DNA from: Capsulimonadales bacterium
GTDB lineage: Bacteria; Armatimonadota; Armatimonadia; Armatimonadales; Armatimonadaceae
DNA: 64,000 nt
Direction of reading: 5' to 3'
Assembly (NCBI GenBank): GCA_033762295.1
Contig: JANRLW010000083.1
Location: 16,600 to 80,599, forward strand
Under the pieces are notes generated by a model that was not told where the DNA came from, ran no database searches, and worked only from the letters and a program-made list of their open reading frames with translations. The position numbers and the translations under genes were made by a program. Numbering within the stretch: position 1 is the first letter of the stretch; each line of letters starts with the position of its first letter. Shown here piece after piece: positions 1 through 64,000 of this stretch.

Positions 1-509
1 TTGTCGCCGTGGAACCGCATGTCGCCACCGTGCAGGCGCGCCTCCAGGGGTGGAGCACGGCCCTGATGGCGACCGGGGTCCCGGGAGGCGATGGTCGGAC
101 CCTGTTCAAAAATGGAGATTTCTCCAAGGCGGACGATCGAATGCTGGAGGACTTTCTGGCCGGAAACGGTGATCCGCTGACGGCGCTGGTCTGCACCAAC
201 GATACCGTAGCGTCACAGATGATCCGTTTTCTACAGAATTCCGGACGTCAGATCGGGAAGGATGTCGCCGTCACCGGGTTCGGCAACTCCTTCGCCGGTC
301 TGCTCGATGCGCTGGGACTGACCACCGTCGCCCAGCCGTGGGAGGCCATGGGACGAATGGCCGGCGAGATGCTTCTTGCCCGGCTGAACGACCCTCAGGC
401 CTCGGATGCCGGTGGACCGTCACGGCGGGAGTATCCCTGCCGCGAGGCCGTACTGCCGGTGTCGCTCGTCATTCGCCGCTCCTGCGGCAGTCCGATTCAT
501 TCCGTTTGA
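1..509 (+). CDS. LacI/GntR-type transcriptional regulator, C-terminal sugar-binding domain (5'-partial)
   Basis: Frame is open to the window edge; periplasmic-binding-fold motifs '[11 protein letters not shown]', 'DVAVTGFGN', '[15 protein letters not shown]', '[11 protein letters not shown]'. Confidence 0.85.
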
Positions 510-534
510 AGGAACTTGCGAAAGGAAGTCAACG

Positions 535-1407
535 ATGCGTCATGTTAAGGCCGCCCCGCGCCAGGGGTTCACGCTGATCGAGTTGCTTGTTGTCATCGCC
601 ATTATCGCCATTCTGGCAGCGATTCTTTTCCCCGTCTTCGCGCAGGCTCGCGAAAAGGCCCGCCAGACGTCCTGTCTGTCCAACATGAAGCAGTGGGCGA
701 CCGGCTTCATGATGTATGTGCAGGATTATGACGAACGGTTCCCGGCGCAGCAGTGGAACGCCTGGAGCGCCGACTGCACCGTGCAGGGGGTCGCCTACGC
801 CTGGCAGCAGGTCCTCCAGCCGTACGCGGAACGCGCGTCCGAAAACGGTAGCCGGGTCGGCAACAACGATCAGGCGGTCAAACTGAACCTCTGCCCGTCC
901 CACAAGGGCAGCTGGACCGGTCTCCGCAACCCGGCCGGCGAGACCCGGTCCACCGCTCCCCAGCGCCTCGGTTACGGAATGCTCGAATGGGCGAACGCCG
1001 GCGTCGGACTGCCCGGAACCGGCCCGATCGTCTGTGCGCGCCAGGCCGGCGCGTTCCGCCCGCTGGCCGCCATCAACCAGCCCGCCGACACCTTCCTGCT
1101 GGGCGAACAGGGCATCAACTTCAACCAGATGTGCGCCTATCCGTTCGATAACGACCAGAATATCGAGGGCCAGGCGGACTACTGCTTCAACCGCTCGACC
1201 GTCGGCAGGGACTGGTGGTGGCGACCGTTCCCGGATGTCCCCGCGACCATTCCGGTGTCCGGCACCAACCTCGATCCGCGACACAACGGCGGGTCCAACT
1301 TCGCGTTCACCGACGGCCATGCCAAGTGGCTCCGCCCCGGCAACACCTACCGGGCGGACGGCTCGTTCTCGATGTGGACCCTGTCCAACACCTGGCGGGC
1401 GCGCTAG
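535..1407 (+). CDS. DUF1559-type prepilin N-terminal cleavage/methylation protein with H-X9-DG motif
   Basis: '[40 protein letters not shown]' and C-terminal '[16 protein letters not shown]'; ATG 535 follows AAAGGAAG. Confidence 0.92.
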
Positions 1408-1436
1408 GCAACAGGCCACCGGAAAGGAAACGCGGA

Positions 1437-2960
1437 ATGAAAACGGCGTTCGTGGTCGGCGGTGCGCTGCTCCTTCTGGGGACGGTCGCCGGATCGATCG
1501 TTTCGGGACGCGGCATACCGCGTTTCCTTTCCCCGCTCAACGGTCCGCCGACCGAAAAAGTGCTGATTGTTGAGGGACGGCGGGAGCCGTCCGAAGCCGT
1601 GGTCGGACGGCGGGCGATGAAATACCTGCCGTTCGACGTGCCCGAAGGGGTAACGCGCCTGGTCATTCGCAAGGAGTTCGATCATGGCGCGGACCCCGAC
1701 CGGCGCAATACGGTCGACATGGGGCTGTTCGATCCGCGCGGCGGCGATGCGACGAAGGGCGAACCGAACGCCGCCGGATTCCGTGGCTGGCAGGGCGGCG
1801 TCCCGAACGATCTGGTGGTGGCGGCGACCCCCGATGCCTGCTCGCCGCACGCGATCCCCGGATATCTTCCCGCCGGACGCTGGCATATCGCCCAGTACTT
1901 CCTGAAATCCTCCCCGTCCGGACTGGGCTATCGTTACACGATCACCCTCTCCTTCGACGGAGCGACGCCGAAAAAGGGCAACGCGCCGATCCCTGCATAC
2001 GAACCGGGTATCCTTCGTCCCGACGCCGGATGGTACGTGGGCAACCTGCACAGCCACACGGTGCATTCGGATGGCGGACGTACCCTGGAGGACCTGGTAA
2101 CGCGCAGCGAGAGCAAAGGCTTCGATTTCCTCGCCGTCACCGACCATAACTCCCCGGCGACGCACTATCATTTCGCGGCGGTCGGTCGGGCGCACCCGAA
2201 CCACCTGCTGCTGATGGGCAACGAGTTTACCTCGCCGGGCGGCCATGCCAACATCCTGAACCAGAAACCGGGCCACTTTTTCGATTTTCGCTTCGATCCG
2301 GGCGAGGGTCGTCTGCCGGCGGTGATCGAGGAGGCCCACCGTCAGCAGGCCCTGTTTATGGTGAACCATCCGTTCGCTCCCTGCACCTCCTGCCCGTGGA
2401 TCTACCCGACGTCGGAATGGGACCGGGCGGACGCGATCGAAGTCTGGAACGGGCCATGGACGCCCGATGACCGACGGGCGGTCGACCTGTGGGATCGGCT
2501 GCTGAAGCAGGGGCGACGGCTGCACGCCTTCGGCGGTACCGACTACCACCGGGGCGAGGACGCGATGATACCGGCCGTTCGTGTGTTCGCCGCCAATCTG
2601 TCGCGAAAGGCGGTAATGGAGGGGCTGACGAAAGGGCGGGTCACTCTCTCGGAGACGCCGCAGGGACCGACCCTGAGCCTGACCGACGCCCGCGGTACGG
2701 CGCTGCCCGGCGCGACCCTTCGGACCCGGCAGGGCGAAACGATCCCCATCGAGGTTCGGGTGACCGGTGGAATGGGCAAACGTTTGCGACTGATCCGCAG
2801 CGACGGCGAAACGACCCGGCAGGTGACAACGGACGAGGAACGGATCTCTCTGACAATTCCGGCCCCGGCGGGTTCGGGGTACGTTCGAGCGGAACTGACC
2901 GGGGAGGACGGGCGAATGCTCGCCCTCACAAATCCGCTGTATCTGGTATCCGGTCGGTAA
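1437..2960 (+). CDS. Exported PHP-domain metallohydrolase (CehA/McbA-like)
   Basis: N-terminal hydrophobic segment; PHP motifs 'GNLHSHTVHSDG', 'AVTDHN', 'GHAN', 'VNHP', 'IEVWNG', 'GGTDYH'; C-terminal 'YVRAEL...ALTNPLY'. Confidence 0.85.
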   Translation: MKTAFVVGGALLLLGTVAGSIVSGRGIPRFLSPLNGPPTEKVLIVEGRREPSEAVVGRRAMKYLPFDVPEGVTRLVIRKEFDHGADPDRRNTVDMGLFDPRGGDATKGEPNAAGFRGWQGGVPNDLVVAATPDACSPHAIPGYLPAGRWHIAQYFLKSSPSGLGYRYTITLSFDGATPKKGNAPIPAYEPGILRPDAGWYVGNLHSHTVHSDGGRTLEDLVTRSESKGFDFLAVTDHNSPATHYHFAAVGRAHPNHLLLMGNEFTSPGGHANILNQKPGHFFDFRFDPGEGRLPAVIEEAHRQQALFMVNHPFAPCTSCPWIYPTSEWDRADAIEVWNGPWTPDDRRAVDLWDRLLKQGRRLHAFGGTDYHRGEDAMIPAVRVFAANLSRKAVMEGLTKGRVTLSETPQGPTLSLTDARGTALPGATLRTRQGETIPIEVRVTGGMGKRLRLIRSDGETTRQVTTDEERISLTIPAPAGSGYVRAELTGEDGRMLALTNPLYLVSGR

Positions 2961-3011
2961 CATCGCCGGTAACCGCTTCGATGCGGCGACCGGGAGCGGT
3001 CCCCGACGGAG

Positions 3012-3449
3012 CTAATGAAAGGCTTTGTCGAGCTGAAGGGCGGCGGTAAAGAACGCTCCGAACCGTCGGCAGGCGTCGGCGATATCCCGTGGCAGTCCCG
3101 TTTCCGGTTCGACGGACACGAACCAGGAGCGGCCACCGCTCGTCTCGCAGGCCGCGATATGGAGCTTACCGATACCTTTCGGAACGTCGCAGTTCAGGGA
3201 ATCGAGGGTGATCATTTCGCACTCCATCTCCCGGAGTTGGCCGTTCGCATCGCCGGCGGCGGCGAGCGGCACCAGGGCGAAATCCGGGAGGCCGTCGAGC
3301 TGTTCGAGCACGCCCGGCTTGCCGCAACGGATTTGATACCAGAGGGTTCGGCATCGCCAGACCAGGGACGCGGATACCTCCTCCCCGTTTCGTTTGTGCG
3401 ACGATCGAGACTCGCTATTCCCATCCGCCCAGTATCGGCGTGTTTCCAT
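3012..3449 (-). CDS. Hypothetical protein
   Basis: 145-aa ATG ORF filling the gap between the PHP gene and tatA; protein-like composition; no motif recognised. Confidence 0.5.
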   Translation of the reverse strand: METRRYWADGNSESRSSHKRNGEEVSASLVWRCRTLWYQIRCGKPGVLEQLDGLPDFALVPLAAAGDANGQLREMECEMITLDSLNCDVPKGIGKLHIAACETSGGRSWFVSVEPETGLPRDIADACRRFGAFFTAALQLDKAFH

Positions 3450-3672
3450 GCATCCGTGCAGACCGCGCGGCCGGTCTGCGCTCCTTCCCCAAGATCCGTT
3501 CTCTCAACCGGAACGTCGACTACTTTATACACGGAAACGAACGTATGTAAACCGAATCTTTACCCATAAAAATACGGTATTTCCGTGAAAAAAGACGCAA
3601 ATGCAAAAGAAACCGTAGTGTTACGGGGCGTTTGCGCCGGGGAGGGAGAGGGGCGGAGGGGAAGGACGCCGA

Positions 3673-3885
3673 TTATTTTTCCGACGGTTTCGCGTCGGTC
3701 GTCTTGCTTTCGGACGGTTCCTCGGCGCCGTTCATCGTTTTTTTCAACTCCCGAATGCCTTCGCCGACCCCTTTCGCAAGTTCGGGAATCTTGCTGCCGC
3801 CGAACAGCAACAGCGCGATGACCGCGACAATCATCCAGTCCTGCGTGGAGGAAATAAACGCGAAGGTCAAGGGTAAACCGGACAT
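3673..3885 (-). CDS. tatA: Twin-arginine translocase TatA/TatE subunit
   Basis: 'IVAVIALLLFGGSKIPELAKGVGEGIRELKK' TatA signature; AGGAGAG RBS. Confidence 0.93.
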   Translation of the reverse strand: MSGLPLTFAFISSTQDWMIVAVIALLLFGGSKIPELAKGVGEGIRELKKTMNGAEEPSESKTTDAKPSEK

Positions 3886-3946
3886 AATGCTCTCCTGACG
3901 CGAAAGTGCGCCTCCCCCATTATAGCGCGTCCGGCGGCGACGGCGC

Positions 3947-5269
3947 TCAACGGGATGGGATGGCCTCCCCCGACGCGGACGATTCCGTCGACGGGTCGCG
4001 GAAGGTAAACAGGTAGGCCAGGGCGCAGATCAATGTCAGCGCCGTCGGCAGGATGAAGACCGGAACCCAGTTCGTCTGACCGTTCTTCGTAAAGTACTCC
4101 ATGACCCGCCCGCAGAATTCGCTCCCGAGCCAGTTGCCCAGTCCGAGCGTGATCAGGTTCAGCAGGGCCTGCGCGCTCGAACGAATGTCCTTCGGAGCCA
4201 CCCGATCGACATACAACTGCTGGCCGACGATGACGAACGCATAGCCGAACCCGTGCAGACCGAGCGACGCGACGACCAGCCAGGCGGGCTGGCCGATCGC
4301 AAAGATCAGGTACCGCAGAGGCCAGGCGAAACTGCCGAGCAGCAAACACCATTTCATACCCTTGCGCGGCAGGAAGTAGGGAAGCAAAATCGCCATCGCC
4401 ACGATCTCCGCCCACTGGCTGATCGACTTGACCGGCGAAACCCATTCATGCGGAATATTGGTGAAGACGCCGGATTCCAGGAACGGGCCGGAGAGGAGGT
4501 AGTAAAACTGGAACTCGGTCGCCGCGATGAAGGAGACGATCATGAAGGCGGTGAAGCCGGGCACCGTGCGGAACAGTCCGAACGCCTTGCGGAAGGCGAG
4601 CGGGTCCGTCGTTTCGCCGGAGACACGGGCGGTCGGCGGGGTGTTCGGCAGGAGCAGGGAGTAGATCGCCATCACGACCCCCGCAAGCGCCGCCAGCTGC
4701 ATCTCCGGGATCGCGCCGGTTTTTCCGGTTTTATCCGCGTTCGTCAGATTCATAAACACGGGAAGCAGGAACGAGACGGCGATCCACCCGATCGTTCCGG
4801 CCGTTCGAATCCAGGCGAACTCCCGTTCACGCTCCCCTTCGGTCCCGCCCGTACGCTCGATATGATGGAACGCGATCGCATTGGTCACGGCAAGCGTCGG
4901 CATGAACAGCAGCGACCAGATGCCGATCCAGAGCATGATGCTTTCCGCGCCGGTCTGAAGCGACAGAATCCAGGCGGCGCCGGCGGCCAGCAGATGCGAC
5001 GCGGCCAGAAACCACTGGCCGGGCATGAAACGGTCCGCGATCTGCCCGCCGAAGAAGGGCGCGGCGATACAGGCCAGCCACATAATCCCGTAAATCGTTC
5101 CGATCTGGGTGCCCGGAATCCCGCGATTGGTCAGAGTCGCGGACAGAATCGGCATCCATGCACCCCAGACCGCATACTCCAGAAACATCATCGCGGACAA
5201 TCGGACCCGCAGGTCGGTGCGCGATACCCCGGCCGCCTCCGGAACGTCACTCAAACTCGCACTGCTCAT
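3947..5269 (-). CDS. MFS transporter, nucleoside:H+ symporter (NupG/XapB-like) family
   Basis: 'RLSAMMFLEYAVWGAW', 'GQIADRF', 'IRTAGTIGWI', 'SISQWAEI', 'YVDRVAPKDIRSSAQAL'; about 12 hydrophobic segments. Confidence 0.88.
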   Translation of the reverse strand: MSSASLSDVPEAAGVSRTDLRVRLSAMMFLEYAVWGAWMPILSATLTNRGIPGTQIGTIYGIMWLACIAAPFFGGQIADRFMPGQWFLAASHLLAAGAAWILSLQTGAESIMLWIGIWSLLFMPTLAVTNAIAFHHIERTGGTEGEREREFAWIRTAGTIGWIAVSFLLPVFMNLTNADKTGKTGAIPEMQLAALAGVVMAIYSLLLPNTPPTARVSGETTDPLAFRKAFGLFRTVPGFTAFMIVSFIAATEFQFYYLLSGPFLESGVFTNIPHEWVSPVKSISQWAEIVAMAILLPYFLPRKGMKWCLLLGSFAWPLRYLIFAIGQPAWLVVASLGLHGFGYAFVIVGQQLYVDRVAPKDIRSSAQALLNLITLGLGNWLGSEFCGRVMEYFTKNGQTNWVPVFILPTALTLICALAYLFTFRDPSTESSASGEAIPSR

Positions 5270-5434
5270 CGCTTTCGGCTGCTCCTTACCACCTGAACCA
5301 TTGTTCGCTTCCGGCCCGAAAACTCCTTCCGGGGCCGAACTCGACTTCGCCCCCGGAGATTTATGCGCGTCCGTTCCGGGTTCCCGTTTCCTGGTGGCGG
5401 GGTATACTGCCGAAAAACCCCACAGGAAGATTTA

Positions 5435-7243
5435 ATGGAACCCGGAACAAGCCTCCCCCGACGGCAGGAGATGGATGCCGCCTATCAGTGGAATGCCGAG
5501 AGCGTCTTTCCGACCCGCGATGACTGGCGGACGGAGGCGGAGCAATGGAGCGCGGACCTGCCCGTATTGGACACGTTCCGTGGTCGACTCAGCGAATCTC
5601 CGACGGTGCTGGCCGACGCGTTCGACCGGATGCAGGCTCTGGTGGCGCGGCTTGCCCGACTCCGCGTCTACGCCGGAATGGCGTCCAGCGTCGATACCGA
5701 TGACCCGGAAGCCCTCGGACTGCGTGGACTCTCCATGACCCTGACCGCCCGGTACCTCGCGGCCGCCGCCTTTGTCGATCCCGAACTGATCGCTCTGGGC
5801 GCGGAGACGCTGACCGCGTGGCGCGCACGCGAACCCCGCCTCGCCTTCCTGGAACCCTATTGCGATAACCTCTTTCGCCTGCAGAAGCACGTCCGTTCCG
5901 CCGAGGTCGAAGCCGTGCTGGGCATGGCGAACGATCCGCTGATGGCGATCGGCAACATCTACGGGCAGTTGACCGACGCCGACCTGGACTTCCCGCCCGC
6001 CGTTACCGAAACCGGCGCCCGGTTCGAGGTCGCCCAGAGTACGATCGAGGGAACCAAACACAGCCCGGATCGCGAACTGCGCCGCACCGCCTGGGAAAGC
6101 TATTCCGACGAGTACCTGGCCCACAAAAAGACCCTCTCCGCCGCGCTGATCGCCTCCTACAAAGCCGATGTCTTTCTGGCGCGCGCGCGTCACTACCCGA
6201 CCGCGCTGGACGCGTCGCTCTTCCGCAACAACGTTCCCCGGGCCGTCTACGACAACCTGATCGAGACCTTCCGTAAAAACCTGCCGACCTGGCACCGTTA
6301 CTGGCGCATCCGGCGAAAGGCGCTGGGCGTCGAGACGCTCTATCCGTACGACATCTGGGCGCCGTTGACCCCGAACAAGCCGACCGTGCCGTACGAGCAG
6401 GCCGTGGAGTGGATCGCGGCCGGAATGGCCCCCCTCGGCGAGGAGTACGTGAACGTCCTGCGGCGCGGCTGCGGTGACGAACGCTGGGTCGATGTCTATC
6501 CGAACCAGGGCAAGACGCAGGGAGCGTTTTCGTCCGGCGCGAAGGGAACGCATCCCTTCATCATGATGAGCTACACCGACGACCTGGAGAGCATGAGTAC
6601 GCTCGCTCACGAACTCGGTCACTCGATGCACTCCTATTTCACGCGCGGAACGCAGCCCGCTCTCTACGCGAACTACAGCATGTTCGTCGCCGAGACGGCG
6701 TCCAACTTCAACCAGGCGCTCACCCGCGCCTACCTGTTCCGGGAAAACGCCGACCGCGATTTCCAAATCTCGCTGATTGAGGAAGCGATGAGCAACTTCC
6801 ATCGCTACTTCTTCATCATGCCAACCCTGGCGCGATTCGAACTGGAGATACACACGCGCGTCGAAGCCGGAAAAACCCCGACGGCGGAGGAGATGATCGA
6901 GTACTGCGCCGACCTGTTCGAAGAGGGCTACGGCGGAGAGATGGGCGGGGACCGCCAGCGGATCGGAATCACGTTCGCGCAATTCCGCCACCTCTTCATG
7001 GCGTACTACGTCTTCAACTACGCCACCGGGCTGTCGGCGGCGCATGCGATCTCGAAGCGTATCCTCGATGGCGTTCCGGGCGCGGTCGAATCTTATCTGA
7101 CGGCGCTTCGCGCCGGCAACACCGTCTATCCGGTCGAGACCCTCGATATCGCCGGAATCGACATGCGAACGCCGGAACCGGTGGAACAGACATTCGCCAT
7201 TCTCGCCGACATGGTCGATCGCCTCGAAACGCTGACCGCCTGA
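5435..7243 (+). CDS. pepF: Oligoendopeptidase F (peptidase M3B)
   Basis: Zinc motif 'TLAHELGHSMHS', 'WVDVYPNQGKTQGAFSSG', 'FVAETASNFN'. Confidence 0.93.
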   Translation: MEPGTSLPRRQEMDAAYQWNAESVFPTRDDWRTEAEQWSADLPVLDTFRGRLSESPTVLADAFDRMQALVARLARLRVYAGMASSVDTDDPEALGLRGLSMTLTARYLAAAAFVDPELIALGAETLTAWRAREPRLAFLEPYCDNLFRLQKHVRSAEVEAVLGMANDPLMAIGNIYGQLTDADLDFPPAVTETGARFEVAQSTIEGTKHSPDRELRRTAWESYSDEYLAHKKTLSAALIASYKADVFLARARHYPTALDASLFRNNVPRAVYDNLIETFRKNLPTWHRYWRIRRKALGVETLYPYDIWAPLTPNKPTVPYEQAVEWIAAGMAPLGEEYVNVLRRGCGDERWVDVYPNQGKTQGAFSSGAKGTHPFIMMSYTDDLESMSTLAHELGHSMHSYFTRGTQPALYANYSMFVAETASNFNQALTRAYLFRENADRDFQISLIEEAMSNFHRYFFIMPTLARFELEIHTRVEAGKTPTAEEMIEYCADLFEEGYGGEMGGDRQRIGITFAQFRHLFMAYYVFNYATGLSAAHAISKRILDGVPGAVESYLTALRAGNTVYPVETLDIAGIDMRTPEPVEQTFAILADMVDRLETLTA

Positions 7244-7250
7244 AAAAGCC

Positions 7251-7280
7251 TGCCCCCTCTCCCCGGCGGGAGAGGGGGCA
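7251..7280. terminator. GC-rich hairpin between convergent genes (probable bidirectional terminator / REP-like)
   Basis: TGCCCCCTCTCCC-CGGC-GGGAGAGGGGGCA, a 13-bp perfect stem, between the pepF stop and the caspase-gene stop. Confidence 0.7.
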
Positions 7281-7291
7281 AAGGCCGTACG

Positions 7292-9709
7292 TTACGGGAA
7301 CCGGGGCAGGGGAACACCGCCGGGGATCTTCAGCTTGCGCCGCAGGTCATCGGGAAGGTCCAGCACCTTCTGCAGTTCGGGCGGCATGAAGTTGGCGATT
7401 CGGGTGCTCAACTGGGCGTTGGTCAGGTAGCGCACCGCCTGCTCGAGGTTGGGCGTGATATCCCGCGCGTCGCCGAAGTAGCCCTCCGACGCCGCCAGGA
7501 GCGCGGCCTGTTTCGGACCGCTCGCGCCCTGCGCCCTCTGTCGGTAGATCGAGGCCAGCGACAGGTTCAGTGCGGCCACTTCGGTGGGATCGGACGCCGC
7601 GCCCCGGTTGGCGTTGGCCGACTCGTACTCCTTCTGCGCCTCCGGCGCTTTATCCTGAAGGTGATAGCAGTAGGCCAGTTCGCGATGCGCCTCGTAGTAC
7701 TCCGGTCGCAGGCGCAACGCTTCCTTGAGTTCCGCCACCGCGCGATCCAGTTCCGTCTTTCGGGCGTTCTCGTCCCGGATGTGCAGGGCGAAGAACCGAA
7801 TCCCATAGCCCATTCCGTAGTGGTTTGCCGGATCGTTCGGACCGAAAAGCAATGCCTTGCCGAACGCCGCCAGCGCCGTCTCCTGATTCTTGCCGCCGCT
7901 GTCGGTCGCCATCAGAGCGAATCCGAGCGCCCGCTGCGCCTCCGGGGCGTTGGCATCCAGCCGGACGGCCTCCTCGGCAGCGCGTCGGGCCAGGATGGCA
8001 GCGTCCTTCCAGTCCTTCGGAACGAGGTAGGTCGCCGGTCCGCCGCTGAAATCCTCGTCCTTGCCTTTTTCGTTTTTGTCCCCCTTGTTGAGCAGGCCGC
8101 CGAGAAGACCACCCTTCTTCTTTGGTTTGTCGGTCGAACCCGACGTGCGTAACGGAGCCTCCTTCAGGGAGAGTTCGGCATAGGCGACGGAGAGCAGCGA
8201 AAGCCCATGGGCGGTCGCCGGGGTTTTCGTTACCATCTGCGTCAGCGTCTCGATCGCCGTGCGCGGATTGCCACGTCGTCGGCGCAGGTCCGCAAGACGC
8301 TCGTAGGCCGGGACGAACGACGGGTCGGACTGCAAAACGGCGGTGTATCCTGCCTCGGCCACCTCCCACTGCTGTCGGCTTTCGGCATCCAGGGCACGGC
8401 GATACATCTCGGGCAGAACGTTTTCGCCGGATGCGCCGCGTGCGTCCGGCGTCGGGCTGACCGTCAGGAGCAGGTCGTAACCGGCCAGTGCGGTAAACTC
8501 GCGCTCCAGTGGCGCGTAGCCGGGCGCTTCGATCTTCAGGGTATGACGGCCCACCGAGGATATCGGAACGGTCAGGGGTGCGGCGCCCATGCGCTGGTTA
8601 TCGAGAAGGACCTGGGCTCCCGGCGGGTTGGCGAGCACGATAACCCGGGGCGGCGGCGCCTGGGCCGGAGCCGGAGGCAGCGGCTTTTTCACCCGCATCA
8701 GAATGATCGGGTCGGTCAGGTCGCTCGCCACGAACTCCGGCGTCTGTTCCACCTCGAAATCGCCCTTTTCCGATGCCTGCTTCGCCCATCCGCCCACCTT
8801 CTGGCGGACGTAACCCGCGAGAACGCCCATATCGATCGCGCCGTCGGGTCTGCGCGCGGCGGCGGCGGTCCGAATCCCGTCCAGAATCCAGTAGGTGAAA
8901 ACCCCGTGGTTCAGGGCGGGGTCCTCGAAAGCCCGCTGTCCGATACTGCAGGCGAAGAAACTGGCGGACGCCGCCGGGCGGTTCGGGTCCTCGGAGACGA
9001 TACGGACGCCCCGGCTCAGGACATCGCTCATCGTGTTACCCTTGATGCCGCGGCCGGGGGTCGGGTCTTCGCGGCAGGCATCGACGAAGACGACGAACTG
9101 TCGGGCCGGTAATTTGCCCAGTTTGTCACTGAGTGTGCGCAGGTTGACGGCGGACGAATCGAGCGAGGGCGTCGTCAATCCCTTCGTATCGGTGGGCAGA
9201 AGGTAGCTCTTCGCTTCCGCGCCGGCTCCCTTGGCAACGCCATGGCCGGCCAGAAACAGCACCACCTGATCTCCCGGGCGGACATTCGGCGTCAGAAAGG
9301 TATCGACCGCGGCCAGGATCCCGGCGGCGGTCGCCTGATCGTCGGTCAGCAGGTGAACGTTCGCGGCGGGGATACCGCCCAGTTCCTTATCGACCAGCGC
9401 ATCGCGGATGCCGGTCGCATCGGCGGCCGGGTAGCGAAGCGTGGCGATCTGCGGGTTGCGGTACTTACTGACACCGACGAGCAGCGCCCAGATACGGCCG
9501 GATTCGGCGCTGGCGGTCGGCGCGGTCCCGGGGGCATCCGTCGTTTCCGTCGGTTTGGGTTTGGGTGCGGGTTTGGACGCCGGTTTCGTAGCGGGAACGG
9601 TCGCCGGTTTGGGCGCGGGCTTTTTGCTCCCCTGAGCGAAGACGGGGGCGGATGCGAGAAGGCTGCCGCACAACAGGGCCATCCCGGCGGTAATTCGGTG
9701 ATTTCGCAT
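7292..9709 (-). CDS. Exported caspase-family (peptidase C14) protein with PEGA domain and TPR repeats
   Basis: Signal peptide ending 'PVFA'; P/K-rich linker; 'WALLVGVSKY', catalytic 'LAGHG' and 'VDACR', 'HGVFTYWILDGI'; PEGA 'ANPPGAQVLLD...GRHTLKIEAPGY'; TPR-like helices. Confidence 0.88.
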   Translation of the reverse strand: MRNHRITAGMALLCGSLLASAPVFAQGSKKPAPKPATVPATKPASKPAPKPKPTETTDAPGTAPTASAESGRIWALLVGVSKYRNPQIATLRYPAADATGIRDALVDKELGGIPAANVHLLTDDQATAAGILAAVDTFLTPNVRPGDQVVLFLAGHGVAKGAGAEAKSYLLPTDTKGLTTPSLDSSAVNLRTLSDKLGKLPARQFVVFVDACREDPTPGRGIKGNTMSDVLSRGVRIVSEDPNRPAASASFFACSIGQRAFEDPALNHGVFTYWILDGIRTAAAARRPDGAIDMGVLAGYVRQKVGGWAKQASEKGDFEVEQTPEFVASDLTDPIILMRVKKPLPPAPAQAPPPRVIVLANPPGAQVLLDNQRMGAAPLTVPISSVGRHTLKIEAPGYAPLEREFTALAGYDLLLTVSPTPDARGASGENVLPEMYRRALDAESRQQWEVAEAGYTAVLQSDPSFVPAYERLADLRRRRGNPRTAIETLTQMVTKTPATAHGLSLLSVAYAELSLKEAPLRTSGSTDKPKKKGGLLGGLLNKGDKNEKGKDEDFSGGPATYLVPKDWKDAAILARRAAEEAVRLDANAPEAQRALGFALMATDSGGKNQETALAAFGKALLFGPNDPANHYGMGYGIRFFALHIRDENARKTELDRAVAELKEALRLRPEYYEAHRELAYCYHLQDKAPEAQKEYESANANRGAASDPTEVAALNLSLASIYRQRAQGASGPKQAALLAASEGYFGDARDITPNLEQAVRYLTNAQLSTRIANFMPPELQKVLDLPDDLRRKLKIPGGVPLPRFP

Positions 9710-9797
9710 AATCTCTCTTGCTATCGATCCCGGTCAGGGACCGACGGACTCTACGGATGGGATTTGTGTATGGGAAGACGGGTATGGAGTCGTGTCG

Positions 9798-10730
9798 CTA
9801 CGGGGTAGCGCTGGCGACTCCGATCGGAGCGGACCCGGTTCGCAGCAACTGGGCGTACCGACTGATCCGGGCATAGATGTCGTCCTGCGCCTCCCGGATA
9901 CCGACCTGTCGTTCGAGTTCGGGGCGTTCCAGGATTTCCAGCGTTCGCTCCAGCGCCCCGTACTCGGCGTAGAGTTCCGCCAGCAGAACGAGGTGCGTCA
10001 CATTATCCGCTGCCTTCGCCTGCTCCTCGATCTCCCTGGCCTGGGCGGTAAGCTGCGCCGCGTCGGCGGCGGAGAGGAAGGTCAGAACTCCCCACCGGGA
10101 TTCGGGCAGCGGCTTGCCGCTTTCGGCGAACGGCACCAGACGCCAGACATAGGGGCGGCGCAAGGCGAAGTAGGGCAGGTCCGCCGGGTACTCCGAAGCG
10201 GGGGCGGTCACTCGCTGACTCCAGACGATATTGTCATGGCTGTCAAAGAGCGTGAACGTGTAGGAGACGGCCTTCGCGACCGGCGTCCAGGTGAAGCGAC
10301 GCTCGCCTTCGGTCAGCCAGCCGGGGTAGGTGGGGAGAAGCCGCTGATGAGCCTGCGCCGGGCGGGCGAAGAAGCCGTTGGGCCGGTCGCCGGCCATGTT
10401 GCGGGCAACCTGTATCCCCGCCCCGCGCAGACCGGTCACCTTTTGCGCACCCTTGACACCTTTCGCTTCCAGCGTCACCGTCGTACCCGCCGCCACCCGA
10501 CACTGTTCCGCCGTGGCGAAGACCGTGAGGATAACCTCGCCGTCCGGACCGCAGCGAACGCTGTCTCCCGCTTCCAGTCGGTTCATCAGGCGCAGCGGTT
10601 TCCATTCGCTCCCGGAGGCGGGACGCATTTCGGCTTTACCGGTCAGGTGGGTCACCATGCCCACGGGCGCACCGTACACGGTCGGCAGCCAACCCAGCAA
10701 CAGAACGAGAACACCAATCCATCGTTTCAT
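9798..10730 (-). CDS. Exported protein with FecR-like N-terminus and DUF928-like C-terminal domain
   Basis: Signal peptide 'MKRWIGVLVLLLGWLPTVYG'; 'VTHLTGKAEM...LEAGDSVRCGPDGEVIL'; 'FTWTPV...YTFTL...YPADLP...YVWRL...LAELYAEYG' resembles DUF928. Confidence 0.6.
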   Translation of the reverse strand: MKRWIGVLVLLLGWLPTVYGAPVGMVTHLTGKAEMRPASGSEWKPLRLMNRLEAGDSVRCGPDGEVILTVFATAEQCRVAAGTTVTLEAKGVKGAQKVTGLRGAGIQVARNMAGDRPNGFFARPAQAHQRLLPTYPGWLTEGERRFTWTPVAKAVSYTFTLFDSHDNIVWSQRVTAPASEYPADLPYFALRRPYVWRLVPFAESGKPLPESRWGVLTFLSAADAAQLTAQAREIEEQAKAADNVTHLVLLAELYAEYGALERTLEILERPELERQVGIREAQDDIYARISRYAQLLRTGSAPIGVASATP

Positions 10731-10781
10731 AGGATAAAACCTGTGATTCTTGAACATCGTACTATGAGAGTGTACACATGT

Positions 10782-13700
10782 CTAGTTTGTCGCGGTGGAG
10801 GGCGACGATGCCAGTGAATTTTGACCACCCGGTCCCGCGAGTCCGCGATAAAGCTCCAGCGCTTCTCGGAAGGCATCGACAGCCCCTTTCGCGTCCCCTT
10901 TTTCGCTCCGGGTCGTTCCCAGACCCTGGTACAGTTCCGCCCGCTCGCGCCTTGCTGCGTCGCCGGCGTCGGGCGTCAACTCCAGCGCCAGCAGAAGGCT
11001 TCTCTCCTGCGCGTTCGCCGCGCCGGTCGGATCATTGCTCAGATAAAGGAGGTCGCGCAGGCGTTCATAGAGCGTTTTCAGGCGGCGGCGCGCCGGTACG
11101 TTACTTTTATCTTCGGCCAGCGGCTCCAGGACGTTCAGGCTTTGTCGACAGGCTCGTAGTGCGCCTTTCGGATCATTTTGCGCCACCCGCAGGTCGATAA
11201 AGCTGGCGTAGCAGGCGGAAAGGTCGCTCTGCGCCCGGAGGTTGGCGCGGTCCCCGGCCAGGGTACGGGCCAGCGACAGGGCGCGTTCGTAGGATCGTTC
11301 CGCGCCGGACAGGTCGTCGGTACGCCGCTGCACGTCGCCGATCCGGGTATGCGCGGCGATCAGGTCCCGGCGTATCTCGGGGGAGGGGGGTCCTTTTCCC
11401 GCCGAATCGAGCAATTTGAGACCCGTCCGGTAGGCATCGCCCGCGCCGGGAAGATCGTTCGCGGCCAGGCGTGCATCGCCGAGTTTCGCATAACCGATCG
11501 CCAGTTCGCGCGCGGTCGTGGCTCCGCGCGCCGGCTGTCCCTGCGCCACCTCCAGGCTTTGCCGATAGGCGTCGAGCGCGTTCCCAACATCCCCGAGCGC
11601 CATGTGGGCGTCGCCGACCTTTTCGTAGGCGACCGACAGGTCGCGACGCGTCGAAGCGTCGGGTCGCGGCAGGGCCAGAAGCCCTTCGAGACTTCGGCCG
11701 TACAGTTCCCGGGCGGTCCGCGCATCGCCCTGCTGTAACAGAGCGTCGCCGAGCCTCTGGCGGCAGGCGGCCAGCGCTTTTTGCGATGCGTCGTCCGCAC
11801 GGGTTTTCGCCTCGGTTTCGGCGAGCGACAGACTGCGTTCGTAGGCGGTTTTCGCCCGGTCGGTATCCCCGAAAAGAAGCCACATATCGCCCATGTATTG
11901 ATAGTTCACGCGCTTCTCGGACAGCGCTTTCGCATCGGCGATCCGGTCGAGGAGCGTCAGGTTATCTTCGAAGAGGGCGCGAAGCACCGGACGGCTGCCG
12001 GGGACGTCGATCAACCGGCGCGGCACATCGTAGGTCAGTTTGTTGACCGCTTCCAGGGCCAGCGTCTTTTGCCGTTCGGACCGTTGCCACTGACCGTAAC
12101 TGAAGAGGCCGAACCCCAGAATAACCGCACCGAACACAGCGGCGATTCCGGAACCGATCCACCAATTCCGGCGGCGGGCGGCGAGGACGGCATGACGGCT
12201 CGCTTCGATATACTCCCGTATCGAGCGATCCAGATCCTCGCGCCGATGCTCTGCCAGGTCGAGGGCATCGGTGAGAGGCTTCCCTTCCGGGAGCAGATAT
12301 TCGCGCCGTCGATCCTCCTCGCGCCAGCGTTGAGCGGACGCCGCCACCCGCTCCCGCGTCTGCAGGAACTCGATGTCCTCCGCCAGCCATTCCTGGAGTC
12401 GCGGCCAGTGTCGGAGCAGCGCTTCGTGCGCGACCCGGACGACCGGTTCCCCGCTGTCATCGCGGTCGGTCACCAGCAGCCGCGCGGCGATAAAGGCGTC
12501 GATCAGTTCGCGGCGTTCCGGAGAGGAGGCGAGGAGGGCGCGCGGGACGCGTCGGGCGGCGATTCGCTCCTCCCCGGACCTCCCGACCGTCACCAGGCCC
12601 CGCAGGATGGCCGGAAGGGCGGCCTGCGCTTCCGACGATTGTGCGCCGAACACCTCCTCGGCGCGGCGAGCCAGAGCGCCTTCCGGACCGCCGAGCTGCT
12701 CATAGGCGGCAAAGGTCAGCAGTTGGTCCGGGGTCCGTCGCCGGAACAACTCCTCCAGGGTAAATTCGAGCAGGGGCAGAGCCTCCGGATCGCGCGAGGC
12801 GGCCTCCTGCAACGTTTCGTCCAGTTTCTCGCCCGTATCGGCCCGGACCTCGAAGCGCAGTCCGGCGGCGCGGGCCGGATACCGGATCATCTGACCGATC
12901 TCCGTGACATTGGGCGGAAGGACATCGAACTGGCCTTCGCCTTTTTTCAGTTCGTTTAACTCGGGGATGTCGGCGCAATTGGGGTAAAAGTCGCTCCGCA
13001 TGGTAGCGAGGACCCAGACAAACCCACTGCGAGCGAGTGCGCCCAGAGCGGCGGCGAATCCGGCCCGGTCCAGGTCCGTCCGATCGACCAGCGTAAAAAT
13101 CTCCTCCATCTGGTCGACGATGACGAGAACCCGGGTCTGCGGCGGTTCGGCGCGGCCTTCGGCCCTGGCGACCGCGTCCGCGACACGTTTGACCGCCATA
13201 CGAAGCGCCGCGATGGCACGTTCGGGCGATTCCCGAAACAGGGCCGCCAGTTCCCCGGGGTCGAAGCCGATCTCTGCCAGTTCGGGAAGAGCGGTCCGCT
13301 CGAAAAAAGCGAAAGCAAGTGCGGCGAAAAGGTCCGTCGGCGCGTCGGTGGGACGGAACGCGCCCCATCGCCAGATGCCGATTCCCTCCACGATGCCCGG
13401 CTGCAGGAGGGTCGGCAGGACACCGGCGCGAACCAGCGACGATTTGCCGCAGCCGCTCATTCCCAGCACCAGAACGAAGGCGCAACCCCGGGCCGCCTGG
13501 TGCGTCAACGCCTCCTTGATCCCGGCAATCGCCCGGGTCCGTCCGAAAAAGACCGGCGCGTGTTCCGGGTCGAACGCTTCCAGTCCCCGAAATGGGGAAC
13601 CCTTGTACCAGAGGATCGGCGTCGGCCCCTCCCCGTCGACGCTGAGATGGGTCGGCAGTTTCTCCCGGATCAGGCGGCGCAGATGCGATTCCAGAACGGT

Positions 13701-14219
13701 TTCAAAGGCGTCGGGAGCGTCGAACGTGTGAAAGGCGGCGCGAAACGTGTCGCGGGCGTTCCCGAACCAGCGATCGATAAAGGTGTCGAGCGCCTTTTTC
13801 TGCTCCAGTCGTTGCATCAGGGCCGCCTCGTCGCTCATGCTCGCGCGCGGTTCGGCGGTCTTGCGATAGACCATCAGGTCCGGCGTCCCCCGTTCCCGGA
13901 ACGAGCGCATCGCGTCCTCGAACTCCCACTCGGTTCCGGAGGCGAAGGAGGAGCCGTCCTCGCGCCGGAATTGCTCCGGAAGCCGTGTCCCCAACCGGGA
14001 CCAGAGGATGCAAACGACGATATCGGTCTCGGAAGGGGGGATGATCTGCTCCTGAAAGTGCGAGGTCGCCCGCAGCGGCTCATGCTCCCAGAGAATCGGC
14101 TCCAGTTCGACGTACCCGGCGAACTCTCCTTGAAGCCGTTCGATGACGCGGGTCGCGATCAATCGCTCCTGTCCGACATCTCCGGGCGAGGAGATGAAGA
14201 TACGCAGTTTGCGGATCAT
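10782..14219 (-). CDS. STAND (nSTAND1-like) NTPase with DUF4062-like N-terminus, one TM helix and C-terminal TPR repeats
   Basis: 'LRIFISSPGDVGQER...VVCILWSRLGT...SGTEWEFE'; 'SPFRGLEAF...FFGR'; Walker A 'GMSGCGKSS'; Walker B 'IVDQMEEIFT'; 'ALPLLEFTL', 'VAHEALLRHWPRL'; TM 'WWIGSGIAAVFGAVILGFGLF'; TPRs such as 'RDLSVAYEKVGD'. Confidence 0.9.
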   Translation of the reverse strand: MIRKLRIFISSPGDVGQERLIATRVIERLQGEFAGYVELEPILWEHEPLRATSHFQEQIIPPSETDIVVCILWSRLGTRLPEQFRREDGSSFASGTEWEFEDAMRSFRERGTPDLMVYRKTAEPRASMSDEAALMQRLEQKKALDTFIDRWFGNARDTFRAAFHTFDAPDAFETVLESHLRRLIREKLPTHLSVDGEGPTPILWYKGSPFRGLEAFDPEHAPVFFGRTRAIAGIKEALTHQAARGCAFVLVLGMSGCGKSSLVRAGVLPTLLQPGIVEGIGIWRWGAFRPTDAPTDLFAALAFAFFERTALPELAEIGFDPGELAALFRESPERAIAALRMAVKRVADAVARAEGRAEPPQTRVLVIVDQMEEIFTLVDRTDLDRAGFAAALGALARSGFVWVLATMRSDFYPNCADIPELNELKKGEGQFDVLPPNVTEIGQMIRYPARAAGLRFEVRADTGEKLDETLQEAASRDPEALPLLEFTLEELFRRRTPDQLLTFAAYEQLGGPEGALARRAEEVFGAQSSEAQAALPAILRGLVTVGRSGEERIAARRVPRALLASSPERRELIDAFIAARLLVTDRDDSGEPVVRVAHEALLRHWPRLQEWLAEDIEFLQTRERVAASAQRWREEDRRREYLLPEGKPLTDALDLAEHRREDLDRSIREYIEASRHAVLAARRRNWWIGSGIAAVFGAVILGFGLFSYGQWQRSERQKTLALEAVNKLTYDVPRRLIDVPGSRPVLRALFEDNLTLLDRIADAKALSEKRVNYQYMGDMWLLFGDTDRAKTAYERSLSLAETEAKTRADDASQKALAACRQRLGDALLQQGDARTARELYGRSLEGLLALPRPDASTRRDLSVAYEKVGDAHMALGDVGNALDAYRQSLEVAQGQPARGATTARELAIGYAKLGDARLAANDLPGAGDAYRTGLKLLDSAGKGPPSPEIRRDLIAAHTRIGDVQRRTDDLSGAERSYERALSLARTLAGDRANLRAQSDLSACYASFIDLRVAQNDPKGALRACRQSLNVLEPLAEDKSNVPARRRLKTLYERLRDLLYLSNDPTGAANAQERSLLLALELTPDAGDAARRERAELYQGLGTTRSEKGDAKGAVDAFREALELYRGLAGPGGQNSLASSPSTATN

Positions 14220-14302
14220 AACGCCTCATCTTAACACGAATTTCAACGGATTGAAGACAGGTGCGTCGAACTGCGGAAGCGTCCCTTTCCGTCCGGCCTT
14301 GT

Positions 14303-15250
14303 TCAGTTGCCGGAGACGCTGTCGACGCGTGCGAAGAGGGTGCGCAGGCGTTCGAGCAGGGCAGGGGAGAGCGGCGGGCGGGAAAGGGAGCGGAGATTCG
14401 CCGCCAGATGCTCCGGGTTGCCGGTGCCCGAAAGGACTACATGAACGCCCGGTTCGTCGCGACAGAAGCGATAGGCGGCGTCCGGAAGGCTATCCGCCTC
14501 GGAAAGCAGAAAGCCCAGCGGGTCGTCGGCGTCGAACGCCTCCGGATCGACCTGCCCCCGCTCGACCAGTTCACGCATCAATTCTTTCAGAGCGTCCGGG
14601 TTGCTCAAAGCGCGACGGACGGCGAACATGTCCAAAACGCCGATTCCTTTCGCCAGCGTCGTCGGCAGAACACGAACACGGGCGGACGGATTGAGCAGGT
14701 TAAACCCCACCATCATCACGTCCCAGCAGTCATCCCGGATCGCCCTCCGGAGCATGACATGGCCCGGGTCCGGGATAAACGCCTCGGTAATGCCGAGAAA
14801 GCGGATCTTCCCCTGGTCCCGGAGCCGCTCCAGAGCGGGGACCAGTTCGGTCCGGCAGTAGTCGTACTCGTCGGCGGTGACCCCGTGTAACTGCAACACG
14901 TCGACATAATCGGTCCGGAGGCGGCGCAGTCCGGCCTCGGCCGCTTCGCACAGTTCGTCAGCGGTGCGTTTGCCCTCGCCTCCTCGTCGATCGACCGACA
15001 CCTTGGTAGCCAGCACGACGGCGTCGCGCGGTGTGTCGGACGATGCCAGCGCTTGTCCGACAACCGTCTCGGTACCGTAGGCTTCCGCCGTATCGATAAA
15101 GTTGATTCCGGCTGCCAGTGCCTGACGGACGATTCCGATCGCGTTCTCCTCGCCCCGCTGCTGACTCAGCCCGAGTCGGCTATGCCCGCCGCAGCCCAGC
15201 CCCATTACACTGACGGAAAGACCGGTGCGTCCCAGCGTTCGATATTCCAT
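14303..15250 (-). CDS. Aldo/keto reductase
   Basis: 'MEYRTLGRTGLSVSVMGLG', 'GINFIDTAEAYG', 'LRRLRTDYVDVLQLHG', 'GKIRFLG'. Confidence 0.92.
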   Translation of the reverse strand: MEYRTLGRTGLSVSVMGLGCGGHSRLGLSQQRGEENAIGIVRQALAAGINFIDTAEAYGTETVVGQALASSDTPRDAVVLATKVSVDRRGGEGKRTADELCEAAEAGLRRLRTDYVDVLQLHGVTADEYDYCRTELVPALERLRDQGKIRFLGITEAFIPDPGHVMLRRAIRDDCWDVMMVGFNLLNPSARVRVLPTTLAKGIGVLDMFAVRRALSNPDALKELMRELVERGQVDPEAFDADDPLGFLLSEADSLPDAAYRFCRDEPGVHVVLSGTGNPEHLAANLRSLSRPPLSPALLERLRTLFARVDSVSGN

Positions 15251-15308
15251 AGGCGAATGATACCTGAACCGCATCCCGGTCCGATGGCTCGTTCGAGGAC
15301 GGGGCGGT

Positions 15309-17450
15309 TCAGGGAAGCGGTGCAGCGGGACGTAGCACCAGATGTTCGATAAAGAACTCCATGGCGCGCAGAGTATTCAGGCCGGTGTGCTCCAAGTCCG
15401 GTCCCACCTGAAGGTCGAAGCTTTTCCCGGCCCGCTGCAGGGCGGCGACCAGCTGCATCGTGTTGGACGGGTGCACATTGTTGTCGGCCGTCCCGAAATA
15501 GAGCATCAGGCGTCCCTTCAGGTTGTTCGCGTAAGTCATTGCCGAACCGGCGTCATAGCCGGCGCGGTTCTCCTGCGGCAGCCACATATACCGTTCGGTG
15601 TAGATCGTGTCGTAGTTTCGCCAGTCGGTCACGCTCGAGGAGGCGCAGGCGGCCTGAAAGACGTCCGGATAACGGAGCAGCGCCATCGCCGACGCATAGC
15701 CACCGTAGGACGTTCCCTCGATACCGACCCGGCCACCATCCACGTAGGGACGCTGACGAAGGAACCGGACCCCTGCCGCCTGATCGTCGATCTCGACCGT
15801 GCCCATCTTCAGGTACAGGGCGTCCTTGAACGCCCGACCACGGCCGCGCCCGCCCCGCGCATCGAATCGCGCCACCAGAAAGCCGAGTTCGACGAGACTC
15901 GGAGGCAGAGAGTAGTTTTCGCTCGCCCCCGTCGTCTCCGGCCCGGCGTAAACGAACACGAGCAGGGGATACTTACGGTTCGGGTCGAAATCGGACGGGA
16001 ACTGCAGGGTCCCGTATAGATCGGTGGTGCCGTCGCCCGCCTTGAAGGTGAAAAATTCGGTCGGCGGGATACCCGTGGAGCGCAGCTTTTCGCGGTCGGC
16101 CTGCGCCAGCGTCGTCAGCAGCTTGCCGTTCGCGTCCAGCAGACGGGTCGAGGGCGGGACGTTGTGCGCCTGCGCGATATCGACGATATGTTTTCCGTCC
16201 GGCGCGATATCCGTGGCATGATGCAGCGCGGGATCGGTCAGGCGGACGTCGTTTTTGCCGTCAAGGCCGACACGATGCAACTGGAGCTTGTGCGGGTTGT
16301 CGCCGTTGCGGGCGGTATAAAAGATCGTTCCCGCCGTTTCATCGACGCGAACGACGTTCTCCGTTTCGAACGCATGCCGGGTCACGGTGGAGAGCAGTTT
16401 CCCGCTCAGGTCATACAGGTAGATATTTCGAAACCCGTTCCGCTCGGAGGTCCAAAGAAACCGTTGTCCGTCCGCCAGAAAGGTGATTTCCGGATGTTCG
16501 CTGACCCATCCGTTGGGGTTCGTCTCCTCGACAATGTTACGGCACCGGCCGGTCGTCGGATCGCAGGCGGTCAGGGTCACGCGGTTCTGGCGGCGGTTGG
16601 CGCGGTTACAGAGAATCTCCTTGCCGTCGGGCGACCAGCGGACATCGTAGACGTAGTGCCCGAGGACGTTATCGGTGAACGACTGGCCGTCACGAACATC
16701 GATCCGGGTCGTTTGCTTCGTCGCCAGGTCATAGACGAAAAGATCGACGATCGGGTTGGGCGCACCCGCTTTCGGATACGGTTCGATATCCGGTTTGGAC
16801 TGAATCTGCAGTTGATCCAGAGCGAGATAGTAATCCGGCACCCGGCTCTCATCGAAGCGGTAGAAAGCGAGTTTCTTTCCGTCGGGCGACCACCACATCG
16901 CCGTCCGCTGATTCAACTCCTCGCCGTAGACCCAACTGGCCGTTCCGTACTTGACTCGCTTCTGCGCGCTGCCCTCGGTCGTCACGGCGACGGCCCCGTT
17001 GCCCTCGGCATCGCCGATCAGGACGTTATTGTCCCGGTAGATCGCTCTGCGGGTCCGGTCGGGCGAATCGGCGAAGGTGAACTGACGGCCCCGGGCGGGC
17101 GCGCCGAATCGGCGGCGTGTCGGGCGCGTGTCCGCGGCGGTTCCCGGCGGCAGTTCGACCGTCGTCGCGGCGGCGAAATCGTAGCGGTAAGCCTTTCCCT
17201 GGCGGACAAACCGGTACGCCTTGCCGTTATCGATCCAGGCGCCGGGAAGAGTTCCGGTCGAAATCGCCTCCTGGGCTTCGGTGTAACGCGGGCGCATCCG
17301 CTGGTAACGATCATAACCGGGCAGTGCGGGCAGCCGGTCCTGTGCGGTAACGGAGGACACCGGGAGGACCGCAAGCACGAGGGACAGCAGAAGCGGGAGG
17401 GAAAGGCGGCGAGAGAGTTGTGAGGACGGGAAAGGAACGGTAATCGGCAT
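15309..17450 (-). CDS. Dipeptidyl peptidase IV / S9B family serine peptidase, exported
   Basis: Signal peptide; DPPIV_N motifs 'WVYGEEL...WWSPDG', 'YPKAG'; nucleophile 'GTSYGG'; 'YDTIYTERYM', 'DNNVH'. Confidence 0.92.
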   Translation of the reverse strand: MPITVPFPSSQLSRRLSLPLLLSLVLAVLPVSSVTAQDRLPALPGYDRYQRMRPRYTEAQEAISTGTLPGAWIDNGKAYRFVRQGKAYRYDFAAATTVELPPGTAADTRPTRRRFGAPARGRQFTFADSPDRTRRAIYRDNNVLIGDAEGNGAVAVTTEGSAQKRVKYGTASWVYGEELNQRTAMWWSPDGKKLAFYRFDESRVPDYYLALDQLQIQSKPDIEPYPKAGAPNPIVDLFVYDLATKQTTRIDVRDGQSFTDNVLGHYVYDVRWSPDGKEILCNRANRRQNRVTLTACDPTTGRCRNIVEETNPNGWVSEHPEITFLADGQRFLWTSERNGFRNIYLYDLSGKLLSTVTRHAFETENVVRVDETAGTIFYTARNGDNPHKLQLHRVGLDGKNDVRLTDPALHHATDIAPDGKHIVDIAQAHNVPPSTRLLDANGKLLTTLAQADREKLRSTGIPPTEFFTFKAGDGTTDLYGTLQFPSDFDPNRKYPLLVFVYAGPETTGASENYSLPPSLVELGFLVARFDARGGRGRGRAFKDALYLKMGTVEIDDQAAGVRFLRQRPYVDGGRVGIEGTSYGGYASAMALLRYPDVFQAACASSSVTDWRNYDTIYTERYMWLPQENRAGYDAGSAMTYANNLKGRLMLYFGTADNNVHPSNTMQLVAALQRAGKSFDLQVGPDLEHTGLNTLRAMEFFIEHLVLRPAAPLP

Positions 17451-17502
17451 GGAGGGGATTTCGACAGGGAACCGGTGGATTCCTTGACCCGACCGCTTCG
17501 TT

Positions 17503-17568
17503 CTCTCCGGTCTCTTCGGCCTCTCCGGCCTCTCCGGTCTCCCGGCGAAGGAGACCGGAAAGGACCGG
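17503..17568. repeat. Five degenerate 9-bp tandem units overlapping a hairpin (probable terminator)
   Basis: CTCTCCGGT/CTCTTCGGC/CTCTCCGGC/CTCTCCGGT/CTCCCGGCG at 17503-17547; CCGGTCTCC pairs with GGAGACCGG downstream. Confidence 0.55.
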
Positions 17569-17573
17569 CAAGG

Positions 17574-18554
17574 TTATTCCGGGCTGTCGGCGCGGAGGTC
17601 GAGGTAATCGATCTCCTGCGCGGTCAGGGTCAGGTTGGCGGCGGCGACATTGGCGTCCAGTTCGGTCTCATTTGCCGAGCCGACCAGGGCGAAGAGATTG
17701 AGCGGGAAGTTCAGCACCCAGGCCAGAGCGACCTGCGGAATCGTCAGACCCTTTCGTTCGCCGAGTTCCTTCACGCGATCCAGTCGCCGGAAGTTGTCCT
17801 CGGAGTTGTAGCACTGCTGAACCAGTTTGTTGAAGTAGTCGGAATGTTCGTCGCCGATGTTTTCACGGGTGAACCGTCCCGACCAGAAACCGCCCGCCAT
17901 CGAGGACCAGGCGAAGATCGGCATCCGCGTTCGGGCGTACCAACCGCGTTCGATCTCATTCCGGGGGCCGGAGATGCTGATACAGTCGGCCCAGGGTTCC
18001 TTGACCTGATCGGCCAGGGAGAAGTTCGGGGAGGAGACGGCGAACCCGATCTGCCCGGACCGGGCGGCGTAGTCGTTGGCCTCCTGCAGACGGGCGGCGG
18101 TCCAGTTGGACCCGCCGAACGCCCGGATCTTGCCCTCGCGGACGAACTGGTTGAGCGCATCGACGATCGGTTCGACCGGGTAGTCAGGGTCATCCCGGTG
18201 CAGAACGTAAAGATCGACGTACTCGACCTGCATGTGGGCCAGGGTGTCGTGCAGGTCGGTCCCGATATCGTAGGGGGTGACGCGTTTCCGGACGTCGTTA
18301 TGGTGCGAACCCTTCGCGAGAACGGTGACCTGTTCCCGGTTGTCGCGCGCCTTCATCCATTTGCCGATGAACCGGTCCGAAGTGCCATAGATGCGGGCGG
18401 TATCGATCGCGGTGATTCCGCGTTCGAACGCGGCGTCGAGAAGGGCGAACCCTTTGTCCTCCTCGTTGACCTTGACCTGAATCACGCCCTGAACGATGCG
18501 TGGAATCTTCTTGTCCACGCCGGGCACTTCACCGTATTTTTCCAGTTTCGCCAT
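17574..18554 (-). CDS. Aldo/keto reductase
   Basis: 'IDTARIYG', 'YVDLYVLHRDDP', 'GKIRAFGGSNW', 'QVALAWVL'. Confidence 0.92.
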   Translation of the reverse strand: MAKLEKYGEVPGVDKKIPRIVQGVIQVKVNEEDKGFALLDAAFERGITAIDTARIYGTSDRFIGKWMKARDNREQVTVLAKGSHHNDVRKRVTPYDIGTDLHDTLAHMQVEYVDLYVLHRDDPDYPVEPIVDALNQFVREGKIRAFGGSNWTAARLQEANDYAARSGQIGFAVSSPNFSLADQVKEPWADCISISGPRNEIERGWYARTRMPIFAWSSMAGGFWSGRFTRENIGDEHSDYFNKLVQQCYNSEDNFRRLDRVKELGERKGLTIPQVALAWVLNFPLNLFALVGSANETELDANVAAANLTLTAQEIDYLDLRADSPE

Positions 18555-18584
18555 ATCTGCTATTCCTTCTTGAAGAAACCTGAA

Positions 18585-19607
18585 CTATTCCATCGGGTAT
18601 TTGATGCCCATCTGCGCCCGGAGCGCATCGAGCGTCCTCATGACGGCGACCGTATCGCGATGCGGGATGATGTCCGATTCGGTCTTCCCGGCACGCAGGC
18701 AGTCGGCCACATGCATCGCCTCGTACTGGAAGCCGCCGCCCTCGAAAGGGAACTCCAGCGTTTCCGGGTCCTTGCCGTTGCGATGAACGGTCAGTTTCTT
18801 CGGGCACCACCAGGGGCTTGGAAACTCGATCTTGCCGTCGGTGCCGAGGAGGGTCGCCGTCCAGGAGGTCGTCACCTGAATGGACGTCGACAGGATGCCG
18901 ATCTCGCCGCCGGGGAAGCGGAGCAGCATGCCGGAGTTCTCATCGACGCCGGTGTCGCCGAGTTTGGCCGTACCCAGGACGGTGTCGGGTTCGCCGAAGA
19001 ACATATTGGCCAGGGAGACAGGATAGACGCCGACATCCATCAGCGCGCCGCCGCCCAGAGCGGGATCGAAAAGACGTCCGCCCGGATTGTAGCCGGTCAG
19101 CTTACCTTCGTCGGTGGTCGCGCCGGCCTTGAATCCGAAATCGGCGATCAACTGGCGGGGCTTGCCGATCTCCCCGGCGGCGACCAGTTCGCGCGCCTTG
19201 ACCATCACCGGGAAGCAGCGGGTCCACATGCCTTCCATCAGGAAGAGGCTCTTTTCCCGCGCCGTCCGGAGCAGAACCTCGGTTTCGGCGAGGTTGATCG
19301 TGAACGGCTTTTCGCAGAGTACCGCTTTCCCGGCGTTCAGAGCCAGCAGCGTATGCTCCCGGTGAAAGTTGTGCGGCGTCGCGACATACACGACATCGAC
19401 CTCGGGGTCGTTGGCCAGCGCCTCGTAGGAGTCGTGTCGGTTCGGGATATCGTATTTGTCGGCGAAGGTATGGGCCTTTTCGCTGCCGCGCGAACCGACG
19501 GCGATCAGGCGATGGTCGGCCAGGTTTTTGACGTCATTGGAAAAACGGGTGGCGATGCCGCCTGCGCCCAGAATGCCCCAGCGCAGCGGCGTATGGTTGT
19601 CGGACAT
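18585..19607 (-). CDS. Gfo/Idh/MocA family oxidoreductase
   Basis: 'LRWGILGAGGIA', 'DVVYVATPHNFH', 'VLCEKP', 'GGGALMDVGVY'. Confidence 0.93.
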   Translation of the reverse strand: MSDNHTPLRWGILGAGGIATRFSNDVKNLADHRLIAVGSRGSEKAHTFADKYDIPNRHDSYEALANDPEVDVVYVATPHNFHREHTLLALNAGKAVLCEKPFTINLAETEVLLRTAREKSLFLMEGMWTRCFPVMVKARELVAAGEIGKPRQLIADFGFKAGATTDEGKLTGYNPGGRLFDPALGGGALMDVGVYPVSLANMFFGEPDTVLGTAKLGDTGVDENSGMLLRFPGGEIGILSTSIQVTTSWTATLLGTDGKIEFPSPWWCPKKLTVHRNGKDPETLEFPFEGGGFQYEAMHVADCLRAGKTESDIIPHRDTVAVMRTLDALRAQMGIKYPME

Positions 19608-19682
19608 GGGATTTGTTTCCTGTGTGGTTGATCGATCCGCAGAGACGAGGGGAAGGTGTCAACCCCGTGGTACGTTCTGCTC

Positions 19683-19712
19683 AGAATAGCACAAAAATTC
19701 CGACGATGTCAA
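19683..19712 (-). promoter_or_regulatory. Sigma70-type promoter for the Gfo/Idh/MocA-AKR pair
   Basis: Minus strand TTGACA-N18-TATTCT with TG extended -10. Confidence 0.6.
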
Positions 19713-20851
19713 TTGGCCTCGGGCGGGACGTGCGGCGGGGACGCGAGTCGTTCGAGGGTAGCCGCCATGATATCTCCGGTCTGGGCGGTCAGGGTATAGA
19801 ACATCGCTTCGCGAAAGCGTCGCTGGGCCGGATGATCCAGGGCGTTGGCACCGCCCGAGGCGGCGGCGACCGTCATGTGCGCGGCCCGCACTCCCAGGGT
19901 GATGGCCCAGGCGCGGGCTTTCAGGGCGTTCGGCCGGTACTCCGGGCGATCCTTCGGGCCGTCCGCCCAGCGGCGCGCCTCCTCTCGACATGCCTCGATC
20001 TCGGCGTCGAGGGCGTTCGCGGCGTCGGCGATAAACGACAGATGCGTCCGTTGCCCGGCGATCCGACGCAGCAGGCGGAGGGAACCGGTGGCGCAACCGA
20101 GGGGCAGGGCCACGACCCCGGCGATATTGTTGGTATCGCCCTTCGCCATCTCCTCGCGGGAGGAGTAGCGGACGAAGTCCCGCTCCGGAACGAATACATC
20201 GGTCAGGCGGATTTCGACCGTCGCCGACGCGCTCATCGCGCAGAGTTCCTGCCAGTCGGAGACGGCGATACCGTCGCGCGGTTCGGCGGAGGAATAAAGA
20301 TAGATGTGGCGATTGTCGGGCAGGGTCGCGCCGTAAAGGACGCCGGACAGAGCGGGCCATCCGGTCACCCAGGGAGCGACGCCGTTCAGCCGCCAGCCGC
20401 CGGGGACGGGCTCGGCGCGGAGGACGGGGTCGGGTCGGCGCAGATGTCCGAAGGAGACCCCGATATAGTGTCGTCCGGCGGCGGCCTCCTTCAGGTAACG
20501 CTCGCGTAACGAAGGATTGGCGCTGTTCGCAATCTGGCCGCACGCGCCCAGATGCTGGGTCAGGATGAACCAGGTGGTGCCGCAGGCGGCGGTCAGCGTC
20601 TCGGTGAAGCGTCTCTGGAACGCGCCGGACAGACCGAGTCCGCCCCATTCTTTCGGGGTGGTCACCCCGACGAGACCGGCCTGCGCCAGGGCGTCCAGGT
20701 TCTCGCGAGGGAAACGCCGATTCCGGTCAATCTCCTCGGCGCGTGGTTCGAGCACGGTATCGGCGATACCACGGGCGCGGTCGAGATATTCTTCCTCTTC
20801 GGCGGTCAGAGTCGGCGCGGGCGGCGCGGAGAGTTCGGCGGCGTTTTCCAT
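19709..20851 (-). CDS. Acyl-CoA dehydrogenase-family protein
   Basis: 'RAEEIDR...FPRENLDALAQAGLVG...PKEWGGLG', 'GWRLNGVAPWVTG', 'HPAQRRFREAMF'; start placed at MENAAE. Confidence 0.85.
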   Translation of the reverse strand: MENAAELSAPPAPTLTAEEEEYLDRARGIADTVLEPRAEEIDRNRRFPRENLDALAQAGLVGVTTPKEWGGLGLSGAFQRRFTETLTAACGTTWFILTQHLGACGQIANSANPSLRERYLKEAAAGRHYIGVSFGHLRRPDPVLRAEPVPGGWRLNGVAPWVTGWPALSGVLYGATLPDNRHIYLYSSAEPRDGIAVSDWQELCAMSASATVEIRLTDVFVPERDFVRYSSREEMAKGDTNNIAGVVALPLGCATGSLRLLRRIAGQRTHLSFIADAANALDAEIEACREEARRWADGPKDRPEYRPNALKARAWAITLGVRAAHMTVAAASGGANALDHPAQRRFREAMFYTLTAQTGDIMAATLERLASPPHVPPEAN

Positions 20852-20952
20852 GATCGTACGGCCGATTATACCCGTTGTACCCGGTTTGCCCGTACTGCCG
20901 TCGATATCCGTCTCCGGCAGGAGCCCGCCGGTCCCGGCGTGAAAGAAGAGAG

Positions 20953-21537
20953 ATGAACAAGGCCGAACTGCGGCAATGGGCCATCGCCCGCCGCAACACC
21001 CTCGATATCGAACGCCTGTCGGCGGCACTGTGCCGACGGGTGACGGAACTGCCGGCATTTCACAGCGCCGAACATATCCTTATATATAGGGCGATGCCGC
21101 AGGAGGTGGACCTGTCCTCGCTGACGGCCGATACCGGGCGGCGCTGGTACCTGCCCCGGTGTGCGCCCGGACGGCGACTGGCGATCCACCCGTTCGTTCC
21201 CGGCCGGACCCCGTTGCGGCCGGGACCCTTCGGTATCGCCGAACCGGACCCCGAACGGACGCCCGAGGTCGAACCGGACGTTCCCGACATCGTTCTCGTT
21301 CCCGCCCTGCTGCTCACGCCGGACGGTGGGCGACTGGGCTACGGCGGCGGGTACTACGACCGATTTCTCCCGCGTCTGCGTGCCGATGCGGTCACGGTCG
21401 GCGTCCTGCCCGCGGCGATGGTGGTGCCGCATCTGCCGCTGGACCCGTGGGATATCCCGGTAGGTTACGTTGTCACCGAGGAGGCGACCGCCGGCCCGAA
21501 GGAAACGACCTCCGGCCGAACGGGTGGCGTTTCTTGA
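20953..21537 (+). CDS. 5-formyltetrahydrofolate cyclo-ligase
   Basis: 'KAELRQ', 'GPFGIAEP', 'DIVLVPAL', 'RLGYGGGYYDRFL', 'DPWDIPVGYVVTE'. Confidence 0.92.
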   Translation: MNKAELRQWAIARRNTLDIERLSAALCRRVTELPAFHSAEHILIYRAMPQEVDLSSLTADTGRRWYLPRCAPGRRLAIHPFVPGRTPLRPGPFGIAEPDPERTPEVEPDVPDIVLVPALLLTPDGGRLGYGGGYYDRFLPRLRADAVTVGVLPAAMVVPHLPLDPWDIPVGYVVTEEATAGPKETTSGRTGGVS

Positions 21538-21563
21538 CGACGCTTCCGTTCCCGTGCTACAAT
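21534..21563 (+). promoter_or_regulatory. Sigma70-type promoter
   Basis: TTGACG-N18-TACAAT with TG extended -10, about 45 nt upstream of ATG 21608. Confidence 0.65.
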
Positions 21564-21607
21564 CCGCGCAGATTCGCGCAGACCGCGTCAGGTAGAGAAG
21601 CAGGCTT

Positions 21608-21916
21608 ATGGCTCAGGTGAAGCGTCGGTATACCACGACGGACGGCAGGAACGACTGGATTGTCACCGTTTCCTATGACGAACGAGGGCTGTCCTCCGCC
21701 CACTGGTTCGAGGCCGGGGTCGCCGCCGTCAACGAACGGACCGGCGCGAAGTATCCTCTGGCTCCGGAGATCGCGACCTACCGGATCGGCGAGGTGGAAC
21801 GTCCGTTTCGGGATTTCGTCCGGCTCGATTTCGACGGCGACCGGGAAGCGGCCATCGATCATCTGCTGAATACCATCTACCGCCGGGTCTATTCCTACAT
21901 CGAACGAGGTCACTGA
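21608..21916 (+). CDS. Hypothetical protein (102 aa)
   Basis: ATG ORF with GC-rich third codon positions and its own near-consensus promoter. Confidence 0.75.
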   Translation: MAQVKRRYTTTDGRNDWIVTVSYDERGLSSAHWFEAGVAAVNERTGAKYPLAPEIATYRIGEVERPFRDFVRLDFDGDREAAIDHLLNTIYRRVYSYIERGH

Positions 21917-22122
21917 CCGTCGACCGGCACCGGCAAGATCGGCCAACATTTCCGCCGTTACCGGCAAGCGGGACAGGCTCCGGGCAGGACGGCGGGAGCG
22001 CCGCGCTTTTGAAGAATAGATCAAAATTTCTCGGAACCGGAAGGAAAAGAGAGAGGTCGCGACGAATGAGTAGGCCGTAAAACGCGGGTTTCCCGTCAGG
22101 AAAGCCCGGGGAAAGCGGGGTA

Positions 22123-22152
22123 TTGCCCTCTCTTTTTCCGTTATGCTATAAT
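22123..22152 (+). promoter_or_regulatory. Sigma70-type promoter upstream of the large exported-protein locus
   Basis: TTGCCC-N18-TATAAT with TG extended -10 (TGCTATAAT). Confidence 0.65.
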
Positions 22153-22702
22153 CGCGGCGGTTGCCCGGTTGAATCTCCGGCCCGCCCGAATGCAAACGCG
22201 CAATCGCGTGTCGATCAACGGGCAGGGTGGCCCGGACGGTGACGGAACGAGGACGAAAACTTTTAGGTTACGGCGGACATGCGCTAAATCGGAATTGTCT
22301 CTAAAAAATCCGCTCTAACCCCGAAACAATAAACAATACCGTACCTGCCCGCCGGAGGAACGCCCCGCAGGCATCGACCGACCCGGAATGCCGGGGAATG
22401 TCGATGAAAACGGGCGAAAAAACGTCGCTGAAAAAGGTGAAATCTTTTGAAGGGCGTTCTGAAGGACAGGTACAAAGCAGGTGAAACGACCGATGCGGAA
22501 GCGGACGCCCGAAATGGAAGGTCGCCCCCCGTCCCGTTCGTTTTATATGTCGGACTTCGGAAGACACACGACTCCGAAGGACCGACCGGATAGACCCGAG
22601 TGCGCTCCGGCCGTGGCAGCAAAAGGATGCTGTTGCGCCGGGTCCCGTTGAGGAAGGCGAATCGCCCGAATCCATGGGTACCTTGAGGAGGTTGACCCCA
22701 TC

Positions 22703-25700
22703 TTGATGTTCGTGAACATACGCCAGCGGGCAACGGTGTTTGCCCTTTTCGCAACGCTCGTGCTGGGCCTGTCTCTGCCCGCACAGGCGCAGAACGCCAA
22801 GTCGACTCCGACGAAAAAGACGACGGGTCGGTACACGGCACCGTTACCGGTACCGGTTTCTTCTTATCGTGGTTCCGGGCGCACCCGGCCGGTGGATAGC
22901 GGCGCTTCTACCGGCATGGCGATGGTGCCGACCCGGCGCGGACCGATGAAGGGGAACGGTATTTTTATTCCGTCCGATGTGCCCGTGCGTTCGACCGTCG
23001 GAGTCACCGGATTCAAGAAGGCGACCAGCCGCGTTCGGATCGGTGGCGCCAACGGCGCGTCCGTCACCGAAAAGGTGGTCAACCTGACGCAGACACCGGT
23101 TCCGGACGAGCGGGTGCCGGTCTGGACCGTCGACGAGCGGTTCCTGTACTTCGCGGGAAATTCCGCCGCCAACCCCGGTCGGTACAACATCTATCGTATC
23201 GCCTCCGATGAACCGACCGATGCCGGTGCCAACACCCCGGTCGCCATCTCCAATCCGGCGAATACCGGTTTTGACTACTACTTCCCTGTTATCAACCTGA
23301 ACCAGACCCGCGTTGCGTTTGTCAGGTCTTCCGATGGCAAGGACGTGGATGATCCGACCAAGAAGTGGGATCTCTATGTGGCCGACCTCCCCGCCAACGG
23401 CCAGTTCCTCGATACGGAGGAACTGGGGGCGAACAACCTGCGAAAACTGACCGAGGGACGTGACTTCCCGAACGGACAGGGTGGACGCGCCCGATTCGCT
23501 ACCGTCGGTCGGCCGGCCTGGGTGGGCAGTACGGATGTCGTCTTCTCCGCGCAGCTGGAAGGCGATCCGAACTTTCACCTCTTTTCGGTCAACATTCAGA
23601 CCCGTGTCATCTTCCAGTTGACGGCGGGCGCGGGCGACGAACGGAATCCGAGCGCCTCGCCGGATGGCCGCTATATTGCGTTCGACTCCAATGCCGAATC
23701 GAATACGACCGGCGGGACCTACGTCAGCGCACCGGCCGATCCCACCCGACGCGTGCGTACCGAGACGGATCCGGCCGCAACGCCGGCAGGTGCGGGTGCC
23801 GTCGGAAATACGCGAAACATCTTCATTATGGGGACACTCGGGCAGAACGTCCGGCAGTTTACCCTTCAGTATCCGGGTGCGCCCGCGGTCAGCAGCTTCC
23901 ATCCGACGTGGTCTTCCACCCAGAAGAATAACTTCATCAATCCGAACGGTGACGACCTCTTCATCGGGTTCGCCTCCGATCGTATACCTACTTTCGCCAG
24001 TGGGGACACAACGCAGAACACCGTCACCGGTTGGAACGCCGGACCGGCGAACACCAGCAGCATCTACTACGCGGTGGTCAGCCGCAACCAGGGGAATACT
24101 CTGCTTGGTGAAGCGGACCCGACCAATCTGGATGGTGTGGACGCAGATGGCGCGCGCCGTCTCGATACCGCCAACGATACGCTGCAGGGTGGGATTCTGA
24201 ACGACCAGACCCGACCCCGCTTCCGGGATCAGTATCCGACCTTCGCGCCGTTCGTCCGCGTCACGCGCATGTCCTGCCAGTCCAACCGCGTCGGCTCCTA
24301 CGCCAAGGATGGGATCGGGACGGGGTTCACGGTGACGAACGCCAAGGCGAACAACCTGTTCATTGCTTCCCTGATCGATATCACCGCGCCGACCCTGATC
24401 CGGTTCGACACGAGCAGTCCGACCGGCGAGGTCGTCCATATCAATCTGGTAACCAACGACGCCCAGCCGTACAACCCCGATCTCGCGGCCAGCGTTCGGA
24501 ACCGCTCCGATGGAATTACCCCCGGCTCGAAAGTCCACTTCGCCGTCCGTTTCGAGGATCGCGAGTCCGGAATGCGCCCGGAGAATAGTTCCGACGGAAA
24601 GGCGGTCTACCTTCAGATCAAGAACCCGAACTCCCGTTACCAGAGTGCCGCTCAGGGGGCATCCGTCCCGGATAACACTCACCGTGGCGAGCATAAGGAG
24701 TTCTACGACAACTTTACCGAAGCCTACGTGGAAGGGCAGACCTTCATTTCCTGGGCGAACCGGGCTACCGGGTACAACGTCGGCACGGAATTCGAAGCGC
24801 AGGCCATCAGTGCCATCTCGACCACCGATGCGGCTGCCGGAACCAACAATTTCCCCACCGACGTCGCCCGTGGAACGCCGTACTACAGCCACGAGTTCAA
24901 TACCTTCGGTGACGGTCCGCTTTACGTCCCGAGTTTCAACGACCGGGTCGCCTTCAGCGGAACCTTCGGTCATTTCGGTCGAGCGGTCGCGCCGCTCGAT
25001 GGTGGTACCTATACCGTTTACACAGGTGCCGGTGTCGCCCAAACGATTACCACACCGAATGTCTGGCTCCACCTGCGTCCGCTTGTTCAAACCGATGCCA
25101 ACGGACAGCCGGTAACGGACGCCAACGGCAATACGGTTCCGGTCCGTCCTGTCGATGGCAAAGGCGGTGTCCTTTATGGCGCTTCCTGGGTAACGCCTTC
25201 CGACGCCTCAGACTGGTATATCGACGTCATCGCCTACGATAACGCCGTCAATCCGTACAACCCCAATGAGCGTTCGAACGTCATCATCTACGATAACGTC
25301 TGGGGATTCTCGACGGCCGCTCCGATCTCCGGTCTGCCGCAGGATATTCTGGTCGTTTCGGATTACACGCTCGGGCAGAAGTTCTTCGCCTCGCGTTTCG
25401 GAACGCCGACCACCGACGACCGGTCGACGCGCAACCTCCAGCCCCTCTTCTGGGGAACCGAGTCCTATTTCACGGACGTCGACCTTCAGCGCTTCCCCTC
25501 CGAGCAGGCAGGACAGGAAGCGCCCTTTACAGGAACAACCCCGCCCAACCCGCCGAATGTCTGGGACCGCGATACGCCATTCCAGTTGTCCATCAGGACC
25601 AATTCCGGCGTTTTTGGTGGAAATTTCTACAACCGATCGGGATACCCGAACGTTCTGGGGGTTTCCTCCTACAACGACGAAATTCTGGACTCCAGTGCGG

Positions 25701-28700
25701 TCTTTGTCGATGCCGCCGGAGGGTTTGAAGGATACAAACTTCCCGTAACCGGGCGCTACAGCATCTATCGAGTCCTCAGCCGTGGACCGGTGCCTGCTGC
25801 CCTCCTGCAGGACTACCTGCCCCAGCAGACGGTCGCACCGGCAGACACCGCCCGGGGCGAAACCGTACCGCGTACCGTTCTCAGCGTCAACCGAATGGTC
25901 GTCTGGGCGTCCCCCTTTACGGGGAACCTTTTCACCGGGGCGGGTAGCCTGACGGACATTCAGACCCAGAACGATTTGACCAGCTATGTCCAGTCGGGCG
26001 GACGGCTCCTGATTTCCGGACAGGATATCGGTTTCGCACTCGCCGGCAACGGTCAAAACAACTTCTTTTTCAACAACATCCTGAAGGCAAGCTACCTTAC
26101 GGACGGAGGTGGCCAGTTCACCGGAATCCAGGCTGCAACCTTCTCCGGTAACTCCGATTATGTTCTCCAGTTGACGCGCGACCCCTGGACCCCGGCGACC
26201 GGGACCCACGCGTATGGTGCTTTCACCGGTGGCACCCTGCCCTGGCAGTACCGTCCGCTCGATACCGGCGCGCCGGGTGGTAACGGAATCGTTCGTTACG
26301 TCAGCAATACCGCGACCCTTGGAGAGCGTGTCGGAGACGCTTCGCAGTCGGCCAACAGCGACGCCGGTTTCGTCGATCGCATTCGTGCTAATCCGGGCGT
26401 GACCCCGACAGGAACGCCCGCCGGATCGCCGCCCGACTCGGTCGACCTGTTCCTCTTTCCCGGTAGTCCCGCCCCGCCCGCCTTCCCTGCGCCCGGAGCA
26501 CAGCCAACGGCCAGTGCAACCATCGCAGCCATCATCGGTAGTGCCGTGCCCTCCGGTTACAGCGCGATCGGACGAACGGTCTACGATCCCGCCCGGAGTG
26601 GTCAGCGCATCGGTAAGGTTGTCTATGCCGCGGCCGGTTTCGAATCCATCAGCCAGGGATGGTATAACTACGCGACCGGAACGCCAAGCATCACCTATCG
26701 AGCAACTCTCGGACGGCGTGCGGTTCTGATGCACAACATCACCTGCCACTTCCGCACCGGTTCCATCACAGGTCGAGTTCTCGACAATGAAGGCAAGCCC
26801 GTCAACGATGCCCTCGTTCGTGCCGTGCCGGATGTGGTCGACGATACGCAGGTCGCTACCGGTACGGCCCTGACCGACGAAAACGGAAACTTCCAGATCA
26901 TCGGTCTGCCGCCCGGATTCTATGTCCTCTTCGGGTACAAAGCCGGGTTCTATACCCAGCATAACCTCGGGAACACCGTCCATGGCGGATGGCGTGCAGC
27001 GGCCGACATCGCCCTGAAAGCCGCCGGACCCGGAGCCCTCAGCGGAGTTCAAAGGGGGACGGGCCAGCAGAACCCGCAGGGCGGCGTCTTCTCCGAGGAC
27101 GGAGTCACTCCGATCTCCGGAATCGAGATTCAGGTCCGCCGGCGAGAGGTGAACGGCCTCTATACCAAGGTCGTTTCCTACTCCTCCGACGGAAGCAACC
27201 GTGTTGTCCTTCCCGATGGTAGCTCGACGCAGCTTCCGGCGGGCGCGTACCTGTTCCCCGCCCTGTTGATCTCCGATTACCAGGTGGTCGCGAACAGCAT
27301 CTTCACCGTCCGGGACGGAAGAATCGTCGAGAAAGAGATTCGGGAGTTCCGCGACGCCAACGGCGCGATCTTCCGCGCTCACGTGAACGACGACGGCAGT
27401 CCGGTCAAGGAGCAGTACGGCGAGGTTCGCATCGGCGTCTCTCCGGCGAGCCAGTACCGGCTCGGAACCGGCGTCCAGGTGATTCCCGATCCGAACCCCG
27501 GTTCGGCCCAACCGATCGGACCGACCGTTCGCATCTCCGAGAACGTCACCGCTCAGGTCGACTTCCTGCTGCCCGCGCGGCCACAGCGGATCACCGGCCG
27601 CGTCCTGAATCAGGATAACAACCAGCCGATCGAGGACGCGATCGTCACCGCCACCCGCAAGAGCGACGGGACTCTGGTCGCTCAGGGAACGACCGACGCC
27701 AACGGCGTCTACACGCTGAGCCGAATCAACCCGCCGGCGGGCGATCCCGATCCGACGCTACTGCCGGGCGCCACCTATGTCGTCTCGGCAAGCGCCAACG
27801 GATTCAGTCCGAACGTGCCGCCGTCCGAAGCCAATAATCTGGATGTGGTCGTCGGTGGCCAGCTCGAGCAGACCGTGACCGCTCCGGATATCCGTCTGAA
27901 GACCCTGCCGCCGGGTTCGGTTTCCGGTCTGGTTCGCCGGTTCGCCGGTTCCCAGCCGACCACCTCGGCGACGGAAGGCGCGACGGTCGACTTCTACGCG
28001 GTACAGGTGGTCGGCGGACAGCAGGTCCAGTCGCCGAACATCTCCTATACGGCGACGGTCGGCGCGGTGCAAACCACGTCCGACGGGTACCAGTTCAACT
28101 TCCGAATCGCGGAAGTGCTGCCGGGTACCTACAATGCCTACGTCTCCAAGCCCGGCCTTTCCGGAAATCCCTCGCCCTTCGCCAACATCACGGTGACGAC
28201 CGGCGCGGAAACCCGGAACATCAACTTCATACTCGAACCGCCGAAGATCTACGGCCAGGGCCTTCAGCTCATCTCCGTGCCGCAGGACTACTCCGCGGTC
28301 GTCACCCGGGACGTCTTCGGTATCACGGCAAACGGTGATAACGATGGCGACGGAACCGCCGGTTCCGCCAACGATACGGCGATCCACAATATCTTCAACG
28401 TCGCCGACTGGTCGGGAACCAGCTACCAGACCTCGCCCGACCTCCGGCTCCGCCTCGGAAAAGGCTACTTTGTCCGGTTCGGAGACCAGGCGGCCATCGC
28501 CACCAGCGGCGCACCGACACAGGCCACCTCCTTCCGGATCGACCTGTCGCGCGGCTGGAACCTGATCGGGCATCCGTTCTCCAATCAGGTCAATCCGAGC
28601 GACCCGGCGGCGGATATCGACATCAGCGCACCCTCGATCGTCACCTACAGCTACGTGACCGTGACCGGCGTTCAGAGGACGGAAGTCTCCCTGGCGCAGG

Positions 28701-29710
28701 CGGTTTCCGATAACGCACTGCAGGGCGTGCTCTACAACTACACCGGTTCGGAAAACGGCAGTCTCTATCAGCCGGGTTCCCGACTGAAACAGTGGTTCGG
28801 CTACTGGATCCGGGCATTCGTCCCGGTCCGGATGACCCTGCGGTATCCGGGAACGGGAACCCGCGCGGTCAAGGCCGGAACGAAGAGCGGCGGGGTCTTC
28901 AAGTCGATAACCCGAGCGGAACGCGAACTGCACGTGCCGCTGGCGATCGCCTCGAAGAATGCCACCGACTGGCGACTTCAGATTGCCGCCCGCCAGGGTA
29001 ACCTGGCCGACACCGAGAACAGCGTCGGTGTCGCACCGGACGCGCATGAAGGGTTCGACAATCAGTACGACCATGAAAAACCGCCGATGGTCGGCGAGGC
29101 CCCTGCGCTGTACGTGGGAATCCTCGGCAAGGACATGGCCGGCCGTGCGACGACACTCTCCAGCAATGTCGCCGCTCCGGCGAACGCCACCACGTTCGAG
29201 TTCACCGTCCAAACAACGGCGGACGGACCGGTGACGGTCTACTGGCCCAACGTTTCCCGCTTGCCGCGCGGACTCGAACCGGTCCTGGTCGATACCGCGT
29301 CCGGTAAGCGGGTCGCCATGCGGAGCGGCTCCTCGTCCTACACGTTCACGCCGAACGGACGGGCCGAGCACCGGTTCCGTGTGGAAGTCTCCGCCGGGTC
29401 CAGCCTGCCGCTCGACATTCTGAACCTCCGGACGGCGTCCCGCGATATCAGCGGTGGCGGCAGCTACCGGTTCAGCTTCACGACCACCCGTGCGGTGAAC
29501 GTCAATGCGGAGATTCGCACACTGACCGGCAAACGGATCAAGCGGTTCCAGAGCCGGGCGGCGGGCGGCGTCGAAACCTCCGTCGTCTGGGACGGACGGG
29601 ACGAAGCCGGGCAGATGCTGCCGCCGGGACCGTATGTCCTGACCGTCACGGCTCAGGATGATCGCGGAGCCAGTGTCAGCCGAAGAGTATCCGTGCTGAA
29701 GAACCAGTAG
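22703..29710 (+). CDS. Giant exported protein: TolB/PD40-like beta-propeller, carboxypeptidase-regulatory-like Ig domains, shared C-terminal module with FlgD-like Ig tail
   Basis: GAGGAGG RBS; signal peptide '...LSLPAQA'; PD40-like blades ('ERNPSASPDGRYIAFDSN'); 'GSITGRVLDNEGKPV...TDENGNFQIIGLPPGFY'; tail 'VVWDGRDEAGQMLPPGPYVLTVTA'. Exact start (22703/22706/22712) uncertain. Confidence 0.88.
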   Translation: MMFVNIRQRATVFALFATLVLGLSLPAQAQNAKSTPTKKTTGRYTAPLPVPVSSYRGSGRTRPVDSGASTGMAMVPTRRGPMKGNGIFIPSDVPVRSTVGVTGFKKATSRVRIGGANGASVTEKVVNLTQTPVPDERVPVWTVDERFLYFAGNSAANPGRYNIYRIASDEPTDAGANTPVAISNPANTGFDYYFPVINLNQTRVAFVRSSDGKDVDDPTKKWDLYVADLPANGQFLDTEELGANNLRKLTEGRDFPNGQGGRARFATVGRPAWVGSTDVVFSAQLEGDPNFHLFSVNIQTRVIFQLTAGAGDERNPSASPDGRYIAFDSNAESNTTGGTYVSAPADPTRRVRTETDPAATPAGAGAVGNTRNIFIMGTLGQNVRQFTLQYPGAPAVSSFHPTWSSTQKNNFINPNGDDLFIGFASDRIPTFASGDTTQNTVTGWNAGPANTSSIYYAVVSRNQGNTLLGEADPTNLDGVDADGARRLDTANDTLQGGILNDQTRPRFRDQYPTFAPFVRVTRMSCQSNRVGSYAKDGIGTGFTVTNAKANNLFIASLIDITAPTLIRFDTSSPTGEVVHINLVTNDAQPYNPDLAASVRNRSDGITPGSKVHFAVRFEDRESGMRPENSSDGKAVYLQIKNPNSRYQSAAQGASVPDNTHRGEHKEFYDNFTEAYVEGQTFISWANRATGYNVGTEFEAQAISAISTTDAAAGTNNFPTDVARGTPYYSHEFNTFGDGPLYVPSFNDRVAFSGTFGHFGRAVAPLDGGTYTVYTGAGVAQTITTPNVWLHLRPLVQTDANGQPVTDANGNTVPVRPVDGKGGVLYGASWVTPSDASDWYIDVIAYDNAVNPYNPNERSNVIIYDNVWGFSTAAPISGLPQDILVVSDYTLGQKFFASRFGTPTTDDRSTRNLQPLFWGTESYFTDVDLQRFPSEQAGQEAPFTGTTPPNPPNVWDRDTPFQLSIRTNSGVFGGNFYNRSGYPNVLGVSSYNDEILDSSAVFVDAAGGFEGYKLPVTGRYSIYRVLSRGPVPAALLQDYLPQQTVAPADTARGETVPRTVLSVNRMVVWASPFTGNLFTGAGSLTDIQTQNDLTSYVQSGGRLLISGQDIGFALAGNGQNNFFFNNILKASYLTDGGGQFTGIQAATFSGNSDYVLQLTRDPWTPATGTHAYGAFTGGTLPWQYRPLDTGAPGGNGIVRYVSNTATLGERVGDASQSANSDAGFVDRIRANPGVTPTGTPAGSPPDSVDLFLFPGSPAPPAFPAPGAQPTASATIAAIIGSAVPSGYSAIGRTVYDPARSGQRIGKVVYAAAGFESISQGWYNYATGTPSITYRATLGRRAVLMHNITCHFRTGSITGRVLDNEGKPVNDALVRAVPDVVDDTQVATGTALTDENGNFQIIGLPPGFYVLFGYKAGFYTQHNLGNTVHGGWRAAADIALKAAGPGALSGVQRGTGQQNPQGGVFSEDGVTPISGIEIQVRRREVNGLYTKVVSYSSDGSNRVVLPDGSSTQLPAGAYLFPALLISDYQVVANSIFTVRDGRIVEKEIREFRDANGAIFRAHVNDDGSPVKEQYGEVRIGVSPASQYRLGTGVQVIPDPNPGSAQPIGPTVRISENVTAQVDFLLPARPQRITGRVLNQDNNQPIEDAIVTATRKSDGTLVAQGTTDANGVYTLSRINPPAGDPDPTLLPGATYVVSASANGFSPNVPPSEANNLDVVVGGQLEQTVTAPDIRLKTLPPGSVSGLVRRFAGSQPTTSATEGATVDFYAVQVVGGQQVQSPNISYTATVGAVQTTSDGYQFNFRIAEVLPGTYNAYVSKPGLSGNPSPFANITVTTGAETRNINFILEPPKIYGQGLQLISVPQDYSAVVTRDVFGITANGDNDGDGTAGSANDTAIHNIFNVADWSGTSYQTSPDLRLRLGKGYFVRFGDQAAIATSGAPTQATSFRIDLSRGWNLIGHPFSNQVNPSDPAADIDISAPSIVTYSYVTVTGVQRTEVSLAQAVSDNALQGVLYNYTGSENGSLYQPGSRLKQWFGYWIRAFVPVRMTLRYPGTGTRAVKAGTKSGGVFKSITRAERELHVPLAIASKNATDWRLQIAARQGNLADTENSVGVAPDAHEGFDNQYDHEKPPMVGEAPALYVGILGKDMAGRATTLSSNVAAPANATTFEFTVQTTADGPVTVYWPNVSRLPRGLEPVLVDTASGKRVAMRSGSSSYTFTPNGRAEHRFRVEVSAGSSLPLDILNLRTASRDISGGGSYRFSFTTTRAVNVNAEIRTLTGKRIKRFQSRAAGGVETSVVWDGRDEAGQMLPPGPYVLTVTAQDDRGASVSRRVSVLKNQ

Positions 29711-29737
29711 ACCGGCAACCTGTGCCGCCGTCAAAAA

Positions 29738-29768
29738 TCCCCTCCTGAAGCGGAATGTCAGGAGGGGA
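29738..29768. terminator. Hairpin after the giant gene
   Basis: TCCCCTCCTGA-N9-TCAGGAGGGGA, 11-bp stem; A-runs flank it and there is no U-tract on +. Confidence 0.55.
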
Positions 29769-29907
29769 AAACGGCGGACCTGATGAAAATACGAAACAGA
29801 ACCAAAATCCGAATTGGCTAGTCACCAATACGTTGCGATTGTAGGGGGCTGTCAGGGAACTGCGCCCGGGCCGAGCCTACGATGAGTGTTAACGGAGGAA
29901 TAACGCA

Positions 29908-32046
29908 TTGAGACACTTAGTGCTTGGAAGCCTGGGAAGGCGTGTTAGCTGGACGCTGGTCGCGCTCTGGCTGCTGCCTCTCTTTCTCCTGGCGATGCCG
30001 CCCCGACAGGCATACGCACAGTTGAACCGTATCCCGACGGTTGCTGTTCTGGACTTCGGCGTTCTCGCCACGGCTCGCTCCGGCGCTATTCTGGGGCGAA
30101 ATGCAACGGACGCCGTCGTGGTCGAAATGAGCCGGACCGGAAAATACGATCCGTTCTCCCGGACGCAGATCAATCAGCAACTGCAGGAACTCGGCCTGAC
30201 CCAACCGCTGAACAACAACAGCCTCCAGAAACTGGGGCAGGCGCTGGGTGTCGAATATATCGTGACGGGCGACGTCACCGGCGTTTCCTTCACGTCCAAC
30301 CCGCGACGGGCCAAGGTAACCCTTTCGGTCCGCCTGACCGACGTCGTCTCCGGCGACCTTGCGAACGGCGCGATCCAGACCGGTTTCTCCCCGGCGCCTC
30401 CGGCGGGAATGCAACCGGATGATGAGACGCTGATCAATCAGGCGCTCTCCGATGCGGCGTTTAATGCGATCAAAACGATCAATAACTACACCCTCCCTGA
30501 GGCGACCATTCTTCAGACCCGCGATACCACCGAAGTGACCCTGAACCGGGGTGGACGCGACGGTATCACCCCCGGTCTGGAGATGACCATCATTCGCGGA
30601 CGGGATCGTATCGGACGCGTTCAGGTGACCAGCGTCGGTTCCACCGACTCGATCGCCCGTGTTCTCGACTACGGTAAGGGCATCCGACCGGAGGACCGCG
30701 CCCGGGCCGTCTTCAAACTGCCGGGCTACAGCGTCGCAACCGACGGTCTCATCACCTCCACCGTTCCCGACACGACCTCGTACAAGCCCCAGGGACGACG
30801 CGCCAAGCCGATCCTGACGACGATTCTGGCGATCGGCGCGGCCATCTTCCTCGCCCACCTGCTGTTCGATACCAAGTCCCGAACCAATGAGGCGACCGGT
30901 ATCGGAAAGATCGTCGCCCGGGCGTATGCCGAAGGGTCCGCTCCGGCCGCCGGCGATCCGGCCACCGCACGCGTCCTGGTCACATGGGAGCAGGCGTCCG
31001 ATATCCCCTCGCGTAACGTCATCGAATACCATGTCTGGCGCAACAACCAGATCATCGGTGTCTCGACGAACGCCAACCGGACGTTTATCGACGTGCCGAC
31101 CCCGAACTTCACTCAGTTGACCTACACCACCGTCTCTTTCGGGAATCAGCCTCCCGGAAACGGTCCGGGTAACGGTGGGAACACCGCCGGAACGACCACC
31201 GGTGGAAATACGGGTGCGACGACCGGCGGAACCACGACCGGTGGTGGTGTCGGTGGTGGTGTCGGTGGTGGTGTCGGTGGTGGTGTCGGTGGTGGTGTCG
31301 GTGGCGGAGCGAACGCCGGTAACGGCAACTCCTTCCCGATCGGGTTCCTGTCGACCCAGACGGCGAACGTCACCGGCCTCCCCGTCGGTGTTACCAGTAC
31401 CTACCAGATTAATATCGTCTACCAGAAAGTCGTTGCTCCGACCGTCACGACCGGCGGTGGAGGTGTCGGCGGCGGTGTTGGTGGCGGCATCGGCGGCGGT
31501 GGTGTCGGTGGCGGCATCGGCGGCGGCGGTGTCGGTGGCGGTGTCGGTGGCGGTGTCGGTGGTGGCGTCGGCGGCGGTGTTGGTGGTGGCGTCGGTGGTG
31601 GTGTTGCCGGCGGCGGAACCCTCCAGTACCAGGAAACCGCCGTTCGTGCGAGCAGCGGACCGGTCACTCCGATCGCCCGTCCGGCAATCAGCGGTCCGAC
31701 GACCGACCAGGACATCCGACGCGTCGTGGTCCAGTTCGGAACCGTTCAGGGTGCGGACCAGTACGTGTTCGAGTTCGCCAGCGATCCGAGCTTCCGTAAC
31801 AAGACGGTTCGCGGCCCGTTCTTCTTCCCTGTCGCCAGCGGAACGACGAACACCGATCCGCTCGACATCTCCGGAGCATTCGCCTCGCTGAACAGTAACT
31901 CGCCGATCTACTTCCGGGTGGGCGCGAGATCGTCCAACGACCAGCCGGGACCGCTCGGAACCGGTACGCCGAACGGTGGGGATTACATCTATTCCGCCAC
32001 ACCGTTCTCGTTCAAGAAGACCCTGACCCCGCCGAACCAACCCTAG
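29908..32046 (+). CDS. Exported CsgG/TolB-N-like plus FlgT-C-like protein with internal hydrophobic helix, FN3-like region and (GGGV)n inserts
   Basis: GGAGGA RBS and TTG start; signal peptide; 'TVAVLDF...LQKLGQALGVEYIVTGDV...SVRLTDVVSG'; 'VTLNRGGRDGITPGLEMTIIRG'; 'RRAKPILTTILAIGAAIFLAHLLF'. Confidence 0.8.
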   Translation: MRHLVLGSLGRRVSWTLVALWLLPLFLLAMPPRQAYAQLNRIPTVAVLDFGVLATARSGAILGRNATDAVVVEMSRTGKYDPFSRTQINQQLQELGLTQPLNNNSLQKLGQALGVEYIVTGDVTGVSFTSNPRRAKVTLSVRLTDVVSGDLANGAIQTGFSPAPPAGMQPDDETLINQALSDAAFNAIKTINNYTLPEATILQTRDTTEVTLNRGGRDGITPGLEMTIIRGRDRIGRVQVTSVGSTDSIARVLDYGKGIRPEDRARAVFKLPGYSVATDGLITSTVPDTTSYKPQGRRAKPILTTILAIGAAIFLAHLLFDTKSRTNEATGIGKIVARAYAEGSAPAAGDPATARVLVTWEQASDIPSRNVIEYHVWRNNQIIGVSTNANRTFIDVPTPNFTQLTYTTVSFGNQPPGNGPGNGGNTAGTTTGGNTGATTGGTTTGGGVGGGVGGGVGGGVGGGVGGGANAGNGNSFPIGFLSTQTANVTGLPVGVTSTYQINIVYQKVVAPTVTTGGGGVGGGVGGGIGGGGVGGGIGGGGVGGGVGGGVGGGVGGGVGGGVGGGVAGGGTLQYQETAVRASSGPVTPIARPAISGPTTDQDIRRVVVQFGTVQGADQYVFEFASDPSFRNKTVRGPFFFPVASGTTNTDPLDISGAFASLNSNSPIYFRVGARSSNDQPGPLGTGTPNGGDYIYSATPFSFKKTLTPPNQP
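31240..31299 (+). repeat. Coding tandem repeat, 5 perfect copies of GGTGGTGGTGTC (GGGV)
   Basis: Counted directly from the sequence. Confidence 0.95.
31453..31617 (+). repeat. Coding degenerate repeat, (GGG[G]V/I)n, 55 codons
   Basis: Translation GGGGVGGGVGGGIGGGGV...VAGGG with mixed synonymous codons. Confidence 0.93.
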
Positions 32047-32065
32047 TCGGATCGGCTCCGCAGGA

Positions 32066-32097
32066 GGGAAAGGGACGCCGGTTGGCGTCCCTTTCCC
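32066..32097 (+). terminator. Strong hairpin after the CsgG-like gene
   Basis: GGGAAAGGGACGCC-GGTT-GGCGTCCCTTTCCC, 14-bp stem; a second small hairpin lies at 32101-32120. Confidence 0.65.
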
Positions 32098-32267
32098 GGA
32101 GAAGGCGAAATAACGCCTTCGGTCTTTCGGATACGTTTTCGTGTGCCATACAGGAGGACCGAAACGCCTGGTGGCAAACGCCATTGTCGACAAACTGAAA
32201 CCCTGGCCCGGTGAAGGCGGGTTGATCAATAGCAGGCACACGACAGAAAGCCTACTGGTAACATTAC

Positions 32268-35200
32268 ATGAGAAAGAACCTACGTCGTATCAGAGCCAAT
32301 TCCTCTGCTACACGGATGCTGGCAGGACTGGCTGTTACGTTATGCCTTGCCTCGCTGGCCTTCGCTGGCGACCCGCCCGTTCCCAAAATCCAGGCGGGCG
32401 AAATCATCGTCAAGGTCGCTCCGGGCACGACGATCGACGCCGCCCGGCAACTGGCCGCCGACTCGGGATGTGAACTCCTGCGCTCCATTCCGTACGCCCC
32501 GAACTACTACGTGTTCCGGGCGGTCAAGTATGGGAACCTTACCGAGAAGCTGGTCGCCGAGGTCGATGACGATACTCGGACCGCGATCGGGAAACTGAAA
32601 TCCGTTCCCGGAGTCCTTGCGGCCGATCCCAACTATATTATCAACAAAGCGTTCGTCGAGAAGCCGGTTGTCCCGCTGCGCCCACAGACGGGCAACGCCA
32701 CGACCGCGGCGTCCCGGGCGACCGCGCCGCCCGACCCCTGGCGGTTCACCCCCAATGACGCTCTGTACGGGCGGCAGTACGGTCTGCCGATGATCCGAAT
32801 GCCGGAGGCCTGGAGTATCCAGTCCTCCGCGCGACGGGTGATTGTCGGGGTCGCCGATTCCGGTATCGATGTCGGACATCCCGACTTCGCCACGGCGGAC
32901 GGAACCGGGACACGTATCGTCGGAGGCCGGAACTTCTTCCCGGACGGCACGGGCGGAGCCGTCGATCCGAACGATATTCAGGATCGCGGTGGCCACGGAA
33001 CCCACGTTTCCGGTACGGTCGGAGCCACGACCAATAACGCGATCGGGGTCGCCAGTGTCGCCGGGTACAACGGCGGCGGGGTCGATGTGCAGTTCCGGGT
33101 CGCCCGCGTCTTCGGTCAGGCGGTCGGCGCGACCACCGATGTCGTGGTCAGCGGCGTCGGCTACCTCGTTGACCAGAACGTCGATGTCATCAACCTCAGT
33201 CTCGGCGGGTATGGCGACGTAACGGCCATGCGCGACGTGATCGCTCGGGGTATCGCCCAGGGAATCACCATCGTCGCCTCCCTGGGGAACGACGGATTCG
33301 ATACCGCACAACTTCCTTCGTTTCCCGCCTCCTATCCGGGAGTGATCGCCGTCTCCGCGGTCAGCATTGACCGTCGTCTGGCCTCTTACTCCAACTTCGG
33401 CGGAGTGGTTGCGATCGGCGCCCCCGGCGGCGACACCGCCAACCCCAACATCAATCTCTTCGATCAGCAGATCTGGTCGACCTGGCCCCGAACCGAACCC
33501 AATTTCGGCGGCGTGGCCGGGTACGAAGCCATCAGCGGAACGTCGATGGCCGCACCGCACGTTACCGGTGCCGTCGCTCTGCTGCTGGCGGCCGGTGCGC
33601 CCCGCAATCCGGCGACCATCAAGGCCGTTCTTCAGGATAATGCCCAGCGACTTCCGGATGACGTCCCGAACAATGCGGGTGGCAACAAATACGGCGCGGG
33701 TCTTCTGGACGTCTACTCGGCGTTGCTGAACTACGCCGACCCCGCGTTCCGCATCGGATTCGTCGGGGACCTGGACCTCGGATCGTTTTATTCCTCCCAG
33801 CTTCCCGCTTTCCAGGTGCGCGCCATCGGTATCACCCGTGCCCCGGCGGCAGGAGCGGTCCGAATCGAGATTCAGAGCGCGACAATCCCGGTCAGCGTGG
33901 TACGAACCCTGGTCGAAGGGACCGATTTCACGATCCCGCGGACGCTCGGACCTTCCCAACCGAAGGCGACCGTCGTGACGGTCACCGCCGGAGGAGCGAA
34001 CCTGAACCTGGCTCCCGGACGGTATAAGGCCGTTCTGAAAATCGGCGATGAAGTCTTCGGCAACCAGTTCTTCGAGATCATCTCTCGGACCCAGACGGCG
34101 GTGCGTTCGCTTTTCTCGTTCCCCTTCAAGGTCCGGTCCGTCATTCCGACCAATCCGGAGCAGGCGGTGTTCAACCCGGCTGTCTTTTCGCTGGCACGGT
34201 ACAACTCGCAGCGCTCCGCGACCGGTCCGGACTACCTGATCTATCGCTCGAACGGCAGTTCGAACGATCCCGGCGCCCGTTTCTCGGCGACCTTTACCGA
34301 CAACTCTCCGATCGTTTTCGAGGTGACCGACCCGACGACCTCGATTGCGCCGGTCGGTCTCGGGTACTGGCTCGATCTGGATAGGCCGGTGACCCTCAAT
34401 ACGGTCGGTCCCGTGGCCGCCAATGCGGTCGGAATCCGTCTGACCTCCGCCGCCGGTGGCTGGAACCTGATCGGTGCGCCGTTCACCAAGCCGTCCGCCT
34501 GGGGGACCGTGTCGGTTCTCTACAACAACACGACCTACAGCCTGAACGACGCGATCATTCAGGGGGTCATCTCCAGCGCACTGGTCGGCTATGTCAACGG
34601 CGACTATGTGTATAACATTGCGCCGAACGGGAATCTGGAGCCGTTCCAGGGATACTGGGTGCATGTCCTCCGGGACTGTACGTTGATCATCGCGCCGACC
34701 AACGTCGGACGGTCCGTTACCGGACTGGTGCCGACCCGCCAGGCGATCACGCAGGACAAGAGCGGATGGCGCGCCCGCTTTATGGCGACCGTGGCCGGTG
34801 ACCGGGATGGTCAGAACTACTTCGGCCAGGCCTCCTCGGCGTCCGAAGGAAACGACCTGCTCGATATTCCCAAGCCGCCGACGGGCTCAGGACATGCGTA
34901 TGTCCGGTTCCTGACGCCGGTTGGAGAAGGGCGCTCGGTTCCGAATGCGTTCGATATCCGCCCGCTCGACACCGGGTCGAAGACCGAGTGGACGGCGGCG
35001 GTCAGCACCGACCGGATCAACGCCGATGTCACCGTGACCTGGGACGGACTGGGGAACGTGCCGCGCCGCAATATTCTGACTCTGACCGATACGGCGACGG
35101 GACGCAAGATCGATATGCGGAACCGGTCGTCCTATACGTTCAAGTCGGGCGAGGCGGGGACCACCCGGAAATTCACGATCACTCTGTCGTCCGCGCGAAG

Positions 35201-35516
35201 CGCCGGTCTCCTCGCGATCAATAATGTCGCGGTCTCCGGCGGACGAAGCACGGCGCAGGCCGGAATCGCCGTTCGTTTCAGTGTCACTGCCGAAGCGGAA
35301 ATCACGGGAACGATCAAATCGCTTACCGGGGTGAAGGTCGGTTCTCTGACCGGGGTCAGTCGTGCAGTGACAGGGGGGACTAACACTCTGCGCTGGGACG
35401 GCCGATCTCAAAGCGGAGCCGTACTGCCGCCCGGACCTTACCTGCTTGAAATCACCGCCCGTTCGGCAGACGGACAGACCGCGACCTTCAAGCAGCCGGT
35501 CCAGATGATGCACTGA
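32268..35516 (+). CDS. Exported S8 subtilase with prodomain, shared C-terminal module and FlgD-like Ig tail
   Basis: Signal peptide; prodomain 'GEIIVKV...ADPNY'; triad motifs 'VGVADSGID', 'GHGTHVSG', 'SGTSMAAPHV'; tail 'LRWDGRSQSGAVLPPGPYLLEITA'. Confidence 0.92.
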   Translation: MRKNLRRIRANSSATRMLAGLAVTLCLASLAFAGDPPVPKIQAGEIIVKVAPGTTIDAARQLAADSGCELLRSIPYAPNYYVFRAVKYGNLTEKLVAEVDDDTRTAIGKLKSVPGVLAADPNYIINKAFVEKPVVPLRPQTGNATTAASRATAPPDPWRFTPNDALYGRQYGLPMIRMPEAWSIQSSARRVIVGVADSGIDVGHPDFATADGTGTRIVGGRNFFPDGTGGAVDPNDIQDRGGHGTHVSGTVGATTNNAIGVASVAGYNGGGVDVQFRVARVFGQAVGATTDVVVSGVGYLVDQNVDVINLSLGGYGDVTAMRDVIARGIAQGITIVASLGNDGFDTAQLPSFPASYPGVIAVSAVSIDRRLASYSNFGGVVAIGAPGGDTANPNINLFDQQIWSTWPRTEPNFGGVAGYEAISGTSMAAPHVTGAVALLLAAGAPRNPATIKAVLQDNAQRLPDDVPNNAGGNKYGAGLLDVYSALLNYADPAFRIGFVGDLDLGSFYSSQLPAFQVRAIGITRAPAAGAVRIEIQSATIPVSVVRTLVEGTDFTIPRTLGPSQPKATVVTVTAGGANLNLAPGRYKAVLKIGDEVFGNQFFEIISRTQTAVRSLFSFPFKVRSVIPTNPEQAVFNPAVFSLARYNSQRSATGPDYLIYRSNGSSNDPGARFSATFTDNSPIVFEVTDPTTSIAPVGLGYWLDLDRPVTLNTVGPVAANAVGIRLTSAAGGWNLIGAPFTKPSAWGTVSVLYNNTTYSLNDAIIQGVISSALVGYVNGDYVYNIAPNGNLEPFQGYWVHVLRDCTLIIAPTNVGRSVTGLVPTRQAITQDKSGWRARFMATVAGDRDGQNYFGQASSASEGNDLLDIPKPPTGSGHAYVRFLTPVGEGRSVPNAFDIRPLDTGSKTEWTAAVSTDRINADVTVTWDGLGNVPRRNILTLTDTATGRKIDMRNRSSYTFKSGEAGTTRKFTITLSSARSAGLLAINNVAVSGGRSTAQAGIAVRFSVTAEAEITGTIKSLTGVKVGSLTGVSRAVTGGTNTLRWDGRSQSGAVLPPGPYLLEITARSADGQTATFKQPVQMMH

Positions 35517-35616
35517 GGACGAGTCGCCTTCGCCCGGTCCTTCGCCTGACCTGTCCTGCCGGACGGGGAATGCGCCGATCGGGCGATCCGAATCAACAAC
35601 AGGAGATGCTTTCTCA

Positions 35617-38600
35617 ATGGCGATTTTCGCTGCAACCATAAAAGGCCGTTCGGAGAACCGACGCGTCCGGCGCGCCGGGCAAGCAACCGGTCGGGGTCGC
35701 GCCCTCATTGGCGCCCTTGCCGTAGTGCCTGCCCTCGCCCTTGCCGGTCCGGCAACGGCCCAGACCGTCGGCAACCAGGGAGCGGTCAGCGGTTCCCGGG
35801 TGCTCTTTGAGTTTTTCGGATATGGTGGCCTGGTCCAACCGAACAACACCGATGCTACCAACCCGACGCTGGTTCCGATCCAGGATGCCGTTTTCGGGTT
35901 TATCAAGAACCCGTACCTGGGCGTCGTCGTCGGCATCGGCGGCACCTACGGAGTCAGCTGGCCCGCCGGAACCAGTTCGGTTACCGCCACCCACAACGTT
36001 GCCGGGATGCTCACGTTCGGAAACGTGGACGGTAGTTCCCGGTTCTCGACCGATAACCTTCAGGCGCTGAACGGGTTCAACTATTTCGCCGGGGCCTACG
36101 AAATCTATGACACCGCCTCCGGTCGGCCGTTCGGCTATGGCGTCTGGCCGCTACCCGGTTGGTGGGAAATCACGAGCGGCGGTTTCATTACCTACGAATA
36201 TTCGGCCTATACCCGGATTCAACTGGACGATACCGTCACCAATGTGATGGGGTCCAACGGGGTCATCACCGAGCCGCAGATGATCAACAGCGTCCTCAGG
36301 ACGCCCTATGATGTCGGAAGCAACGTCCAGGTCGAACAGCAGATTCGCCTCTACCGGGCGACGGCCCAGTTGCGCTGGCGGATTACCAACAACGATACCG
36401 CGCCGCATACGGTCCGTCTGCGATTCACCGTGAACGTCCGCCCCGGCGTCCTGGCCGGTTCGACCGACACATCCAGAACCGGGTACTACTTCCTCGATGG
36501 GAACGGGCTGGTCTCCGATAACGCCCGTATCCTGACCGCCGCCGGTATTCCGGACCAGTTGACCGTCTACGGGAAGCGGTACGAGGTCGACAGCACGATC
36601 GACCCGCCGTTCGCCGCCCGCCATACGCTGCGTGGGTTCGGCGCGACGATTCCGGAACGGGTGGTTCTGGCGCATCCCTTCGAACTGCGTCCGAATGTCG
36701 GCGGATTCTATCTGAACAGCTTCAACCGACCCAAACTTTCGGACGGCGTGGCGACGGCGGTCTACTTCGGGCCGTACACGCTGGCCCCCGGAGCGACCCA
36801 GGAAGTCGTCACCTACTACGGCAACGGATCGCCGACCGAAATTCCCAACAACGACTTCGTCATCTCCGCCGATGGGCCGGAAGCTCTGGCTTACAATGCG
36901 AACGCCGTAAACGATCCGACGATCGCCGGGAACGTCGCCAAAGATCCGAACCAGGCGATTCCGAAATTCCTGTCGCCGAGTCCGTTCACCCTCTACGGGT
37001 CCATCTACAACTGGACCCCGCGCGACCCGCTGAACGCCGTCGGCATCACGAACGTCCGCGCCTCGCTGACACTGCCGACCGGCCTGGTGCTGGTGAGCGG
37101 AGAGACCGCCGAAAAGCTTGTGAACGGGAACGGAAATCTGGCCGCCGACACCGGAGCGGATATCGGCTGGGCGGTTGTTCCGACCGGAGACGCGTTCGGA
37201 ACTCTGGCCTATCAGATCAACATGGCCACGAACGAATTTGGCTCCCGCCAGATTACCCGTTCGATCAACGTTCCGGCCACACCGTTCCGACGTGTTACCG
37301 AGAACACCTTCCAGATGATCGGCTTCCCGTTCGAGTTCGACACCACCACGTCGAATAACGCCGATCCATCGACGGTTGTCAACGGTCTGACCAGCCCGGC
37401 CGATGATCCGGTCGTGTTCTATCAGTATGTCCCCGACCCGCAGAACGCGAACGGCCTGGGACGATACGTCGTCGCCAATCGGCTCCAAACCGGCATCGGC
37501 TACTTCTACAAGCCGAACCTGACGCGAACGATCTACGCCAGGGGCGTCAAGCCGCTCGCCGGGCAGGCGAACACCGGGGTTACGGATTTCAGCAACGCCA
37601 ACCAGCGACAGCTAAACCTGGCCCGCGGATGGAATATCATCTCGAACCCGTATCTCTACGATATTCCGCTTCGCTCGCTGCGGTTTGTTACCAACATCAA
37701 CAGCAACCCGGTTTCCCAGAACTTCACTGAGGCCGTTCGCAACGGCGTGATTCGGGGCGGCGTTTTCTACCTCTCCACCGTGACCGGCAGCTACGATTTC
37801 TTCGAAGACACGGCGTTGCCGCTGAAGCCCTGGGAAGGTTACTGGATCTTCACGACCCAACCGATTACCCTGATCTACTCCCTGCCGACCCAGCGTCAGT
37901 CCGCGATTCTGCCCGCTCCCGGTGCGGACCCGAACCCGCCGACCCGCGGGGTCATCGCCTCCGGGCGAGCGATGGTCGCCCGGCCGACCGATGAGAACTG
38001 GCGGCTCCAGATTGTCGCCCGGAAGGGGAACGAACAAAACGACCGCGCGACCATCCTGGGGGTCAATACGGACCGAAGCGTCACCGACGCGGAGCGAACC
38101 GTCCCGAAACCGCCCGCCGGTGTCTCCGATTATGTGTACGTCGGCGTGGTTCGCCCGGAGACGTCCACCACCCGATTTGCCAAGGACATCCGGGCGACGG
38201 GTCGGACCAACGAATGGGAACTGGAAGTGTCCGCCGACCAGGATGGCCCGGTGACGCTGACCTGGCCAAACATCGGCACCCTGCCCCGCCGCCTGACGCT
38301 GTCGCTGAAGGATAAGGAGACCGGACGCGCCTACGCGATGCGCTCCTCCTCGTCCGTCACGATCAACGTCCGCAAAGGACAGCCGACCCGCGTCGTGGTG
38401 ACCGCGAAACAGGCCTCGGCCCAACCGCTCACGATCACCAATGTGCAGATTGTCGGAGGCCGTGGTCAGGCGGGTGGAAGCCGTTCCTTCGCGTTCAGCC
38501 TGAGCCGCGCCGCGACGGTCACCGGGAAGGTCAAAACCATCACCGGGAAAACCGTGGCGACCCTGGCGGTAAGCCGGGCGGCGAGTTCGGGAACCAACCG

Positions 38601-38730
38601 ACTGCAATGGAACGGACGAGCGGAGAACGGATCGATGATTCCGCCGGGGCCGTACAAGATCGAAATCGTCGCTCAGGACGATTCCGGCGAGACGGCTTCG
38701 CGCACCCAGCCCTTCATGACTATTGAATAG
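35617..38730 (+). CDS. Exported 1037-aa protein of unknown function with shared C-terminal module and FlgD-like Ig tail
   Basis: AGGAG RBS; signal peptide '...ALAGPATA'; beta-rich N-terminal half; tail 'LQWNGRAENGSMIPPGPYKIEIVA'. Confidence 0.85.
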   Translation: MAIFAATIKGRSENRRVRRAGQATGRGRALIGALAVVPALALAGPATAQTVGNQGAVSGSRVLFEFFGYGGLVQPNNTDATNPTLVPIQDAVFGFIKNPYLGVVVGIGGTYGVSWPAGTSSVTATHNVAGMLTFGNVDGSSRFSTDNLQALNGFNYFAGAYEIYDTASGRPFGYGVWPLPGWWEITSGGFITYEYSAYTRIQLDDTVTNVMGSNGVITEPQMINSVLRTPYDVGSNVQVEQQIRLYRATAQLRWRITNNDTAPHTVRLRFTVNVRPGVLAGSTDTSRTGYYFLDGNGLVSDNARILTAAGIPDQLTVYGKRYEVDSTIDPPFAARHTLRGFGATIPERVVLAHPFELRPNVGGFYLNSFNRPKLSDGVATAVYFGPYTLAPGATQEVVTYYGNGSPTEIPNNDFVISADGPEALAYNANAVNDPTIAGNVAKDPNQAIPKFLSPSPFTLYGSIYNWTPRDPLNAVGITNVRASLTLPTGLVLVSGETAEKLVNGNGNLAADTGADIGWAVVPTGDAFGTLAYQINMATNEFGSRQITRSINVPATPFRRVTENTFQMIGFPFEFDTTTSNNADPSTVVNGLTSPADDPVVFYQYVPDPQNANGLGRYVVANRLQTGIGYFYKPNLTRTIYARGVKPLAGQANTGVTDFSNANQRQLNLARGWNIISNPYLYDIPLRSLRFVTNINSNPVSQNFTEAVRNGVIRGGVFYLSTVTGSYDFFEDTALPLKPWEGYWIFTTQPITLIYSLPTQRQSAILPAPGADPNPPTRGVIASGRAMVARPTDENWRLQIVARKGNEQNDRATILGVNTDRSVTDAERTVPKPPAGVSDYVYVGVVRPETSTTRFAKDIRATGRTNEWELEVSADQDGPVTLTWPNIGTLPRRLTLSLKDKETGRAYAMRSSSSVTINVRKGQPTRVVVTAKQASAQPLTITNVQIVGGRGQAGGSRSFAFSLSRAATVTGKVKTITGKTVATLAVSRAASSGTNRLQWNGRAENGSMIPPGPYKIEIVAQDDSGETASRTQPFMTIE

Positions 38731-38880
38731 GAGGACAACACCGGGATGGAGGCGAAAAATACTCCATCCTGGTGTAGCCATTTCGGAAGGACGTCGAGCG
38801 GGTTTCAAGCCAAAACCATCGGAAAACCGATACGAAAACGAACTTGAGACCTTGCCGGGACGGAAGGACGGACATCAGGC

Positions 38881-39663
38881 ATGACGCAAACTATGAAAAA
38901 AACCTCTCTTGGAGCGACAGGGATTCTGGCTGCCACTCTCCTGTTGACGGCGACCCTTCAAGCTCCCGCATATTCACAGCAGACAACCGCTTCGTCGCAA
39001 TCGGCGAAGTCCATGACCGCCGGAGTCAAACCGCTGCCGACCAACGTCCTGTTGTTCCCGGCGGTCATCATCGGCGCGGATAACGCCGTGGCCAAGGAAA
39101 CGCCGGCGACCAAGGTGGCGGGCGAAATCGTCACCGAAGCGGTCCGCAAATATCTCACCCTCGGCGGCGTCGGGGTTGTGGTCTACAGCAACCGCCTCCC
39201 CAGCGTTCAGCGCGCGGTCAACGAAGGCCAGGGAATCTCGCCGACCGATGCGGTGAAAGGACCCGCCGACGATGCGCGCGTCGCACAGAAGCTGGCGGAG
39301 GTGACCGGAGCGTCCGAGTACATCACCATCTCCGTGGATAACTACAATTTCGATCCGCAGACCCGCCGCGCCACGTTCAACCTGAGCCTCGAACGCAAAG
39401 CGGCAGACGGCTCCGCCATCTCCTCCGCCGCCGAAAAGGCGGTGGGCGAATCGCCGGCCGATGTCTCCGGACCCCAGCAGCAGGAATCGGCGATTGCCCG
39501 GGCGGCCGAGGAAGTCGCCGAAAAGAGCGTCATCGACGTCTTTCCGCAGTCCGCCGTGCTGATCAACCCTCCCAAGGTCGCGGAAAAGAAGAAGAAGCGA
39601 TCCAACCTTGGCTGGCTGATTCCCGTCGTCACTCTGGGCGGCATCCTCGCGGCGCCGCGCTGA
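38881..39663 (+). CDS. Exported alpha/beta (CsgG/TolB-N-like) protein with basic + hydrophobic C-terminal tail
   Basis: Signal peptide; 'VLLFP...AQKLAEVTGASEYITISVDNY'; C-terminus 'KKKKRSNLGWLIPVVTLGGILAAPR'. Fold call is tentative. Confidence 0.7.
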   Translation: MTQTMKKTSLGATGILAATLLLTATLQAPAYSQQTTASSQSAKSMTAGVKPLPTNVLLFPAVIIGADNAVAKETPATKVAGEIVTEAVRKYLTLGGVGVVVYSNRLPSVQRAVNEGQGISPTDAVKGPADDARVAQKLAEVTGASEYITISVDNYNFDPQTRRATFNLSLERKAADGSAISSAAEKAVGESPADVSGPQQQESAIARAAEEVAEKSVIDVFPQSAVLINPPKVAEKKKKRSNLGWLIPVVTLGGILAAPR

Positions 39664-39766
39664 TCCGACCGAAAACCGTCCGGGGCACGTTCATTAGGAT
39701 GGCTGCCCCGGGCTGACCCTGTCGGGACCCGCCCGGAGGCGGTCCGCCCCGGCACCTCTCCGTAAA

Positions 39767-48837: not shown

Positions 48838-49890
48838 ATGGCAGACACGTTTTATGTGGGCACCTATACGGGCAAGAGCAAGGGCATCTACCTGTGTCAG
48901 TTGAGCGCGACCGGCGCGATCACGATCGTCGACACGACCGGCGGGGTCTCGAACCCGTCGTTTCTGGCGTTGCATCCGTCGAAGCGGTTCCTCTACGCGG
49001 CCTGTGAAACCTACGCCGCCGGCGGCGGCACGATCGCGGCGTTCGCCATCGAGGGGGCGTCGGGGAAACTGAGTCCGCTCAACACGCAGTCGGCGAAGGG
49101 GCAGGGGCCATGTCATGTCGCGGTCGACCATCATGGCCGATATGTGGCCGCCGCCAACTACGGCGACGGGACGGTTGTCTGTCTGCCGATCCAGCCCGAC
49201 GGGCGTCTGGGACCGGCGACCGGATTTCAGGCGCATAAAGGTTCGAGCGTCAATAAATCGCGCCAGAACGAACCGCACGCCCACTCGATCAACTTCGACC
49301 CGGATGATCATTTCGCCGTCGCCTGCGACCTCGGCACCGACAGGGCGTATATCTACCGGTTCGACGCCGGAAAAGGGACGCTGACCCCGAACGATCCGCC
49401 GTCGGTCGAACTGACGCCGGGGGCCGGTCCCCGCCACTTCGCGTTCCATCCGAACAAACGGTTCGCCTATGCGATCAACGAACTCAATAACACGGTGACG
49501 GCGTTTCTCTGGGACGGATCGAAGGGACGGCTGGAGACGATCGAATCGGTGACGACGCTTCCGGACGGGTTTTCCGGGGAGAGCTACACGGCGGAGGTGC
49601 AGGTGCATCCTTCAGGACAGTTCCTGCTCGGGTCCAATCGCGGACACGACAGCCTCGCGGTCTTCGCCATCGACGGTCGAACGGGCAAACTGAAACTGCT
49701 TGGCGTCACCCCGACCGGCGGCAAGAACCCCCGGCACTTCGGCATCTCTCCGAAGGGGGACTTCGTGCTGGCGGCGCACCAGAACACGGATAACATCACC
49801 GTTCTCCGTTTCGACGCCCGCACCGGCAAACTGACCCCCACCGGCCAGTCCGTCGAAATCCCCGCCGCCGTCTGCGTTCGCTTCGTATAG
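48838..49890 (+). CDS. Lactonase family protein (6-phosphogluconolactonase Pgl-like)
   Basis: 'YVGTYT', 'NPSFLA', 'GPCHV', 'PHAHS', 'DLGTD', 'GAGPRH', 'SNRGHDS'; GAGGAG RBS. Confidence 0.92.
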   Translation: MADTFYVGTYTGKSKGIYLCQLSATGAITIVDTTGGVSNPSFLALHPSKRFLYAACETYAAGGGTIAAFAIEGASGKLSPLNTQSAKGQGPCHVAVDHHGRYVAAANYGDGTVVCLPIQPDGRLGPATGFQAHKGSSVNKSRQNEPHAHSINFDPDDHFAVACDLGTDRAYIYRFDAGKGTLTPNDPPSVELTPGAGPRHFAFHPNKRFAYAINELNNTVTAFLWDGSKGRLETIESVTTLPDGFSGESYTAEVQVHPSGQFLLGSNRGHDSLAVFAIDGRTGKLKLLGVTPTGGKNPRHFGISPKGDFVLAAHQNTDNITVLRFDARTGKLTPTGQSVEIPAAVCVRFV

Positions 49891-49942
49891 CGATGCCGCG
49901 TAGCGATGCCGCGACAACGTGCCGTCGAAAGGGAACCGGGAT

Positions 49943-51607
49943 TCAGAAGGCGGCGGTGAGGTTGGCTTCGAAGCGGGACTGCGTTGTCGTCGTGCCCGAC
50001 TGCGGCGAGAGGCGTTCGTTCTCGTAACGTCCGCCGAGGAAGAGGTTGGAACGCAGGTCGTACGAACCGTACAAGCCGAACCCGGTGAGGTTCGGTTCGT
50101 TCCGACCGGCCAGCGTCGCTCCGCGCCGACGCGTCCGAAACTCCGCCGACACCCGCGCCTTCTCGCCGATCTTCGCCTCCGCCCGCCCGAAAAGAACACG
50201 GGCGTTCGGACCGAACGGATGCCCGATACCGAGGTTGTCCCGGTCCCAGGCGGCCGGAGGCGAATAGTTCGAATACGTTTCCCGGTCCGTCGTCACATAT
50301 TCCAGCCGAAGCGCGTACCGTCCGACGCCGCCGAGATCGGGCAGAAACACCCCGTACTGCTGGCCCAGTTTGCGCGGGGTCGTGGTGTTGGCCGGATTCC
50401 CCAGGCGGAACGGCGCCTTGATGTCGTCCAGAACGTAGTCCGCGTACAGGGTCGTCCCGCGTCCGTCCGCCCGGTAGGTGAGCGAAACATCGGCCAGGTA
50501 GTTCAGCCAGTTCGTGTTATCGTAGGCGTCGTTCGCCAGGAAGCCGAACAGGCGTCGGCGACTGCTGGTCGTCCAGTCATTCTGGTATTGATAGTAGGGC
50601 AGGATTTGCGAGAAGATCGCCCCGGGCAGACGGGTGGATTTGAAGGCTTCCCCGACCGAAAAGCGGAACCGTCCGTCCCCGGCCGTCTCCAGGCGGCGTG
50701 CCGAAAGATGCCGTCGTGTGCCGCGCGCATTCTCGGGCGCGGACGGGTCATCCGCCTCGAAGAACTGACCGTACACCTGCGTAAAGGCCAGCGGACCGAG
50801 ACGCCGACCGAACGTACCCGGCACCCGGAACGTCTTTTCGATACGGATCTGCGGCAGACTGGCGATGGCGTCGGAGAGAAGCATGCCCCCCGTGTAGCCC
50901 GGTCCCCAGCGTAGCGGAAGAACGCCGACCGAAACATCCAGCGCACGCCCGTTGACCCGAACGTAAGCGGTTTCGATAGCCGGATAGGACGGTGCGCCGA
51001 CGATCGGTAGCGCGAACCCGGACGTCGGACCGGTGGTGGCTCCGGTTCCCGAAACCCGGAGCGGACGGGGCAGACCCGGCATCGCCCGATACCACTCTTC
51101 CCGGTAGTTTCCTCCGCTCAGAATGGCGATTCCGTCCCGGCCGACCGGGAACGTCGCGGCAAGGCGCAGGGTACCCGTCCCCTGTGCCGGTCCCGACAAC
51201 CCCCGCACCTTGAACGAACCGACCGACTCGCCGATCGCGGCACGGGGGGCGGAGTTGGCCGAACCGGAAAGTCCGAGCGCGGCCAACTCCGGCGCGAATT
51301 CGACGAACAGCGTCCGGCGAACGGCGACAAACGGTTCGTCCGACGCGTCCCCGGTCAGATTTTCGGCGTTCGCCGCCAGAATCCGGGCCACCTCCCGTCG
51401 GGTGAACAGGCGGTCGCCGCGCAGGAAGTCCGAGGCACGGTAGCCCGACAAACGGGCGGCGGCGGCCAGACTGCCGAGCAGATCATAGGCGACGGAACCG
51501 CGCGGAACGAGGTCGTCGGGGCCCGCGAGGGCGGGACCGACCAGAGACGGGAGACAGAAAAGGCTGAGGAGTCCGCAGACCCCTGCTCGCCGGAGAGGAC
51601 CGATCAT
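49943..51607 (-). CDS. Capsule-assembly Wzi-like outer-membrane protein with SLH-like N-terminus
   Basis: Signal peptide; 'VPRGSVAYDLLGSLA...GY...GDRLFTRREVA'; Wzi-like 'RWGPGYTGGMLLSD', 'IGHPFGPN'; terminal Phe. Confidence 0.75.
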   Translation of the reverse strand: MIGPLRRAGVCGLLSLFCLPSLVGPALAGPDDLVPRGSVAYDLLGSLAAAARLSGYRASDFLRGDRLFTRREVARILAANAENLTGDASDEPFVAVRRTLFVEFAPELAALGLSGSANSAPRAAIGESVGSFKVRGLSGPAQGTGTLRLAATFPVGRDGIAILSGGNYREEWYRAMPGLPRPLRVSGTGATTGPTSGFALPIVGAPSYPAIETAYVRVNGRALDVSVGVLPLRWGPGYTGGMLLSDAIASLPQIRIEKTFRVPGTFGRRLGPLAFTQVYGQFFEADDPSAPENARGTRRHLSARRLETAGDGRFRFSVGEAFKSTRLPGAIFSQILPYYQYQNDWTTSSRRRLFGFLANDAYDNTNWLNYLADVSLTYRADGRGTTLYADYVLDDIKAPFRLGNPANTTTPRKLGQQYGVFLPDLGGVGRYALRLEYVTTDRETYSNYSPPAAWDRDNLGIGHPFGPNARVLFGRAEAKIGEKARVSAEFRTRRRGATLAGRNEPNLTGFGLYGSYDLRSNLFLGGRYENERLSPQSGTTTTQSRFEANLTAAF

Positions 51608-51632
51608 GCGCCCATTGTAACGGAAATGGCCT

Positions 51633-52622
51633 CTATTGCACAAATCCGGCTCCGCGGCGACGTTCCCAGGCGAGCGTGGTGCTGATGATGACATCCAGAT
51701 CGTCGTAGGCCGGGGACCAGCCGAGCGTGTTGCGAATCTTCTTCGAACAGGCGGTGACCGCCACCGGATCGCCGGGGCGTCGCCCCTGCTCGATGATGGA
51801 GAACCGGACCTTGGAGATGTCCTGCACATGGGACAACACATCGCGAACGCTGTACCCTCGACCGTAACCGCAGTTGAAGATGTCCGATCTTCCCCCGTTT
51901 TCCAGGTAGCGCAACGCATCGATATGGGCGGCCGCCAGATCCTCGACATGGATGTAATCCCGGATACAGGTGCCATCCGGGGTGTCGTAATCGGTGCCGT
52001 AGATGCTGACCGAGGGGCGTCGACCGAGGGCGGCGTCGCAGGCGGCCTTGATCAGGTGCGGCGCTCCCTGGTAGCGAGGCCCGAGTCGACCTTCCGGATC
52101 CGCGCCCGCGACATTGAAGTAGCGAAGGATCACATATTTCAGGTCGGTCGCCGCGGCCAGGTCCTCGATCATCTGCTCGCTCATCCGTTTGGAGCGTCCG
52201 TAGGGGTTGACCGGGCGGGTCGGGTGGGTTTCGTCCACCGGGTTCCCGGTCGGCTCGCCGTAGACCGCCGCCGTCGAGGAGAAGATCAGATGCTTGACGC
52301 CGAAACTCTGACAGCACTGGAGCAGGTTGAGCGTGTTTCGGGTGTTGTTGGCGTAATATTCCAGCGGTTGCGTCACCGATTCCGGGGCGACGACCGAGGC
52401 GGCGAAGTGGAGAACGGCATCGAAATGATGGCGGGCGAACAGACGCGACAGGCGCGGCATATCCGCCAGATCGCCGAGGACGAGCTGACCGTACAGGACG
52501 GCGGCTTCGGAACCGGTCGAGCAGTTATCGTAGATGACCGGATGGTGTCCGGCCTCGCCGAGTCGTCGAACGACATGCGAACCGATATAACCGGCGCCGC
52601 CGGTCACGAGTAACTGTGCCAT
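51633..52622 (-). CDS. galE: UDP-glucose 4-epimerase
   Basis: 'LVTGGAGYIGSH', 'FSSTAAVYG', 'NPYGRSK', 'LRYFNVAGA', 'DGTCIRDYIHVEDLA'. Confidence 0.95.
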   Translation of the reverse strand: MAQLLVTGGAGYIGSHVVRRLGEAGHHPVIYDNCSTGSEAAVLYGQLVLGDLADMPRLSRLFARHHFDAVLHFAASVVAPESVTQPLEYYANNTRNTLNLLQCCQSFGVKHLIFSSTAAVYGEPTGNPVDETHPTRPVNPYGRSKRMSEQMIEDLAAATDLKYVILRYFNVAGADPEGRLGPRYQGAPHLIKAACDAALGRRPSVSIYGTDYDTPDGTCIRDYIHVEDLAAAHIDALRYLENGGRSDIFNCGYGRGYSVRDVLSHVQDISKVRFSIIEQGRRPGDPVAVTACSKKIRNTLGWSPAYDDLDVIISTTLAWERRRGAGFVQ

Positions 52623-52661
52623 CCGCTCTCCGCCCTTTCCCGGACCGGTGATAAACGCCGG

Positions 52662-53708
52662 TCAGCGTCCTTTCCTAAACAGCACCACCAGGACGGTCTT
52701 CCACGTAATCAACAGGTCCAGAAATGCGGAGCAGTTTTTGATGTAATACAGATCGTAGGCGAGCTTTTCGCGGGCATCGTCGACGGAAGCGCCGTACGGG
52801 TACATGACTTGCGCCCAGCCGGAAAGACCGGGTTTGATCGCGTAACGCGCCTCGTAATGAGGGATCTGCTCGGAGAGCAGACGGTCGAACTCCGGTCGTT
52901 CGGGGCGTGGACCGATCAGGCTCATTTCGCCGCGCAAAACATTCCAGAGTTGCGGCAGTTCGTCCACGCGGGATGTGCGAAGAAAACGACCGACGCGCGT
53001 GATACGGGGGTCCTGTTCGCTCGCCCAGCGTGCGCCCTGCTTTTCGGCGTCCCGATACATCGAACGAAACTTGAACACCCGGAACGGCTTTCCATCCTTG
53101 CCGGTACGGATCTGGCTGTAGAGGATCGGACCGGGACTGTCCAGGCGCACGGCCAGGGCCGCCAGAAGCATCACCGGAGAAAGGGACACCGCCAGCAGGC
53201 CGCCGAACGCGATATCCGTGACCCGTTTGGCGGCGACGTCCGTCGGGTTGGTGCGCAGTCGGAATCCCCGCTCCGAGACGAACCAGGTTTCATCGATGCA
53301 GACCGACGGGATCTTCTTCAGTACCTGCTCGTAGAACGCTCTCAGCCGGTAGATTTGAACGGTCGTCCCGGTCGCCGTCACTGCATCCCGGACGAACTCC
53401 TCCGTACTCTCCCGATCGCCGGTCAGGAACAGCACACTCACCCGCCGGGTTTGGATCAGGGAGGGAAGGTCGCGAAGGGAGCCGAGAACGGGAGGCACGG
53501 GACCGTCCGGAGGGGGGAAAGCGATCTCCGACGAATCCTCGCGAACGAAGGCCACCGGAAGGATGCCGATTTCCGGATGTTCCTGCAAATCAAGGGCAAG
53601 CCGGATGGCCGCACAGTGGGTCCCGATAATGAGGGCCTGCTGCGTTTGCACGCCATCGACGGTTTTCCGTCCTGATTCCAGGACTTTGGGCAGACTGGTT
53701 GTTGACAT
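52662..53708 (-). CDS. Initiating polyprenyl glycosylphosphotransferase (bacterial sugar transferase)
   Basis: 'KFRSM', 'DPRITRVGRFLR', 'DELPQLWNVLRGEMSLIGPRPERP', 'KPGLSGWAQV', 'DLYYI'; start uncertain. Confidence 0.9.
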   Translation of the reverse strand: MSTTSLPKVLESGRKTVDGVQTQQALIIGTHCAAIRLALDLQEHPEIGILPVAFVREDSSEIAFPPPDGPVPPVLGSLRDLPSLIQTRRVSVLFLTGDRESTEEFVRDAVTATGTTVQIYRLRAFYEQVLKKIPSVCIDETWFVSERGFRLRTNPTDVAAKRVTDIAFGGLLAVSLSPVMLLAALAVRLDSPGPILYSQIRTGKDGKPFRVFKFRSMYRDAEKQGARWASEQDPRITRVGRFLRTSRVDELPQLWNVLRGEMSLIGPRPERPEFDRLLSEQIPHYEARYAIKPGLSGWAQVMYPYGASVDDAREKLAYDLYYIKNCSAFLDLLITWKTVLVVLFRKGR

Positions 53709-54037
53709 ACAAGGAACACTGTCTCTGCAGAATGTAATTTCCTGCCGGGTGTGATTCTGTCTACCAAATTTCGTTCCTGCACGGGATCGAAACGGCAGAG
53801 AATAACGGCGATTCCAGCCTGCGCGAACCGACAACGCCATTGTGCGGGGCGTCGGGCCAAACATACCGACCGTGGCACGCTTTCTGATGCCGTCCTTAGC
53901 CGGAAGAAGCGTCCGTTTTGACCGCATGAACCCTCGTGCCTGACCGATTCCGCGAACAAGACGATGGTTTCCGCTTCGGGTTCCCATTCACTGTACCCAA
54001 AACGCATTGAATATGACGCGGCACCAACGGAAAAGAT

Positions 54038-55312
54038 TCAATTTTCCGGGGCCGTATCGGCCAATAGTTGGCAGTAAATTTCCTGCCAGTGCAAAACGCA
54101 ACGTAAACGCTCGAAGTTATGAAGCATCTTCCGGCGTCCGACAGCCCCCATCCGCCGCTGCTGTTCCAGGGAGAGAGACAGGATATCGCAAACGCCCTCG
54201 GCCAATCCGGCAATATCCCCGAGCGGGGCCAGACGGCCGCACGAGGCGTCGACCAGGTCACGGCAACCCCGGACGTCGGTGGCGACGACCGGGAGGCACA
54301 TCGCCAGCGCCTCCTGAATCGCGCAGGGAAGTCCTTCCTGCTTCGACGGGAAAAGAAATATCTGGGACGACGCCAGAATGATCCGCACATCCCGTCGAAA
54401 CCCCAGGAAACGAACGTGCTCCTCGATACGGCGAGTCCGCGCCTCCGAACGGAGGCGGTCGGACATCGCTCCGTCGCCGACCAGCACCAGAAGGCTGTCC
54501 GGAAACCGTTCCCGAACCCGGGCGAAAATCGCCAGGGCGTCCTGCGGACGCTTCCGCGGAATCAACTCCCCGACCATCGTGATCACACGGGTCTGCGGGG
54601 ACGCGCCGATCTCGTCGCGAAAACGGGCGATCTCCCCGGCGCTTACCAGAGCCGGATTGAAGTCCTCATGGACCGACACGCCCACGCCGCCGGTCAGAAA
54701 CAGACGATCCGACGGAACGACTCGGGCGGTCAGCGCCGCCTGATAGTCCTCGTCCGTGATCGTGAGAACCGCGTCCGACCAGTGGTGACCGGCCAGCCGT
54801 TCGGCGGCGCGATAGATGGTGTTGGAAAGCGGGTTGCCGTGCCGGTGAAAGTGGAAACCGTGGGCGGTATAGACACGTCGCGCGGACGTCCGCGCCAGGG
54901 TCGCTGCCAGACGGCCGACAAACCCGCCGGTCGGGTTGTGACAGTGAACGACGGTATAGCCGCCACGGCGGATCAGGGCGACCAACCGGCGCAACGCGGT
55001 GAGATTGGACGGATGGAGCGGAAATCGCCGCATCGGCACTTCGTGCACGGCGTCGGCGTAACGCGCCAGTTCCTCCCGATAGACCGTCGGCTGACAGGCC
55101 ACCTCGACGCGCCATCCTGCGGCGCGTGCCGCGGTCAGATGCGGCAGCATCACACTGATGATGCGGTCCAGCGTCGACACGTACAGAAGGCAGGGCGGGT
55201 GCGCCGATGTCCGTGGGAGACGACCGAGCGGATACGGAGAAACCGACGATGAGGCGTCCGATGAAATCTCGGTTTCGACGGCCGGCGCGACCGGCGGGGC
55301 GGAAACAGCCAT
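54038..55312 (-). CDS. Glycosyltransferase family 4
   Basis: 'VYTAHGFHF', 'GELIPRK', 'FLGFRRDV', 'PSKQEGLP...EALA...VVATDVRGCRDLV'. Confidence 0.92.
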   Translation of the reverse strand: MAVSAPPVAPAVETEISSDASSSVSPYPLGRLPRTSAHPPCLLYVSTLDRIISVMLPHLTAARAAGWRVEVACQPTVYREELARYADAVHEVPMRRFPLHPSNLTALRRLVALIRRGGYTVVHCHNPTGGFVGRLAATLARTSARRVYTAHGFHFHRHGNPLSNTIYRAAERLAGHHWSDAVLTITDEDYQAALTARVVPSDRLFLTGGVGVSVHEDFNPALVSAGEIARFRDEIGASPQTRVITMVGELIPRKRPQDALAIFARVRERFPDSLLVLVGDGAMSDRLRSEARTRRIEEHVRFLGFRRDVRIILASSQIFLFPSKQEGLPCAIQEALAMCLPVVATDVRGCRDLVDASCGRLAPLGDIAGLAEGVCDILSLSLEQQRRMGAVGRRKMLHNFERLRCVLHWQEIYCQLLADTAPEN

Positions 55313-55316
55313 CGGA

Positions 55317-56303
55317 TTACCTCGCTTCCTTCTCCGGGAGAACGGTTCCGGTTCGCAGGGCGTGCCGTGCGGCTTTCGCCATTGCCAGGTGCCGGATCGT
55401 ATAAACGTCGCCCGGCTTGCGTAGAAGGTTCCAACGCAAAAGCATGATTTTCAGTTCCATACCGACCCCGTGGATATAGTGTACCGATTTCAGAGCGCGG
55501 GAATGATGTTTCTCCATGTACTTCATGGCGGAAAGGTGGCTGTTGGCGAAGGTGACGATCGGTTCCTGCTTCCAGGAAGAACCGCCGATATGCGTGATAT
55601 GCGCCTCCGGCCAGAACATCAGACGATAGCCGGCATCCCGCGCCCGTTTGCACCAGTCCACATCTTCGTACATCAGGAAAAACCGTTCGTCCAATCCGCC
55701 GATCCGCTGCAAAGCCTCCCGCCGGATCAGCATGAACGCGCCCAGCAGGCACTCGACGGCACGCGTATCGCGCCGATCCCAGCCCAGGTCCGGCTCCGGA
55801 TTGAAGAGACGGGAACGAGAGAAGAGGCGGTCCAGCAGCAGCGCGCGACAGATCTCCGACCAGGGCGTAATCAATCGGCGACTGCAGGTCCATTGCAGGG
55901 AACCGTCCACGGACTGCACCCGGCAGGACATCGCGGCGACGTCCGACGGCTGTCGGGCCAGAAAATCGACGCACTTTTTCAAAGAGCCGGGCGGCACCAG
56001 CGTATCCGGATTCAGCAGGAGAATATAACCTCCGTGCGCCGCGGCGATCCCCTGGTTGTTTCCGCCCGAAAACCCGACGTTATTCCGGTTGGCGACGAGC
56101 CGTACCTCCGGGAATTCTTCCTGAACCATCTCGACCGTGCCGTCGCCGCTGGCGTTGTCGATCAGCAGCACCTCCGCCGTCAGGCCGTCCAGACCCCCCC
56201 GGCGCAACAGCGTGATCAGACAGTCGCGCACGACGTCCTTCGCCCGGTAGGTGACGATAACGAGGGAAAGATCGATCGTGCGCGGCGAAACGGTGGCGGT
56301 CAA
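55317..56303 (-). CDS. Glycosyltransferase family 2 (WbbL/rhamnosyltransferase-like)
   Basis: 'LSLVIVTY', 'IDNASGDGT', 'NVGFSGGNN', 'LLLNPDT', 'DERFFLMYEDVDWC'. Confidence 0.92.
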   Translation of the reverse strand: MTATVSPRTIDLSLVIVTYRAKDVVRDCLITLLRRGGLDGLTAEVLLIDNASGDGTVEMVQEEFPEVRLVANRNNVGFSGGNNQGIAAAHGGYILLLNPDTLVPPGSLKKCVDFLARQPSDVAAMSCRVQSVDGSLQWTCSRRLITPWSEICRALLLDRLFSRSRLFNPEPDLGWDRRDTRAVECLLGAFMLIRREALQRIGGLDERFFLMYEDVDWCKRARDAGYRLMFWPEAHITHIGGSSWKQEPIVTFANSHLSAMKYMEKHHSRALKSVHYIHGVGMELKIMLLRWNLLRKPGDVYTIRHLAMAKAARHALRTGTVLPEKEAR

Positions 56304-56318
56304 ACGCTACAATCTCCG

Positions 56319-57932
56319 TCAGAAAGTCCTCGCGTCCGTCGCCGACGCGCGCCCGGACGGCAACGCACGGGCCGGGCCTATTTTACCATGAAGGTCCGCG
56401 CGGACGAGCGATAGGCCGCCCTGCACGTAACGGCCGACGACGAGACCTGCCAGCAGCCAGAACAACTGACCGAGAAAATAGGCGTCGAAGATGTTCCCCC
56501 CGATATTCTGGACGAGCAGCCCGCAAAAAAAGGGCAGAACCGTATAGGTCAACGCCCGGTCATCCGCTTCGATACGGGTCCGGGGCGGCCCGACGGCGGA
56601 TTGATGCCGTGCGATCGTCACCAGGACGACGATCAGTCCGCCCGCCCCCGAAAGAAACAGAATTATTCCCGGCAAACCCTGTTCTCCCAGAATCTTGAAA
56701 TACCCTCCGTCCGCGACAAAATCAAAACCGTCGCCCGTCCCGTGGTACATCGCCGACCCGCCGACCCGTCCGAGCCCGCGCCCGGCGGGAAATAGCGGGA
56801 ACGCGCTCAACGCCCTGGTCCACTGGCTCACCCGACCGTAGGCCAGGTCGCTTTTGCTGTCGGCCAGGGAGGTCGTGCGGGTCACCAGCCAGTTCACCCG
56901 CTCGGCGGTACCGAAGAACGAAAAGGCGACCAGAAGGGTCAGGAGTCCGAGCGCCAGTCCGATCGCCAGAATCCGACGGTGACCGCCCCGGAATCCGAAC
57001 AGAACGACACAGGCGACGATCCAGCAGATATGCGCACCCCGCGACATCGAGAAGATCAGCCCGAAAAGAGCCAGCAGGAAAACCGCCCAGAGCGCACGGC
57101 GTCCGACCCGGTCCCGGGGATCGGGCAGGGCCGGCTGTCCGATACGGGCCATACAGAACAGGCCGACCAGACCGCAAAGCGTCCCCCAGTTCTGTTCGGC
57201 GAACAGCAGCGACTGCATGCGCGGATACCATCGGAAAAACGTGTGCGGTTCGAAATTCCCCCAGAACTGTTCGCGGACGACGATAGCCACACGGATCACG
57301 AAGTCCGGACGGAAGAGGAAGTCATAAATGGAAGCGATCGCCAGCAGGCAGAAACCGACAAGCCAGTAACGCAGTATCCGGGGCAGGTCCTCCGGGCGCT
57401 GGTGCAGCCAGCGAGCGAGCAGATAGAAACAGAGCGGGGTCAGAGTGGTATGAACGCCATACATCGTCGCCCGGGCGTCCCCCTCGATCGCCGAAAGGAC
57501 CATGCCGTAGAGGCCGCTGGCAATCAGGAGGACGACGGGAAGATCGAACCGGTTCAGGCGCAGACGGACGCCCGTTCGAATGCCGGTGACGATCAGACTG
57601 ACCCCCATCAGGACCAGCACGACCTCGGGCCACATGCCCACCAGCGTGAGCGGGAGCGGCAGATGGTACAGTTCGCAGACGCCGCGCAGAAAGGTATATT
57701 CCGGAAACAGACAAAGGGCGAGCAGGAAACCGCAGATTGGTCGTGCCAGGATCGCCCGAACCGCCATCAGGCCGCCGAGGCCCGCCGCCAGGAGAAACGC
57801 CGTCTTCGGGTCCGCGATCAGAACGCCTCCCAGAACGGCGGCTCCCAGCGCCAGCGGCCAGACATACCAGGGCACCGGACGCGCCGGCTGGCGGAGAACC
57901 TGCTCCCAGGAAGCGATCGGGCGGACGCTCAT
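56319..57932 (-). CDS. O-antigen ligase / Wzy-like polytopic membrane protein
   Basis: Many TM segments; 'FSMSRGA', 'GRVSQW', 'GRGLG', 'DGGYFKILGEQGLPG'; overlaps the upstream GT4 by 4 nt. Confidence 0.8.
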   Translation of the reverse strand: MSVRPIASWEQVLRQPARPVPWYVWPLALGAAVLGGVLIADPKTAFLLAAGLGGLMAVRAILARPICGFLLALCLFPEYTFLRGVCELYHLPLPLTLVGMWPEVVLVLMGVSLIVTGIRTGVRLRLNRFDLPVVLLIASGLYGMVLSAIEGDARATMYGVHTTLTPLCFYLLARWLHQRPEDLPRILRYWLVGFCLLAIASIYDFLFRPDFVIRVAIVVREQFWGNFEPHTFFRWYPRMQSLLFAEQNWGTLCGLVGLFCMARIGQPALPDPRDRVGRRALWAVFLLALFGLIFSMSRGAHICWIVACVVLFGFRGGHRRILAIGLALGLLTLLVAFSFFGTAERVNWLVTRTTSLADSKSDLAYGRVSQWTRALSAFPLFPAGRGLGRVGGSAMYHGTGDGFDFVADGGYFKILGEQGLPGIILFLSGAGGLIVVLVTIARHQSAVGPPRTRIEADDRALTYTVLPFFCGLLVQNIGGNIFDAYFLGQLFWLLAGLVVGRYVQGGLSLVRADLHGKIGPARALPSGRASATDARTF

Positions 57933-59080
57933 GGCCGGTCTCCGTGCGTGGGAACGGTCAGCGCCTCCTCATAGAGGGCAAGATGACCGGCGACCATGGC
58001 ATCCCGGGTGAAGCGGGCGGCGGTTTGTCGGCCCGCCGCCGAGAGCCGCTCCCGGAGATCGGCGTCGTTCAGGATGTGCAGAATCGCCTCGCCGAGCGCC
58101 TCGACATCGCCTACCCGAACCGTCAGAGCGTTCTCCCCGTTGCTCAAAATCTCATCGTTGCCCTGACAGTGCGTGCTGACGATCGGGCAGCCTGCGGCGA
58201 GCGCCTCGATCACGGCCAGACTGAAGTTTTCGCGGGCCGACGGAAGAACCCAGACGGTCGCCGCCGCCAACCAGTCGGGAATATTGTGCTGATGACCGGG
58301 CAGGTGAACCCGGTCCCGTCCGACCGGCAGGGCATCGATGGCCGCGCGTACCTCCGTTTCGAGCGGTCCGCTGCCGACCATGGCGAACCGGACGTCCGGA
58401 TGGGTTCGAGCGACCTTGCCGAACGCTCGAACGGCGTCCACCGGGCGTTTCTGCGGATGGAGTCGGGACGCAAAGAGAATCAGCGGCGTATCCGGGCCGA
58501 TCCCCAGCGTTTCGCGCGCCTTATGTCCGTCTCCCTGTGCGTACCGGGTCGTTTCGACGCCATTACGGAGGGTCACGACACGATCCGCCGGAAGACCGTA
58601 AGCCTCCTGGGTCCGCTTGCCGTGCGCCGACGGGCAGATGACCCGGCGAATCCGGCGAACGGCAACCTGCCGCCAGAACCGTGCGCGGGCGGAACCGGGC
58701 ACCATCTCGGCGTCCGCGCTATGAATGGTCGCGAAGACGCGCCGGGGACGTAGCAGGTCGAGCATCGCCAGTGTGATCCTTGGCAGGCAGATATCGCCGG
58801 TATGGAGATGCAGGATCGGGGTCGAGCGGTAGGGGAGCATCAGCTTCAGGACGTCGAGCGGGTTCTGGGCTCCGGTATCGAACCGGATGACGGCCGTCTT
58901 CAGGGTCAGGTTGGGTCGGTCGCGGTAGGCATCCAGAAACTTTTGCAGTCCTTCCAGTTCGGGGACGACGACGGTGGTCCGCCACCCCTGCGCCGCGACT
59001 CCGGCCGCCAGTTCGAACATCTGCATCGCCTCGCCGCCGAGACCGCCGGTATACCCGATATAGACTATCTCCCGCCGCAT
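57929..59080 (-). CDS. Glycosyltransferase family 4
   Basis: 'LRNGVE', 'SRLHPQK', 'VGSGPLE', 'PSARENFSLAVIEALAAG'; AGGAG immediately upstream. Confidence 0.92.
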   Translation of the reverse strand: MRREIVYIGYTGGLGGEAMQMFELAAGVAAQGWRTTVVVPELEGLQKFLDAYRDRPNLTLKTAVIRFDTGAQNPLDVLKLMLPYRSTPILHLHTGDICLPRITLAMLDLLRPRRVFATIHSADAEMVPGSARARFWRQVAVRRIRRVICPSAHGKRTQEAYGLPADRVVTLRNGVETTRYAQGDGHKARETLGIGPDTPLILFASRLHPQKRPVDAVRAFGKVARTHPDVRFAMVGSGPLETEVRAAIDALPVGRDRVHLPGHQHNIPDWLAAATVWVLPSARENFSLAVIEALAAGCPIVSTHCQGNDEILSNGENALTVRVGDVEALGEAILHILNDADLRERLSAAGRQTAARFTRDAMVAGHLALYEEALTVPTHGDRP

Positions 59081-59261
59081 CTCCTACACCTTACCACATG
59101 GCGTTCCCATACCTGGCCGATGGATTCCGGCCCGAAGCTACTATCCGGGGCTTCCGGAATCCGTTGAAAACCGGCGAGAGTGGATGCGAGAGGGACGGAT
59201 GGATCATTCGTCGATTCCGAATGGTATTCCGACAGGGTACTCTGATTCCGGGAGGAAAGGA

Positions 59262-60044
59262 ATGCAGGCGGACTATACGGGACTGGGAGCGCTGGCGTGG
59301 GAAGGGTATGCGAGTGATCCGAATCCGGAGATTCATCCGGATATCCCGATGTGGCTTCAGGTGGCGAACGAATTGGGCGGACCGATCCTGGATGTCGGCT
59401 GTGCTACCGGGCGAGTCCTGATCCCTCTTGTGAAGGCGGGTTTTGAGGTCGATGGCATCGATCCCTCGGCAGATGCGCTGGCGATCTGCTCTCGGAAACT
59501 TGCGGAGCGGAACCTTGCGGTGAATCTTGCCTGCCAGACCATGCAGACCCTCAATATGGCGCGGCAGTACCGAGCGATCTTCGTCCCCTGTGGCACCATA
59601 CAACTGGTGGTGGGGCGTGACGCGCAAAAGGAATCCATATCCCGGTTGTTTGCGCATCTTTTGCCGGGGGGCACGCTCGTGATGACACTCTATAACGAGA
59701 GCGGCGGTGTCTCCGAAAGCGATGTGGGCGTCCGGAAGATCCGTTCGCGTCGCAAGCAACCCGATGGCACCGAACTGGAGAAAGCGGTGATCATCCACTC
59801 CTGGAACCCGGACGAGCAAACCGTGGTGCAACAGGTGCGCTATCGACTGTATCGTGGCGAAGCGATTCTTCAGGAAGAGATTTGCGAAGCGAACGAGCAA
59901 TGGTATTCCGTGTCCGAACTGGCACAGATGCTGGAAAGCGCAGGCTTTACGGTGGAGCGTGTCACCGGAAACTATGGCGATGCCCCCGCAGACGCTACGC
60001 ATTACGTTTACACCTTCCGGGCAAAAAAGGAGAGTTTACGATGA
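59262..60044 (+). CDS. Class I SAM-dependent methyltransferase
   Basis: 'ILDVGCATGR', 'VDGIDPS', 'HLLPGGTL', 'LESAGF'; GGAGGAAAGG RBS. Confidence 0.88.
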   Translation: MQADYTGLGALAWEGYASDPNPEIHPDIPMWLQVANELGGPILDVGCATGRVLIPLVKAGFEVDGIDPSADALAICSRKLAERNLAVNLACQTMQTLNMARQYRAIFVPCGTIQLVVGRDAQKESISRLFAHLLPGGTLVMTLYNESGGVSESDVGVRKIRSRRKQPDGTELEKAVIIHSWNPDEQTVVQQVRYRLYRGEAILQEEICEANEQWYSVSELAQMLESAGFTVERVTGNYGDAPADATHYVYTFRAKKESLR

Positions 60045-60114
60045 CGGTTACCCCTTGCCTTGACACGGTTCGGAGTTGGGCTGCACAGAAACGATATAAA
60101 CTGCTTACGCAGAC

Positions 60115-60155
60115 GATTGTCAGATAACTTTCCCCTGCGTACAATAAAGACAATC
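60115..60155 (+). promoter_or_regulatory. Sigma70-type promoter of the GH4 gene, flanked by an inverted repeat
   Basis: TTGTCA-N17-TACAAT (60117-60145); GATTGTC (60115-60121) / GACAATC (60149-60155). Confidence 0.65.
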
Positions 60156-60220
60156 TCACAGGAACGGTGGCACAAACGGAATAGGGCTGCCACATCCTCT
60201 GTTGAAGGAGCATGGACGCT

Positions 60221-61783
60221 ATGCCACGAAAGATCGCCATGATCGGAGCCGGTTCGATCGGCTTTACCCGACGCCTGATGGCCGATATTCTGACCATCCC
60301 GGAAATGGCCGACACCCATTTCGCCTTCACCGATATCTCACAGCACAACCTGGATATGGTGACGCAACTGGCCGAACGGGACATCAAGGGCAACAACCTC
60401 CCGGCGACCATTACCGCCACCACCGACCGACGCGCCGCTATCGCCGATGCCGATTATGTCGTCTGTACGATCCGTTGCGGCGGACTGGAAGCGTTCGCCA
60501 CCGATATCGATATCCCGCTGAAGTACGGTATCGATCAGTGCGTCGGCGACACCATCTGCGCCGGGGGCATCATGTACGGGCAGCGTGGCATCGCCGCCAT
60601 TTTGGAATTCTGTAAGGATATCCGCGAGGTGGCGAAGCCGGGAGCGCTTTTCCTCAACTATGCCAACCCGATGGCAATGCTGACCTGGGCGGCCAACGAG
60701 TTTGGCGGCGTCAACACCGTCGGCCTCTGCCACGGGGTACAGGGAGCGCAGTGGCAGATCGCCCGCTGCACGGAGGTCTGGGCGCGTAAAGAGGGGATGA
60801 TCGGTGAGGACGAAAAGATCGGCAAGAATGATATCGATTTCATCTTCGCCGGGATCAACCATCAGACCTGGTGTGTCCGAGCCAACTGGCGCGGTCACGA
60901 CCTGATCCCGATGATGCACAGCCTGTTTATGGGGCATCCGGACTATCCGCGCACCGAGAAGGTCCGGATCGATGTCCTGAAACGGTTCGGCTACTACTCG
61001 ACCGAGTCCAACGGGCACCTTTCCGAGTACCTGCCCTGGTATCGCAAGCGGCTGGATCAGATCGAGAAGTGGATCGATCTCTCCTCCTGGATCAACGGCG
61101 AGACCGGCGGCTACCTGCGCGTCTGCACCGAGGGCCGCAACTGGTTCGAGACCGACTTCCCGAACTGGCTGGCGCAGGACCCGCCGAAGTTCGTGCCGGA
61201 GAAGCGTTCGGAGGAGCATGGTTCCTGGATCATCGAGGGGTTGGAGACCGGTCGGGTTTATCGCGGGCATTTCAATGTGGTCAATAAAGGCCATATCACC
61301 AACCTTCCGGATGGCTGCATCATCGAGGTGCCGGGATACGTCGACCGCAACGGCATCAACATCCCGACGGTCGGCGACCTTCCGCTGGGCTGCGCCGCCA
61401 CCTGCTCGGCATCGGTCCGCGTGCAGGAGATGGCGGTAAAGGCGGCGGTCCATGGCGATGTCGACCTGCTGAAACTGGCCATGCTGCACGATCCGCTGGT
61501 CGGGGCGGTCTGCGACCCCGAAGAGGTCTGGCAGATGACGGACGAGATGCTGATCGCCGGGGAGAAGTGGCTGCCGCAATACGCCGCCAACGGCAGCATC
61601 GAGGCGGCGAAGAAGCGTCTGGCCGAAGCGGAGGCGAACGGAACGCGGGTGAAGACGATGGAGGGCTTCCAGGGGATGGCGCGTCTGCACACCAAATCGG
61701 TGGAGGAGATGCAGGCCCAACGCGACGAGGCCCGCGCCAACGCCCAGGCCGCCGATAAAGGGAAGATGACCAAAAACGCCTGA
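60221..61783 (+). CDS. melA: Family 4 glycoside hydrolase, alpha-galactosidase/alpha-glucosidase (MelA-like)
   Basis: 'KIAMIGAGS', 'DIPLKYGIDQCVGDT', 'LNYANPMA', 'VGLCHG', 'GINHQTW', 'TESNGHLSEYLPWY'. Confidence 0.88.
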   Translation: MPRKIAMIGAGSIGFTRRLMADILTIPEMADTHFAFTDISQHNLDMVTQLAERDIKGNNLPATITATTDRRAAIADADYVVCTIRCGGLEAFATDIDIPLKYGIDQCVGDTICAGGIMYGQRGIAAILEFCKDIREVAKPGALFLNYANPMAMLTWAANEFGGVNTVGLCHGVQGAQWQIARCTEVWARKEGMIGEDEKIGKNDIDFIFAGINHQTWCVRANWRGHDLIPMMHSLFMGHPDYPRTEKVRIDVLKRFGYYSTESNGHLSEYLPWYRKRLDQIEKWIDLSSWINGETGGYLRVCTEGRNWFETDFPNWLAQDPPKFVPEKRSEEHGSWIIEGLETGRVYRGHFNVVNKGHITNLPDGCIIEVPGYVDRNGINIPTVGDLPLGCAATCSASVRVQEMAVKAAVHGDVDLLKLAMLHDPLVGAVCDPEEVWQMTDEMLIAGEKWLPQYAANGSIEAAKKRLAEAEANGTRVKTMEGFQGMARLHTKSVEEMQAQRDEARANAQAADKGKMTKNA

Positions 61784-61828
61784 CGGTATGGGGAACGGCG
61801 ACGCCGATAAACGGCTCCGCTCCCGAAG

Positions 61829-61862
61829 AAAACCGCTCTCCTTCGCCGGGAGCGGTTTTTTT
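61829..61862 (+). terminator. Intrinsic terminator after the GH4 gene
   Basis: AAAACCGCTCTC...GGGAGCGG followed by T7. Confidence 0.8.
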
Positions 61863-62012
61863 CATCGAAACACAGGGAATTGCCGACTGCGGAACGCCGG
61901 CATTCCACCGATGATTAAAGCGTCGACAAAAATGCGGCGAACTCATGCGCGGGAAGAGGACGTTCGATCTTCCTTTGACCGACAGGGCGAATTTCCGAAC
62001 GGGAGGAATACC

Positions 62013-62501
62013 ATGACTCTGACACAAACCAATCGACTGACGACCCAGGAATGGGAAGACCTTCGGCGAACCCTGGAAGCGGTGGCGAATGCCATCATGG
62101 TGGCGCACCCCGGCGGCTATGCCGAAGAGAAACGGATGATCCGCCACGAATGGGCGGAAGGTCCGCGACGCTTCCCGCAGAACGAATTCGTGTTCCAGCT
62201 TTTCTGCGCCATGCCCGACGAACTGCGCGCCCTGAACGAGCAAAAGACCGCGCACCCCGGCGGCGGCGTCGCGGAAACGATCGATGAAGCGGTGGAGATG
62301 TGCCGGAAAGCGACCGATCTGGTACGGGCGAAGGCTCCGGAGGAACAGGGAAATTTCCGGGATGTCGTGCTGTATATGGCGAACAAGGTCGCCGGGGCGT
62401 CGAAGGAGGGCGGATTCCTCGGTTTTGGCGGTAAAACGATCAGCGATGCCGAAAAATCGGTGATCGATCGCCTGATCGCCGTCCTGCCCGCCGCGCCGTA
62501 G
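62013..62501 (+). CDS. Hypothetical alpha-helical protein
   Basis: GGGAGG RBS; C-terminal 'VAGASKEGGFLGFGGKTISDAEK' looks like a conserved-hypothetical motif. Confidence 0.8.
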   Translation: MTLTQTNRLTTQEWEDLRRTLEAVANAIMVAHPGGYAEEKRMIRHEWAEGPRRFPQNEFVFQLFCAMPDELRALNEQKTAHPGGGVAETIDEAVEMCRKATDLVRAKAPEEQGNFRDVVLYMANKVAGASKEGGFLGFGGKTISDAEKSVIDRLIAVLPAAP

Positions 62502-62560
62502 ACCACGAAAAGCCGACGCCGGTCAGGTACGCTACACCATCCTTCCGCCCGCCTGACCGG

Positions 62561-63064
62561 ATGGCTCCCATGATTACCCTGCACCCCGTCCTTCCCGGCG
62601 ACTGGCCCGATCTATGGCCCCTGCTGGAACCCGTATTCCGCGCCGGTGAGACGTACGCTTTGCCTCGTGATATCTCGGAGGAGGAGGCACGGCGTCTCTG
62701 GGTCGAAATTCCGGAAGCGACCTTCGTCGCCCGGAACGAGGCCGGAAGTGCGGTCGGCACCTATTTCCTGAAGCCGAACCAACTCGGACCCGGTTCTCAC
62801 GTCGCCAACGCCGGATATGTCGTGGATGAGAAGGCGCGCGGTCGGGGGATCGCCTCCCGACTGTGCGAGCATTCGCTGGAAGAGGCCCGGCGGCGCGGTT
62901 ACCGGGCGATGCAGTTCAACCTGGTCGTCGCCACCAATACGGTCGCCGTGCATCTCTGGCAGAAGCACGGCTTCCGGATCGTCGGCACGCTGCCCGGCGC
63001 GTTCCGTCATGCCACCCTCGGTTTCGTGGATGCGTTCGTGATGTATCGGTCCCTGACGCCGTAA
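62561..63064 (+). CDS. GNAT family N-acetyltransferase
   Basis: 'GSHVANAGYVV', 'RGRGIA', 'YRAMQFNLVVATN', 'LWQKHGF'. Confidence 0.92.
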   Translation: MAPMITLHPVLPGDWPDLWPLLEPVFRAGETYALPRDISEEEARRLWVEIPEATFVARNEAGSAVGTYFLKPNQLGPGSHVANAGYVVDEKARGRGIASRLCEHSLEEARRRGYRAMQFNLVVATNTVAVHLWQKHGFRIVGTLPGAFRHATLGFVDAFVMYRSLTP

Positions 63065-63238
63065 GTGACGAGCCATGCCCGCCCCTCCCCAGGTCCCTCC
63101 TCCGAACGTACCGGGAACGGGTGAAGGCATATCCCTCGGAGGTTGCCGAATTCTCAAAGGAAGTTTCACAATCCGCCCGTTTTCGCGACTTTTTGGCGTA
63201 AAATGGGAAGTGTCGATAAATCCATGGAGGATAAACCA

Positions 63239-64000
63239 GTGAATCTTTCGGATCGAAATAGGAATCGGGCCCTGACTCCGGTGCGAGCCCACGGCTTCAC
63301 CCTGATCGAATTACTCGTTGTTATCGCCATCATCGCCATTCTGGCCGCCATCCTGTTCCCGGTCTTCGCCCAGGCGCGGGAAAAAGCCCGGCAGACCTCC
63401 TGCCTTTCCAACCTGAAGCAGACCGGGACCGCGACCCTGATGTACGTTCAGGACTACGATGAGTCCTTCCCGATGTCGATCTATCTCTCGGCGGAGAACA
63501 ACGCTCCGTGCAGCTTCACGTTCTACAATGCCGTCGCGCCGTACCAGAAAAGCGTCGATATCATGCGCTGCCCGTCCAACCCCCAGGCGCTGGACATGAA
63601 TCTTGCGTGGCAGAATCATGGCCTTCCGCCGGTCTGCACCTCCGGAACGGCGCCGCTCCGCATCCTCAGCTACGTCTATAACTTCTCCATCTTCGAGGAG
63701 GGCGTCGGGAACGCCCTGTTCGGCGCGGGTGCGGCCCCGGTCACGACCCTCGCCGAAATCGAGTTCCCGGTCGAAACCTCGATGGTCTATGATGGAAGCC
63801 TGCTGACCCGTACCTCCGGCGGCTGCAACCTGTTCGATTCGCCGGTCGATGCGCGCCATTCCAATCTGGTGAACGCCAACTGGGTCGACGGACATGCCAA
63901 GCACGTCAAAACCCGCCCGGTCGCCGCCGACGGCAGCGAAGGACCGGCCACCTGCTTGACGATGGACGGCAAGCAGCAGAGGATGTTCCGGATCACCGAT
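63239..64000 (+). CDS. DUF1559-type prepilin/H-X9-DG protein (3'-partial; absent from the ORF track because no stop falls in the window)
   Basis: Hand translation: GGAGG then GTG 63239, '[43 protein letters not shown]', and '[16 protein letters not shown]'. Confidence 0.9.

Follow-up and report, generated by a model that had tools for sequence, protein, structure and literature searches.

A colinear C-terminal module of ~470 residues, built from three domains (D1, D2, and D3), is common to P0001 (22703–29710), P0002 (32268–35516), and P0003 (35617–38730), all encoded on the forward strand of the 64,000-nucleotide stretch of Armatimonadota DNA analyzed here (the window). At a probability of roughly 0.45, we read this cassette as a shared device for envelope targeting or retention, where a location at the "surface" could also mean the periplasm.

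Homology and Domain Anatomy of the Cassette

An earlier sequence-only reading had proposed one C-terminal module shared by the three proteins. Whole-protein BLASTP bore this out, returning a single long colinear C-terminal alignment for P0001/P0002 (27%, 424 columns, E 9e-26), P0001/P0003 (31%, 434 columns, E 6e-43), and P0002/P0003 (32%, 420 columns, E 5e-44). In a three-way alignment, all motifs listed in that reading occupy shared columns (LISVP.., GxGY[FW], GWN[LI]I, GYW[IV], WR, and KPP, and likewise VT.xW, PR, MR, TG, and W[DN]GR..PPGPY), and the module starts located here (28250, 34110, and 37294) differ from those it gave by at most 15 bases. The alignment check that this reading had itself named as able to refute it did not do so, significance extending upstream of the FlgD-like tail: once the terminal ~90 aa had been removed, E values between pairs of P0001–P0003 were 3e-15 to 5e-27, and a comparison of tail-less modules that included a fourth copy, found in the same genome on a different contig, reached 2e-35. 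Across the four copies, D1 by itself yielded pairwise E values of 3e-6 to 5e-14 and D2 by itself 1.6e-12 to 5e-26. Shuffled controls (100 per pair) peaked at 21.6–29.3 bits versus 62.8–98.2 bits observed. The N-terminal parts of the cassette proteins displayed no relationship in pairwise comparison (best E 0.087), in keeping with the proposed fusion to unrelated proteins. The three modules are homologous, and the evidence supports the view of an old module that is subject to selection.

The module is also far longer than its named portion, as had been anticipated. The FlgD-like family (FlgD_ig, PF13860) covers only the last ~75 aa, the ~370 aa upstream of it are without a Pfam match at E 10, and orthologues are annotated either as "hypothetical protein" or as "FlgD immunoglobulin-like domain containing protein". 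One aspect of the original proposal had to be revised: rather than a single unit, the module comprises three domains that are found as D1, D1-D2, D1-D2-FlgD_ig, and D1-D2-Por_Secre_tail.

P0001 (2335 aa, with a further ATG at 22706) begins with a putative signal peptide (read by eye, ..LSLPAQAQ), followed by a PD40/TolB-like repeat, two CarboxypepD_reg domains, and an fn3_3 domain. Its cassette consists of D1 (28250–28858, 203 aa), a linker with D2 (28859–29437), and D3 (29438–29707). P0002 (1082 aa) combines a putative signal peptide, again assigned by eye, with a Peptidase_S8 domain (residues 190–472) in which the triad motifs DSG, HGTH, and GTSMA are all recognizable; D1 (34110–34706, 199 aa), the linker with D2 (34707–35237), and D3 (35238–35513) follow. 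In P0003 (1037 aa), 559 N-terminal residues without a Pfam family precede D1 (37294–37884, model residues 1–197), a Pro/Ala-rich linker (37885–37983; pLDDT under 50 at model residues 200–226), D2 (37984–38418, model residues 231–375), and D3 (38422–38727, model residues 377–478). The predicted model of this whole cassette resolves into three domains (pLDDT 82, pTM 0.71).

D1, an Unnamed Domain with an Internal Duplication

D1 is a β-rich domain of ~175–200 aa in which a ~90-aa unit is duplicated. Comparison by hhalign identifies the two halves as homologues (probability 96%, E 4.2e-9, 66 columns); each ends in a G-Y-W strand, and the second begins with GWNLIGxP. When modeled alone with AF2, D1 attained a pLDDT of 88 and a pTM of 0.85.

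Domain libraries hold no counterpart. For three of the four D1-D2 segments, no Pfam family was retrieved at E values up to 10, and the remaining segment gave a single chance-level match (UPF0731, E 0.1). NCBIfam likewise returned no match over D1-D2, and no carbohydrate-binding module, SLH, or other named anchoring family was matched there in either library. A wider set of 68 D1 sequences searched against Pfam at E up to 1 yielded nothing above chance-level matches. Profile comparison of D1-D2 with PDB sequences placed an aspartate-semialdehyde dehydrogenase first (E 0.052), which was judged a chance match. At the level of structure, Foldseek against the PDB gave a best E of 0.07 for the D1 model, a wide VIA search a best Z of 3.1 (none of the 48161 chains reached Z 5), and a second VIA search a best Z of 3.0, while the ESM Atlas returned only unnamed clusters for D1 and D2. 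By these comparisons, which on the side of fold covered solved structures, D1 lies outside every named family and its model is without a match among solved folds. Co-folding of D1 from P0001 and from P0002 with its P0003 partner scored 0.00, in two runs that were without controls and in one of which the partner fold was uncertain; this score counts neither for nor against binding.

Near-invariant positions in D1 are occupied by Gly, Trp, Tyr, Asn, and Pro, as in GxGYW, GWN, and GYW. Conservation of this kind is typical of sugar-binding surfaces, and the aromatic motifs would suit a sugar-binding site equally well. D1, with or without D2, might be a ligand- or substrate-binding module of the CBM kind that directs hydrolases and propeller proteins, once secreted, to a polymer outside the cell and not to the envelope of the cell itself, a reading that we regard as possible but improbable. 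Against it, neither a Pfam CBM family nor a lectin fold was matched, and the distribution of the cassette bears on this reading further (see below).

In gene organization, the locus resembles the WxL clusters of Firmicutes, in which several secreted proteins are reported to share a C-terminal domain (~160–200 aa) and to be encoded beside a conserved, membrane-anchored WxL-interacting protein (PMC10599100; bioRxiv 10.64898/2026.10.17.759780). The likeness observed is one of organization. Pfam WxL was not matched by any of the 68 D1 sequences, and no D1 fold match exceeded Z 3.1, although a missing fold match is compatible with membership in the WxL family; WxL proteins also belong to another phylum and have a different partner protein.

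D2, D3, and the Relationship to T9SS Sorting Domains

D2, which a proline-rich linker joins to D1, is an unnamed β-sandwich of ~145 aa. D3 scores above the FlgD_ig gathering cut-off of 27 bits in P0001 (36.4) and P0003 (36.7) and just below it in P0002 (26.7). In fold, the D3 model is close to the Ig-like domain of the hook-capping protein FlgD (3osv; Z 9.1, rmsd 1.6, 75 aa), from which the cassette proteins nevertheless differ in kind, being large secreted enzymes rather than hook-assembly proteins; NCBIfam equivalogs for whole FlgD scored 15–31 bits on them versus cut-offs of 230–383. The D3 model also matches the C-terminal domains (CTDs) of PorU (6za2_B; Z 11.2, rmsd 2.4, 94 aa, 18% identity) and PorZ (5m11; Z 9.3), although many unrelated Ig-like and FN3 domains reach Z 9–10 as well.

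The cargo CTDs of T9SS (Por_Secre_tail, PF18962; PorU, PorZ) are, like D3, Ig-like domains of ~90 aa at the extreme C-terminus of varied secreted proteins. In other phyla, among them Calditrichota and Marinimicrobia, in genomes that carry the T9SS translocon gene SprA, the D3 position after D1-D2 is taken by, or co-scored as, Por_Secre_tail (P0127, P0154, L090, L061, L079, and L082; 54.7 bits in L090). This interchangeability, together with the fold of D3 and the single, C-terminal placement of the cassette on varied passengers, would be expected if the cassette or D3 were an export signal, perhaps cleaved off, for an unrecognized Armatimonadota outer-membrane translocon. Several observations make this unlikely. 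SprA was found in 0 of 61 Armatimonadota genomes at E 1e-20, whereas all five genomes of other phyla that served as controls have it, and the sole SprA match in the organism's own genome (94.5% complete) is a fragment scoring 52 bits, the cut-off being 200. Por_Secre_tail matched neither P0001–P0003 nor anything else in this genome at E 0.01. PorV and PorU were also not found there, weak negatives given that no control genome scored above cut-off. The searches for GldM and GldL carry no weight here: GldM was missing from this genome and equally from the five SprA-bearing genomes of other phyla, and GldL was missing in a search without a positive control. Entire lineages carry D1 alone, without D3, and within the genome the tail occurs on only four proteins, few for a general secretion signal. 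Of five FlgD_ig matches in the genome, these four are the C-terminal tails of cassette proteins and the fifth is N-terminal elsewhere, which rules out FlgD_ig as a general tag on many of its proteins. Further differences from T9SS cargo are that D3 here scores as FlgD_ig alone, that a CTD has only one-fifth of the cassette's length, and that D1 rather than D3 makes up the constant part of the cassette. Because D1-D2 precedes a true sorting domain in T9SS phyla, D1-D2 need not itself sort or anchor.

The closest solved structure to D2 and D3 taken together is the C-terminal assembly-domain pair of the subtilase Vpr (8jmw_A, residues 606–802; Z 12.9), and P0002 resembles Vpr in placing two β-sandwich domains behind an S8 protease. 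The C-terminal domains of Vpr are reported to hold together an extracellular, active fibril (PMC10657474). By analogy, the operon tails might associate, whether side by side or head to tail, to form a fiber, lattice, or defined hetero-complex. We consider such a co-assembly role doubtful. The Vpr match superimposes 159 aa at an rmsd of 9.6 Å with 16% identity, Vpr has no D1, and in the fold search tandem Ig-like domains, a common arrangement, matched many unrelated proteins.

Distribution, Architectures, and Passengers

Sampling of 201 Armatimonadota genomes revealed D1 in 183, and a D1-D2 profile retrieved 8409 cluster representatives at E 0.001; a homologue search with the P0003 module returned orthologues only (32 proteins) and no further architecture. 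All of the best 150 representatives contain D1 and D2, with D2 followed by 70–115 residues to the C-terminus in 139; D1 is repeated in one of them and D2 in two. D1 is the sole domain found in every architecture, and in D1-only lineages the proteins stop 1–21 residues past it. Passengers are diverse: in 39 hand-picked representatives, Peptidase_S8 and CarboxypepD_reg each occur in 9, accompanied by GSDH, LVIVD, Reg_prop, C39-like, and Big_1 domains, and further loci add sedolisin-like, β-helix, CBM20/48, and FG-GAP passengers.

Proteases and CBM20/CBM48 proteins among the passengers are compatible with the substrate-binding role considered above for D1, as is the position of the module upstream of a separate sorting domain in T9SS phyla. 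Binding modules are, however, usually tandem and variably placed, whereas nearly all of the best 150 representatives have one cassette, placed at the C-terminus, and it occurs on three genes of one conserved operon. With respect to co-assembly, all cassette genes within a multi-gene locus share one architecture, either D1 only or D1-D2-D3 (the single exception being L052), which is what in-register stacking of the tails would predict, but this concordance is weak evidence because related genomes are not independent. Cassette copy numbers vary among genomes, starting at 1 and reaching at least 17, and fit poorly with one fixed complex.

The Conserved Gene Cluster

The cassette genes belong to a conserved, co-directional cluster that encodes a D1 protein, a P0004-like protein, an S8 protease with D1, a protein of no known kind with D1, and a Big_1 protein. 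P0004 (29908–32046, forward strand, 712 aa), read as a membrane protein, has a hydrophobic segment at its N-terminus, a CsgG/LpoB-like domain (residues 39–150), a hydrophobic helix near residues 300–320, and Gly-rich (GGGV)n stretches. Downstream of P0003, also on the forward strand, lie a 260-aa ORF (38881–39663) that has no Pfam family and is kept in this position in close relatives, and a 688-aa ORF (39767–41833) with an N-terminal Big_1/Invasin_D3 domain, which marks the conserved cluster end.

A P0004 homologue was located within the fetched flank at 50 of 75 D1-bearing loci. It sits amid cassette genes in most Armatimonadota loci, as a neighbor and not as a part of the module. Strict co-occurrence of P0004 with D1 is excluded by one family (f25), in which P0004 was found in 10 of 10 cases and D1 was detected in 0 of 10; P0004 is therefore independent of D1. 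The 688-aa Big_1 protein adjoins the P0004 homologue even in a family that yielded no D1.

Proposed Role

The reading that we favor is that the cassette is a shared targeting or retention device. Four probably Sec-exported proteins have unrelated N-terminal working parts, namely a TolB-like/carboxypeptidase-regulatory-like giant, a subtilase, and two of no known kind, and all four end in one non-catalytic cassette. After export, D1 would bind a common envelope component, which may be either a glycan or one of the proteins encoded in the conserved cluster, and such binding would keep both protease and giant, with their partners, in one place. D2-D3 may serve as a spacer and end-piece of the Ig-like type, related by descent to T9SS sorting domains and working without a T9SS. 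The occurrence of P0004 without D1, the true sorting domain behind D1-D2 in T9SS phyla, and the aromatic motifs of D1 count against this reading. The initial suggestion of a sorting, anchoring, or lattice-forming module would fit, as a group, the strict C-terminal position, the single copy, the varied secreted passengers, and the replacement of D3 by a T9SS domain elsewhere, evidence that does not separate its three members.

More speculatively, D1 may represent a new protein fold that, with the almost universal P0004-like membrane protein and the Big_1 protein, forms an Armatimonadota-specific, T9SS-independent system for sorting or assembling secreted enzymes on the envelope, its T9SS-type end domain having been recruited or shared by descent. 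We think this broader proposal rather unlikely.

Significance

Armatimonadota are widespread yet poorly studied. No publication on their envelope or on their display of secreted enzymes came to light, and nothing relevant on Armatimonadota C-terminal secretion domains or on secreted C-terminal FlgD Ig-like domains. A domain such as D1, which occurs in about nine-tenths of the genomes of a phylum while having neither a name nor a solved structural relative, exposes a clear gap in domain libraries, and naming D1 and D2 would better annotate thousands of proteins currently called "hypothetical" or "FlgD Ig-like domain containing". The cassette ties T9SS-type C-terminal domains to a phylum in which T9SS was not detected and so bears on the evolution of sorting domains, and the conserved cluster offers a concrete gene set for studying how surface proteases are organized in Armatimonadota.

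Homology Shared by the C Termini of Three Window Proteins

Whole-protein BLASTP aligned one long, colinear C-terminal stretch in every pairing of the ORFs P0001 (22703–29710, + strand, 2335 aa), P0002 (32268–35516, + strand, 1082 aa), and P0003 (35617–38730, + strand, 1037 aa). Identity was 27% over 424 columns for P0001 and P0002 (E 9e-26), 31% over 434 columns for P0001 and P0003 (E 6e-43), and 32% over 420 columns for P0002 and P0003 (E 5e-44). The colinear motifs put forward in a sequence-only reading all occupy common columns of the three-way alignment. Similarity limited to the last ~95 aa would have refuted that reading; with the tail cut off, pairwise E values among the three window proteins were still 3e-15 to 5e-27. 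With 100 shuffles per pair, shuffled maxima were 21.6–29.3 bits versus the observed 62.8–98.2 bits.

A fourth copy of this cassette lies on another contig of the same genome, behind a fourth unrelated N-terminal part. Across all four copies, pairwise E values were 3e-6 to 5e-14 for the first domain (D1) alone and 1.6e-12 to 5e-26 for the second (D2) alone. The N-terminal parts showed no relatedness (best E 0.087). The named family in Pfam and NCBIfam covers the last ~75 residues only (FlgD_ig, 26.7–36.7 bits); the preceding ~370 residues match no Pfam family, even at E 10. The fourth cassette gene is immediately followed by a 311-aa lipoprotein-like ORF (locus L004, 2766–3701, + strand) with three CarboxypepD_reg domains, a domain type it has in common with P0001.

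Long antisense ORFs of 650–775 aa overlie real + strand genes of the window (22844–25090, 25208–27511, 27758–29734, 29917–32241, and 32340–34664, all − strand); these were rejected as genes, such ORFs being expected at 63% G+C. The one opposite the neighboring gene P0004 has a third-position G+C of 0.63, below the 0.76–0.78 of neighboring real genes. The window also encodes a 1145-aa nSTAND1 NTPase (10782–14219, − strand), a STAND-type signaling or defence-like protein that contains TPR repeats and weakly matches DUF4062 at its N terminus.

Domain Anatomy of the Cassette

Modeled with AlphaFold2 from a 24-sequence alignment (pLDDT 82, pTM 0.71), the P0003 module comprises three domains: the β-rich D1 (model residues 1–197), a β-sandwich D2 (231–375), and D3, the FlgD_ig domain (377–478), with a disordered Pro/Ala-rich linker (200–226, pLDDT under 50) between the first two. 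D1 (window 37294–37884; alignment A5) consists of two tandem halves, each a copy of a ~90-aa unit, which match each other by hhalign with 96% probability (E 4.2e-9, 66 columns). A G-Y-W strand closes each half and GWNLIGxP opens the second; the elementary unit may also occur elsewhere on its own.

Modeled alone from a 68-sequence alignment (pLDDT 88, pTM 0.85), D1 matched no solved structure by Foldseek (best E 0.07), and exhaustive VIA-align gave a best Z of 3.1, none of the 48161 chains reaching Z 5. A second fold comparison peaked at Z 3.0, the 68 sequences had no meaningful Pfam match, searching PDB sequences with a profile gave no match, and the ESM Atlas returned unnamed clusters only. 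Judged against solved structures, one cassette domain may be a new fold.

The top single-domain match of modeled D3 is the PorU CTD (6za2_B; Z 11.2, rmsd 2.4 Å, 94 aa, 18% identity), followed by many Ig-like and FN3 domains (Z 9–10), the PorZ CTD (Z 9.3), and FlgD (3osv; Z 9.1, rmsd 1.6 Å). Taken jointly, D2 and D3 best match residues 606–802 of Vpr (8jmw_A; Z 12.9), a fibril-forming subtilase; these residues are its two C-terminal "assembly domains" (PMC10657474). Because the rmsd is 9.6 Å, this match amounts to little more than two successive β-sandwiches.

Distribution and Passengers

A D1–D2 profile search of 1.84 billion proteins, as cluster representatives, retrieved 8409 matches at E 0.001, 3836 at 1e-10, and 675 at 1e-30. 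By record titles the family is mainly from Armatimonadota (Armatimonadaceae, Fimbriimonadales, Chthonomonas, "Zipacnadia", and others), with scattered matches labeled Ignavibacteriota, Bacteroidota, Calditrichaeota, Neomarinimicrobiota, and Bacillota. Among sampled Armatimonadota, 183 of 201 genomes had a match to the D1 profile (159/170 of high quality; 108/117 genera), with 1 to at least 17 copies per genome, no more than 17 candidates having been scored in each; one family had none (0/10) and another was mixed (11/18).

All 150 best matches contain both D1 and D2, with a second D1 in one and a second D2 in two, and 139 have 70–115 residues between D2 and the C terminus. The conserved aromatic and glycine motifs would suit a module that binds an external ligand, an unlikely reading given the fixed position of the module.

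The passengers are diverse. Among 39 of the 150 representatives, hand-picked for length spread, nine carry Peptidase_S8 and nine CarboxypepD_reg; others carry PD40, GSDH, LVIVD, Reg_prop, a C39-like peptidase, Glucodextran_B, or Big_1. Further ORFs add sedolisin-type prodomains, beta-helix/NosD, CBM20/CBM48, FG-GAP, and Ig arrays. Most proteins are D1-D2-D3, one locus has D1-D2 without D3, and in several lineages, the sister family of the window's own among them, the C terminus falls 1–21 residues after D1, which is the constant part across architectures. Loci with at least two complete cassette genes keep one architecture throughout, L052 being the sole exception; because the genomes are related, this is only a hint. 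Such concordance, like the Vpr-like D2-D3, would fit a co-assembly module, which the variable copy number makes quite improbable.

Relation of D3 to Type IX Secretion

Beyond the Armatimonadota, what follows D1-D2 is scored as a T9SS sorting domain. Two of the 39 representatives carry Por_Secre_tail: P0127, where it comes immediately after D2, and P0154. So do four of 11 D1-D2 ORFs chosen from loci that belong to other phyla or lack the gene cluster (L090, 54.7 bits; L061; L079; L082). FlgD_ig scored additionally or instead in ten of these 11, and CHU_C in one. D3 is thus the positional and structural equivalent of a T9SS CTD.

The translocon protein SprA exceeded the cut-off in all five genomes of other phyla with D1-D2 proteins and, at E 1e-20, was found in none of the 61 Armatimonadota genomes sampled. 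The window's own genome (94.5% complete) gave no match to Por_Secre_tail, none to PorV or PorU in searches run without a positive control, and, for SprA, a fragment match of just 52 bits, the cut-off being 200. Searches for GldM and GldL, which lacked an effective positive control, were left out of this comparison. Its C-terminal FlgD_ig tails belong to the four cassette proteins only. That the cassette is an export signal for an unrecognized translocon is very unlikely, considering its few carriers and the lineages with D1 alone.

The fragment match (SprA positions 587–687, ~100 residues) lies in a 1183-aa Ser/Thr/Asn/Gly-rich, beta-barrel-looking ORF without a Pfam family (contig C85, L106, 2364–5915, + strand), adjoining a polysaccharide pyruvyl transferase and a DUF5693 gene. 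ORFs of ~1050–1180 aa with the same short match occur in three of five control genomes of other phyla. A fifth FlgD_ig of the window's genome is N-terminal (residues 62–112; contig C64, L103, 1–1839, − strand), in a protein that weakly matches NHL, SGL, and Reg_prop-like propellers and is unrelated to the cassette proteins.

A Conserved Gene Cluster and the Proposed Role

The three cassette genes of the window belong to a co-directional cluster recurring across the phylum, encoding in order a giant D1 protein, a P0004-like protein, a subtilase with D1, an otherwise unknown D1 protein, a 260-aa ORF (in close relatives only), and a Big_1 protein. P0004 (29908–32046, + strand) carries a CsgG/LpoB-like domain at its N terminus, a hydrophobic helix midway along its length, and FN3-like pieces separated by long glycine-rich (GGGV)n tracts. 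Its homologue flanks 50 of 75 D1-bearing loci in public genomes, with cluster order always kept, and is absent from the flanks of D1-bearing loci of other phyla.

With its N-terminal domain in 198 of 201 sampled Armatimonadota genomes, P0004 is a near-universal signature gene of the phylum. The domain occurs in all ten genomes of the family without detectable D1, beside a Big_1 homologue only, so P0004 is independent of D1; D1 proteins may depend on P0004. One such locus (L107, genome G162) has the P0004 homologue, then only a Big_1-type homologue of window ORF 39767–41833; giant, subtilase, and D1 genes are all missing within 20 kb. The cluster thus consists of a two-gene core with added D1 genes.

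The general kind is already known: C-terminal modules common to secreted proteins. T9SS cargo tails are alike in organization, and the nearest organization is that of the WxL clusters of Firmicutes, in which, according to an excerpt of PMC10599100, several secreted proteins with a common C-terminal domain are encoded beside a membrane-anchored partner. Except for D3 in FlgD_ig, the cassette belongs to none of the families tried; we found no account of it in the literature, and databases name its orthologues "hypothetical protein" or "FlgD immunoglobulin-like domain containing protein". A noncatalytic domain set that is single and C-terminal, unrelated exported passengers (signal peptides read by eye), several genes in one conserved operon, and an end interchangeable with a sorting domain tentatively suggest, with a probability of roughly 45%, that the cassette is a targeting or retention device. 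D1 would be its binding part, with a glycan of the envelope or one of the cluster's proteins as candidate ligand.
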